A stretch of DNA of 64,000 nt from Amphiscolops sp. MND2022 (lineage: Eukaryota), in assembly GCA_964187785.1 (NCBI GenBank), contig OZ076409.1:26228001-26292000 (forward strand), read 5' to 3'. Shown piece after piece: positions 1 to 64,000 of this stretch. The position numbers and the translations under genes were made by a program. The notes beneath the pieces were generated by a model. The model was not told the origin of the DNA, did no database searches, and saw only the letters and a list, made by a program, of their open reading frames with translations. How positions within the stretch are numbered: the stretch's first letter is position 1; each line of letters begins with the position of its first letter.

Positions 1-1144
1 TCCAATTTAGCCTAACATCGGCCGGCAGTTTCGAAAGTGCACTGGTAAGATTGACGGTGGAGTGAATGTCATGGAGAAAATTTAATTGTGTGAAGGTATC
101 GACAAGAGAAGAGATGAAATTTGCATAGTTCGTGATGGAATTCGGATCATCAGTTGATGGTTGCCTGAATGTTTGGAGACGTTGAAGAAATGACATCACA
201 ATACGATCAGGTTTGCCGTATGTTGACTTCAATCTAGATAGTGCATGCTGGTACATCGCGGAATTACAACCATAACCGGCAATTAATGCTTTTGGTTCTC
301 CAGAGACAAGAGTTTGTAAGTGGATGATCTTTTCCGCTTGCGAAATTGCAGCGCTGTCGATGGTAGCGGCGGAAAAAAGGCCAAACCAATCTAACCAAGC
401 CAAGGGATCGCCCTGGAAAACAGGTGGTTGAATTTTTGGCAAGGTCAGTCGACGTTGCGGTGGCACAGTGTCTGTATTGTCATGAAGGGCGTTGGTCGTG
501 CTGATGGACGCTGCATCAATAGCATTTTCATGCGTAGATGTGTCGACCGATTGCGTAATACCGAAAGGATTAGTTTGAAGATTGTTTGACAATGGCATAT
601 TGGGCTCAAAAGTGGTTGATGAAAATGAAACGGCATTGGTTAATGGAGGTACAGCAGTAGAGTCGTCTCCGTGGGGATGATGCGAAGACGATGAAGAAGG
701 AAGGTCAGAAGTTGCTGCGGCCGGCGCCGGAGGATCGTTAGAGTTACTACCACTACAAGAGGACCTTTTGCTTCTAGCCACAGATACCTTGAAGCGACGA
801 ATGTCGAGTTTGATAGATGTCAATTTGTTGGCATGAGGTGCGAAGTCTGTGGTTGAGATATGAAGGGCTAAAGATTTCGTCAATCGAACAAGCTCAGCTT
901 CAGCAACTGTTAATTCCGACGTAACGGAACTAATATCATCAAAATCTGTGTAGTTAGTCAGCAAATCATTGCCAAAAGATAACAAACTTGCAACTTCTTC
1001 CTGCTGTAACAAAATGAGGCTGTGGATAGTGTTGATTTCAGAAGGCTCAGAGTCGACAGTTTGAGTGTCGGCCGAGACGTCAACATGGGCATCGTCACCG
1101 TTAGACGGCTCACGATTGCGTAAATTATAAGTTTTGGGAAGCAT
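1..1144 (-). CDS. BEL/Pao Gag (DUF1759-like), N-terminal part, open to the window edge
   Basis: Manual translation MLPKTYNLRNREPS...LPKIQPPVFQGDPLAWLDWFGLFSAATIDS...EKIIHLQTLVSGEPKALIAGY...YQHALSRLKSTYGKP. This matches the Pao gag core in element B (LPEWKLAQYNGDPLQWHEWIGQFRSAIDS). Confidence 0.85.
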   Translation of the reverse strand, partial: MLPKTYNLRNREPSNGDDAHVDVSADTQTVDSEPSEINTIHSLILLQQEEVASLLSFGNDLLTNYTDFDDISSVTSELTVAEAELVRLTKSLALHISTTDFAPHANKLTSIKLDIRRFKVSVARSKRSSCSGSNSNDPPAPAAATSDLPSSSSSHHPHGDDSTAVPPLTNAVSFSSTTFEPNMPLSNNLQTNPFGITQSVDTSTHENAIDAASISTTNALHDNTDTVPPQRRLTLPKIQPPVFQGDPLAWLDWFGLFSAATIDSAAISQAEKIIHLQTLVSGEPKALIAGYGCNSAMYQHALSRLKSTYGKPDRIVMSFLQRLQTFRQPSTDDPNSITNYANFISSLVDTFTQLNFLHDIHSTVNLTSALSKLPADVRLNW

Positions 1145-1291
1145 TGCGAAGCAGCTGAAAAATTTCGATGGAAACGAAAGATGTTCCTTTTTCGGAAAGA
1201 TGTTACGAACGACTAATCTCACCCTGATCGACCCGTGCGAGTTAACGCACTTTGAGTGTCACAAGGATCAAAAAATCGTTAGCAACAGATG

Positions 1292-1876
1292 TTATTGATG
1301 AGCCTGGGAGGACAGCCTGTCTCGCTTGTTTTTGCGCTGTTTCTTCAGGAGTGAAACAAGGTTTTGTTGATGCTTGACTACAATGCGAAGTAAATGGGAA
1401 TCCAAGGCAAGCGAAGGGTGAACACTACTCAACGCACGGATGACAGAAGGAGTCCTTCGTTTTCGTTGAGACAACAATTTATTTTGAGCGTCTAAAATGA
1501 GGATTCCAGATGAAAAAAGTTCTTTCAGGATGTTTGGACTTCCACTCCGTTGAACGTAAACAATGGCGCGGATGCAATTTCGGAATTCAAAGAGCAGTTG
1601 AATCAACTCTTCAGGTGACAGGGATGTGTAATTGTTGCTCTGATGCTTCGAGAGACTGTTACTAATGACGTCGTGCCAAATGACTATGTTTTGTTTGCGT
1701 GCGAGTGGGCCACGACGAAGAAGATTTTGCAAAACTTTGAAACGATAATTCGAAGAAGTGTTGAAACTGAGTCCTCGTATTGCAAAGGATCTTTTGGACA
1801 GTGAATAACGAAAGGAATGAGGGATGGACGTTGACTTTAGGATATTATCGAGACAGCTGGCTCCGATGATAAACAT
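1292..1876 (-). CDS. Extra ORF (ORF0) of BEL element A, 194 aa, putative SGNH-fold protein
   Basis: Intact ATG-to-stop ORF between PBS and gag, homologous by eye to 36111-36707 (IIGAS, GLSFNT, QNL, IVIWHDVISNSLSKH, IRAIVYVQR, VHP). The fold assignment is inference. Confidence 0.75.
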   Translation of the reverse strand: MFIIGASCLDNILKSTSIPHSFRYSLSKRSFAIRGLSFNTSSNYRFKVLQNLLRRGPLARKQNIVIWHDVISNSLSKHQSNNYTSLSPEELIQLLFEFRNCIRAIVYVQRSGSPNILKELFSSGILILDAQNKLLSQRKRRTPSVIRALSSVHPSLALDSHLLRIVVKHQQNLVSLLKKQRKNKRDRLSSQAHQ

Positions 1877-2115
1877 AATGAAAGACGTAAAAGATGATAA
1901 TAACGCAACAAATGCGAAACATAACGAAACGAATGAAAATGTAGGTGAAACAAAAGTTTATACTCCTCACAGTTGTTCGAATATATCAAATAAAACAAAA
2001 GCGACGGATGAACAGGAGACGTAACGAAGATTGGAACAACTAGAAAGAAGAATCCCATAGACGAAACGAATTGCAACCAACGTGGTAACAGACACGAAGA
2101 ATGGGATCGACTTTA

Positions 2116-2129
2116 CACGTTGGGCGCCA
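2116..2129 (-). promoter_or_regulatory. Primer binding site, tRNA-Lys(CTT) type
   Basis: Minus strand TGGCGCCCAACGTG, 7 nt inside the LTR end. Confidence 0.8.
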
Positions 2130-2136
2130 AAAATTA

Positions 2137-2325
2137 TGTTACTGACCTCGCATAATGGGTGAATTCGTCATAGCAGTCGTGGGGACAGTGGCCATAAAAT
2201 GAATGGTCAGGAAATGCCCGGAAACACTGACTAAGATTAGTAAAAGGTTGAGACCAGTAAAATAACTGATATTATATAAAATATATTTATTATATAAGAA
2301 TAATCAGAAAAGAGGAGGGGTAACA
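2137..2325 (-). repeat. 5' LTR of BEL element A (~189 bp)
   Basis: TGTTAC...GTAACA terminal inverted repeats, AATAAA on the minus strand, adjacent PBS. The partner LTR lies outside the window. Confidence 0.65.
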
Positions 2326-3369
2326 AAGAGGGGACAGTTTCAAAATATATTTACCTGAGGAATTGGTTTCCTCTTTCTCTTTTCTTTTCTTGAGTTTCGT
2401 TTCTATATCTTGCAAAAACGCAAAGATTAATTTTTGAATAATTCCATTCAGGAGAACTTGCTATGAGCAATACGAATTAAGCAACAATCAAAAACTATTC
2501 AAAAGATTTCACGTCGAAATTCATCGATCAAAATGTTGAGTCACAACAATAGTCGAACTTTCGAAAATTTATCAAGCGTGCTTGTTTATCTCTTCAAGAA
2601 ATGAAATTTCCAGCTATCCCGTGATTCATTCGGGACAACAACCAGAGTGCACTTGAGGTCTTTCGCTTCAATTGAAACAGAAACCGAACAATTAATTTCA
2701 TTTTTTCTACCACAATTTCATCTTGGTTTTCGAAATCAAAAGCACATTTTGACCTTTGTTGGCTACTACATCCATTTGGATCCTCACTTGTAAAAGTTGT
2801 TGCTCCGTTGAGCTACATTTTGGTGGAGTCTTGATGGAGTTAATGATACAGCAGTATATTGGCTACTCACTTGAAGTGAAGAGAAAAAAAGTAAAAATTT
2901 GTTTTCATTCGTTAGAGGAGGACTCGTCAAAAATTCGATTACCCTTTCTGGTCTCAAACGGCTCCAATGTTGTTCACAGTTTTTCATGAGTGTCGTTTCG
3001 ACACAGAAGGGATATTCAAGCGAAACTTCATGATAAACAAAACGTTTTCTGCCGAAAATCTCACACTGCTGAAAAATATCCAAAATGGGTCCTCTTTAGT
3101 CTCATGCAGTTTTGTAGGTCAAGTAAAAAGATGTTAACTATTCACTAGGGTTACCATTTGGTTCCCCTGAATTGTCTTCTGCTCACAGTCGTGAAGTCAG
3201 TAATAAGGTGCTTGCCATCTGCCAAACAAGCAGCAAAAGTTTCACTCAAGAGTTTGGCACTTTTTCTCACGAAAACCGCCGACTCTATAAAATTTTGAAT
3301 ACCATACTCGGATATTGTTAGAATTGTTTCTGGTTTGTTTTAGAAGGTCACTAGATAAATGCTACAATT

Positions 3370-6300
3370 ATGATCGCAAGTGGCCCGAAAGGTTTCAGCT
3401 GCACTTCAGTTTTCGCTTTCCTGTTTCTCTGTAAAACGGTTGAATCAGATTCGAGAAGCAGTTTGTTGGACGCACACTCGCGCTTTGAATTGCCACCCAA
3501 AACGCCAGTTATTGTCACGGTCAATTTGGAGTTGTATCAGCTGATAAATCTGGACGTAAGTGCCGAATCAGTACACTCCCTTTTCTGGCAACGGAACATC
3601 TGGACTGACGATCGACTGGCTTGGCATCACAACAACACGGAAACTAGTTAGCATTGTCATTAGTTTTTTTGCTTTTCAAATTTTATTGTGCCGTTTTGTG
3701 CCTGTGGTAGAGCCTAGATAAATCCTGAACTCAATAGGTGAGAAAAACAAATTGTGAAAATAATAAAATTACGTAATGTTAACAACCTGCCAAAACTAGC
3801 CATAGTGGCAAAATAGTGACAACTGCCATAACATCGAATTCATACTAACTTATAGTTGCTACACAATTCTCTTCCTTTGCACTAAGTTCGTAGTCGTCAA
3901 TATGGCGGTGCGACCTACTGAAGATGTTACTTCCAATTCTACCGTGCCAGGACTGAATTACTTTTGGCAAGAGGCCGAGAAAGAACCTTCATATGACTGG
4001 GAACAGTGGCAGCAATTATTCGAAGTGGCCGTGTTAGCTCGCCATTCAATATCCGTTTCCGAAATTACCAGGAATGTGGAGGAACAGAACCCTCTAGTAA
4101 TAACATGGATGGGTAACCTAGAAAAAAACGCTGCTGCGAGAAAGCTCATAAGCTTGCAGTCCATTTCCTTGGGCAAAACCGGTAGAAATATGATTATGGA
4201 TAAATTTCCCCAAATTAAATTTTGCCCATTCAACTGCCCCACTTTCTACAATTCTGCAACGAGTGCTTCCAAACAAGAAGAAATAGAACGATGGACAGAC
4301 ATACCTTTTGGTCAAGGAAGCAAAGACCAACTCAATATTTTCACCAGTTCTGGAATGTTCTCAATGGGCCGGCTGCGAAGTGCAATTTCGGCAATCAGAC
4401 AGAAGGTTTGGTCTACGACAATTTTGTACTTAACATGTCCGATAACCAAGTAAAAAAACATTGTACAGAGCAAATAGAGACTCCGGTAGAGGCGCTCCAA
4501 TTTGCAATTGCCTTCGATGATGAGCAAAAAAGACAGAGATCGCACGGATACATTGGACTAAGAGCCTAAGATGAAAGAAGAATCAGTGTGTGCTGTTATT
4601 TCAAATAGCCTAAAAACACGCGAATGCTGGAGAAGCGGCGATGGCAATTTCACAATGTAGCACTTAAAGTTTCGTAAAGGGCCTAAAGCGTCGTGTAACT
4701 ATTGTGACAGAAAAGGCCATTTGGGGAAAGTCTGCAATCAAAAGAAAATGACAAATTTCAACAAAGCGGCAAATTCAAAGCGAGTGGCAGCGGTGAACAA
4801 ACAAATTGCCGAGTACAATTAGTCGACCAAGAAGAGGATGAAGATGATGAGAGCATAATGGTTCTGAATGTGGAAGGAAATGAAGACCCGACGCCATAAT
4901 ACATGGATAGTTTCATAAACGGAAACAAATTCAGAACAATGATCGATGCAGTATCACCCATCACAATTTTTCAATAGATGAGATAAAGCAGTTCATGAAG
5001 AGAGGAACCCTCCCGGTGCGAGAGATGACAGAAGGCGAGGAGGTATGTGGATTTTAACGGGAAACCGTTAAATCTACCGGGATGTGTGTTCTGCGATTTA
5101 CAAGTGGGCGATCAGTACATTAGAAAAGCGCAAATTCTAGTTGCCTAGTAAGGACCAAAGTCAATCGTCGGGCGAGAGTGGTTGACAACGTTGAATTATA
5201 AGTTTATCCCAGTGAATGAATGTGAGTGGGAAGTAAACTCAGTAGAAAAAGACGTAGAACTAAGTGCAGAAGTAAAGCAACTGAGTAGTGAATTTCCAAC
5301 CTCGTTCAAAAAAAACGGAACAGAAAACTTCAAGTAAAAATAAATTTGAAGCCCGTTGCGAAAATCACATAACAAAACGGATGGCGAATTTCAATTAAAT
5401 TACAAAATGCGGTAGATACGGAAATGGAGCGATTGCTAAAAGTGGCCATATTGAGAAAATAAACGAAGTTTAGGACGACGACTTTATGCAACTAACGGTC
5501 AAAATGGTAAAAGATAAACCGCTCAGGAAAGATAGCATTAGACGCGAGAGCGGTAAATCAGCCTATCGATTAAGACAAGTATCAAATGCCAAATCTCAAT
5601 AATTTACTAGATATGACAGTAGAAAAATTAGATAGCGAAACGGGACAATCGTGGTCTTCGTCCATGGACATGACTGACATACACTTTTGGTCTTCTGTAC
5701 GATTTTGTACTTGTTCCCCCTGACCTCAATTCAAAAGAGAGGGAAGTGGGGTAGACCCTAGATAAATCCTGAACTCAATTGATGAGAAAAACAAAGTGTG
5801 ATAATAATAAAATTACGTAATGTTAACAACCTGCCAAAACTAGCCATAGTGGCAAAATAGTGACAACTGCCATAACAACGAATTCATACAAATTTACAGT
5901 TGCTACACAATTCTCTTCCTTTGCACTAAGTTCGTAGTCGTCAACAGTGCCACTATTTTCGTTTCTACACTATTTATAAATAGGAAGTTTTTCGTTACAT
6001 TAGGCGGTGTCTCCACTAAAAAGCAGATCAGCGTCCTGGAAAAGCAGATTAAGTGTTCTGGAAATTAAAGCATTTAATTATTTATATCTACAATAAAGTA
6101 TGAATATGTTCGACTGAAGTTTGGTTTATTTTTTGATAATCCTTTTAAACATTAAAACCAGATCTGCTTTTTTTAGTCTTCGATAAATACTTATATGTTT
6201 TAATTCGATTCGAATGTAGTGAAAATCACTTTTGATGATTATCCTTAATTCGAATTTAATGAGGAACCATCTATGATTTTCCATCCATCAAATGGGAAGT

Positions 6301-8508
6301 TACCTTATTAAAAAATAATCATGGATGAAAAGACGAGAACGAGCCATAATGGTGAACTTGGGAAGGGCCAAAAAGTTGTCTGTTCAAAATTATATTATCG
6401 AGGTAAAATCTCAAAACCTGGTCAAAAGTAATTGAATCACCCCATCAATGGTTTTCGAAATGTAAGCATAGTTTTGATTTCTTCTGCAGCTGAAGCAAAT
6501 CTCCTGAGATTCGGCTACAATGAGATCTGGATGCCTGACGTCATGGTATACAATGATATCGGAGTGTACGATTCGTGGAAATACAAAAACATGATATTCC
6601 TAAACGGCTCTCCCGATGGCATAATAACATGGTCCTACCCGGCGCCCATGAAAACCACATGCTCCATGGATGTCACCCATTTTCCATTCGACAGCCACGA
6701 GTGTGAAATTATTATTGCTTCTTGGCAGTACTCGGTCAAGGAACTCAAATTCAAGTGCATGCGGGACACTGTGAACTTCACTTTTTTCGATGGTTCAATG
6801 CAATGGAAGATAACAGGTGAGTTTTTTTCGAAAAAAAAATCGATTTCACGGCTCAATCTTTTAAGCATATGTGTTGATTTGAAAATCATTTGAGATCTGT
6901 AAAAGTTACAGCGTGGTCATGCGATTTTAAAATGAATTTGAAGCATCCCATATGTAGAAATTAACCACGCAAAATTCTCCGAAATTTTGAAGAAGTCATT
7001 GAAGTTTACAAAAATTTAAGCATGAATGGTATACCTAAAAAAACTATGGAAACTGACCTGACTATATTGTGAGAAACCAAGTTATTGCATGTATGATGCG
7101 TTAGACCCCGGCTGGTTAAAATCCATCCATCTAAATTATGACAATGTTGGGTTCTTCGTCGTTGGGTTTTTGTAAAACAGAGTTTGTTGCATTCGCTGGT
7201 TGAGGAAAAATGTTTTTGCAAGAATCTCTCAAGATTTGCAAGATGATGCATTTTTTCTTGAAATCCTTGAGAGAATCTTGCAAGATCCTTGCTAGCAATG
7301 CATTCCTTGCAAGATCTTTCAAGATCCTTGCAAGGATTGCATTTCTCTTTCAACCAGGGTTCTTTCACAGGAAGCAGCTGTGAGGAAATGGAAGTTTCTA
7401 TGGACCGAGGTGTTTACAGCGGGTTGATTTTTACCATCAAGTACGAAAGGCTTCAAACATTCTACACACGCATTCTGGTTTGGCCAAATGTCGCTCTTCT
7501 CGCTCTCAGCAGTCTCATGTTCTTCCTTCCAATCGGCACTTCTGACAGGTAGCAAAGTTTTGTGACGTCATAAAAACGTCACGTGGCACTGACTTGGCTA
7601 TTGTTAAACCCCTTCAAGCACAAGATCTCTATTTAGTTTATAGCGTTACTGTTGATTAATTAAATATAAATGCAATGTTAATGAATTAATAAATGTATTT
7701 ATTTTTAAATTTTGATACGATGCAATGTCATTCTTGAAACCAACTCCACCTCAAACAAGTTGGTAACAGTCTATGGTCTATGTTAATCATGTAACCATAA
7801 ACATGTGTGCTCAGCCCCCAATCCCGGAAACCCGGACTCTTGGATGCGATGTGCAAAAAATAGCTCATCGCTATATACAGACGCAGCGCCTCGTACGTAA
7901 GAAGGAAAGCCGAGTTACACAACCAATTCAAAAATCATGGCTGTTATGATATTAAGCTTTTCTACCAATATCTTCAATGGAGCTTTTTTTCTCGAAAGGT
8001 TTTTCGGAGGCGTTTTCTTTCTATAACGTAAATTTAGGCTACTACTTCAATTATTTTTGAGCAGTAATTTTTTTGCGTTGACAGACCTGGTTTTGGAATG
8101 ACGGTGCTTCTCACACTGTCTGTGAACATGATGATGATTACAAACTTCATACCGGAAACATCCCGAAACTTCCCCCGTCTTTGCAACTATTTTCTGGGAA
8201 GTATCGTGCTATGTGCCGGCGGTGTTGTTTTGGTGTGTATAATCGACCGAGCTGCATCCATTATACCTTCTCTGGAACAAACTGGTCCAACTTTGGAATT
8301 CAATACCGGAGGACAAGCTAATGACTCAGATGACGCAATGGAAGCGACATCTTCAAGACAAGGAAAAGGTTTACATCATGGACGATTCTCAAAAGTGAAG
8401 CAGATGTCTTTGGGTTTGCTAAAATTGGTCTACAGATACGACCTCGTGATTGGTCTTCTGTACCTTCTATCCACGCTCATTTCCCTTTGTTTCGCTTTCT
8501 TTGGTTGA
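3370..8508 (+). CDS. Cys-loop ligand-gated ion channel subunit, nAChR-like non-alpha, 401 aa; exons 3370-3646, 6490-6816, 7371-7548, 8085-8508
   Basis: GT-AG junctions with matching phases (1,1,2), 1206 nt in total. Signal-like N-terminus, LYQLINLD, WTDDRLAW, IWMPDVMVYN, Cys-loop CSMDVTHFPFDSHEC, loop B SWQY, M1-M4 helices including M2 DRPGFGMTVLLTLSV. Confidence 0.9.
3703..5946 (+). mobile_element. Internally deleted Gypsy/Ty3 element in intron 1 of the channel gene
   Basis: 200-bp LTRs at 3703-3902 and 5747-5946; TSD GTGCC (3698-3702, 5947-5951); PBS TGGCG at 3903; PPT AAAAGAGAGGGAAG (5733-5746). Contains frameshifted gag, a zinc-knuckle remnant, protease (MIDAVSPITI) and the RT N-terminus (ALDARAVN, YQMPNL), then jumps to the 3' end. 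Confidence 0.9.
7106..7359. mobile_element. MITE-like element with CTTGCAAG/CAAGAT internal repeats
   Basis: Imperfect TIRs CCC..CTGGTTAAA / TTTCAACCAGGG. The internal motifs resemble 48206-49095. Confidence 0.5.
7790..7919. repeat. Possible short solo LTR in intron 3
   Basis: TGTAAC...GTTACA ends around a GC-richer 130-bp island. The TSD is only imperfect (AATCA / AACCA). Confidence 0.3.
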
Positions 8509-8989
8509 AATTCCCGTTTACATCTTTGAATGAAGTAGCTTGGAGATTTAATAATAGAAAAATTGTTATGAATTCCCATTTCAGATGCATGAAAAATTCA
8601 ATCATGAGTGCTTAAAACCGAAACAATTTATTCAATTAAAAGGTAAATATAATTTGATTTGAATTTTTTGATATTTTGAAATGGGTTTGAATTTTTAAAT
8701 AAAAACAGGCTGAATTCAAATCAAGTAAGAACGCTCTCAGTTTTTCTTCGATGCTTTTTCATAACTCAATTACTGGAATTTTCTTTAGATAAGTTTTACA
8801 CATTTCATTTTCAAACAGCAAAAATCAACAATTTGAGCAGCTTTAGGCACGATCACTTTTATCAACGGAATGGAAGAAAAACGTTTTCTCACTTTATTGA
8901 CATTGCAGTTCTCGTCTTTTCTACTGAATGTATACACCATCATACGTATATAGAAAAGAATAGAAAAATTAATTCAATTGGGTAAGTCA

Positions 8990-11637
8990 TTACATAGTTG
9001 CAATATTCAACATAAATTTAAAATAAAACCCAATTAGGACGGGAAATGAGCATAATTGCTCTTCTAGTTCCCACCCTTAAGAACCAAATGTGGCACAACT
9101 GTAAACGTTCTTGGAAAGCTTCCATCAAGGAACAAAATCAAATTATCTTTAATAATACATTGAAAAAAGATGTCTCTTGTCAACTACGTTCAATGAGATT
9201 AAGTTTTGGACATATTGTCTCATTTGTGGTCTAGTCATGTTTTTTAAGTTTGAGGGCAGCAGTTTCAATTCAGTAAGCCAAATGTGAGCTTTTCCTAATT
9301 CATTGGCAAGTGACTTTTTCTTGGTTAATGTTTTACTGTGAATCGAAGGAAGCAACCCTTTAGTCTTTCCTCTCGTAACAGCAGAATTAATTTTAAACGT
9401 TTTCGCCAGATAGTTATTAGGGGCTTCAGACAGAAGTTGTCTGAATAACTCTTTCAAAAGCTCTGCGAAATATAATTCATATGCAGTAAGAATTTCTTTT
9501 TCTCGCAAAACATCTGTTATGGAATCCATTTGTTTCTTGAAGAAAATTGCTCTCACAATTCTTCGTTGTGCTATTTCCATTCGGCTCAAGTTGGTTTTAA
9601 CCGATGCACCATAAGCAATGATTTCGTAATTAATCAGAGATTTTGCGTAAGATTTATAAAACATCAGTAGGCATTTTCGTGAGAACATGTGTCGAATTCT
9701 ATAAATTATTCCACAAAATTTGTTCAATGTTTTGACCAGATATTCCATATGCTGACTGAACAGAAACTGTAAGGGTATTTGGGGGGACCCGGTTTTGATT
9801 CTACATCTCCCGCTAGTAGAATGAGGCGTCTGAGGGCAGCGGGTTTACCTCGACGCCACCACAAAAACCCGACTGAGCTCGGGTTCGCATCCACACTCTC
9901 GAATCTTGTAGGGTATTGGAGGTGTCTTGACACCCACATTTGCCGCCGCTTGAAGGCTCCCCACATCGGCCAAAATGAACCTGAAAGAAGGAGTACCACA
10001 AGGCAGCGCTATCAGTCCCCTTCTCTTCTGTCTGGCGACCGCAAAGTTGCCAAAAGTAGTCAAGGAAGCAGCCCCGAATTGTCAAGTTGATCAATTCGCT
10101 TATGAACTCACAATTTGCACAACAGACAGAACAGTGAAGGACGCCAGTAGCCAGTTGGAACCAGCGTTGAAGGCAGTGGAAACATGGGCGGAGGAAAACG
10201 AAAGGAAAATTGCTGAGGAAAAAACGGCGATAGCCGTGGTCAGCGTAGATCCACGTGAATGTAATGGGAAAGCGGATACAAGCTTCAAGTTAGCCGTGGA
10301 GGTGGTTACACCGTCAAAAGAGGTCGAGATCCTAGGCGTCACCATTGACTCCCAACTGACATTCGCTAGTCATGCACAAAACGTGAGGAAAAAGTTGAAC
10401 AGAATGATGTCAGTTCTCACCGCCCTCTCTGGTAAAAACTGGGGTCCTACCTCGAACGACTTTAGGAGAGTCTACAACACCTATGCCAAACCAAGGGGTT
10501 GTACGCTGCAGAGGTGTGGGCACACTTTCTCTCAGATTCGAACTGGAAAAAGCTTGAAACATGCAACAACAGGGCAATTAGAATAATAACAGGTACTCTA
10601 TCCAGTACCCCAATCGTCGCCTCGAGGATAGACGCCAGAACACCTTCGCTCAGATTACTAGTGGAAGATAACGCGGCCTTGCAGTGGGAAAGATACCGCA
10701 GGTTCCCAGAATCGCACGATCTGAACAAACTGTGCAAAGCAACTACCAAACCACAGCTCAGATCAAGAGGTGAAAATACATTCCGATCCGACTGGAGAAG
10801 GACGGCAATGCAAAGAATTGAAAGTGTGAATAAGAATTTAGACCCGAGCGAACAGATTGGGATGGGCAGCGACGAATGGGCAAGGGAAGAGTATTTTCCT
10901 CAAATGCCAGAAGGCATCATGTACAGAAGAGCCACGAATGGACGTCCTTTGGAACGATCAGTGAACAGGAGCAGGCAAGAAGAAACATTAATTTACAGGC
11001 TGAGTGCAAATCGTGAAACCAGTCTCATGGAGACTAGACACAGTTTTGGCACTTCATCAAGCCCCACTTGTCCTCACTGCGGACTAGAACCAGAGACAGC
11101 AGAACACTACAACACGAGTTGTAGCAAATGGGCAGAAGCACGCTCCAAGAGTCTCGGCGAAAAGGTATCGGTAGACATCCTGCAACAACCTGCCAAGATC
11201 CTGGACTACACCATCCACACTGGATTCATGTTCCCCAATCAGTGACGGGCTCACACACACATATGCTGATTGCACCCAAGCCATTTGTCTACATGCATTC
11301 CCACATATTTACAATCGATTGGCGTATCTTTAACTTTCAGCGGAGGAGGATTTCCAGATCCAAAACACATAACTTCTCATTTGTCAAAATTGATCGTTAA
11401 CTTATTACTCGTCATCCAGTCAGAAATCAATTCTATTTCCGGTTGCATTGTGAAACTTTTTTCTTTGCGTTAAATATAGTAGTATCATCTGCAAACATAG
11501 ACACTTTACAATTTCCGCTGGAAGAATCCAAGTTATTCATATACAGTATGAAGAGGAAAGGCCCTAAGATGGATCCTTGTGGAATACCTGTCGTGATTCG
11601 TTTTTGATTTGTTTCTTTTCCACTCATGTCTATATAC
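8990..11637 (-). mobile_element. 5'-truncated L2/Crack-like LINE (RT and C-terminus), split by a nested LINE
   Basis: GIPQGSILGPFLFILYMN and MFADDT (11433-11627). The C-terminal ORF 9149-9748 continues across the insertion (..CNQHMEYLVK). 3' UTR hairpin GAGCAATTATGCTC. Boundaries are approximate. Confidence 0.8.
9756..11259 (+). mobile_element. Ingi/I-group-like LINE copy with 5' inversion, nested in the L2-like element
   Basis: 10-bp TSD CATATGCTGA (9746-9755, 11260-11269) and (CA)n tail. Frameshifted RT (GVPQGSAISPLLF, degenerate FADD, LGVTIDSQLTF) and C-terminal CPHC...H....C finger. Segment 9756-~9970 reads on the minus strand as a 2A-like peptide plus PHD start. Confidence 0.8.
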
Positions 11638-13173
11638 GTTGTGAATGAAGTGATACCATTTTTGCTCTTCTGTTCTTTTCTTGAAATATTGTCAAAGGCA
11701 ACGATAACTGTAGTTTAACGAGGGAAATATGAGCTCAGTGTCTTCCAAGCTCACAAGATCCCACTAATTTTCATAAGATCCTCAAAAACGAGCAAAACCA
11801 ATAACAAAATTTGATCACGAGTGATACTTGCGAACAACTTTTTCCAACGCCAAAAAACTTAGTCTAAATCTTGCCTGGCTCAAATGCTATTGCTAGCCGT
11901 ATGTTTTCTGTCAAACCATATTTGATTTCAGTGCATTAGTCACTTAGAGGAGTCAGACAGATTCATTAGGAAAATTGTTATCTCGGTGCTAGTGTGAAGT
12001 ATGAAATGTTCATTTAACATTTATGACCATGCAAAAATCATGGCGAAATCTTAGCCAATTTAATTGCAAGCTCTTCATTTGCATCCACAAAGACACGAAA
12101 AATTCCGCGGTGTCACTGTGCTTTTTGTTCAATCAATCACCTCATGAGTTTTTTTCAACTCTGCAGAATGATGCCTCCATTCCTCGATAAATACTCACAT
12201 TGAGAACAACAAGGAAGACACGAGACTCGATTAGTTTTCGATAAAATGTTGAATGCTTGTCATATCAATGGGATCATTTGGAAAGCTTTGGTCGGGAGAA
12301 AATAGTTTTTTACGAGACCCAATAAAATGAATCTAGAAAATTAGTTTTGAATACTTTGGTTTCTCGAGATGAGAATCGGTAGAACAAAGACAACCGGATT
12401 TTTCTGCACCTCAAACCACACAATTCTTGGCGAAACCCAAGAGAAAATTGATACAAGTTCAAAAAAACTCTGATATAAAGTCATGAATTCGATTGTAGCA
12501 CATGTTTCATCTGAAGACGCGTTGTCAGAAGGTGGTACTAATCAGTTTCATTTTGAAAAGACACAGAAGTTTGACACTTGTTATATAACCAGAGCCGCAT
12601 GTGCGGTAAAGGAGTCGGCTCCTTCTGACTCGCTCGAATCCCAGTCATACAATTTTGATGCCATTGCACACATAGGACCCTAATGTGGTGTAGAATGACT
12701 GTAGAAAGTTTCGTTCAACTGGTATGGACAGTTTTTGAGATAATCAGAAAATGTCCAAAAATGGCTGTTTTAATCATTTTTGGGCTAATTTTGGTTATGT
12801 TTCGCACATCCCAGTCCAACGGTTTTGATGCCATTGCGGATTCAGAAGCACCTTTGGGTGTAGAATGACTGTGCAAAATTTTATGGAAATCGTATGGATA
12901 GTTTTTGAGAATTTTTTTCCGACTCCTAAAAACTCTAGCCCCGGGATGACTAATTGGTGAAAGACTAATTTTTATCCCGAATACTTCAGAAAATTGAACA
13001 TAAGATTTTTCATTGTAGTAATCTTTGTTTCATAAAAATGCACAGTGTCGAAATTACCAAAACATTTCCGCAAAAAACGCTCGGTGACGAAGTTATTTTA
13101 AGAGGCCCCTTCCGACATGAAGAACGATTTTTTTAAACTGAAAAGTTTGGAGGTCTAGAAGAAATTTATTCCC

Positions 13174-13534
13174 TCAATTCCGCGGGGTGGACGCCGAATA
13201 GACAGTTCTGCTTTCTAAGTCGGCGCCCTTTCGGATACTATCTCCCCATAGCAAGCTATGGTACCATATTTGCAGCCAAATGGTCAAGCAATGGTGGACT
13301 TGAAGATGTGGTTTTAAAGTGACTTGCTCAAGGTCACAAAGGTCTGACTGTTCACCGTTGCTCTTTTCATTTGTGCTTTTCTCCGCCAAATGCGTTTTTT
13401 TTGTCACTGACCATACCACTGAGCTATGGATGAAGGACTTGCTTAAGGCCCAACAATGGTGAGTTGAGAAAGATTCGAACCTTATACCGCCCCAGTACAA
13501 GCCGAATGCTTTAACTACTACACCATGCTCCCCC
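13174..13534 (-). mobile_element. tRNA-derived CORE-type SINE
   Basis: Minus-strand head GGGGGAGCATGGTGTAGTAGTTAAAGCA...GGTTCGAATC (A and B boxes), followed by CORE-like CCTTAAGCAAGTC and TGTGACCTTGAGCAAGTCACTT. The 3' end is approximate. Confidence 0.7.
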
Positions 13535-13797
13535 AAAGCCGTCGACGTCGTTTATTAGCGTTTTCGTTGGCTGAGGCACAATTTGTTTGTGTTCTGACTC
13601 AATGTTTCAGCAACCGCCTCTGCAGGCGTGAAGTACCTTAGCTTTTTCTGTACCTGTCTTGGAAATGAAACACTTTGCAATGACTGACGAAAAGACCTTT
13701 TTTTGAAGTTTTTACGCTCTTTTGTGGCATCAGAATGTACTCAATTTTTTTGAAAAGATGCCGTATAATGTTATAATGTCACCATATAAAACAAAAC

Positions 13798-13859
13798 CGT
13801 TTTTGGAACCTTTTTGTTCAAATTCAGGCCTGAATTTGAACAAAAACGTTCCAAAAACG
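13798..13859. repeat. 62-bp near-perfect palindrome
   Basis: CGTTTTTGGAACCTTTTTGTTCAAATTCAGG|CCTGAATTTGAACAAAAACGTTCCAAAAACG, one mismatch. Confidence 0.9.
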
Positions 13860-14349
13860 ATTGTGAAACAGTTTACACAACAACAAATTTTGAGAAAGGA
13901 TAGAGAATTGCTCGGAAAAGTTACTGATCCGCATTCGAAAGTACTATGAAATCACGTTCTGGGGAAAATGGAGTTTCGAAATTGAATTTGTTTCAACACC
14001 AAAGAATCATGTAATTGAAAAATTGAGTTCTGGATCTCATCTTTTCATTTTGATGATTCTCTGGGTCGGAGCCCCAGCGCTGCGATGGAGCCGTAGTGCA
14101 ACCCTGAACAAACAGAAAAGCAGCCAAACCCAACTAAACTTGAAGACTTGTTTTATTTTTTGAAGTCATGTAAATGTTAAATATTTTCTCATTCAAAGAC
14201 ACTTTGATTTGATGTTAATGTTAAATTAGTCTTTTTGTCATGAATATTCAGAACCTTAAGTTGAGTCATCTTTATATGACGTAATTTCAGGGCTATAGTG
14301 CTTTTGCTATTTCATTCATACAGTAATGATCTTTTCCATTCAATTTGGC

Positions 14350-14580
14350 AATACGGCATTATACAGTTTGTAGAGTGCCGCATGTACGGCATAATACTGA
14401 TTTGCACAATGTTGATATGCGGCATTATACGCTTTTAAGAGTAACGCATATGCGTTATTATACGTTTTCCTGCATACGGTATCATACGTTTTCCGAAGTG
14501 ATGCACACACGGTATTATACATTTTCAGCAGGATTAATCACACTGTATAGACAATGCATACACGGTGCTGTATATCATTT
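14350..14580. repeat. Degenerate ~20-30 bp tandem repeat (CGGCATTATAC-like)
   Basis: Recurrent CGG(C/T)ATTATAC(G/A) motifs. Confidence 0.55.
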
Positions 14581-14726
14581 GGAAAACCTTTTTACGTCGC
14601 TTTATAACTACTTTCCAGGGTCCAATAGGACAATTAGGTTCGTTTTAAACGTCGTGTTCTGATGAGTGCAGGATATAAATAGAATGACGTCCTTTTGACG
14701 TAATGTTATTTTTGTACTTTTCCTAC

Positions 14727-15529
14727 CGTGATTCTCATAAAAAGGAGTGTCATTCTTTCGTTTTTGAAACCAGGAGTGCAATAAGAGAATTTGTCAGAAT
14801 TGTTTTCTACCTTCACAGAGTACAGTTGCTTCTTAATTGTACCTCTTTTGCTCAATCTGTAAACTTTTCATCCACAATTTTGATCATCAACCGTTTGATA
14901 TTTTCACCAGTTCACTGAAGAAATTCAACTGTTTTCTCCTTCGTAAACTGATGTTTTCAATCAAGTAAAGATGGGAAATAAGAGAAACAGACGTTCTAGA
15001 AGATTAGAGACACCTTCCCCTGAGAGAGAAGTCAATAATACCCAGTAAGAAACACCCAACACAGGTAATGAAACTTTAACTAATTTAAATGAGAATGTAC
15101 AGGGAAATCTAGGTGATAACGTCTCAGAAAATCAACTAGCTGAACCCAGTCAAACTAGCAACGAAATACAAGTCTGGACGCAGATTTTAGAGCAAAAAAG
15201 CAACGACAGAATTACCAAAATGATGGAAGAAATGGACAATAATCTAGAGTCCATCTTAAAGGAAATTAGATCCAATAAAAGCATGTCTACAACAACGAAT
15301 CCAAGGTCAGAAGCAGCTGAAGCCCAAAATTCACAACCATCGGGATCCAAGTCTATAGGAGTACACGCATCTAACTTCGAAAATACTGACTCAGAAAACG
15401 AGGACTATCCTCTTAAAGCCTCAGGTTCTAAGGATTTGAAACATCCTGCAAAACCTTTGTACCGTAATGAGAAAGACCTAGACGAAACAATGATCTCAAA
15501 TGAGGACTCTGAGGAAGAGGATTATCACA
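14727..15529 (+). mobile_element. Probable solo LTR containing a gag-like N-terminal reading frame
   Basis: (C)GTGAT...ATCACA ends. A frame from ATG 14971 (MGNKRNRRSRR...) runs with one stop to EEEDYH at the CA end. The TSD is not clean. Confidence 0.4.
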
Positions 15530-16949
15530 CTCTGGTATTAAACTTCTCTGGCGATTCTCAATTTCGAAACTCAATTTTCCCCAAAACGTGATTTCATAGT
15601 ACTTTCGAATGCGGATCAGTGACTTTTCCGAGCAATTCTCTATCCTTTCTAAAAATTAGTTGTTGTGTGAACTGTTTTCACAATCGTACTTTAATTAAAG
15701 CAAATGTTCTTTGACAAACTTCGGATATGTGATAAAGAAGATACGTCTCGATCGCAATTAAAATAAAACAAAAACTGTAGCTCGAACTGACAGTCCACGG
15801 CCTTGAACCCATGGCCATGGGTTTTCCCAAGCATCGCCAAGCCTGCTCTTTTACTTAGTTACTTATTTCAGCAATGCACACTCCAAAACCTTCCATGCTC
15901 CTTTTCTCTTCAAATGGGAGAAGTCAATTTCGGAGTCAATGCGGTCAAAACTTTGGCCATGCTTGACAGCAAAATTTTGTCCAAATGGTGTGTTGACAAC
16001 AGAATCACTTTGCTGTACAGGAGACCCCATTTTGCCCATTTTGGTGAGATTTTGACAACATTTCTCACTTTCTGGTACGAAATCACTATCATCACTTTCA
16101 CAAAGGCTTTGCCCATGTCATGTTCAAGGCCGTGTTGATTAATTCAGTTTGTTCAGATGCAACTGGCAATCCTTTCAACTGGATACTTGACAAACTGGAC
16201 ACACGCTGCGCTTTTGCCGAGAAAAGCTCAAGGCAACTATGTTTATGATGAGGCTTTGTAGTAAACGCAGTGGATGCCTTCTATAATTTTTATTTGAAAG
16301 GAAGCTGACATCGACAAGCCCTCAGCGAACTGATCAATTGAACGTCGATGTTTAAGTTCCCTTTTTTCCAGAGGAACGACACTTTATATGTTTCCTAGCC
16401 TAGAATCAACGTTACTTGTTTCAAGACAAAGTAACGCCAATCAAGTCTACGCAAATTCTTCCTCCTACTGCGACCAGTGGCAGTATGCAACTACATGGGC
16501 CCCATAACAAAAATCGGTGTAGACTGGGAGCCTTCTATGAGATGAATCACTTTCTACACAAACGAAGACTACGAACCAGATGTTTTTGCATTACTAGAGA
16601 ATGCTGACAATTGAATGTTTTTTTGTTGTTTATGGAGATCCGAAATCAACGTCCAACCTTGAGCAGTCTTGGTGTTAAACAGAGTTGAGGTGCCTTTGCA
16701 TGCCATTTTGAGAAGCTCGGTGTTTACAATTCTGTGGCTTCCTGGTATCCCGCGTTAAAAAGTTTCATAGGGTTTGGACTTGTCTTGTCATTTTTTGGGA
16801 CTGGATTACGTTTTCGAGACTCTATCATAGCGATATGAATAATTTCGATACTTTTTTTAGAATTTTTCTTTGCGGCATTCTTGGCATCTTCCGTAGTCTT
16901 CTCTTGTATGGTACGTGAATGTCAAAATGTTGTGTGAGTTGTATGGTCG

Positions 16950-17567
16950 GGAGGCGGAAATTTCGTCGTCAGAAATTTCGTCGTAAAAAATTCGTCATAT
17001 TGATTAGCAATAACAGCATTCACGAAAAGATATCATTTGAATTATTCGATTATTCAATTATTGAAATGAGATCTTAAGAACAAGTTTCATTTTGACACCA
17101 AAATTGAATCAAAAAGTTAAATGCATTCAATTCAAATCATCAAGACGCTTTTTGAGCAATGGTATATTTTCAGTCCTACCGGTGGAACTACTTACCGGGG
17201 TTTTACAATACAATTTAAGATTGTTCCAGGGGAAATTTTTGCATTTTTTGCAAGAAAATTTTTGCTTTAAGTGTCGAAACAACTTCGTGTTTGGGGATAA
17301 GAAACAAAGTGTATCTCTTTATTGGTAACATTGTCCGAAACTGTTTCTCTCCAAACCATAACTAAAATTAGTCAATGATAGCAATAATTGCACAATTAAC
17401 GACTCGACAATAATAGACGATTCTTAATAGATAAGATAAAATGTGATGTTTTATAGAACCTAATTACCGACGATAAAATTTCTGACGAAGACATTTCTGA
17501 CGACGAAATTTCCGACGACGAACTTTCTGACGACAAAATATCCAAAAACGAAATTTCTGGTAATCGT
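16950..17567. mobile_element. MITE/foldback-like element with ~15-bp subterminal repeats
   Basis: GAAATTTCGTCGTC repeats at the left end and inverse GACGACGAAATTTC repeats at 17468-17560. Confidence 0.55.
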
Positions 17568-18465
17568 ATGGTAAAAATGACGGATTGCTTTCTGCTTGTT
17601 AAAAAGGCTCAGCTTCAACGATTTTCTGACCAAACTATTGTAGATAAGGTCTTAAAAAAGTTCAACAAAGCAATCGTTTTCTTTACTTTTTGACGTTCTT
17701 GAACAGCTTAAATTGCTTGTTTCTCTTGCTTATCGATCGACCAAGGCACCTGGGCTATGTAGTACTGAAATATTTACTGGGGATAAAGTTCCAGCTACAT
17801 ACTGTATTTTTGGCAGCAAAATTGTTGGAAAATAATTAAAGAACAATCGATTTTGAGGTATTCTTGATTACTTGTCCTTTCGAGTTCCTCTTCCAGCTTT
17901 TTCGGTAGCTTTTTCAAAGTAGAAAATCCACAGGTTTCGGCGTTATTCTCCAAAGATAATATTTGCAGGAAACGTTTCAGCTGACTAATCATTTTGGCCA
18001 AAACAACACTTGAAAAAAGTTTGACAGCTCGATGTTTTTCCAAAAATTGCGTTATGTTCGTCTTCCGACGTTATTGCACCGTTTGTTTCAGATTCATAGT
18101 TTCCATTGCGCGAATTAAACGCTAAACAATCCACTTTGTGATGATTTTGGTTAAAATATGTATTGAAATAAAATGCTGGAACTCTTTGGGATCAACAGAA
18201 GTTTTCCACCGCTAACTTTTTGAAAATGCATATAATTTTATAAAGACTGATTCTACCAGCTTTTTAGGTCTATTTCCACAACATCATTTCACAACAGTCC
18301 TTTCGGTGCTGTAGGTGGGTTGGATTCAAGTGTTCTCCGACGCCTTTTAATTTGCTGCTTTTATTTTCCAATGTTGGAGTTAACTTCTCATCTCAGAGTC
18401 CTTGCAGAGTTTTTCACAATTTTCCGAAACCTTTCCACAGTGATTGCAAGCTTTGGAATGTATAT

Positions 18466-21400
18466 TGACTTGGTTTATTTTACCAACAAACTCGAAACAC
18501 TGTCAATTTATGTTGTGCACGATTGATAGTATGCTGATCAATGATAAAGTGTAGTCTGTACGAAAGAGATTCAGTTAAATATTAGAATAAACATCTGTTT
18601 TTACCGTAGAACACGCGAATACAACATGGCGCAGTAGCAAGATTTGTGTTAACTGTGTAACACCTATTTTAACCGACAAGAGAAACAATGACAACCTCTG
18701 CGAATAACATACTATTACTTACCTCGAGGACACCGAACTTGACGATAAAAAAATATACAGCCCTAAAGACTGGACCAAACCGCTACGACACTACATCAAA
18801 CGGATCTATGACATTGGCATTAAAGCAACTCTATCCGTAGAGACAATAAAAACAAACAACAGATGGACAGAGAAAGAACTTGAAACAAGGCAAGATTTTA
18901 TTTCTGGAGCCGGACTATCAGCAATGGAGATCATTACCAGAGGAGAATTCAATACAGATTGCGATACATCAAAACAGAGAAACTTATGCAACTATTCAAA
19001 GACTACTACATGCCCGAACGGAACATTTACCACAGTCGTGGAGATTTCTTTTGGGCAAAACTACTAGAAAACGAAACTCCGGAAGAACACTGGCGGAAAG
19101 TAGTATCCCTGGAAAAGAAATGCGAATTTAAAGTCATCAAACAAGAAGATCTATTGATATCAAAATTCATCACCAGCATAAACGACAAAAAACTACGGAA
19201 AAAACTCATCCACAAGAAAACACTAAACCTGAAAACCACCATGGACCTAGTGACTCATGGACCACCAGTGACCTAGAAAACATGAACTATCAACGATAAC
19301 CACAGCACCAGCACTTGTGAAATAAAGAGAAATAAAACAAAAACCAATAAGAAAATACCAACACGGAACAAATGAAATTACCAGAAAGATAAAATGAAAA
19401 CACCATCTCCGAGGCAACAACGCAAAAGAATAACAATCGCGGATTCTGCTCAATCAAAACGGTGGAATGCAGCAATTGCCGGAGAATGGGACATTTTGCA
19501 AGAGTATGCCGCAGCAAAACCGAACACACAAGAAAACAAATATTAAATTACCTCGAAGAAACAGACGACGACGAAGAAGATAGCGAATGAGGAAAAATCC
19601 AACAAATAATACAAATCAAAATCAATAGAGTATTACGAAATAAAAACGAAAGCTGCTGGATCAAAATGAAAATCAACGGAAAATATCAACACTTTACCAT
19701 CGACACCGGCTCTCCGGTCACAATAATGCCCAATAACCCGGAATTGTTCGATCAGAAGGACATCCAGCTACTAAAAGAAATATACCAACACGTGAACAAA
19801 AACAAACTAAATTCCTGGGGAAAGTATGGGCAGACAATGAATACAATGGCAAAACTACAAAAACACCAATATTCATTACACAAAGAAACGACATCACACC
19901 ACTTCTGGGTTTGAAGTGGCTGATAAAACTGCTAATCACCATCACCAAAATTTTATTTGACGAATCCGCCAATCAATCAAAAACCATCCATGCAAAAAGC
20001 AACGAACTGTTTGCAACGAATCACACAATTGAAAACACGGAAGTACAAATACAAATGAAACCAGGATTTTACCCAAAACAACGAAAAACCAGACGATTAC
20101 CACATCAACACAAGACGTGAAAAACAAATTACACCAAATAATAAAATCCGGTCACCTTGAGAGACTAGAAACGATCGAAGAAGACTGTTTTGTATCACCA
20201 GTAGTAAATACGGTGAAGAAAGACAAAACGCTAAAAATCGCTCTAGACGCCCGCAAACTCACTGATAGGTGTGTGAAGAAGAGACGACACATGCCAAACA
20301 TGAAAGAACTGCTAAACCAAATGTCCGCTGAACCATCAAGAAATCATTACGACCAAAAATGGATAACCGTGATAGACCTTTTGCTTGACTACGCTTATGG
20401 TCACATGAAACTAGCACCTGAAACCAGCAAACAATGCAATTTTGAACAGATTATGCACATGTACATATATTGCACATGAACAGATATTACCTATTCCTAA
20501 AGAGATTCTACGGCCCGGCCGACATACCGACTATTTTTAAGAGAGAATATGTAAAACACTGGGACAACAAACACCAGTCTGGCTAGGCGACGTTATCATC
20601 GTCACCCGCGGAACGAAAGAAGAACACCCGAAACTTACATTCGGTAGTCACCAAACTGGAAAATGCAGGATATCAAGCAAGCAAGAAAAAATCAAAAGTG
20701 GCTCAAAAACTCAAAAAAGAAACAAAGTGGCTGGGACATACAATATCACAAGACGGTATCTGACCAAACAAAAAAACGGAAGCGATAAACAAACTAGAAC
20801 CCTCAACGAACACCAAAACCCTTAAATCCTGTTTTCTCGGTGCCATTCAATATTTCGCAAAGTTTATTCTAAACTTCTCAGAAAAAATGGACCACATGAG
20901 ACGATTACTCAAGAAAGTGGCAAAATGGGAATGGATGCTAGACAGAAACTCGGACTTTAACAAATTAAAACAAGAACTAACAACCCTGACCTGTCTAGCA
21001 CACGACAATGGGAAAAAAGAGAACATTGTCACCAACGACGCATGCAAATTCGGCCTTGGATTTGCACTATGGCCAAAGCAAGGAATTAGAGAACTAAAAC
21101 CAATCACATTCGCCAGCCGCTATCTAAAGAACGACAAAAAAGACTCCATCAGTGAACTAGAACAACTAGCTGCAGTTTGGGGCTTTGGGGTTCAGAAAGA
21201 TTCCGATTCCATCTATACGGTAAACAGGACCAAAATTTCGTGGACCATCATGCTTTCAAACCCACTCCTAAAAATGAATAAAGTCAATAAACAATACAGC
21301 GCACGGCTAGATGGCTGGATAGGCTAAACCACTTCGACATCAGCCTAAAACACACTGCTGGTAAAGACATCAATTTCACAGACTACATCAGCCTAACTCC

Positions 21401-24400
21401 TACCGGAAACCAGGAACAGGGAAAAAATTACAAAGAAGAATTTGTAATCAAGGCCATCGCGCAGCTAACAGTGGTAAACGTCCGTATAGGACGGATTTTC
21501 GACCAATCAGACGGCGCGAACGAGGTCAACGAAACAAAGATGCACGGTACGCTCTCGCTAATTGATACGCGACGGTACCAAACAAGCAAAAGCCATATCA
21601 ATTTCAATTACCGTGTAGAACAGTCGCACATTGATACAGAAAAAAATGATCTTTCAAAAATGAACAATAAGAAAAATGAAAACAATCGAATTGCGGACTT
21701 CTTCTGATTCAACGGCCCAATACGTTATCAATGGGGTGCAGACGACGAATTGAATTACCAGGGCCGGGCATAATGAGACTGCAGTGGAACAGAAAGTTGG
21801 GCAAAGAAGTTTAAATACCGAGAAGATCGGAAAAAGACAAAAAGAGGGGAAAAGAATCGATCTTCAACTGAAAAGAAAAGAAAGGGAGGCAAACATCGCT
21901 GGGGATATTTCAGCAACTTCGGATATGAAATACCTCCAAGATAGCGAGAACAAGAAAAAACAAAGAGAAACGAGAGACCCCGAGACAATGAAACAAACAG
22001 AGACACCGAGTCCACCGCCTCAAACAACTTGGAAAAAGCGGTGGCAACACATGAGCCTGGCGCATATTCCACAATACCCGCCAAAGACTATCTACGTGAG
22101 TGAGAAGTCTAAGAGAAACAAACAGCAAGAAAACAACGTCAGATCAGCCGAATTGAACTCCATGGAAACGCTTATCAAAAAGGCGGCCGCCAACCCCGAC
22201 CTTTTTGAAATAATTTGTTGCTTCAAGGAAATTAACATCAGTCAAATTCTAAACGACTACAATACCCTGGCCGAGAAACTCATCCACTCTTGGGGCATTA
22301 TAATGGCCGACAATCAAATAATAGTGCCGAAAACCTTACAATATGCAGCACCCAATGCCCTACATTCGGACACCCCAAAATCAACAAAATGTGTAGCGAC
22401 ACAGCTATATTCTGGTGACCGAACATTCGGGAAGACATGGAGAAGAAGTCAAAGGCTTGCTCAGGTTGCCTCAACGCCGTTAAGACTCTAGAATTTCAAA
22501 TACCACAAACGGGAAAAAATTGAACCGCCAAAAACATCGCCCCAAGAAATCCAATTAGACTTTACCGGGAATATACACAACAAAAACCTGCCATTAAGCC
22601 CTATATACTAATTGCGGTCGATGGAAACAGTCTGTGGCTAGTGGCAAAAATATGCAAAAATACGACCCGCGAAACGGTAAATATCCTTAACGAATATATA
22701 AGTAAAGACGAGTACCAAAACGAATAAAATCAGACAAAGTGGTCGCTTCTATCTCCAAAAAAGACAAAGATTACAGTAGATCGAAAAATATAGACCGCCT
22801 ATACGGTACTACAAACCTGCATACTGGCACCGGATTGGTCGAACTAACGATCCAATCACTAGAGAATATGATTTTAGCAAATCTGGAAGACGGTCTAAAA
22901 TCTCCGTTAAAGCGTAAACAGCGCACTTTACCTCCTAAAATTTTCGACACACTCCAAAACCACGACAACTCCGTTTGAATCCGACTTCGGAAGTGCACCT
23001 AGAACTAAACTATCTAACCTAAAAAATGCCTTTTCAGTGGACTTCAAAGACCTCTCAGTATGCATTACCCGGAATAAGGCCTGACAAATAACTGACCAAC
23101 TGGTCAAGTTCAAGAAAAACATTCGAACAGAAGTTCAGAAGAGGAATGACCTACTCACAAACCAAAAAATCGACTATTTTGGTAAGTACTAACAACAAAA
23201 TCAGAAACCCTTCAAATTCTTCAAGAAAAAAAGGCCTCATTGGTTAGCAAATTTGTAAACAAAATCCAAATAGTTGTTTCGGGAATATTCGTGACCACAG
23301 ATAACAAAAAATCGATATATAGGAAACTGATTTCCAACCCGCCACCTTTTAAGCAAACAGTCGCAGCACCGACAAGGCGGGTAAATACCTGCTAAAACAC
23401 CACAGATCAGCCAACATGCTCCATAGCACTGGACATGGTCAACAATGGTGGAACCCCGTGCATCATCTACAGCAGGAAAGAAACGCCCAAACCAATCAAT
23501 CACGAGAGAAGCGAAAAATGGTCGAAAAGAAGAGACCAACTCCGCCACGATAAGGGACAGTTCACATTCCCCAAACAAGAACGCCGATAAAGAGACCGAC
23601 CTGAGTTTGAGCGTCATATCAGATGAAAATTTAGTGCTACAACAAATCCGAAGGCACAAATCCGGTACACAAATATCTACACTGAGCTGCAACACCTCTT
23701 GAGGGAAAACAATCGGCCCCCGAACAAGGTTTATAATCAGGGAAAAGTAAAACATTAAGAACCACCAAAATTGGTTAGAAAATCCAAAAACTTTCCTTTC
23801 GCAAAACAAACCGAAAACGTAGGCGGACTACACAAATATTAACAAAAAGAAACAAATTATCAACGGTAATTTATTATAGGCAAAAGACAACAACAACAGA
23901 AGAAATTGAAGAGAAAGATCACCGCAAGATGATAGAGGAATCCGTTTAATACGGTCCCATGGAAAGACTCGACACTTTTACCGGACCACTACGGAGGGGG
24001 AGGGGGACCACTACGGAGGGGGGGGGGGGGGACACGCCATTACCCACTACGGAGGGGGAGGGGGACCACTACGGAGGGGGAGGGGGACACGCCATTACCC
24101 TGACCTTCATTCATACCGTAGTATACGGCTTTAGACAGAGAGACTTGGTTTAATTTACCAACAAACTCTAAACACTGTCAATTTCTTTTGTGATAGATTG
24201 ATAGTACGTTGATCAATGATAAAGTATACTCTCTACGAAAAAATTTTCAGTTAAATTTTAAAATAAATATCTGTTTTTACCGTAGAACACGCAAATACAA
24301 TATGGCGCAGTAGCAAGATTTGTTTTAACTGTGTAACACCTATTTTAACCGACAAGAGAAGCAATGACAACCACTACGAATAACAAATTATTACCTTGCC

Positions 24401-25005
24401 TCGAGGACACCGGCCTTGAGGGTAAAAAACAATACACCCCTAAAGAAAGGACCGAACGGCTACAACACTACATCAAACGGGTTTATGACATTGGCATTAA
24501 ACCAACTCTATCCTGTGAGACAATACGACCAAACAACAAATGGACACAGAAAGAACCTGAAATAAGACAAGATTTCATCTGGGGAGCCGGACTAATAGCA
24601 ATAGCGACCATTACCAGGGAGAATTCAATACAGATCCTGCTACATCATTACAGAGAAACTTATACAACTATTCAAAGACTACTACATGCCCAAACAAAAC
24701 ACTTTCCACAATCATGGAGGTTTTTTTTTCGGGCAAAATAATAAAAAAAACACTCCGGAAGAACACTGGCGGAAAGTAGTATCCCTGGAAAAGAACTGCG
24801 AATTTGAAGTCATGAAACAAGAAGATCTATTGATATCAAAATTCATCACCAGCATAAACGACAAAAAACTACGGAAAACCCTCATCCGCAAGAAAACACT
24901 AAACCTGAAACAAACCATGGACCTACTGATCCAAGTCAGCTACGGAAGAAGACATAAACAATCAACTATACTCACAGCGTTTGTGGAAAGAAGGAAATAA
25001 ATCAA
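18466..25005 (+). mobile_element. Degenerate Gypsy/Ty3 element followed by the start of a second tandem copy
   Basis: Homologous LTRs ~18466-18626 and ~24117-24302, each followed by PBS TGGCGCAGTAG. Contains gag, CSNCRRMGHFARVC knuckle, FTIDTGSPVT protease, RT (IALDARKL, DYAYG), RNase H (DACKFGLG) and integrase remnants, with many frameshifts. The gag start is repeated at 24303-25005. Confidence 0.85.
23983..24100 (+). repeat. G-rich tandem repeat at the PPT position
   Basis: Four copies of CCACTACGGAGGGGG(A)GGGGG arranged as two larger units, just upstream of the second LTR. Confidence 0.8.
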
Positions 25006-25015
25006 AATATATATG

Positions 25016-25105
25016 TTTGACACCGTGCTTCTTCTGTTGAGATTTTGCAAGTTTTATATATATCTCACTTGTCAAAGCTCATTGAAAGAAGAGCACGGTG
25101 TCAAA
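25016..25105. repeat. Small TIR element or hairpin
   Basis: TTTGACACCGTGCT..CTTC / GAAGAGCACGGTGTCAAA. Confidence 0.6.
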
Positions 25106-25607
25106 ACTATGCAAAACAAGTCGAGACCGGCCCTATTTGGCGCCATATCTCAGGCTCAAAAATAGCAAAAGGACGCCAAAATGTCAAAGTATCGGGGAAT
25201 TGAGAACCCTTTCATGAAAAAAATTGAAAAAACTCACAATGCCGAAAAAATTGAAAGGGGACCCTTTGGGATTTTTCAACATCCATCCTGTCACAAAACT
25301 CCAAAAAAATTGAATGGGGGACTCTTTGGGGACAATTTTTTGTCGGATAAAAAAAAGTCTCATAATGCCGAAAAACTTAAAAGTGGGACCCTTTAGGCTC
25401 GCTCGGTATTGTATGTTACGCGGAAAAATGAAAAACTTTCGATTCTGTTCGCTAGGCCAAAGGGTTCAATTCGACACCACACAATTTTATAGAACTTGTA
25501 GAATTATTTTGGTCATTTCAGGTGTTTCGAAAAAAAAATGAAAAAAAAAACTGACGAAAAGCCATGACTATACTATTACTATATTATTAAATAGTTTCAT
25601 ATTTGGA

Positions 25608-26453
25608 ATGGCAAACTTTGACGTCGATGGAAAATGCTCAGAAGTGTGCAAGCAATGCAAAAAACTGATGGGCCAAAGTGAAGCAGTCTTTAGATGTCTG
25701 TCGTGCTGTTGTGTAATGCATCTCAACGAGTGTGCTGGGCTATCAAAAAACTTAGTCAAGGCGATCCAGGAACTTGGGAGCAATATCCAACTTCTCTGCA
25801 ATGAATGCGTGGAGGCTGGAAGACGGGACGCAATTGTGGAAAGGGAAGCTTCAACGAGATGGGAAGAGAAAAAGGAAGCTAAGTTTGTTTTTGTTAAAAA
25901 CCAATTGTCTGAAATCAAAGAAACAATGGCTGATTTAAAAGATAGGTCAAATATTGATCCGATCTCTGCACCCACTGAACGTAGACCCCCTCCCGAAAAA
26001 TATGATACAAACGTTGAAATTCGTATCTCAGGTCTAGATGAATACAAGTCAAAGCCAAATGAAAAAACTTCTTCCGCCATTGTAAACTTTGAAACTCAGC
26101 AAGTTGAAGAAATATTTGATTTCCTCGGAGAAGAAAAACCGGACATAAAAATCATTAGAAGGCTTGGGAAAAGAAATTCTGAAACCGATCGACCTCGCAC
26201 AATGATACTAACTCTGTCAAACCCTTGGACGGTTCGAAAAATTCTGTCAAAGGCACCGATGCTTAAGAACTTCAAACCTCAAAATGCGAACAAAGTATAT
26301 ATGTCCAAATCATTGACAAAAAGTGAACAACTGAAACAGAAAGCATGCCTTCAAAAAAGATGGAAGTTAATAACTGAGGATGGTATTAACCGAAAAGATA
26401 TCTCTGTACGAAAATTCGAAGTGTATGTAAACGGGAAAAGAGTTGAAAATTGA
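25608..26453 (+). CDS. LINE ORF1 (PHD finger, coiled coil, RRM-like), 281 aa
   Basis: CKQC...CLSC...HLNEC...CNEC PHD pattern; IRISGLDE, IRRLGK, RPR and YMSKSLT motifs typical of CR1/L2 ORF1. Confidence 0.85.
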   Translation: MANFDVDGKCSEVCKQCKKLMGQSEAVFRCLSCCCVMHLNECAGLSKNLVKAIQELGSNIQLLCNECVEAGRRDAIVEREASTRWEEKKEAKFVFVKNQLSEIKETMADLKDRSNIDPISAPTERRPPPEKYDTNVEIRISGLDEYKSKPNEKTSSAIVNFETQQVEEIFDFLGEEKPDIKIIRRLGKRNSETDRPRTMILTLSNPWTVRKILSKAPMLKNFKPQNANKVYMSKSLTKSEQLKQKACLQKRWKLITEDGINRKDISVRKFEVYVNGKRVEN

Positions 26454-29096
26454 CTACAGAACATAACCAAAGAATTCTATATCTTGTGTTTCAACATTAG
26501 AAGTTTGTACAAAGTGAATAGACGCCAAACCTTTTCCAATTACCTCCTGAGTAAGAACTACGACATCATTTGTATCGCAGAAACCTGGCTCACCGAGGAG
26601 ATAGCAGAAAATGAATTATTTATCCCTCAGTATCAATGTTTTGTATCAAATCGCAAATCAACCCCGAAAACCACTTCTCATGGAGGTACTATGATAGGTA
26701 TCAAACGAACTATAAACTCAGAACAACTGTATTTTGACTACGAAGTGAATGGATCGGTTACAGCGTGTAATGCTACCCTAGGAAAGAAAAACACCCTCAT
26801 TTTGTACTGCTATTTTCCTCCTGAAAACAGCAAGTATGCGTATAATGAAGACCATTTGCAATCTTTCTTCAGGAATATTGGAATCTTACAAAAAAAGTTT
26901 AATGAAGTAATGATTTATGGCGATTTTAATTTTCCGACAATAAACTGGAAAAGTCTTTCATCTTCTATTCACCTAGAAAACAAATTCCTTGAACACCTGG
27001 AGTCACACGCACTACAACAGAAAGTAAATTTCCATACGGCTAGCTCTGGAATTTTGGATTTGTTTTTGGTGAGTGACAATGTTCAAGTAGTAAACGTCGT
27101 CAGCATCGAATATAGCAACATATCGAAACTGTCCAATCATTATCCTTTTGAAGTCCAATTCAGCGTAAAAATAAGCGACCTTCTACTAAGAAGCTGTGTC
27201 ACACAACAAATCTACAGTTTCTGCAGCGGAAATTATGGAGAGCTCTCAAAATATATCACTGAGAACAAATTCTTTAGTTACTGCTGGTCAAATCCAAACA
27301 AAATCCTAGAACTATGGTATGAATGGCTTGATTGTGCTTTAGAGGTGTATATTCCAAAGAGAACCATGCACAGATCATCATTACCACCCTGGATATCGAA
27401 AGAAACCTCGCATTTGATAAAATGTCTAAAAACGGCTAGGAAAAGATATGGAGAGTCTCATACGAAAGTTAAAGATTTAGCTTACCAAGTCGAAATCAAA
27501 GCAACAAACAAAAATTCAGATGTGAAAGTTATCAGCGATATCCTCTTCAGCGAAAAGGAAGTCATGACTATATGTAAAGATCTGAAAATAAATAAGAGTA
27601 AAGGTCCTGACGGACTACCTCCTTTGCTCTTCAAGAAAATCTGTCTTTCTATACCACACTCTCTATGCCAACTCTATCGAAAAATTTTACAAACGGGCAT
27701 TTTTCTGGATCTCTGGAAACAAGCTGTTGTTATTCCTATATTCAAAAAAGGTAGCAAGTCAGACGTCACAAATTACAGGCCAGTATCTCTATTGAGTATT
27801 CCTTCTAAAATATTCGAACATATTCTTTTCAAAAAATTATACGAGCACTGTGCCGAATACCTTCATGTGACTCAGTATGGTTTCAGAAAAAACCGCTCTC
27901 CCATTATTCAGTTGATTACGTTTCTCCAAAAAGTTTACAATGGAATTGAGTCTCAACAAGATATCGACATATTATGTACAGATTTCAGTAAATCTTTCGA
28001 CAGAGTCGACCATGGTATTTTACTACAAAAATTACATGATATTGGTGTACGTGGAAATCTATTCGAAGTTTTGAAATCTTACCTTTATGGTCGCTCGCAA
28101 AGAGTTAGGATAGCAAACGAGCTGTCAAAAGAGATCTCAGTAACAAGTGGCGTTCCCCAAGGCAGTATTCTCAGTCCACTGCTGTTCCTGATTTTCATCA
28201 ACGACCTGCCAGGAAAATGCGACCACATTATTCCTTTGTTATTCGCGGACGATGCCAAATTTTTAAGTGTTGGCTTTTCTCAAAATTTGGCACAAAAGGA
28301 CCTAGATGTACTACTCGAGTGGACTAAACTAAATAAATTACCCTTTAACATGGATAAATGCAACCATATGGAAATTGGTAAAAATCAAAAACAACTAAAA
28401 TATGGAGACGAACTAATACAGATGGTGTCAGTTCAATCTGACTTGGGTTTAACGATCTCAAATGATTTGAAATGGAATCTACACATAGACAAAGCCTGCT
28501 CGAAAGCTATCGGAGTCTTTCACATGATAAAACGCAACGTATCAAATCTCAATACGGAAGCAAAATTAAACCTATATAAATCTATGGTGGTGCCGGTCAT
28601 CTTATATGGGAGCCCATGTTACGGAATGAGCAAATATGTAATGTCTGAACTAGAAAATATCCAAAGAAGAGTCGTAAACTGGATTAAATTGGGAAATGAA
28701 TCTTACAAAGAAAAGCTATATTCTCTATCAATTCTACCCTTACCCATGTACGTCCAGATCAACAATCTTCTCCTACTTTCTAAAATGCTATCAGGTCGTT
28801 ACGCGTCTCCAATGTTAAAAATACCTATTTACTCAAGTTTCTCCCGCCATAATCTGTTTCAGCTGAAAAGACCGAACAGAAAGATACTGGAGGAAGATTT
28901 CTTCTTTCAAACATGCAGACTAGCAGACTCCCTAAAAATTGACCTACTTAACCAGATAGACTTAAAGAAGACGCTATTAAACTTGTTCTGGAGAAACTTC
29001 GAAAATTACGACGAAAGATACAAATGCTCGTGGAGACTAGCATGTGATTGTACGCCAAACAATTGCAGAAGCAAGACGTCAATAACAAACCTATAA
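26454..29096 (+). CDS. LINE ORF2 (APE endonuclease and reverse transcriptase); no ATG start, in frame with ORF1
   Basis: FNIRSL, IAETWL, GDFNFP, LDLFL and SNHYP (EN); KGPDG, YRPVSLL, GVPQGSILSPLLF and FADD (RT); C-terminal CDC..NC. The EN-RT linker looks shortened near 27500. Confidence 0.9.
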   Translation, partial: LQNITKEFYILCFNIRSLYKVNRRQTFSNYLLSKNYDIICIAETWLTEEIAENELFIPQYQCFVSNRKSTPKTTSHGGTMIGIKRTINSEQLYFDYEVNGSVTACNATLGKKNTLILYCYFPPENSKYAYNEDHLQSFFRNIGILQKKFNEVMIYGDFNFPTINWKSLSSSIHLENKFLEHLESHALQQKVNFHTASSGILDLFLVSDNVQVVNVVSIEYSNISKLSNHYPFEVQFSVKISDLLLRSCVTQQIYSFCSGNYGELSKYITENKFFSYCWSNPNKILELWYEWLDCALEVYIPKRTMHRSSLPPWISKETSHLIKCLKTARKRYGESHTKVKDLAYQVEIKATNKNSDVKVISDILFSEKEVMTICKDLKINKSKGPDGLPPLLFKKICLSIPHSLCQLYRKILQTGIFLDLWKQAVVIPIFKKGSKSDVTNYRPVSLLSIPSKIFEHILFKKLYEHCAEYLHVTQYGFRKNRSPIIQLITFLQKVYNGIESQQDIDILCTDFSKSFDRVDHGILLQKLHDIGVRGNLFEVLKSYLYGRSQRVRIANELSKEISVTSGVPQGSILSPLLFLIFINDLPGKCDHIIPLLFADDAKFLSVGFSQNLAQKDLDVLLEWTKLNKLPFNMDKCNHMEIGKNQKQLKYGDELIQMVSVQSDLGLTISNDLKWNLHIDKACSKAIGVFHMIKRNVSNLNTEAKLNLYKSMVVPVILYGSPCYGMSKYVMSELENIQRRVVNWIKLGNESYKEKLYSLSILPLPMYVQINNLLLLSKMLSGRYASPMLKIPIYSSFSRHNLFQLKRPNRKILEEDFFFQTCRLADSLKIDLLNQIDLKKTLLNLFWRNFENYDERYKCSWRLACDCTPNNCRSKTSITNL

Positions 29097-29146
29097 CTGA
29101 AGGGGGTGAACACCCCTTGTGTTTTCCAATAACACTAAAGCCCTAT

Positions 29147-29617
<471 letters not shown>

Positions 29618-32312
29618 ATACTTGGCTCTTTTCGAGAGAAACGCCGACTAAGAAACAATTAGCAAATATGGTAGATATAGGGCACAAATGGAAGTTGTAA
29701 CTGCAGAAGAGTTTCCAAGAAAAACCATTTTTTATGGTTACAAGTTTTATAGGCTAGTTATGCGATGGTTGCGCTGTTAGAAAGCCCGTCATTGCCAGCT
29801 TTACAGATTGAGGTGAAACTTAGGATGTCAATCCATTTCTGGAATCAAAATATATTCCTGATATTCCAATTAATTACATTGCATCCTTTTTGATTATAAA
29901 AAAATTGCTCTCGTTGATTTCACAGCGTATTCTCTATAAAACAATCATTGTTTTGAAGATGTTTTTTGCTTACTTTGGTTCCGAAAACATACGTGTCACT
30001 TGGAAATGGGAGATCATACACTAGGTTACCAAAAAGCAACAGACACTCAATTTCATTGATGAATAATTTTAAATCACAAAAAAACTTACATAAACAATTG
30101 AAACAAAAGTTCCAGGTACAAAACCTCAAATTTCGATCAAAATCACATGGGCACTTTTCTTTTGCAATAAAAGAAATTTTACAGAGTTTTACCGCAACTA
30201 ATTTTTGACTTTTGGTATTTGACAGCTGTTAGCAACGAAAAAATGTCTGAGACAGTCTTTACACCTTTGATTCATATCGCAAGCTTTAGAGTACAACATT
30301 TTTTTCTGAAAACGCCCTCCTTGAGATAAATAAATGAGAGTTTTCAAGTCTTACTATTTCGGCTATTCATTTTTTCCAGATATGATTTCCAGATAAAGAA
30401 CAATGAAAAGGCTACCGAAACGATTGAGTGATGTTTTTTCTCTGATCAGTGGTTTTTTAGAAAATACATAATCAAGTTTAGACAAGACAGGAGCGGCCCA
30501 AGTCGCCTCTCCGCTCAAGTTTCAAAAAAGTAAAGTTTTTTTTAATCTGCAAAAGGACACTATTGTTAAAATTACATCACTTTTACAGTGCCAAAAAAAC
30601 CCGGAGGGATACGCATAAGACTCGAAAACCACTTTTCTCCCAACTGGAAACATCAAAAAAATCCATCTTGCACAACCGAAAACCTTTCACAAAACGAACA
30701 AAAATGCCTCCGGTAAATTGCACAGTGCCGAAAAACCCAAGTAGTCCTCTATGCTCCCAAAACATTTGGTTTCTAGTAAAACTCGAGGCGCCTTCGATGT
30801 AGGCAAAATGAGAAAAAAATTGCATAGTACCGAAGAAACGCAGGTCTTTAAAAAATTGGATAGTATTGAAAAAATTATTGGTGGATGTGTATTGAGAAAA
30901 CGTATTATCAGACAAAAAATGAGAACTTTGAACAATATCATGGTGTCGAAAATGTGAAAGAGGGACCCTTGGCGATTTTTAAACAACCCGTTTGTTGTAA
31001 AACTTCAAAAAAAATGGTAGTCAACCTTTCGGAGACCACGAAGAAATTTTCTTTGAAAAAACCGAATTTTGAACAATCTAATAGTGCTGAAAAATCAGAA
31101 AGGGAAACCTTTATTCCGGGATTTTTTAACATCCATTCCGCTGTAAACTATTAAAAAAGTGAAAGCACAATAAACTTTGAAGACATTGAAAAGTTTTCAA
31201 ACAAAGTCTCCATGTGCCGGAAAAAAGTATTGGGGCAACTTTTCTGCTTTGGAATGTTTTTGTTTCTCATGTAAGAGGCTTTGCGTGCTAATTACAATGA
31301 TAAAAGTGCATATTGCACAAAAAGTGGACTGATTACATTGAATTGACAAAAAAACACTGTAAAGGTTGTGCTCTTCCTTCGAAAAAACTGACTAAAAGTA
31401 CCAGCAAAAAGAGATTTGAAACACTCTGTTTCATTTCGAAACACGACGCCCGCTGACCAAGAGGATTTTTTTTCTGTTCCAACTGTTCTAGGAACGACAT
31501 AATTCGGGTCTCAGTAGAACCCAATGCTCTGTGAAAGTGTGAAAAAAATTGAAGACAAGAAAGTTTTGACACTTCTTGATTCCTATTATTATTCGAATTT
31601 CGAAAGAAACACTTACGTCAAGAGCACACGAAATACTTTGATGTTTTTTTGTCGAAGTGTGTGCATACCTGTAAAGAACCTACCAAAATTTTGTAATATC
31701 GTACGAAAAAATAGTAAAAATTTCAAATTGCATAAACGTCCGCAATGTTTGCATCTTGGGTTATACTGCGGATATTTTTCAACTTAGAAAACTGCGAATG
31801 TTTCCTTCGAAAGTCCTACTGCATAGCTTGTTATTTCGGCCGGTGCCTAATAATTTTTACCTGGCAAAAAAGGTTAAAAACAATATAACCTTTTCGATGT
31901 TAGTTCTGTCCGATTTCTGTTTTGAACACGATCTTATAGCTAAATATTTCAATGCTGAGCCTGCTGATTTTTCTATTTTGAGAAAACTTTCAGAAACAGT
32001 GAGAAATTTTGAAGTAAATAGTCGAATTATAAAAAAAACGATAATAAATTTGAGGAACTTTATCCACTTTTGTACCAACGTCTAATTCAATGGATGTTCT
32101 AATTGGCAGTTTTTTTTAAAAAAATTTGAGGCCTATTTTAACTAAAATTACGGAGCCAAAAAATTCGTTCGAAGTAACGAAAATTGGAATGTTTTGGTTT
32201 TTTGACAGTTTCGCGGTCAAAAAAATATTTTCCAGAACGCCCAATGGATACAGGGTTAATTGGTCGTTGAGAGCCAATACCAATCCAATTAAAAAATTGC
32301 TCGACGCACGTA

Positions 32313-33072
32313 CAAACAAGCCGGGAACGGCCCAAGTCGGCGCCATATCTAAGGCTCAAAAATAGCAAAAGGACTTCAATGTGTCAGGTATTCTCTTCTA
32401 CAAAATCCACGTGAGGAAAAAAAATAGAAAAAAAAATCAAATTTTTTTGAAAATTTTTTTGAATTTTTTTGGTCCTCGGTAAGTCGCATAGTGCCGACAA
32501 ATGTAAAAGGGGGCATTTGGGAGTTTTTGAACATCCATTCTTTGGAAAAATAGGAAAAAATGAAGGGGGGACCCTTTCGAGACATTTGAAAAATTTGCGA
32601 AAAAAAGTCTCACTAAGCCGAAAACAACTATTGGAAGAATTTGAAAAAATATATATATTTTTAAAAAGTATTCGGTTGAAGTCGCACAGTGCCGAAAAAA
32701 CCCAAAAAGAGGTCATTTAGGCCCATTAAACGTTTTTTACAAACCGAAAACTTCAAAAAAAATGCAAGGGGTACCCTTTGATGATATTCGAAAATTTTCG
32801 AAAAAAGTCGCAGAGTGCCAAAAAAACCCAAAGGGGGGACCCTTTGGTCTCACCTGCTGTACTTTTGGAAGCATAAAATTATTATGGTTTAGTGCGAGAA
32901 TCGAACCCCCGCTCTACGGCTTCAGAAATTTAGTCGAAGATGAACAACAGAACAGATGAACAAATTGTAGAAAGTGGACCATTCAGAGTGAGATTGTAAG
33001 CTGAAAAAGAAAAAAAAACTACCCACTGTAACAGTCGGGCTTTTTTCCTTAAGGGAAAAGGCCCCGACTAAA
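32313..33072 (-). mobile_element. DINE-1/Helentron-like repeat copy (inverted relative to 54839-55388)
   Basis: AAACAAG...AAGTCGGCGCC subterminal IR at one end; hairpin AGTCGGGCTTTTTTCCTTAAGGGAAAAGGCCCCGACTAAAA at the other. A more degenerate copy lies at ~30482-31395. Confidence 0.6.
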
Positions 33073-35048
33073 AGGAGCAAGAGCACAAACATAATGAAAA
33101 ACTTGACATTTTTGGATCTTCGATTGATAGTGTCTTTCTAATGTACTTGTCTATATATGAAATTAAATTCATTAGGAATTTTCAAAACCTAAAAATTACA
33201 AATTTATCCAATTTTGAACAAAAAATAACTAAAATTGTCCAAAACGTGAAACCTTTTATCGTTTAACATCCTTGGTGCATTTTTGGACACATTTTTCTAA
33301 AACAAACAGCAGGTATATCCGCAAAGAAGCGTATTGGATTGCAGCCAAATTCGTCATTAAATCTTTTTGAACCTAATCCCCGAAATCTCTGATGATACAC
33401 ACTTATTTCAAAGAAATGGTTGAATTTATGAAACTTTCAGACTTCAGACTTTTCTGAATTCTTTCAAACTTTCCGCACGAATTTGCATCGAACAAGCAAA
33501 CTCTACATAGCTGGTTCATCTTTTAAAAACTTTCATTTGATCCAACTCACGAAACCTTTCAAATTTGTCGTGAAGTATGCGCAAAAGTGAGAAAAAAAAT
33601 CTTCAGTTTTTGACTATTCTGAGGGTCATTTTATTTTGAAGCTTTTTTCTAACATGAAGCTGTTACTGACTTTCAAAGTACTACTCGTTTAAGCGGTTGT
33701 TTGCTGTTGGATGTTTGCCTTCTTCAATCAAGCGATGTTATACGAAAATTGAACCAATTTTCCCAATGAACATGAAAACTTTGGTGTTTCCACTTTCTTG
33801 GGTCATTCTGAGGTATTGTTTTACGTAGACAAATACATACCGCATGAAACTAAAATTACATAAGTTCAATTCTCTTGGTGAAACCTTTCATTTTGGGTAT
33901 AATTTTGGAACATGGTAATCTTAAAAAAAGTAGCTGATTTAAATATTTCCCACTCCATATGTTGGCTCTTTTCTGTTTTCCCCACCACCAAAGTTCTGGA
34001 AAGTCAAATGCAGTAAAAATTTCACACCAGCCTAATTAAGAGAAAAACCTTCTTTCATAACAGGACGTTAAGGCCTATTGGATAAGTGTTTTGTTAGAAC
34101 AAAACATTTTTCACACATTTAAACTGTAATTTTGATCTTATTCACTGTTTTTTTTGAGACTCAAAAGAGGAAGCTGTTAATTTACTACTCAAAAATGATA
34201 AGGAAAAATAGTGTGAACAAATTTTATATCTCGATTCCAAATCGTCACACTGGAAATTAATTAGAATTGAAAAACCAGCCGAGACCGGCCCAAGTCTGCG
34301 CCATATCCAAGGCTCAAAAATAGCAAAAGGACTTCCAAGTGTCAATTTACAGTACTCGAAAATCGAAAAACCAAAAAAGGTGGACCGAGTAACGGTCCGG
34401 GGCCCGCTAGCGCGAGCCCCTGGCGCGCTAAAAGGGGGACACTTCCGAAATTGTCAACATTTTTGTCGCAGTTGAAGGGGGGCCCTTTTGAGAAAAAAGC
34501 AATCTTTCGGAAAAAAGTCTCACAATGCCGAAAAACAGAAAGGGGGGACATTTCGGGATTTTTAAACACCCATTCTGTTGTAATATATCAAAGAAATTGA
34601 AGGGGGACCCTTTGGAGAGAAAAAAATTAGAAAAAAAGTCTCACAATGCCAAAAAACTGAAAGGGGGACCCTTTGAGGTTTTTCAACATCCATTCTGTCG
34701 CAAAACATCAAAAAACTGAAGGGGGAAAAATGTTTTATTTTCGGAAAAAATCTCAATGCCGAAAAAAACTGAAAGGGGGGACCCTTTGGGATTTTTCAAC
34801 ATCCATTCTGTCGCAAAGCAGCAAAAAATTGAAGGGGGGACCCTTTGACGAAAAAAAATTTCCGGAAAAAAAGTCTCGCAGTGCCGAACAAAAATTGGAA
34901 GGGGGGACCCTTTGGTCTCGCCGGGTATGGTATATTACGCGGGAAAGCTGGAAAAATCTTTTTGGTCCAGTTCGCTAGGCCAAATGGTGCAATTTGGTTC
35001 AAAAATATTTTGTAGAACTTTTAAGAACTATTTTGGGCAGTTCGTGTG

Positions 35049-35479
35049 TGTTGCGGCGCAATACAAACAAGGCGTGATTAAATTAAGCAAATAATAAGGC
35101 AGGTTGGCCGAATGGTTAGTGCGTTGGCTTTCTAACCATAAGATCGCAGGTTCAATTCCCGGTAACTGCAAATATTTGGGAAAAAATCCAAATATCCAAA
35201 ATATCTCTAGTTTTTTGCAAATATATCTCAAAATAACCTTGAAAACACTGCAAAAAGGTCTTGCTATCTTGTTATTTACCATTGTTTGTTATTGTTTGTA
35301 AATGTTATTGTTCATTTGTCTGCCAAAAGCAATATTCTGACCGTTTAACATACTCATTGTTGCCTCGATTTGTGATCGGATCCCATATGTATACGTTTGG
35401 CCCTTAATTCATTATTGAAATCTCTCCAATTGAACTCTAAATACGAAGTCTAGGTTACCGAGAATTTAGCCTTTTTACA
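35049..35479 (+). repeat. 5' LTR of element B
   Basis: Direct repeat of 43504-43934. Confidence 0.95.
35099..35170 (+). promoter_or_regulatory. tRNA-derived cassette (A and B boxes) inside the LTR; second copy at 43554-43625
   Basis: GCAGGTTGGCCGAATGGTTAGTGCGTTGGCTTTCTAACCATAAGATCGCAGGTTCAATTCCCGGTAACTGCA, 72 nt. A box TGGCCGAATGG, B box GGTTCAATTCC; stems imperfect. Confidence 0.7.
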
Positions 35480-35496
35480 TGGTGGCCATAGAGAGG
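35480..35496 (+). promoter_or_regulatory. Primer binding site (TGGTGGCC..., possibly tRNA-Ile type)
   Basis: TGG start immediately after the LTR CA; the tRNA identity is uncertain. Confidence 0.7.
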
Positions 35497-36110
35497 CAAC
35501 TTTTATTTTTCTGGGACAAAATCTATTAACTCGGACACAACCGAGAAGCTGCAGGAGTGCCTGGCAAAGTCTGGACTTTTCCCGGAAGCGTCAGAGAAAG
35601 TCCGTCACTGACCCAAAAGTATCCGAAACCGACCGGAAAGTTTCCCAAACCCACCCGAAAGTGTACGATAATCAGCCAGAAGTGCCCGAAAGTGTCAGAC
35701 TATTACCCAGAGGCTCTACCGAAAGCCGCCATCAGCCGGAACTGTCCACCCATCTGTCCGATCGTTGCCCCAACTACCCGAAGGTGCCCGACAACTTCCA
35801 GCAAACGCCGGTAACTACCCGAAAGTAATTTCCAACCACCCTTTGCCCCAACCACCGTCCATGGAGGTATTTTAGTATCAAGCGAAAATTTCATTTGAAG
35901 AAACTTTGATGTGTGCTTTATTTAGTCGATAGCAAGACCTAAAAAAGAAACAAACGAATTATCGAAAATTACCGTGATATGCAGTGAAAAAACGTGATTT
36001 ATTGTGAATTATCCTAATTTAATTGTAAAGTTAAGGTGAAATAGCGTGAACTATTGTGAACAACCGCAAAAAAACTGGAACTTTGCTAGAAAAAGAGCAA
36101 AAACAACTGA

Positions 36111-36707
36111 ATGGTTCTAATATTAGCTGCTAGTTCTTTGCATCATGCAATAGAAACTGTTACCCCCGAAAATCAAAACGCTCTAAAAGAAAAAGTTCAT
36201 TCCATACCGGGCCTGAGTTTGAACACTAAAGCAAAAAATCCTCGAAAAATTGTACAAAACCTGATTGAAAAAGTTTTCAAAGACGAAAAAGAACTGATTA
36301 TTTGGCACGACGTCATTAATAACAGTATCTGTAAACATAAAAGTAACTTTTATCGTGCCTTATCAGTAATTGACCTAGTTAATGTTCTGAAATCTTTTCA
36401 AAACAGAATCAGGGCTCCTGTGTACTGCCAACGGAATCGAACGCCTGACATTTTCTTGCAATTGAAGGAGACAAACATTCTTGTACTGAACCCTGAAAAA
36501 GATTTTACCTCGCTGCGTAAGCAAAAAGATCCCGAATATTTGCAAAGTTTGAAGGCGTTGCACCAGAGTCCTGACCTAGAATTGAAACATCTAAATCTAA
36601 TTTTGAAACATGAAAACGATCTTCACCAAATTACTGCCCGCAGTCACCCCAAACGTCCCTCTAAACGCGCCCGTAAGGCGATGAAAAACCCAGTCACTTG
36701 CTGCTGA
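36111..36707 (+). CDS. Extra ORF (ORF0) of BEL element B, 198 aa, putative SGNH-fold protein
   Basis: Intact ORF between PBS and gag, homologous to 1292-1876 (ILAAS, GLSLNT, LIIWHDVINNSICKH, IRAPVYCQR, LHQ); basic C-terminus. Confidence 0.75.
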   Translation: MVLILAASSLHHAIETVTPENQNALKEKVHSIPGLSLNTKAKNPRKIVQNLIEKVFKDEKELIIWHDVINNSICKHKSNFYRALSVIDLVNVLKSFQNRIRAPVYCQRNRTPDIFLQLKETNILVLNPEKDFTSLRKQKDPEYLQSLKALHQSPDLELKHLNLILKHENDLHQITARSHPKRPSKRARKAMKNPVTCC

Positions 36708-36952
36708 TAACTGACTCCCCTCTTCATCTCTGTGTTGTGGCCGCGTCCGGACTTCATTGTCTGGTTGACGCTGCAACCAGTAAAAGTTTCTTTTCTGTGT
36801 TGTGTCCGAGCTTCACTGCTCGGTTGATTCACAGAAAGAAATCCCTGCCCGTGAAAAAGCAACAGTGCATCCGTCCTTTTAATCGTCTGTACGTCGTACA
36901 GATCATCGTAATCGTCCTGTTTTAACCCAAACACAAAAAAACCAGAAGAATT

Positions 36953-39900
36953 ATGGCTGATTTACAAGAGAAAGTCCAGAAGTTGCACGAAAATCGATTG
37001 AAGGCGCAAACCGAACTAAACAGCTTGCAACAGAAGATCTCTGATTCCATTGCCAACGCAGACAGACGAGTAAAAGTTGAACGTCTCGTGAAAGAAGACG
37101 AAGATGCGATGATGAGAGCATTTAGCAAAAACGAACAAATTTTTCGGCTTGCATCAAAAACTACTAATGCTGAGGCACTCAAAGCGGACTTAGAACAGTG
37201 GTTGAAAGAGGTCACTGAGCAGAACGACGAAATTCTGAGAAAAGCCCGCGAGTATATTGATGCTTGCCCAGCAGCTGATGAAAAGTCACATTCTTCGGTC
37301 GGCACTGTTAATGAAAAGGCTTCGAAACGATCTTCGATATCAACGAAATCGAAAACATCAAGTCAGAAACAGAAAGAACTTGTTTTAGCAATGCAACGTC
37401 GGGAAGAACTGGCACGACAGAGTGAAAACGCGCTACGTTTAGCCAAGAAGAGACATGAGTTCGCACGGAAACGCTTAGAAGAAGAACAGGCTCTCCAACT
37501 GGAAGAAATGGCGGAAGAAAACCGGCGAAAACTTGCGGAAGCAAGAATTGCCGAATTGGAGTTGACTGAAAACCTTTCTGAAGCGCCTGATGAATTCCAC
37601 GAAACACTGTCTCGCATTAGCAAACACAGTAGACAAACCGCATCCCAGAGAGTGTCCGACTGGGTCAATGATGTTAATTCGGAACCGCCATAAGCCGTAA
37701 CTACTCAAGCCAACGCAGAAGCCGAATCTTCAAATCCGCCAGTTGCTTCAACAACACTAATAACAGAAGTTGTTCAAAGCGGCTATCCTAACCAACTCGC
37801 AGCGCTTGCATCTGGACTGAACACTTTCCCGCCTGAACAGCAGCTCAACGTTGCCGCTGTCAACTTTTCCATGCCAGTTATAACAAACAGCTCTCCTCCG
37901 TCACTGGCTGCGGCCAGTCATCCACCTTTTCGACACGTGCCGTCTGCAGCCGCCCCTACAACATCACCAACCGTGCCCCCCGTATCTCAGACCCCAAATT
38001 TGCCTTCGCAGACACAACAGCCTGCTATTCCGATTACAACACAGCCTCTGCTCACCATACGATCCAGCCATGCTGTTCCTAACTTGTCTGCTTGGACATT
38101 CCCGGCTTGAAACAGCCTTTCAATAACACAATATACTGGCCCGCCACCTACTAGAGGACAATTCACTCTTTCAGGTAGAGTCGCAGCACCGATCGTGACT
38201 ACCGCCAGTTCGGTTCCAGTTGTTCCAGTCCGAAGTGGAGGAACCACTTATTACTGCAACCCTCAAGCCGTTATGGTTCCTACAGTGACTGGACAGACAA
38301 TACAACCTGCTACAACATTAGTACCTGCTCCAACTTTCCAGAGTTTCCAACATCCAATCGTTCCACCACCAACGCCAACGACAGTAACGGTGAACGATCT
38401 TACTCAACTTTTGTCCGCTGCGAAGAAAGACCATCTTCCTGAGTGGAAACTGGCGCAATATAATGGAGATCCATTGCAATGGCATGAGTGGATAGGTCAG
38501 TTTAGGAGTGCCATTGACTCCGCACCACTTTCAAATGATGTGAAGCTGACGTATCTGAAAACACTCGTGACGGGCAAAACGAAGACAGCAATTGCGGAAT
38601 TTGCATACTGCGGAACTATGTACCAAGATGCACTGAAGACGCTAGAGCGGAAATTTGGGCAACCACAGGCAGTTGTGTCGGCCCATCTTGACAAACTGAA
38701 TAACTTCCCGCCATTAAAAATGCATAACAGCGATAATGTGATCGCATTTTCTGCAACAATTTCCGCTATGGTCTGCGTGTTCCGCTCTCTAAAATACGAA
38801 CACGACTTGTCAAGTGCAGCCTTATTGGGTCAAGCTGTGCACAAACTTCCTCCTAACATGAAGGAAGCTTGGTCTTTGCATACTCTGAAGAAAGATTGGA
38901 CCCGACCGACCCTTTTGGATTTCAACGACTGGTTGAAAGATAAAGCCGAAGCACATGAGAGAATGAAAGTGTCTTCAGCGAAACCGAAGGCTGACGAAAG
39001 TGCTCCTACTGTTACACGCACCAAGACTGGAGCAAAGGTGTTCGCCGCGGCTAGTTCTAATGCACCTTCAACTGGAACTTCAACCAAGACAAACCGAGTG
39101 CAATTAGCTTGCATTGCTTGCAAAGAAAATCATCCTTTATGGCGATGTCGCGTGTTTCTCAGTAAAACACCTACCGAAAGAGCAAAGGTAGTTGCCGAAA
39201 ACAAACTTTGCTTCTCGTGTTTCAAAGGAAACCACTCTTTCCGTCAATGTCCGCAACCACGCAAGTGCAATAAAGATGACTGCTCCAGTTCTCATAATAC
39301 TCTGTTACACGGTGCCGAACGAGTCTTCCAACCAAGAACCACTCCGAAAACGTCACGAAACCAAGTAACTAGTTCTTGTAGCTCCACAACACCAAACAGC
39401 CAAACGGGTGAAAGTTCCGGCGTGTGTTCGGTAACCGACATGAAAGGACTTCTCCAAATCACAGAAGTCGAAGTTCATATCGGCACTAATTCCGCAAAGG
39501 TGCTAGCTTTGTGTGACTCTGCTTGCAGTCACTCGTGGATTTCCAAAAAACTTGCAACAAAGCTCAACCTGAAAGGTTTACCAACCAAGTTAACAGTCCA
39601 TGGGATAAACTCACAACAGGTTGTTGACACTGAGATAGTTGAGCTCAAGTTGACGCCCGTTCATTCGGGTGGCTCTTGCTCTGCTTTCAATGTCAAACCT
39701 TATGTGAGAAAGACTTTGCACGTTGGAAATGATGTCATCGATGTGGACTCTCTGAAAACAAATTACCCTCACTTGGAGCCCATTGCTCTAAAGACATACA
39801 GTTACGGAGATGTCGAAATGATACTGGGTCAAGACGTGTTCCATTCAATCCGCCCGTTGGAGTCTTTTGAATCCGACCGAAAAAATTCTCCAATTGCCGT

Positions 39901-42900
39901 TCGAATACCGTTGGGTTGGGTTTTGAGTGGACCATTGCCTTCGACTTCAGGACTCGTTTCGACGTGCTTCAAATCTGTGATCCAAAGTGAGAGTGACTCC
40001 CAGTTGGCCGATCAACTTCGGAGTTGGTACGAAATGGAATCCTTTGCAGCGAAGAAACAAGTCGACCCTCGCTCAGCTGCCGATGCTAGAGCGTCGAAAA
40101 TTTTGCAAGACACGACATATCCTGACGGATGCCGATATCAAGTCGGTATGTTGTGGGCTGATGACGACAGTAGTCTTCCGAACAACTACTTCTCAGCACT
40201 AGTGCAACTGAAATCCCTTGAACGCCGACTCGAACGTACTCCCGAACTGAGAGCAAGCTACGCTCAGACGATAAAAGACGACTTCGACAAGGGATACATC
40301 GTTAAGGTCGACAAGTCCGACTGTTTCAAAGTTGAAAACCCTCGTGAGTGGTACCTACCGCATCACCCAGTGTTACACCCACACAAGCCTGGGAAAGTAC
40401 GTCGTGTACTCAATGGCGCAGCCAAATTCCACGGTAGTTCACTGAACAACGCTCTACTTACTGGTCCTGACTTGTTACAAACTTTGATTCACGTGCTAAT
40501 GCGCTTCCGACAACATCCTTACGCTGTCTCCGCTGATATAGAAGGAATGTTTTTGCAAGTTGGCGTGATTCATCAAGACCGACCGTCTCTGCGTTTTCTG
40601 TGGCGGGAGGACCCAGCAACAAACGTCGCTGTGTACCAGTACATACGCCACATTTTCGGTTCAAAGGATTCACCGACTTGTGCCAACTATGCGCTTCAAC
40701 GAACAGCACGTGATAACCGCAAAAAGTTCCCGGAAGCCGCGAAAAGTGTCGAAAACAATTTTTACATGGACGATTATCTCGAGTCGAGCGCGACTATTGA
40801 CGAAGCAACCAAGAAAGCTCAAGACCTTGTGAAAATGTTATCGAAAGGCGGTTTCACGTTAACCAAGTTTGTCAGTAACGTTCCCAACTTATCTAACCAC
40901 CTCGACCCGAAAATTGAACTTGATACCAAAACCGATGAGAAACTCTTGGCAGCCGAAGATGAAAATTCTCATGTCTTAGGCTTGAAATGGAACCACCGGT
41001 TTGACACATTAGTTGTCAGCCGCGGAACCAGTCCCGACTTGAACCGACCTGTAACACAACGCGTTGTATTAAGCCTTGTCTCGGCAGTGTACGACCCCAT
41101 TGGATTTGTCGCGCCATACACTGTAACAGCCCGGCTTTTGTTAAAAGACATTTGGCGCCTGAGCGGGCAACAATGGGACAATAACCTGCCCGACGAAATC
41201 TGTAGAAAATTCCTCGATTGGGCCGAAGAACTTCCCACTTTGAGTACAATAACAATTCCACGTTGTTACTTCCAAGGCAACACTGAATCTGTTGAGTTGC
41301 ACATATTTGGGGACAGCTCTCAAAATGCATTCTCTGCAGTTGCCTATCTCCGTGCGAAGGTGAGCAACAGGAAAGGTATGACAACCGAACTAACCTTTGT
41401 ATTCGGGAAAGCTCGCGTCTCTCCAATGAAAGCACTCACGATACCTAAGTTGGAGCTTCAAGCAGCTCTTCTCGCCGCCCGATTGAAAGATGAAGTTCAA
41501 AAGGCACTCATTCTAACTGTCGAGCGAACGTTAATGTGGACAGACAGCACTACTGTACTACAATGGCTCCACTCCATTGACAAACAACCCGTGTTCGTCG
41601 CCAATAGAGTTCCCGAGATACTTGAGCTGACGACAATCGACGAGTGGAACCACGTACCAACAGTCGACAACCCGGCCGACGCAGGCACCCGTGGCCTGTC
41701 AGCAAAAGCTCTTTTAGAGAGCTCATGGCTGAAAGGTCCTGCCTTCCTAAAGACTTCTGATTGGCCCTTCAAACCATCAGACGAAATTATGAAGTCAAAA
41801 TGGAAGAAACTCGACCCCGACAATGTACTTACTGAACCCAATTACCAAGAAACGACAGCAAATGCAGTCTTCAATGCCCTAACTCTTGAGTGGCAAAAGT
41901 ACAGCTCTTACGAGAAACTTTTGCGCATTTTGGCTTACATTTTGCGTCTTTTGCCGAAATTCTCTGGTAACCGAACAGAAACAGGTTCCATAACGGATCC
42001 TGCCGAACTCGAAGTTGCCGAGCAGAAACTTATCTACTTGGTACAATCCGAATCATTCCCTAATGAGAAGAAAGCAATGCTGAAATGTTTGCCGTTTTGT
42101 AAACCGTCAGGCATAAAAGATTTTACTCCCTTCATCGGTCCAAACGGTCTTATCCGCGCACAAGGTCGAACGAAACAAATCGAAGTTTCCAGTTTTGACA
42201 TCAAACATCCCATCTTGCTTGACAGTCGCCACCCTGCAGTTCGATTATTCCTTGAGCACCTACACGAGAAACACTGCCATCAAGGTGTAGAGTACCTGAG
42301 AGCCTTGATACAGCAGAAGTATGCCATTGTCGAATTGAGAACTGCCCTGCGAACGATACAATCCAGATGCGTAACTTAGCGCAAACGCAAAGCGGAAACT
42401 TTGACACCGATGATGGCTGATTTGCCAAAAGAACGCATTGCCTTTGCATCGCCACCGTTCACGAACACTGGATTAGATTACTTTGGTCCCTTCTACGTTT
42501 CAGTTAAACGCTCCACAGAGAAGCGGTGGGGATTTCTCTTCACGTGTTTGACTACCCGCGCTGTCCATTTTGAAGTTGTGCAGTCAATGGACACTAGTAG
42601 TTGCGTCATGGGAATTGAGAGATTTGTTTCCCGTCGGGGAAACCCTTCCGTTATCTGGTCGGACAACGGGACTAACTTTGTTGCGACTGAGAAAGAACTC
42701 CTTCAGAACGTTCTTAACTGGAATCAGCAAGCAATCACTGAGTCCATGGTCAAGAAAGGTATCAACTGGAAGTTCAATTCTCCTAGCGCCCCACACCATG
42801 GCGGTGTCTGGGAAAGACTAGTGAGAAGTTTCAAACACACTTTCTATGCGATACTTGGCAACAGACGTTTGACGGACGAAATCCTAACAACTGTTTTCTG

Positions 42901-43366
42901 TATAGTAGAGCAGAGCCTCAACGCTCGCCCGTTAATTCCAGCAAGCGCAGATGCCACTGATACGGATGCTTTGACACCCAACAACTTCCTGCTTGGAACC
43001 GCTGGCTCGTCTCTACCGTCTCACTCCAACAGTGATTTCGACCACCGCAAGCGATATGCACGCGCGCAAACATACTCTGACGCCATCTGGACCAGATGGC
43101 TGAAAGAGTACGTACCGACTTTGAATCGCCGCGCGAAGTGGTCCGCACAGTCTGACAAACAACTGAAGACTGGAGATCTCGTTTGGATCGTGGAAGCCAC
43201 AAGTCCGAGAGGCTACTACCCTCTCGCACGTATAGTCAAACTCCACTTTGGCAGCGATGCTGTCGCCCGCTCTGCTGAAGTTAGAACCACGTCTGGAAAC
43301 CTCGTCCGTCCAGTCGTGAAACTAGCCCCAGTGCGTCCTCTCCCTTATCCTACTGATGAATTGTAA
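36953..43366 (+). pseudogene. BEL/Pao gag-pol polyprotein with three in-frame nonsense codons (37691, 38108, 42377)
   Basis: The ORF-track pieces share one frame. DUF1759 gag, three zinc knuckles, protease LCDSAC, RT (YLPHHPV, ADIEGMFLQV, YMDD), Pao RNase H (FGDSS, WTDST, NPADAGTRG), integrase (GLDYFGP, SDNGTNF, GGVWERLV) and DUF5641-like C-terminus. Confidence 0.95.
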
Positions 43367-43503
43367 CCCGTAACATTTGTACTTTTTCTGTTTAACCACA
43401 TGTATCTTTGTTACACATGTATCATATAGTGTCGTTGTACCAAACCAAAAAAAAATTTTGTTTCGAATACGAAAACATTTCTCATCTTCTTGGGCCCGGA
43501 GGA

Positions 43504-43934
43504 TGTTGCGGCGCAATACAAACAAGGCGTGATTAAATTAAGCAAATAAAAAGGCAGGTTGGCGGAATGGTTAGTGCGTTGGCTTTCTAACCATAAGATC
43601 GCAGGTTCAATTCCCCGTAACTGCAAATATTTGGGAAAAAATCCAAATATCCAAAATATCTCTAATTTTTTGCAAATATATCTCAAAATAACCTTGAAAA
43701 CACTGCAAAAAGGTCTTGCTATCTTGTTATTTACCATTGTTTGTTATTGTTTGTAAATGTTATTGTTCATTTGTCTGCCAAAAGCAATATTCTGACCGTT
43801 TAACATACTCATTGTTGCCTCGATTTGTGATCGGATCCCATTTGTATACGTTTGGCCCTTAATTCATTATTGAAATCTCTCCAATTGAACTCTAAATACG
43901 AAGTCAAGGTTACCGAGAATTTAGCCTTTTTACA
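43504..43934 (+). repeat. 3' LTR of element B
   Basis: Direct repeat of 35049-35479, preceded by the PPT and followed by the TSD. Confidence 0.95.
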
Positions 43935-44528
43935 GTGTGGATTGAAAAAAAAGAAAAAAAGTCACTATAATAGTCGCGTTTCACTTCATGAAGCGCCGAC
44001 TAAAAATGGGTTTTTGAACAGAAAAGAGCCCATATGGAATATGGACGGACAATCCCAAAAAATATAGTTGTGTTTCAGATCAAAATCTGGAAGCAAAATT
44101 TGCACCTAGGACTTTTTTGTTTAAAGCATATCCCAAGAAAAAAGTGTCCATATAAAGTTTTAGCCTGTGAAATTTGCTGTTTTTAGCTTCTTGGTACAGA
44201 AGTGTATGATCTTGGAAATGCAAAGCATTTTGCACTTCTTCAAAAGTTTTAAACTTATCTCTATTCAAGAGAAGAGAAAATGAGGGATCGAAATTTGAAC
44301 TTTCCTTGGTTCCAGTATGTACTGTTTCCGCATAAGAAACCTAAAGTGCCATTGCGGTCGTAAACTAACAGCAAAAGATAATTTTTATAAGCGTTTTTGG
44401 TAACTGCAACTATATTAACCAGTCAAACAACAAAGTATAGTTGAGGAACTAACTGGGACTCCCTCCATTTAAGTTTAGTACTTCTCTGGCGCGTTGAACG
44501 ATGCTTTTGCTTCCATAGATCTAATTTG

Positions 44529-45271
44529 TCATTTGCCTTTATTCTCCTGTCGGTCTTTTTTAATATCAGCATCAGACTCGGCCACAGATTTCTCGGGAAC
44601 TGAGAGTTGAGCCGAAGACTCCGGACTCTGATCATGAACCAAGTTCTGGATTTCTTCAATCAGAGCTTCCAGAGCGGATTTATCGTCTTCTGTCAAAACA
44701 GGCTCTCTCGTGTCATATGGTGAATCTGTCAATGCCATAAAGTGCAAAACCGCTTCGTTTGTATGGTCGAAATCTTTAGCCCGCGCCATCGCTTGAAGTC
44801 TGCCAAAATCGCTTATAAGCTGATCGCAAAGCTGAACTTCTCCTCGTAAGATCTCTTTCTCCTTGTGAAGTTTTTCCACCAATGACTTCAAGTGACTGGA
44901 AGACTTATTACAAAGTTTTGACTGGTAGTCGATTTCAACTAATCTGTCCTCGAAATTGAAGTCGTCAAGTTTTTCTGCAAATTCCTTCTGTTTCATGAAC
45001 TCGATATAAACAACATCGTGATGTTTTCCTTTACCTCCCGTGTGGCCAGTTTTCCAGCATAATTTGCAGATGTCCAGATCGCAGGCATGACAGTGGAATA
45101 GAATTTCATATTGTGTGTGAATAGGGCAGTTGGGTCTTTTGCGTTTCTTTCGCTGCTTGCTTGGCCCAATTGTGTTTGGGTTCAGGTTCTGCCCGTCCGA
45201 TGTGCCTTGCTGTTTTTCCACATTCTGCTGAGGAGAACTTTGTCTTGCCGCTTGTTGCTGTTGCTGTGCAC
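44529..45271 (-). CDS. Terminal exon of a B-box zinc finger and coiled-coil (TRIM-like) protein
   Basis: Acceptor CTAACCAACTATAG|GT. Encodes AQQQQQ..., NLS-like KQRKKRKRP, B-box2 pattern CPIH...CHACDLDICKLC...H...HH, then helical sequence. The upstream exon was not identified. Confidence 0.75.
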
Positions 45272-47050
45272 CTATAGTTGGTTAGTTTTCGAACCCTTTT
45301 TGCTTCCCAGACTACCAAAAAATGGGAAACTTCTACAAACGTGCATTTAAAAAATTAATCTTAGTAATCAACCTCAGCCGAAAATAATTTTCGGACACTT
45401 TGGTGCTTTTCAATCATTATCTTAGGAATTGGTTGTTTCCCTTATCAGAAATGTTCGTGGGTTTTACTTTCATTCAACCGAGGAAAATCATTACTTCAAT
45501 GGAAGACGGTAACTATTCTAATTGTCTTAATGTTGCTCGTTATATGAAAATGGAAATTACAAAATCGTATCACAGATATAAGGTATATGTGATGAGATCA
45601 TTGTTTAAACGGCATAATAGAAAACCCACTTGTATCATCAAGCCAAAAAAGTATTATACTAAATGGAAAGTAATGGGAAGGAAATGGTAGAGTGAAGTTG
45701 CCTTGAGGGGTTTTGTATTTATCGTATGACCCCTTGTTTCGATCGTCACTCATGGTTTCTGAGGGTCATCCACATGCAGGGGCTATGTGTGCACCCCCGA
45801 GTCCCTACCCTCCGTAACTGAAGGCCGATTAGCGCCCCGCAAGACAGGGGAACACAACGGAGTTGGAACACAAGACTGCTGCAGTTGGTTGCTTTGAATT
45901 TACTCTTCGCTTGCGAAACATTTCAAGTTTCTAGTCATGGTATTTCTAATTGTTACGTCATTGGAATCAAACAAGATTCAAAAGCATGTCATTGAATTAG
46001 TATGTATCCAAAATTGAAATTTGTTCAAATCATTTCCATTCAAAGCAATTCATTTTGTTTGTACTATAGAATAAAATTCTAAAATGACGTTACTCGAATT
46101 TCATTGCAGTGTATTATTTATGTACTACTTAGCAAGTTCTCATTCATCAAGTCTTAAGTCATTGATAACTTTGAGAAGTTTCCGGAAGACGCCGCAACAA
46201 ATTCAAAAATTGCAAGTTTTTTGGCTTAGATTTTCTCTTGAAACTTTTGGCCAAAAATTACAAAATCGTTCATATTTGTGGCGTTCTTAATGAGAACCTT
46301 GCCAAGCATTTCAAAATCCAAAGTTTTCACGATTATGCAAGATCGAGAGGAAAACCCTTATGTCAAGAAACCCGAGAGGAAAACAGCTGAACTAAATCGA
46401 GATTTTTCGCTCTTATTGTTCATCGCAACGAATTTTCCCAAACTCCTAAATTATTGGAATTGTTTTTCAGACCTTTACGTAAAATGTTTTCACTCGCTGT
46501 TTATCCGAATTGAATTCATCTCCCACAATTTTCTACCGATGGGTATTTTCTACCGATTTTCATTCGTTTGAAATAAAAAGGCCGGGTAGGTCGAACTATT
46601 CGTTCTAGGTAGTTTGAACTGAATTGACGAAAAAAGTAACGAAAAAATTGACAACTACACATAATAGAAAAATCCGGATATAACGACACACATTTAAGTT
46701 CAAAGAACTAATTCCAGTTTCTTGTGACATAAAGGTCACAATCGTGATCCATAATAGGATACAATTACAACTTGGATCCAGGAATGTTTAGAATTCTGTA
46801 TCCACAGTTTATCTTCCAAGTCAGGATACCAGCGAAATCTGAAATGAGATAGTTGATAAACAGTTAGGTGAAGTTACTCATCATAGTTTACAATAGCACA
46901 CATCGAATTTAATAAACAAAGTGAAATCTCCAATCAAACGGTTAGATCCCTATTTCTGAAACCATTTCCAGTTTTGAATCACCAGAGATAACTTGGCTGC
47001 ATCTTTTCTCTGTCTTTTAACTTAGTCCTAAATCACGTGATCAAACCAAC

Positions 47051-50000
47051 ATGTACTTCGTGTCTCCTAGTCTCCTGTGTGGGTTTTTAACCCTGCTTTT
47101 TGTGAAATCAGCGTTAACCTCACCTGTGGTATCATCTGTTGATGGTTAGTTATAGAAGTTATCAATGAGCATTTATATAACTGTAGTTGTATATAACTTT
47201 GCATGTCTTTTGGGTAGATAGCCTTTTCAAAATGCCAAGCAAAGCCTTTTGAATGCAAAGCCAAAATTAGACGTCTATAGAAATTGTCAAACTTAGATAT
47301 GGGAAAAATTTTCAAGCGAGACTCATCTCTTACAAAATTCGTTCAAGAAAATGGCTGGCACGTTTTTTGCACAAAAAGTTTTCTTGCAAGATTTTTCTTG
47401 CAAAAAAGTATATATATTTTAAAATATCTTATATCTAAAATTCTTATATTTAAAAATATCCTAACAAGAATCTTACATGATTTCCAATTTTTGACAAGTA
47501 GTGTATACATTACTTTTACTGATGGAAAGTTTTGGAATCAATGCTATTTTCAAAAAAGAACATTGCACTTTTTATGCTCTCAAGCCATTTGAATTCCAAT
47601 TGCACTTGCAATTGTTTTCGGTGATGCATCGATCTGTGATGAGTTGCCTTTAAAAAAGAAACTTCATTTAAGAAGACTTTTTAAACCTTCTAGTCAGAAT
47701 GCCGATGAAAAAACCAAACGCTCAAGAGAATATTTTACTGCAGAACGGAAAAAACTCTATCAATAGAAGGAACATTTAAATGACAGAACGAAACCAACAT
47801 TTTTGGGTTGCTAAGCCAGAATAATATTTTTCCTTCTTGTTGTGATCTCTTCAAGAACTTGGTGAAGGTTATCGATCTCTTTTTGCGTTTGTGCGGTTGA
47901 GGTTTGCCTCAAACTTCAAGACTTGAAACCTCCGCTGGTCGGAATTGCAATTTTCGATGATCTTTCAAACAAAATTTGATGAATATCGCTGTTGCACAAA
48001 ATTTTTTTCATAAGTGAATAATGTACACAAGCAAACCCAATGATTCAATTCGAAATTCTCGGTTACAAGGCAGCAGGCGAAATTTTTAAAATACTAAATG
48101 AAACATCCATTTTATCCCTTTTTACGAAGCTTCTCGACAGAAAAATGCATTAAAAGTTTTCTAGAACTGAACAAGGACCTAAATTTTGACAATAATAATA
48201 TTGATCCCAGCGATTGATATCTTGAATATCTTGCCAAGATATTAGGAAAATCTTGAATTCTTGATATCTTGGAAAAATCGTAGGTTTTATCTTGACATCT
48301 TGAGTTTCTTGGCGAGATCTTGGATTTCATCTTGGATATCTTGACAAGATCTTGGATCTTGAAGAGATCTTGAATATCTTGCCAAGATCTTAGGAAAATC
48401 TTGAATTCTTGATATCTTGGAAAAATCGTAGGTTTTATTTTGACATCTTGAGCTTCTTGGCGAGATCTTGGATTTCATCTTGGATATCTTGACAAGATCT
48501 TGGATCTTGAAAAGATCTTGAATATCTTGCCAAGATCTTAGGAAAATCTTGAATTCTTGATATCTTGGAAAAATCGTAGGTTTTATCTTGACATCTTGAG
48601 CTTCTTGGCGAGATCTTGGATTTCATCTTGGATATCTTGACAAGATCTTGGATCTTGAAAATCTTGGTAAGATCTTGGATCTTGAATATCTTACCAAGAT
48701 CTTGGATTTTGTCTTGACATCTTGAATATCTTGAATCCTGTCACGTGTGTTATATAAATCCATATCAGCAGAGAGCCTCCACCTCAGAATAAGGACATTG
48801 CTCAGTTTCTGGAAGCGTTGCTTGCAGAAGAACTACATGCTCGACAAATATATTCTTGGAATCTATCTTGGATTTCCTGGTAAGATCTTGGACTTCATCT
48901 TGGATATCTTGACAAGATGTTAGATTTCATCTTGGATATCTTGACAAGATCTTGGATTCTATCTTGGATTTCTTCGAAGATCTTGCCAGAACTTGTAAGA
49001 TCTTGGCAAGATCTTGGAAGAGTTGCAAGATCTTTGCAAGATTTTGGAAGGTCTGGAAAGAGCTTGGCAAGATATTCAAGATGTCGAACGCTGGGATAAT
49101 ACTCGTACAAAAAGAATTAAATTACTCCCTTTTTATATGAAAAAGCGAAACGAATACATTGATCCTTATGAAACTTATAGTCACATTAACCTCGCTCACA
49201 TGTTTTTACTTATGTTTATCTTGTGTAATTAGTTTTTTTTCCTTTTCAGAAGATGGGAGCGCCCTTGACAAATTGTCTGAACTGCTGACAGATGTGTTGG
49301 TGCAACAGGTGGGAGACGCAGCTGCTGTGTTGGCAGAGGCACAAAAGAGGCAGATGGAAGCGAACGAGACTGGGAGCATCGAGAAACGACAGGAAGATGA
49401 CGCTGTGCTCAACGTCACAGAAGTACTCGCCATGAAACGAGGCCAAGTGTTGCAGTTCGTGTCTCGGCAGATTGAGGACGTTTTAGCCAATCAGACGATC
49501 GCAATCGACGTCAAGAAACGACAAGATTTGGAACGTCAGGTTACATACAAACAGAATTCCAGAATAAGAAAGTATCTGAAAAAGGTTTAGGAAATGTTAC
49601 TGCTTATTTGGCAGTTATTTGGCACGTTGTTCTTTATGCTCAATTTTCAACTGTTTTCTGCAATTGGTGTGCAAGTATGCGGTTGTGGTTATAGAACTCC
49701 GCCGAGTTCATTAACAAAAGAGCTACTCAGCTATTTTTAATTATGTCCAAGCGAAAAGTGTCAAATGAGCAAAAAGTCAGAACTTTCAATTTTTGAATTT
49801 GCGAACAAAATTTGAACGTTGTTGTTGGTATACGTTTTTCGGTCACGATCGAGCCTTTTCAAAATGCGTCGTTGCTAAGGTAATTCAGGATCGAAAGTAT
49901 CCCGGTGCTCAAAGAGCATCTTGATATACAATCGGTATAGGAAAGTACCTCAACTCTGAAGTCGGCTAATTTTTCTGATAAAATAAAAATTCTTTGCTCT

Positions 50001-51812
50001 TAAAACACTGAAGTCACCATAATTGTCTCAAAAATGTCGAATAAACGTCTAAATTTTAACATTTTGAGCGCAATTTGAGAAAGGTTTCAACAGTAATTTG
50101 TTTGATGGTTTGCAGCTTGAAAGCAACATGCAGTTCATGAACGGAACTGTGGCTGCAGCTAAACGACAACTCATCTCCAACTCAACTGACGAGGAAGTGC
50201 CTCTCAAAAAACGTCATCTTCTCACACTCTTCAGGAGACAAGCTGAACCTGTGAATGTCAGCGTAGAAGCCAGAGCTGCGTCGCAGTCCTTTTCTGATTG
50301 GCTAGAAATCGAAGAGCGTCAACTGAACGAAACGCTCATCAACTTGGGGGCAACTGCTTTGATTGCGTCATCGATGGCTCAGATTGAAGACGTCACTTCA
50401 ACTGATTTTGGGTTCAAGTCAGGGGTTCTTCAGGTTAATTTATATCGATTGAGAAAATTTCAGAACTTTCCACGATAATTCATCCTTATATGAGTTGCCG
50501 CTGAGCACTGGAAATTTTTTGCACACAACTATTTAAGCAACAACTACTCAAAAATCTTTCAAAACTTGCAGAAACGTTTAACCCTATTTAGCATCGCGGT
50601 ACGTATTTGCACCACTTAAGATCTGCTAACTTCTAAAGGCACCAGCCCACCGTATGGTAAAGAAAACTCTTGAATAAGACTTTCAGACAAAATAACATAG
50701 AATTGCACGCATTTTCACGGATTGTTGACTTGATGTCTCCAAAATCAGAAAAACGGGACCAAAAAAATCAAAGAAAAAATAGCGCAAAATTTCCGATTTT
50801 CCTGTTTTCGTATTTGGCCACTTTATACTACTGGGGACAAGATTAGGTCAAAGGGGCCCTAGCATGTTTTAAAACAAGCTGAACTGCAGCTAGAGACACC
50901 ACGCGTGCAAAGTTTTGGCGCAAAGTCCGGATCCAGTGCGGCGAAGCGGTTTAAAGTTTAAGCACCAGATTTTTGGATGCATCCAGAAATTTCCACCTCC
51001 ATTCCGGGTTAAAAACTGACATCATATTTTTCGGGACTTCAGTCATTTCTAGGCATTTTCTCAAATAAGTTTGAATATCATGATTAGCACATAGACTACG
51101 AATTTTTTTCGTCGTTGAATTCTGTGGATAGAGCACTATTTTTTGAGTTTAAAATTAGAGCATGGCAAAATTTGTAAACAAAAAAGCGGCCAATACATAA
51201 ATTTTGCTTCTCAAATTTAAAACATGAGTGAAAAACGAAAAAGTACAGACGTACTAGACTTCTGAATATGCGATTTCTCTCTTTGAAATGTTTATGAATG
51301 ATATGTTCTTGAAAAGTTTAGATATATCTAAATGTCAAAGGAAAAAAATTGATCCAAAAATCACTTGAAAGGTGCATACATGTACTATCATTTTTTGCGA
51401 TTTCCAGAGCGCTTGTTAGGTTTCTGCAACTCCTTGGGGTATTTTTCAGAGGAATTTTCGATGAACATTGGAAAATTTCAAGACAAGATTGACATATCCA
51501 AACACATTCTCATAAAATACCAAAATGTTTACTATTCAGTTAGTACTATGAAAAATTAGTTATAACTGCTGAACCTTTGCGGCGGTTTTGAAAGTAAAGA
51601 CAGCTAGATTATTAGCCGAAAACTGGTTATAAGCCGGCATTACTCTGTTACAGGAAAACATGAACAAATATCTGGAGCAGATTAAACAGAGCCCTTCCGA
51701 TGGAATGGAATTGGCAAAAGGGCTTCTGGCTTCCCTCTCAGGACTGAAGGACAGCTTGGAAGAAGTAGATTGGGATGATCTCTTCGAAGATGACGATGAA
51801 GATGACGAATGA
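47051..51812 (+). CDS. Secreted precursor with repeated KR-Q sites, 286 aa; exons 47051-47144, 49250-49539, 50116-50433, 51654-51812
   Basis: Signal-like MYFVSPSLLCGFLTLLFVKSALT; GT-AG junctions in phases 1,0,0, 861 nt in total. Multiple KR/RR sites, N-X-S/T sequons and an acidic C-terminus. Confidence 0.75.
48206..49095. mobile_element. TIR element with internal 148-bp tandem repeats built from CAAGATCTTG palindromes
   Basis: TIRs CCCAGCG.TT..GA / TCGAACGCTGGG flanked by AT; three near-identical 148-bp units from ~48217. Lies in intron 1 of the secreted-protein gene. Confidence 0.75.
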
Positions 51813-52509
51813 AAATTGAGATGAAACTCAATTGGCGGAAAAGATTTTAAAAGAACAACAGCTGGTACTGAATAACGCGTGAACAATCAATCTCTCGATC
51901 CTTGTTCGGATTCTATTTCGTGTAATCCATATATTCAAATGTGAAAGTATATTCATGTCGAAATTTCATGCTCTTAATGCAATTCAGGAAAGTAAGTCAG
52001 TGGAGATACATCACAGGTCAAATCGTAGTTTTTGGTTTCCAGATTTGAGTTCAGCCATTTAGGAGTCGTTGGAGTACATCGGTACCAAACAGCTGCGGCT
52101 TATATTGCAGGCGAAAATTTCGACAGCGCATTATTCTTTTAGATGAAAAACGTCTCAAAAGCAAATATCTACCAGATTTTGATCAGAACTACATTTGAAA
52201 TCGAATCGTAATATATAAAAAGGCATCATATTACATTGTATTAGGGGTTTTTGGAATTTTTGGGAACTCTATCATACACTAATTCAGAATCTCACTAGTA
52301 GTTTTTTTACAAAAATCATTTTTCTAGAAAACTCCTTCAGATGTAGAAAACTTTTGTATGATTAAGTACCAAAAATATTCGAAAAAAGTCCTTTCCGTCA
52401 GCAGTAACTTTTTGCAATATTCCCTCAAAAGTCGGATCAGATCACATTTCTTGATAACAAAGAAGGAAGCAGTTATCAGAAAAATCTTCGGAAGTTATCA
52501 CAAAAGATT

Positions 52510-55500
52510 AAAACAAGACAGTAACGTCTAAAGTCGGAGCTATATCTAAGACTCAAAAAGCGCAGTTTTTAAAATATGCGTGGGACGTTTCCATCAAAAA
52601 CTCCTCTTTTCGAACCTCCGCCTCCTCCTTAGTACATTGCAAAAAGTTCGGATATTACTTCAAAATTTTCGATAGTATAGAAATTTTTTGGGAGTATATA
52701 TTGAGAAAACCTCTTTTCGGACGAAAAATGAAAAATTTGAAAGTCTCACAGGGCCGAAAGATGAAAAATTTGAAACAGTCTCACAGGGCCGAAAAACGTA
52801 AAAGGGGAGACCATTTGCACATTTTGAATTTCCAGATTGTTGCAAAATATTCAATAAAGTGAAGAGAAGACCCTTTGGAGACAAAAACATTTTTGAAAAA
52901 TCTCTCACTGCGCCGAAAAAAAACGAAAAGAGGGACCTTTTAGTATCGTACGGTTTTGTATGTCACGTTTGAAATGTGAAAAATGAAAGGGGTAGTAACT
53001 TAGATGCTTTTCCTAGATAATCGTTTAGTTGATCAAACTGAACAAATGTTTCGTCGCATTCGAGGCTGTCTTGAAGAAAAGCAAAAAAAAAACAAACGAG
53101 TGACTATAATAGACGGGCTCTTTTATTCTAGGAGCGCCGACTAATAATAAGCTTCAATGTCGTATTGGATTGTTTCATTTTCCTGTTGAGTCCCATGTTT
53201 TTCTTATTTTTATTCGGCATTTTTAGAATGGAAAAGCCCGATTTATAGTAACATTCTTTTAAAAAATTATTTTTTTAAGACAGACTCGAATGTGATGAAA
53301 TTTTTTGTTGTTTGCGCAACTCAACAACGAATACCTCGGATACGCATCTAAATTAATGCAAGGGGTCACGCTTACTTTTCTTTCCTTTTTAAACGTAATA
53401 CACAACCGGACGAGACTAAGGGCTCCCCTCAATTATTTTTTGGCACTGTGAGACTTATTTTCGAATTTTTTTAAGGTCTCCAAAGGGTCCCCCTTCAATA
53501 TTTTGATACTTTCCATTAAATGTTTGTGCTAAGAGGCCCGTTTATTTTTTGGCACTATTAGACTGTGTCAAAATTCTCATTTTTAGTCTGAAATTACGTT
53601 TTCTCAATGTATACCGTCAATATTTTTTTTCAACCTTATTCGAATTTTGGACGTTATATCCGAATTATTTTGCGTTTTCCTAAAGAGAAAAAGAAGAGGC
53701 GGAGAAACAAGCGAACCCATTCATCCCAACACGAATCCTTTGAGTGTTTGACCAACAAACTGACAGATTTTATGAGCTTTATAAGCTCTTGCTTACTAAG
53801 TTTAAGTCGGCGATTCATGAAGTGAGACGCGACTATAATAGTGACTCTTTTTTCCAATCCACACGAACAGGCCAAAATAGTTCTACAAAAGTTCTACGAA
53901 ACTCGAGCTGTCAAAATGAGCCATTTGGCCTAGCGAACAGAATCAAAAACGTTTTTTTTCCTCGTAACATACGATACCGGGCGAGACTAAAAAATCCCCC
54001 TTTCAGTTTTTTTGACATTGTGCGACATTTTTTCGGAATTTTTTTACCCCCCTAAGGGTCCCCCCTTCATTTTCGTTATGTTTTGCGACAGAATGAATGT
54101 TGAAAAATCTCAAAGGGTCCCCTTTTTTAGTTTTTCGGCATTGTGAGACTTTTTCCGTAAAAAGGTTTTTCTTCCAAAAAGGTTCCTCTTTAACTTTGGT
54201 TGATTTGGTTGATGCAACAATGGTTGTTTGAAAATCCGAAGGATCCCCCTTTCAGCGCACCAGTTCAGTCGTTTGGGTTTTCGAAAGTGTTTCGAAACTT
54301 TTTTGTTTTATACATTGAGTTTTTTGACACTTTCATCTCATTTTTCTATTTTGAGCCCTAGATATGGCGCCGACTTATGCCGTTCCCGGCTTGTTACTTC
54401 TACCAGTCGATTTAGGGGGAACCCAGCGGTCGCGGGTTCGAGTCCCTGCTTCGGTCAGAAACTGTTCGTGCATTTGCAAAAAACGGGCGAGACTAAAGTG
54501 TCCCCTTTTGATTTTTTTCGGCTTTGTGAGACTTCTAGAAGTTTTTTAATGTCTCCGAAGGGTCACTCTTCATTTTGTTTCTGACATTGTGTATTTTGAG
54601 AAAGCCCAAAGAGCCCCTTTTTGGTTTTTTAGCCTCAAAGGGGCACCAACTCAAGACGTTCCCGTCTTGTTTTTTAGTCGGCGCTTTATCCTTTTAAGGA
54701 AAAATGCCCGACTATCGCAGTGACCTTTTTAGTCGGCGCTTTATCCTTTTAAGGAAAAATGCTCGACTATAGCAGTGACCTTTCTTTAGTCGGCGCTTTT
54801 CCATTAAAAGAAAAATGCCCGACTATAGCAGTGACTGTTTTTAGTCGGCGCCTTTTCCCTTAAGTGGGGGACTTTTCCCCTGTCCCGACTATTACAGTGG
54901 GTAGTTTTTTTTCTTTTTCAGCCTACAATCTCACTCTGAATGGTCCACTTTTTACAATTTGTTCATCTGTTCTGTTGTTCATCTTCGACTAAATTTCTGA
55001 AGCCGGAGAGCGGGGGTTCGATTCTCGCACTAAACCATAATATTTTTATGCTTCCAAAAGTACAGCAGGTGAGACCAAAGGGTCCCCCCTTTGGGTTTTT
55101 TTTCGGCACTACGCGACTTTTTTTTCGAAAATTTTCGGATTGTATCAAAGGGTAACCCCTTGCATTTTTTGAAGTTTTCGGTTTGTAAAAACGTTCAATG
55201 AGACTGAATGACCTCTTTTTGAGTTTTTAGGCATTGTGCGACTTTCTAAAAAAATACTTTTTTTCGAAAAAAAATATTTCAAAATTTTTTTTTTGGAAAA
55301 AATTTTTCCAAATGTTTCCAATAGTTGTTCTTTGAATATTTTTGAGCCTTAGATATGGCGCCGACTTGAGACGATCCCGTCTTGTTTTTTCTTCAGACAA
55401 CAATCCTCACACTGATCGGTCCACTTTTCTTACAATTCTTACAATCTTAAAATCTTACAATTCTTACTTAGCAAATTTAAAATACTGGCGCAAAAGCTTG

Positions 55501-56690
55501 CGAAGTAGTATTTTTACATCATCTAAGAAACTCAAAGGGACCAAAGGGTACGCCCTCCTTAGAGTATTTTCGGCTCTGTGAGACTTTTTTTTCGAAAAAG
55601 TTTTTAATGTCTGAAAAGGGCCCCCCCTTCGAGTTTTCTCATATTTTGCAACTGAATGTATGTTAATCAATCCCAAAGGGTCCCCCCTTCTACATTTTTG
55701 GCACTATGAGACTTTTTTTGGAAGAATTTTTTTTCAAAAATTACAAGTTTTTTTCCAAAAAAATGTTTTGCGCTTTTGGATCCTTAGATATGGCGCCGAC
55801 GTTAGGCGTTCTCGTCTTGTTCTTCAGACTACAATCCTCACACTGATCGGTCCACTTTTTAGAAACAATCCTAAAACCACCTAAGGCGCCAAATCCGGCC
55901 AAGGCAAACTTAGTGCGTAGGGTCCCCCCTTTCGTTTTTTACTTTTTCAAGGTAACCTACAAAACCGGACAGGACTAAAGAGTCCCCCCTTTCGATTTTT
56001 TTTCGGCACTGTGCGACTTTTTTTCCGAAAATTTTTTAATGTCCCCAAAGGGTCCCCCTTTGAGTTTTTTGTTATTTTGCAACAGAATGCATGTTTATAA
56101 ATCAAAAAGGGTTCCCCTTCTACATTTTTTGGCACTGTGCGACATTTTCCAAAAGAAAAAATTTTCAAAAATGTCAAGTTTTTTCCAGAAAAAAATGTTT
56201 TGCGCTTTTGGAGCCTTAGATATAGCGCCGACTTTAGACGTTCCCGTCTTGTTTCTTCAGACTAAAATCCTCACACTGATCGGTCCTCTTTTTAGAACTA
56301 ATCCTTTTAGAACCACCTAAGGCGCCAAGTCCGGCCAAGGCAAACTTAGTGCAAAGGGTCCCGTCCCCCCTTTCATTTTTTACTTTTTTACTTTTCAAGA
56401 TAACCTACAAAACCGGACGGGACTAAAGACTCCCCTTTCGATTTTTTTCGGCACTGTGCGACATTTTTTTGAAAAAATATTTAATGTCCCCAAAGGGTCC
56501 CCCCTTCGTGTGTTTTGAAATTTTGCAACAGAATGTATGTTAATAAGTCCAAAAGGGCCCCCCTTTTACATTTTTCGGCACTATGCGACATTTTTCGAAA
56601 GATAAAAATTCTAAAAGTTTTTTTCCAAAAAATGTTTTGCGCTTTTTGAGCCTTAGATATAGCGCCGATTTTAGACGTTCTCGTCTTGGT
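52510..56690. mobile_element. Cluster of DINE-1/Helentron-like repeats (52510-53144 minus; 53805-54394, 54673-55388 and tandem 3' modules to 56690 plus)
   Basis: 5' TTAGTCGGCGC...CCCGACTA hairpin, 3' GCGCCGACT subterminal IR and TCTTGTT end, flanking T runs. Four tandem ~56-bp copies of the 5' hairpin at 54673-54890. Confidence 0.6.
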
Positions 56691-57753
56691 AATAGAATTG
56701 AGAAATAACGCAAAATGATAAAATATCCGGATTTATTTTGTAATTGCTTCTTTATCAACGATGCCTTCTCTTAAAAATTAGAAGGAGACTATTCTTTTCT
56801 GTGATATGTGCATCAAGTTGCAATTGAAATTCACGCGTGGACTAAGATCCTGAAGATCTGGTAACTACTTTTTTTTGTTGGATTACAATAAGCACGAAAT
56901 AAATACAGATTTTCTGGGAAAACATCACATTTCAGCTCCGAAAAGAATTTTTTCAAACCCATCACGTCAACACATAAAAGTTGCATTTTGATGCAATTAC
57001 AAAAGAAAACAGTCTCTTTTTGATTTTCGAGAAAAGCCCAAGTTGATAAAGTAACAATAAATAAAATTAATATGGATTAATCACTGCATTATTGCAGTGT
57101 GACAGTAAAGAATTAAGAACGAGTGAAGTATCAGAGAAGAAAAATTATCTCCGGATTCGATCAGAAGAACAGCGGTTTTTTTCTTCAGAAATTGATTTGA
57201 AATTGCGTGAGTAATATCACACGGTAGTTTCACGAATTTCGGAAATTTTCAAATTTACTATGATATCGCGGCATTTACTGGTTCGGAGAAAAAACCCTGC
57301 GAACATTTTTTGAAGTCTTGGCTCTTTCCTCGGACACTCAATTTTAACTTTTCTTCTAAAGAGGACAGCCAAAAGGCAGTTGAAACGAAACTTTGCATTC
57401 GAAGAAATTGCATTCGTTGACCATTCTGCAGTTTACAATCTAAACAAAAATAGGTAAACAAAGGTTCAGTTTTGCGAAAGGACCAACGATTTTCCAGGTA
57501 TTGAATAAGAGTTCAAAAGTGTCAAATGTGAAAAATAGAAAATGTTAAAAATTTCGAGATGGAACTTCTCGAAGACCGGTAATTGAACTCGAACAAGTGA
57601 GACTGAATAAACATTTGCGAGAATGATTTGAATAACTAACGAACGGATCATTTTTCTCAAATGCTGCCATGGACTGCAGCAGTACTTGTAAGGGCTTGAG
57701 TCTGTCTGAATACTGGAGTTAGCCTCTGCAGTCCATAAGTCCGCTGGAATGTA

Positions 57754-58572
57754 CACCCAGTTTTTGACAAGCAATGTCTTATAAATAACCTAGCATAGAG
57801 GTGGGCGGCACGCCGCCGCCGACTTGGTTGACCTCCGCGCCGTTCACGCCGATGTAATATCGGCGTACGCCCGCGTGAACACATACCATACTGTAATAAA
57901 TGAAATGGGCTATTGATTGTAAAAAATGATTTGGACTAAAAATAAATTAGCTCGAAACACAAGTGATTCTGGAGGAAATCAAAAACGCTTGATCAAATGT
58001 TATTAAATTTGTGAAAACACTTCAGAATCAGTTTTGCAAACAATTTTAGAGCTTTGTAATATCACTTTCAACAACTTGTATTTACTACTAAAGTTTGATC
58101 TAGGAGCAAGTTTTTGCAAAATTAGACGTTCCACAGACGCAGTACGTGAACAATTTTTGTTATCGACTCATTGTTTTCACGCCAGCGACGCCGCCGCCGA
58201 AAAAAAAATAGTAACGGCGTTGACCTCTAACCTATTTCAGAATTTGTAGAAAAATAACCAATTTTTAGGCAATAAAAAACTTTAGAATTATAAATTACTT
58301 CAAAATCGACTTTGTTTTCGCCCAAACTTGAACTAAAGTAAATAATTTTGCCTATGTGCCATCCCGAGTCGTACAATCTTTTGTTTGATTTCCCCTGGAA
58401 CAATGTAACTTGCGCGTGGTTGTAGATACTTTAAAAATTGAACAATTAGCCATTCCCGTTAAAGCTAAGCAATTCTTAAGCAAATTGTAGGGCTAAATTT
58501 CCATTTAATTCAAGCAATCGTTAAGCGAGCTAGGCTAGAGTCAATCGTAAATCGCTTATAAAAAACTGGGTG
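57754..58572. mobile_element. TA-flanked MITE with a nested hAT-like MITE (57796-58229)
   Basis: Outer TA|CACCCAGTTTTT...AAAAACTGGGTG|TA. Inner TAGAGGT...ACCTCTA with CGCCGCCGCCG subterminal motifs and a degenerate 8-bp TSD (ACCTAGCA/ACCTATTT). Confidence 0.65.
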
Positions 58573-58821
58573 TACACTAGTGCATATGTTTCATATATAG
58601 ATTTTTCGACTTTCTAGTTTTTGAATTATCAAACTTGATCCAAATAAAATCATGATGAAGGAAATGCTGAAACAACCAGATGCGAATTTACAAAAGGTAC
58701 AAAAAGTGATAGAACAAAATTAGGAAAAGCGTGGAGCTATGCAATAGTAAGCAATCACATGTAAGGTCTTCGGTTTGCTTTCGGCTAATATTATTAGGCT
58801 AGTAAAGCTGCGGCTACTGTT

Positions 58822-61800
58822 TTATTCCTCGTCATCCATGGCTGAGTCCTTGAGCAGCTTCAGTCGGTACGTGCACACCTTGAGAAGCTCTTGAAGATCC
58901 TTGTTCTGGCGGGATAAGTTGCCTATTTGATCGTCTTTGGTGCGCAGAAGCATTTCTAGTTCTGTTTTTGCTTGCTAGAACAAATGTTCACAACTTGATA
59001 AGAATTTTCCAGAGTAATGGATATCTTGCAAGGCCCGTTCAAAAGATGTATTCTTTTCAGAAATAGTGCAAGAATGTTACACAAAAATTAGTTCTTCTAC
59101 GAGAGTTTTCAAGAATTATTTCTACGACAGTCGTACCTCGGTTTACCTACACCTCTTGCGTGTATCTTATTAATTATTTGATAGTTTACGTTGTTTCGAA
59201 CACTTGTTTGTGCATTTGCTTTTGATTTGTTTAGAAATCAAATTGCTGTATTACGAGAACTACAGTTTAGCGATGGTTCGTTACAGTGAGGTCCAACTGT
59301 AGAAAAATTTTTCCACAAAACATCTTTGCAAAGACTAATATTCTGAAAAGAGGTTGCGTTGTGCTATGAACAGAACAATTCAAAAACGCACAACGATTTT
59401 GTGGCTGCGTTTTGAATGAAGGAGGAGTATCCTTGCTTTTTCATTTTCGCCCGGAAAACATTTCTTAGTGATCAATTTCTGATCTCCAAACTCCGGAAAA
59501 CATTTTCTGCCCATGTCAAAATAAGGGTTATAAAAACTCAAATCATTCCACAAACATTTTGCACTTAGAATGACTTAAAAGACAGATCATTGGTAACTGC
59601 ATCGAAATAGGGCAAACTTGTTGAATAATTTATTCGCGAGTTTCAATCAGTGCTTGTCTCGAAAAATTCATTTGAGTTTCTTCTCAAAAACTGAGAGTTT
59701 CTTTTTTATTCACTAATGATGCTAAAAAAATAGTAACCTTGAGAGAAGCTATGAGGTCTTCTAGTTTCTTGGAGTTGTCTTTGAGGTTCTTTATTTCGCT
59801 ATTCTTGTCTTTCGACATTGCCTGTGCTTCTGATTTCACTGCATCAATCTCGGCTGTCAGCTTCGAATTTTGCCTGTCTTTCTCTTGTTTGATCTACAAC
59901 AAATAAATCTCTTAAAAACTACATTGAGAATACAATAGATCTCAAATGTACTGCGTTTCCTAATTTTCCCCTAATACACCTTGTTTCGTTGTTTTGGATT
60001 CCCCTCTCCCGCCGCAACACAAAAGCGCATTTTATTCTGGAAAAAATTGCTCGTTTCACGGATAAAAGAATTTTATATGGTTTCAAATATTTGACAATCC
60101 CCGCAGAAAATTACGATGATTTTATATTACAAAAATTTTTTATTTACATGTATTGTCCAAAATAGCGGAAACTCACGCCGCCTGGAATAAGACAAAATCG
60201 TATACACAGGCCCCTATTTTAACGCAAATTTTCTACGCCATAGAACAAAATTAGCAACTTTTAACTGTGAATCAATTCGAAAGATTATGTCTATATCAGT
60301 TATATTAGTGGACCGAAATTTCATCGCATACGATGTCGATGTAATGGTATTTGAACTTTGTTTCTTTTTCTCACAGCGGCCCCTTGGATGAGAAACATGC
60401 TCACATTCTTCATAATAATCAATGAGTGAATCTGTTTGTTGTTTTCATTTGCCTCCTAAAAGATGATGTTTGTTTTCAATAACCTTTGCAATTTCGTCAC
60501 GTGACATTTTGGACTCCCTCTCCCTTGACTCGTTAGCTTTAGTGACCTCATCGTGGGCCCTGTTTAGGTCATTCTTCAGCCGCTCGATTGCGTAATCTCT
60601 GTCGGCTGAAACTCGTTCTATTTCGGAGTGCAGTCGTTTGATTTCTGTGTCCTTCTGTTCTTTCGTAGTCGTTACTTCGTACCTCGTCTTATCCAGATCG
60701 TCTCGAATGTCAGCCATGGCTTTTTCGAACGACTGCTTTTGGTAGCGAAGGTCTGCGTCTTTCGTGTCTCGCATCTGCATGTAATCATGGCATCATTTCA
60801 ATTTGGAAAAATTGATATCTGCTATGTTATCTAATTTTCATCACTTGTCCTCGGGTTCGAAATTCGTTCGATGAATGAAATTTATGAACAATTTCTATTT
60901 TATTACGAAAAAAGTCTATGGTTTGTAACTTGTAGAATGTTTAATATAAAGAATTCTGGTAGTTTTCTGACTTTCAATGTTTGAGAATTGAATGAAATTT
61001 GATCACTTGGTCATTGAGGTTAACAAACCTCCAAAAACCTAATTTGCAAAAAAACTCGTCTGAAAACCAAGTTAAAGCAACGTTATGACAACGTGAAGTA
61101 AACAAAGATCTATATTGATCTTCAGAACTTTTAGACTCCGAGTATTTTTAGAGACACGACGAAAACGTCATCTCATGGCAAAGTGAAGTAAAGAAACATG
61201 TGAAAAAGAGAAAAGAGTTTCTTACATTTTGTGTCTCCTGTTTTGCTTCCTGAACTGCGTTGTCTCGTTCTTCCTTGAGGTTTTTCATGTCCTGTTTCAT
61301 GTTTCTCATGTCTGCCTCTTTCTCTTCCTTCGCCCTCTGCAAGTCGTCTCTCAGATTGTCCAGAGCATCCTACATAGGGAGAAATACACTAATAAATCAC
61401 CTATTGGGGAACTCTTTTAATCAAAAATTTTGCTTTTGTGACTTGTCAAAAGAATACACAAAGGTTTATTGAGCTGGTAAAGCTATTGTGTTCGTTGGAA
61501 GCATCCCGAAAACTGTTTGCTTGTAATACTTGGGCAATAAATAGGCATCAGCAATTTAATAATGAAAAACGAAACAAATTCAACCTGCAGGCATGATTTA
61601 TCATATATAGAACTTCCACCATCTACTAAAACTCCCGTGAATCATTTTAGTTCCCGCTTTTATGTAATATATAGCCGCCTGAGTGAGTGGTTCTTCGATA
61701 TTTTTAAAACCCCCTCGCAGTGGTCAAAACAGTTCCACAAAGTTCTACTTCTCACCCCCAAGATCTAAGAACCATTTAAAGGGACCGAAGTCTTGCCCCT

Positions 61801-63988
61801 ACATATATTTATACTTTTATTGGAATAGAACGTTGAATGAGGCCGGTGAATATTCCTTTGATTTTTTTGAGCAATGTGAAAGTCTTTTCGAATGTGCAGT
61901 CAATTCACCAAAGAATCCGTCTTTTTTTGATTTCCAGTAAAATAAAGTTTTTCCGAGTTCAAAGTTTGAAAAATTTCGCTCTTTAAACGGTGCCCTGGCT
62001 TATGCAGTTCCCTTGTTGAGACTGCAGGAACGGTTTACATGGTGTAGGCCTATATGCAGGGTAAGTTTTTTTATAAAACCCAGAAAATTCAGGTTAGTGC
62101 CCTAAATGCAGGAGCGAAGCGACGTGCTCTATGGCCATGCCTTGATTAAAGTCAAAATTTTTTCGCATGAATGTTTCCGTAAGAGTTTTAGTAAATTGTG
62201 GTAATCATAGTAAAAATTGTGGCAACAGTAAAGTATATGCAAAAATTCAAGCAGTTTCAACATGGGTTGCCGATTTGTTTGTAGTAATTCTTACCTGGTA
62301 GTCGAGTTTGACTCTCTTCATGTCCTCGTTGAGAATGGCCAGTGACTCGTCTCGTTCGTTTTTGATTCTCTCGATGTCTTCCTTCAAGTTTTCTATTTCT
62401 TCCTCTTTGTTCACTTTCAGTTTCTCCATTTCTGTCTGCAATAACACACTTTTTATACTAACAAGACGCCCGCTAAGCACCGGGATATTTTCAGCCTTCA
62501 CCAACTGAGCCTTAGTAACTAAAATAGTCAAGTAACTGAAATAGTTAAGTAACTAAAATAGTCAAGTAACTAAAATAGTCAAGTAACTGAAATAGTCAAG
62601 TAACTAAAATAGTCAAGTAACTGAAATAGTCAAGTAACTAAAATAGTCAAGTAACTAAAATAGTCAAGTAACTAAAATAGTCATGTGGAGATCGTGGAGA
62701 TTTGGCAGAATTTGGAAAAAAAAACAACACAAAATATGATTTTCCTCCCCAATTATATGTGGGCGGTAAATAGCAACACAGAAACCGAGTCTGTTGAGAA
62801 TTTTCGATCAAACTCTTGACTTTTTTTACCTTCTTCATGAAAAATCTCAATTGAGATTCCCAATTGAAATCAAATCACTCTCGTCTTATTGGATGTTTTT
62901 CTCCATTTTATTGCGCCTGCAAAAATTAATATCGAAGCCCAATTGTTAAAATTCGTCAATCGACCATGGTAGTAGTTATACTTGGCCTCTGCACTTAAAA
63001 CTAGTTGTGCATGAAATTTTGAAAATTAGCTGAAGGGGCTTAGATTTCAAACTTTGGTATAAGAAGCGTTGTCTGGTGTTACCACTACTGACCTGTAACC
63101 TCTTCACATCATGATCTCGCTCTTCCTTGGCTTTGGCGACTTCTCGTTTAGCCTCGCCCAGCTCACCGTTCTTCTCATCCAGAGCAGTTTTCATTGTCTG
63201 CTTCAAATTCTCTATCTCCTCCTAAAACCACACTTCTTTCTCCCCACCAGTCGTCAATGTTGGCAAAAATTTCAAACGTCATTAAAATGAGTTTTGTCTG
63301 CTTTGAATATTCCCATATAATTGATATTTTTCAACACTCGTTTTCTCGTTATCGTCGAATTGTTTACGGATCTAATCGAAAGCAAAGCTTTTGAAAATTT
63401 CAAAAAATACACGCCATTCATCTGTAAAATTTGATTAAATTCAAAAAGATGTTTCCGAAATGAAGTTCCCAAAAACAGCAAACACCTCCTTGATAAAATT
63501 TAGCAATTATTATTTGATCCGTAGACGTAATTCGGGCATTATTGCCACTCAGCCGCATAGGGGCGAAAACGCATTTCTCAACACACATCCATTATGCATT
63601 TTCGTTAAGCCATTCTCAAGACTTAATATTTTCCTAGTTAAATCTCCAAACATTTTCGAACATTCGCCTACAAATGAAGACTTGGGATATCTTTTCACCC
63701 ACGTTATAGGCAAAACGGTTACAGAAGAGTACATTTAATTCATTGACAAATATTGCGAAACAACGCGAGTAGCACAAAAAACTGACCTTAAGCATCTCGA
63801 TTTCTTTGAGCAGCTGGTCGATGAACTTGTCCTTCTCCTGTTTGACCTGTCTCATCTCGTCCTTGACCTCTTTGATTTCGGCGTCCTTGTCCTTCTTGGC
63901 TTGTTCTATCTCTGCGTTCTTCTTCGCCTTGATCTCGATGATCGCTTCCTTCAGAGCAGATATCTCACTGTCTCTTTCCTCTTTGGAC
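58822..63988 (-). CDS. 3' exons of a repetitive coiled-coil protein; exons 63787-~63988, 63093-63221, 62295-62435, 61226-61369, 60484-60774, 59738-59893, 58822-58974
   Basis: All junctions GT-AG and phase 0; repeated K.EKD.EI..L(K/R) motif; ends ...LKDSAMDDEE*. The 5' part lies outside the window. Confidence 0.85.
59128..59299. mobile_element. pogo/Tigger-like MITE
   Basis: Imperfect TIR CAGTCGTACCTCG / TGAGGTCCAACTG; TA present on the right only. Confidence 0.4.
62514..62682. repeat. 17-bp minisatellite (AAGTAACTAAAATAGTC), about 10 copies, intronic
   Basis: Directly visible tandem array. Confidence 0.9.
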
Positions 63989-64000
63989 CTGTCAACAGTC

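Follow-up and report, generated by a model that had tools for sequence, protein, structure and literature searches.

An open reading frame that we call ORF0, predicted to encode a protein of SGNH hydrolase fold, precedes the other genes of BEL/Pao, LINE, and Gypsy elements and accompanies those of CACTA-like transposons in Amphiscolops sp., is conserved at the protein level, and has likely been swapped among these four element types. The explanation that best accounts for our results as a whole, to which we assign a probability of roughly 0.4, is that ORF0 is a selected, exchanged accessory SGNH hydrolase that would act on the host to aid multiplication of the element.

The 64-kb stretch of DNA that was analysed (the window) contains two ORF0-bearing elements, A and B (Table 1), and no further ORF0 remnants were found within it. 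As the preliminary description had stated, element B carries an intact 198-aa ORF apart from gag-pol inside an LTR-bounded unit, for which both LTRs and a target-site duplication were located. Element B is a complete BEL/Pao LTR retrotransposon as judged by its LTRs, target-site duplication, primer-binding site (PBS), polypurine tract, and Pao domains. The LTR pair is identical at 424 of 430 aligned bases, and gag-pol encodes DUF1759, protease, RT, Peptidase_A17, integrase, and DUF5641 in one frame that is broken by three stops. The homologous 194-aa ORF described at the same position in element A was likewise present, and the parts of this element follow one another on the minus strand in the order found in element B (LTR, PBS, ORF0, gag). 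Assignment of element A to BEL/Pao used the LTR features of copies L061 and L094 and the domains of its own gag and of the pol that follows in L095; we take its PBS to be of the tRNA-Lys type.

Table 1. Positions of features in the window, and loci (L numbers) of three groups discussed in the text
Feature	Position or loci	Strand	Remarks
Target-site duplication, element B, 5 bp	35044-35048 and 43935-43939		
5' LTR, element B	35049..35479	+	TG..CA ends
tRNA-like stretch in the 5' LTR of element B	35099-35171		by eye; also in the 3' LTR copy; ARAGORN and Rfam gave nothing significant in LTR or leader
PBS, element B	35480..35497	+	directly after 5' LTR; most related loci have this motif at the corresponding site
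Leader from PBS to ORF0, element B	35498..36110	+	three AUGs: 35861, 35909, 35979
ORF0, element B	36111..36707	+	intact, 198 aa, with basic tail; fold predicted as SGNH
Spacer from ORF0 stop to gag start, element B	36708..36952	+	without AUG
BEL/Pao gag-pol, element B	36953..43366	+	three in-frame stops: 37691, 38108, 42377
Polypurine-tract position, element B	43486..43503	+	adjoins 3' LTR
3' LTR, element B	43504..43934	+	
gag, element A	2..1144	-	DUF1759; runs past window edge; pol continues in L095
ORF0, element A	1292..1876	-	intact, 194 aa; predicted SGNH fold; same sense as own gag
PBS, element A	2112..2129	-	differs from element B PBS
5' LTR, element A	about 2137..2548	-	ends by eye against copies L061, L094
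LINE without ORF0	25542-29096		ORF1 and endonuclease-RT ORF2
Long 9-bp tandem array	~29100-29650		after the LINE at 25542-29096
ORF with B-box zinc finger	44529-45281	-	possibly host exon
CACTA-like loci with ORF0	L075, L111, L112, L130		Transposase_21 above cut-off in L075 (E 6.3e-7) and below it in L112 (E 3.4e-4); L130 and L111 by DNA similarity
Second-SGNH-family loci	L267, L272, L321, L328-L333		Cys-rich tail at end
Leader-headed full-length LINEs, many families	L064, L067, L068, L073, L074, L113, L115, L117, L122, L126, L147, L330 and relatives		

The ORF0 proteins of elements B and A share 60 of 173 aligned residues (35%; BLASTP E 1e-34), including the sequence blocks that had been listed as common to both. 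First-look searches of the 1.07-Gb genome of the same animal with the two queries gave 3520 and 2915 candidates, far more than chance would yield, of which 150 were scored per query, and a profile of 27 ORF0 sequences had 977 matches at E ≤ 0.001 among representatives of 50%-identity clusters; no informative name was attached to any of 20 clusters of ORF0 relatives that were looked up. The family occurs in other species, because cluster P0273 shares no more than 40% identity with the scored matches from this genome and because four metagenome loci, two of which place the gene ahead of a LINE-type ORF1, encode relatives at 34% identity. No relative was found in viral contigs. When the start of the next gene rather than ORF0 itself served as the query, ORF0 lay upstream of gag in 28 of the best 30 B-lineage loci and upstream in 29 of 30 loci of one LINE family.

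Pairwise Nei-Gojobori comparisons of 26 ORF0 pairs yielded 15 measurable dN/dS ratios, 13 of which fell between 0.06 and 0.27, with 0.65 and 2.07 for two near-identical pairs; synonymous sites were saturated in the remaining 11 pairs, yet pN was only 0.12-0.37. By these codon comparisons the ORF0 protein is conserved under purifying selection, in line with the preliminary proposal. The same values bear on the idea that the protein itself is irrelevant, ORF0 being either a hitchhiking module at the 5' end or a means of throttling gag/ORF1 translation. Such an idea would fit the absence of ORF0 from many BEL families and the avoidance of AUG triplets (see below), which is selection at the RNA level, but it is largely refuted by the low ratios and the saturated pairs, and the putative catalytic residues are invariant at 30-45% identity, so we regard it as very improbable. 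Among B-lineage loci L082-L092, the synonymous distances of ORF0, gag, and RT differ strongly within the same pair, which suggests recombination between subfamilies.

The structures predicted for the ORF0 proteins of A and B display a three-layer alpha/beta SGNH fold, in agreement with the fold first suggested by motif spacing. In these models Ser8 (block I) follows the strand at residues 3-6 in a G-A-S rather than a G-D-S motif and is kept in 42/43 family representatives and 93/103 distant database representatives, and Gly34 (block II) lies after the strand at residues 29-31 and is kept in 37/43 and 92/105, respectively. His151 (block V) occurs in 43/43 family and 103/107 distant representatives. 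Asn71, in the motif WHDxxNN, is present in 43/43 family representatives, its register relative to the block III GxN not being fixed without residue-level superposition. ORF0 has no block V catalytic Asp (D-x-x-H), as positions 147-150 are variable and contain no conserved acid. The acid is Asp in 23 of 30 SGNH structures and is thus usual, not universal, and a main-chain oxygen takes its place in some active SGNH enzymes. We predict from the models that Ser8 and His151 make up a catalytic pair that lacks the Asp of block V and that the protein is a serine hydrolase.

Pfam returned no match above cut-off for either window ORF0 or for any of 27 members, in none of which Lipase_GDSL, Lipase_GDSL_2, or OSK was detected at E ≤ 1; a PDB sequence search found no match at E ≤ 10, and the ESM Atlas had no usable match for query P0001. 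For one of two queries, Atlas features scored 0.83 to clusters with 21-23% Lipase_GDSL_2, which we treat as a lead only. TPR_ZFYVE26, seen in 13 of 27 members (best E 7e-6, under cut-off), was set aside since it conflicts with the SGNH fold. The structural ranking placed the OSK domain 32nd and 33rd, beneath active esterases, and the ZfL2-1 esterase structure was absent among the structural matches listed.

These data also allow ORF0 to be weighed as a non-catalytic, nucleic-acid-binding SGNH protein like the OSK domain of Oskar (PDB 5a4a), which would shield element RNA from small-RNA silencing. ORF0 and OSK have in common the SGNH fold and a basic protein. According to PMC10792757, however, OSK is without the triad, whereas the Ser and His of ORF0 are kept almost always, and OSK falls outside the top structural matches. 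Furthermore, the second SGNH family that replaces ORF0 in some elements (see below) mostly keeps Ser, GxN, and Asp-x-x-His, and the active enzymes that dispense with Asp likewise argue against a binding-only role, which we judge quite unlikely.

We surveyed 79 ORF0 loci with 8.5-10 kb of context, picked for divergence and hence not a random sample, and assigned 39 to BEL/Pao, 35 to LINE, 4 to CACTA-like, and 1 to Gypsy elements, with classes taken from Pfam on representatives and from similarity for the remaining loci (L145 and L116 are truncated). The expectation that ORF0 would always lie between a PBS and a Pao gag was borne out in many BEL families, but failed for the 40 of 79 copies residing in LINE, CACTA-like, and Gypsy elements. 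In the LINE carriers, ORF0 precedes a complete ORF1 (often with PHD plus knuckle) and an endonuclease-RT ORF2, and in the Gypsy carrier it begins 36 bases past the LTR. The CACTA-like carriers have ORF0 ahead of BEN and Transposase_21 genes in three unlinked regions; these regions are rearranged, and no CACTA terminal inverted repeats were found around ORF0, over 6.5 kb on its upstream side and 9.5 kb on its downstream side. Two CACTA-like loci have tandem arrays in common upstream. L075, L130, L254, and L257 contain a CACTA-like element with a BEN-domain gene and, by eye, a SET-like ORF that has no Pfam match, in rearranged regions with inverted and tandem copies. Elements at L081, L090, L093, L096, and L114 contain stretches of 0.75-5 kb that are duplicated in tandem, which may be real or an assembly artefact. 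ORF0 is optional: it is present in 10 of 38 BEL gag loci chosen regardless of ORF0 and in 4 of 9 gag clusters, where the 38 loci represent about every fourth of the best 150 DUF1759 matches of 11185 candidates and favour one branch. No host-gene counterpart of ORF0 was found among the 79 loci.

The ORF0 tree (43 rows, unrooted, with L133 labelled LINE from its near-identical neighbour L134) mixed these classes. It requires 6 label changes for BEL and 8 for LINE; a LINE pair is the sister group of the CACTA-like ORF0s (99/96), and a metagenome LINE ORF0 that of the Gypsy ORF0 (100/92). None of 200 bootstrap trees had a branch separating the BEL ORF0s from all others, and a single BEL clade was rejected (AU p 9.5e-9), so that the preliminary suggestion of a BEL lineage was not supported. 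Class labels were still more clustered on the tree than in shuffles. For BEL elements, the ORF0 tree matches the RNase H tree near the tips, but the two conflict at deeper nodes (L121, L061). The agreement at the tips and the clustering, together with the mixed deep tree, indicate that ORF0 is inherited vertically over short spans and repeatedly exchanged over long spans. From this topology, BEL/Pao, LINE, Gypsy, and CACTA-like transposons likely swapped ORF0 among themselves; since the tree is unrooted, we name no donor class.

The coding sequence of ORF0 is unusual in its avoidance of start codons. In 38 retroelement ORF0s, ATG was the most depleted triplet (70 observed versus 292 expected), internal Met occupied 4 of 7584 codons, and there were 66 out-of-frame AUGs, whereas shuffled sequences averaged 117 (none of 500 shuffles was as low). 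In element A, all three frames are free of AUG from the ORF0 start to the gag start. The canonical ORF1 esterase domains of the same genome hold several Met, so the SGNH fold itself does not force this scarcity, and the ORFs downstream of ORF0 are not ATG-depleted (261 versus 233 expected). Eleven LINE leaders contain 4 AUGs where 31 are expected. A purine at position -3 was present at 4 of 32 ORF0 starts compared to 23 of 32 downstream starts (p 2.5e-6; six loci whose next start could not be called were omitted). The simplest reading is that leaky scanning past a weak ORF0 start probably allows ORF0 and Gag/ORF1 to be made from one RNA. Counting against it, element B has four internal and three leader AUGs, and the leaders of its lineage carry 3-13. 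Two CACTA-like ORF0s are not AUG-depleted, which would fit separate transcripts in these elements. The first-position, AUG-poor design means that an accessory gene could be added ahead of gag/ORF1 without blocking it.

ORF0-bearing LINEs begin with a spliced leader, as seen in 25 of 30 copies of one family, and this leader matches the one reported for the acoel Symsagittifera roscoffensis (bioRxiv 10.1101/2022.08.27.505549), which points to a likely acoel host. Because full-length LINEs begin with the leader, the template for their transposition is the trans-spliced RNA. In such LINEs, ORF0 is the first ORF of the processed RNA, an indirect sign that it is transcribed. Trans-splicing at an internal site between ORF0 and ORF1 is unsupported in one LINE family, where the leader was joined to ORF1 in 0 of 30 copies. 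No spliced leader was found in 30 B-lineage loci, and a common splice-acceptor motif ahead of BEL ORF0 appeared in only 3 of 16 leaders. The leader also heads sequences without ORF0 (L160, L119, L129, and L099), at least two of them LINE-like. Spliced-leader RNA genes, with a leader, GT donor, hairpins, and an Sm-like site recognised by eye, alternate with 5S rRNA in a tandem array of 904-bp units at G000:C1:16.23-16.43 Mb (L161-L172).

The position between PBS and gag is not reserved for ORF0. Two BEL families have a different, canonical SGNH ORF in this slot, and one of them shares its gag cluster with carriers of ORF0. The second SGNH family, with 925 first-look candidates, also lies within the LTRs of two BEL families and is a stand-alone first ORF in LINEs and in a Gypsy. 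It too is poor in start codons: eight of its ORFs contain 15 ATGs versus 59 expected, 1 Met in 1577 codons, and 14 out-of-frame AUGs versus 40. Other canonical SGNH esterases (L233-L240, L244; L241, L242, L245, and L249-L252, classes by eye) are encoded downstream of the integrase region in a Gypsy-like family or within ORF1 of LINE-like families.

For the accessory role that we favour, we envisage that ORF0 would be read first from the element RNA while other ribosomes scan past to gag/ORF1, that its basic tail would bring the protein to the nucleus or to nucleic acid, and that it would target a host molecule and so render the cell more permissive. Tentatively, ORF0 may deacylate a host target, either a lipid or a defence factor that carries an acyl group, and not take part in particle building. 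A host-directed role is favoured because the carriers replicate by particles, RNPs, and cut-and-paste, and because ORF0 is optional and replaceable by an unrelated SGNH; a role that is also needed by a DNA transposon cannot be particle assembly. The main competitor, which we consider somewhat unlikely, holds that ORF0 is a lipid esterase that directs the particle or RNA-protein complex of its own element to membranes, a role proposed for the zebrafish ZfL2-1 esterase. The predicted SGNH fold and the very basic protein (median pI 10.7) are compatible with it, a role in cis would explain the purifying selection, and leaky scanning would produce ORF0 beside Gag/ORF1 from the same RNA. It is opposed by the ORF0s that adjoin CACTA-like DNA-transposon genes, where there is no RNA particle, and by the failure to detect a sequence relationship between ORF0 and the canonical esterases in LINE ORF1s of this genome (HHalign probability of 5% for alignment to six of them). 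The stand-alone ORF0 also has no coiled coil or RNA-recognition domain as a tether, and no longer fused form was found among 7996 candidates, which is weak evidence. A wider extension of the host-directed reading is more doubtful still: two LTR superfamilies, several LINE families, and a DNA transposon would have repeatedly acquired and swapped one or other of two independent SGNH enzymes in a first-position slot suited to leaky scanning, where the enzyme would disarm host anti-transposon defence via an acyl-group target. If true, transposons of different classes in an animal would share a counter-defence enzyme, and a hidden acylation-dependent step of transposon control would be implied. SGNH esterases recur in transposons, and their role is testable here, given thousands of candidate copies, two independent lineages, pairs of related families with and without the gene, and carriers from both transposon classes.

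Our literature search, which included term counts in PMC3118150 and PMC13524379, found no report of an SGNH ORF in BEL/Pao elements, of a stand-alone SGNH ORF in first position, of an SGNH ORF common to four element types in one genome, or of leader-headed LINEs; Repbase, GyDB, subscription journals, and supplements were outside its scope and could lessen the novelty. The BEL/Pao survey PMC3118150 describes canonical elements that resemble A and B in their LTRs, PBS, and single gag-pol with DUF1759, Peptidase_A17, and DUF5641, but names env as the sole occasional extra, whereas A and B carry ORF0; neither "esterase" nor "upstream" appears in its main text. GDSL/SGNH genes of transposons are known from several other sources. 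ORF3 of the bdelloid rotifer LTR element Vesta (PMC5408684), common to Athena/Terminon retroelements (PMC6431247) and not mentioned in the preliminary description, is like ORF0 a stand-alone SGNH ORF in an LTR element and an accessory ORF common to retroelement classes. It differs in lying after pol of Juno/Vesta-type elements and in its recognisable GDSL motifs, whereas ORF0, for which Pfam gives no match, lies before gag/ORF1 in elements of the BEL/Pao, LINE, Gypsy, and CACTA-like types and avoids AUG. The texim gene carried by fish Helitrons (PMC4021074) is also an SGNH gene mobilised by a DNA transposon, but it is a captured host gene of a single transposon type. The SGNH esterase domain in ORF1 of CR1/L2/RTEX and Penelope-like elements, e.g., ZfL2-1 (PMC3905857), resembles ORF0 in its fold upstream of pol, its basic surface, and its scattered distribution over clades; in contrast, it forms part of a coiled-coil ORF1 and has the complete Ser-His-Asp triad, whereas ORF0 is a separate ORF ahead of a complete ORF1/gag and is without the block V Asp. 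SGNH proteins in transposons were thus already known, and what appears to be new is their presence in BEL/Pao carriers, the stand-alone first position, and the sharing of one family by four element types.
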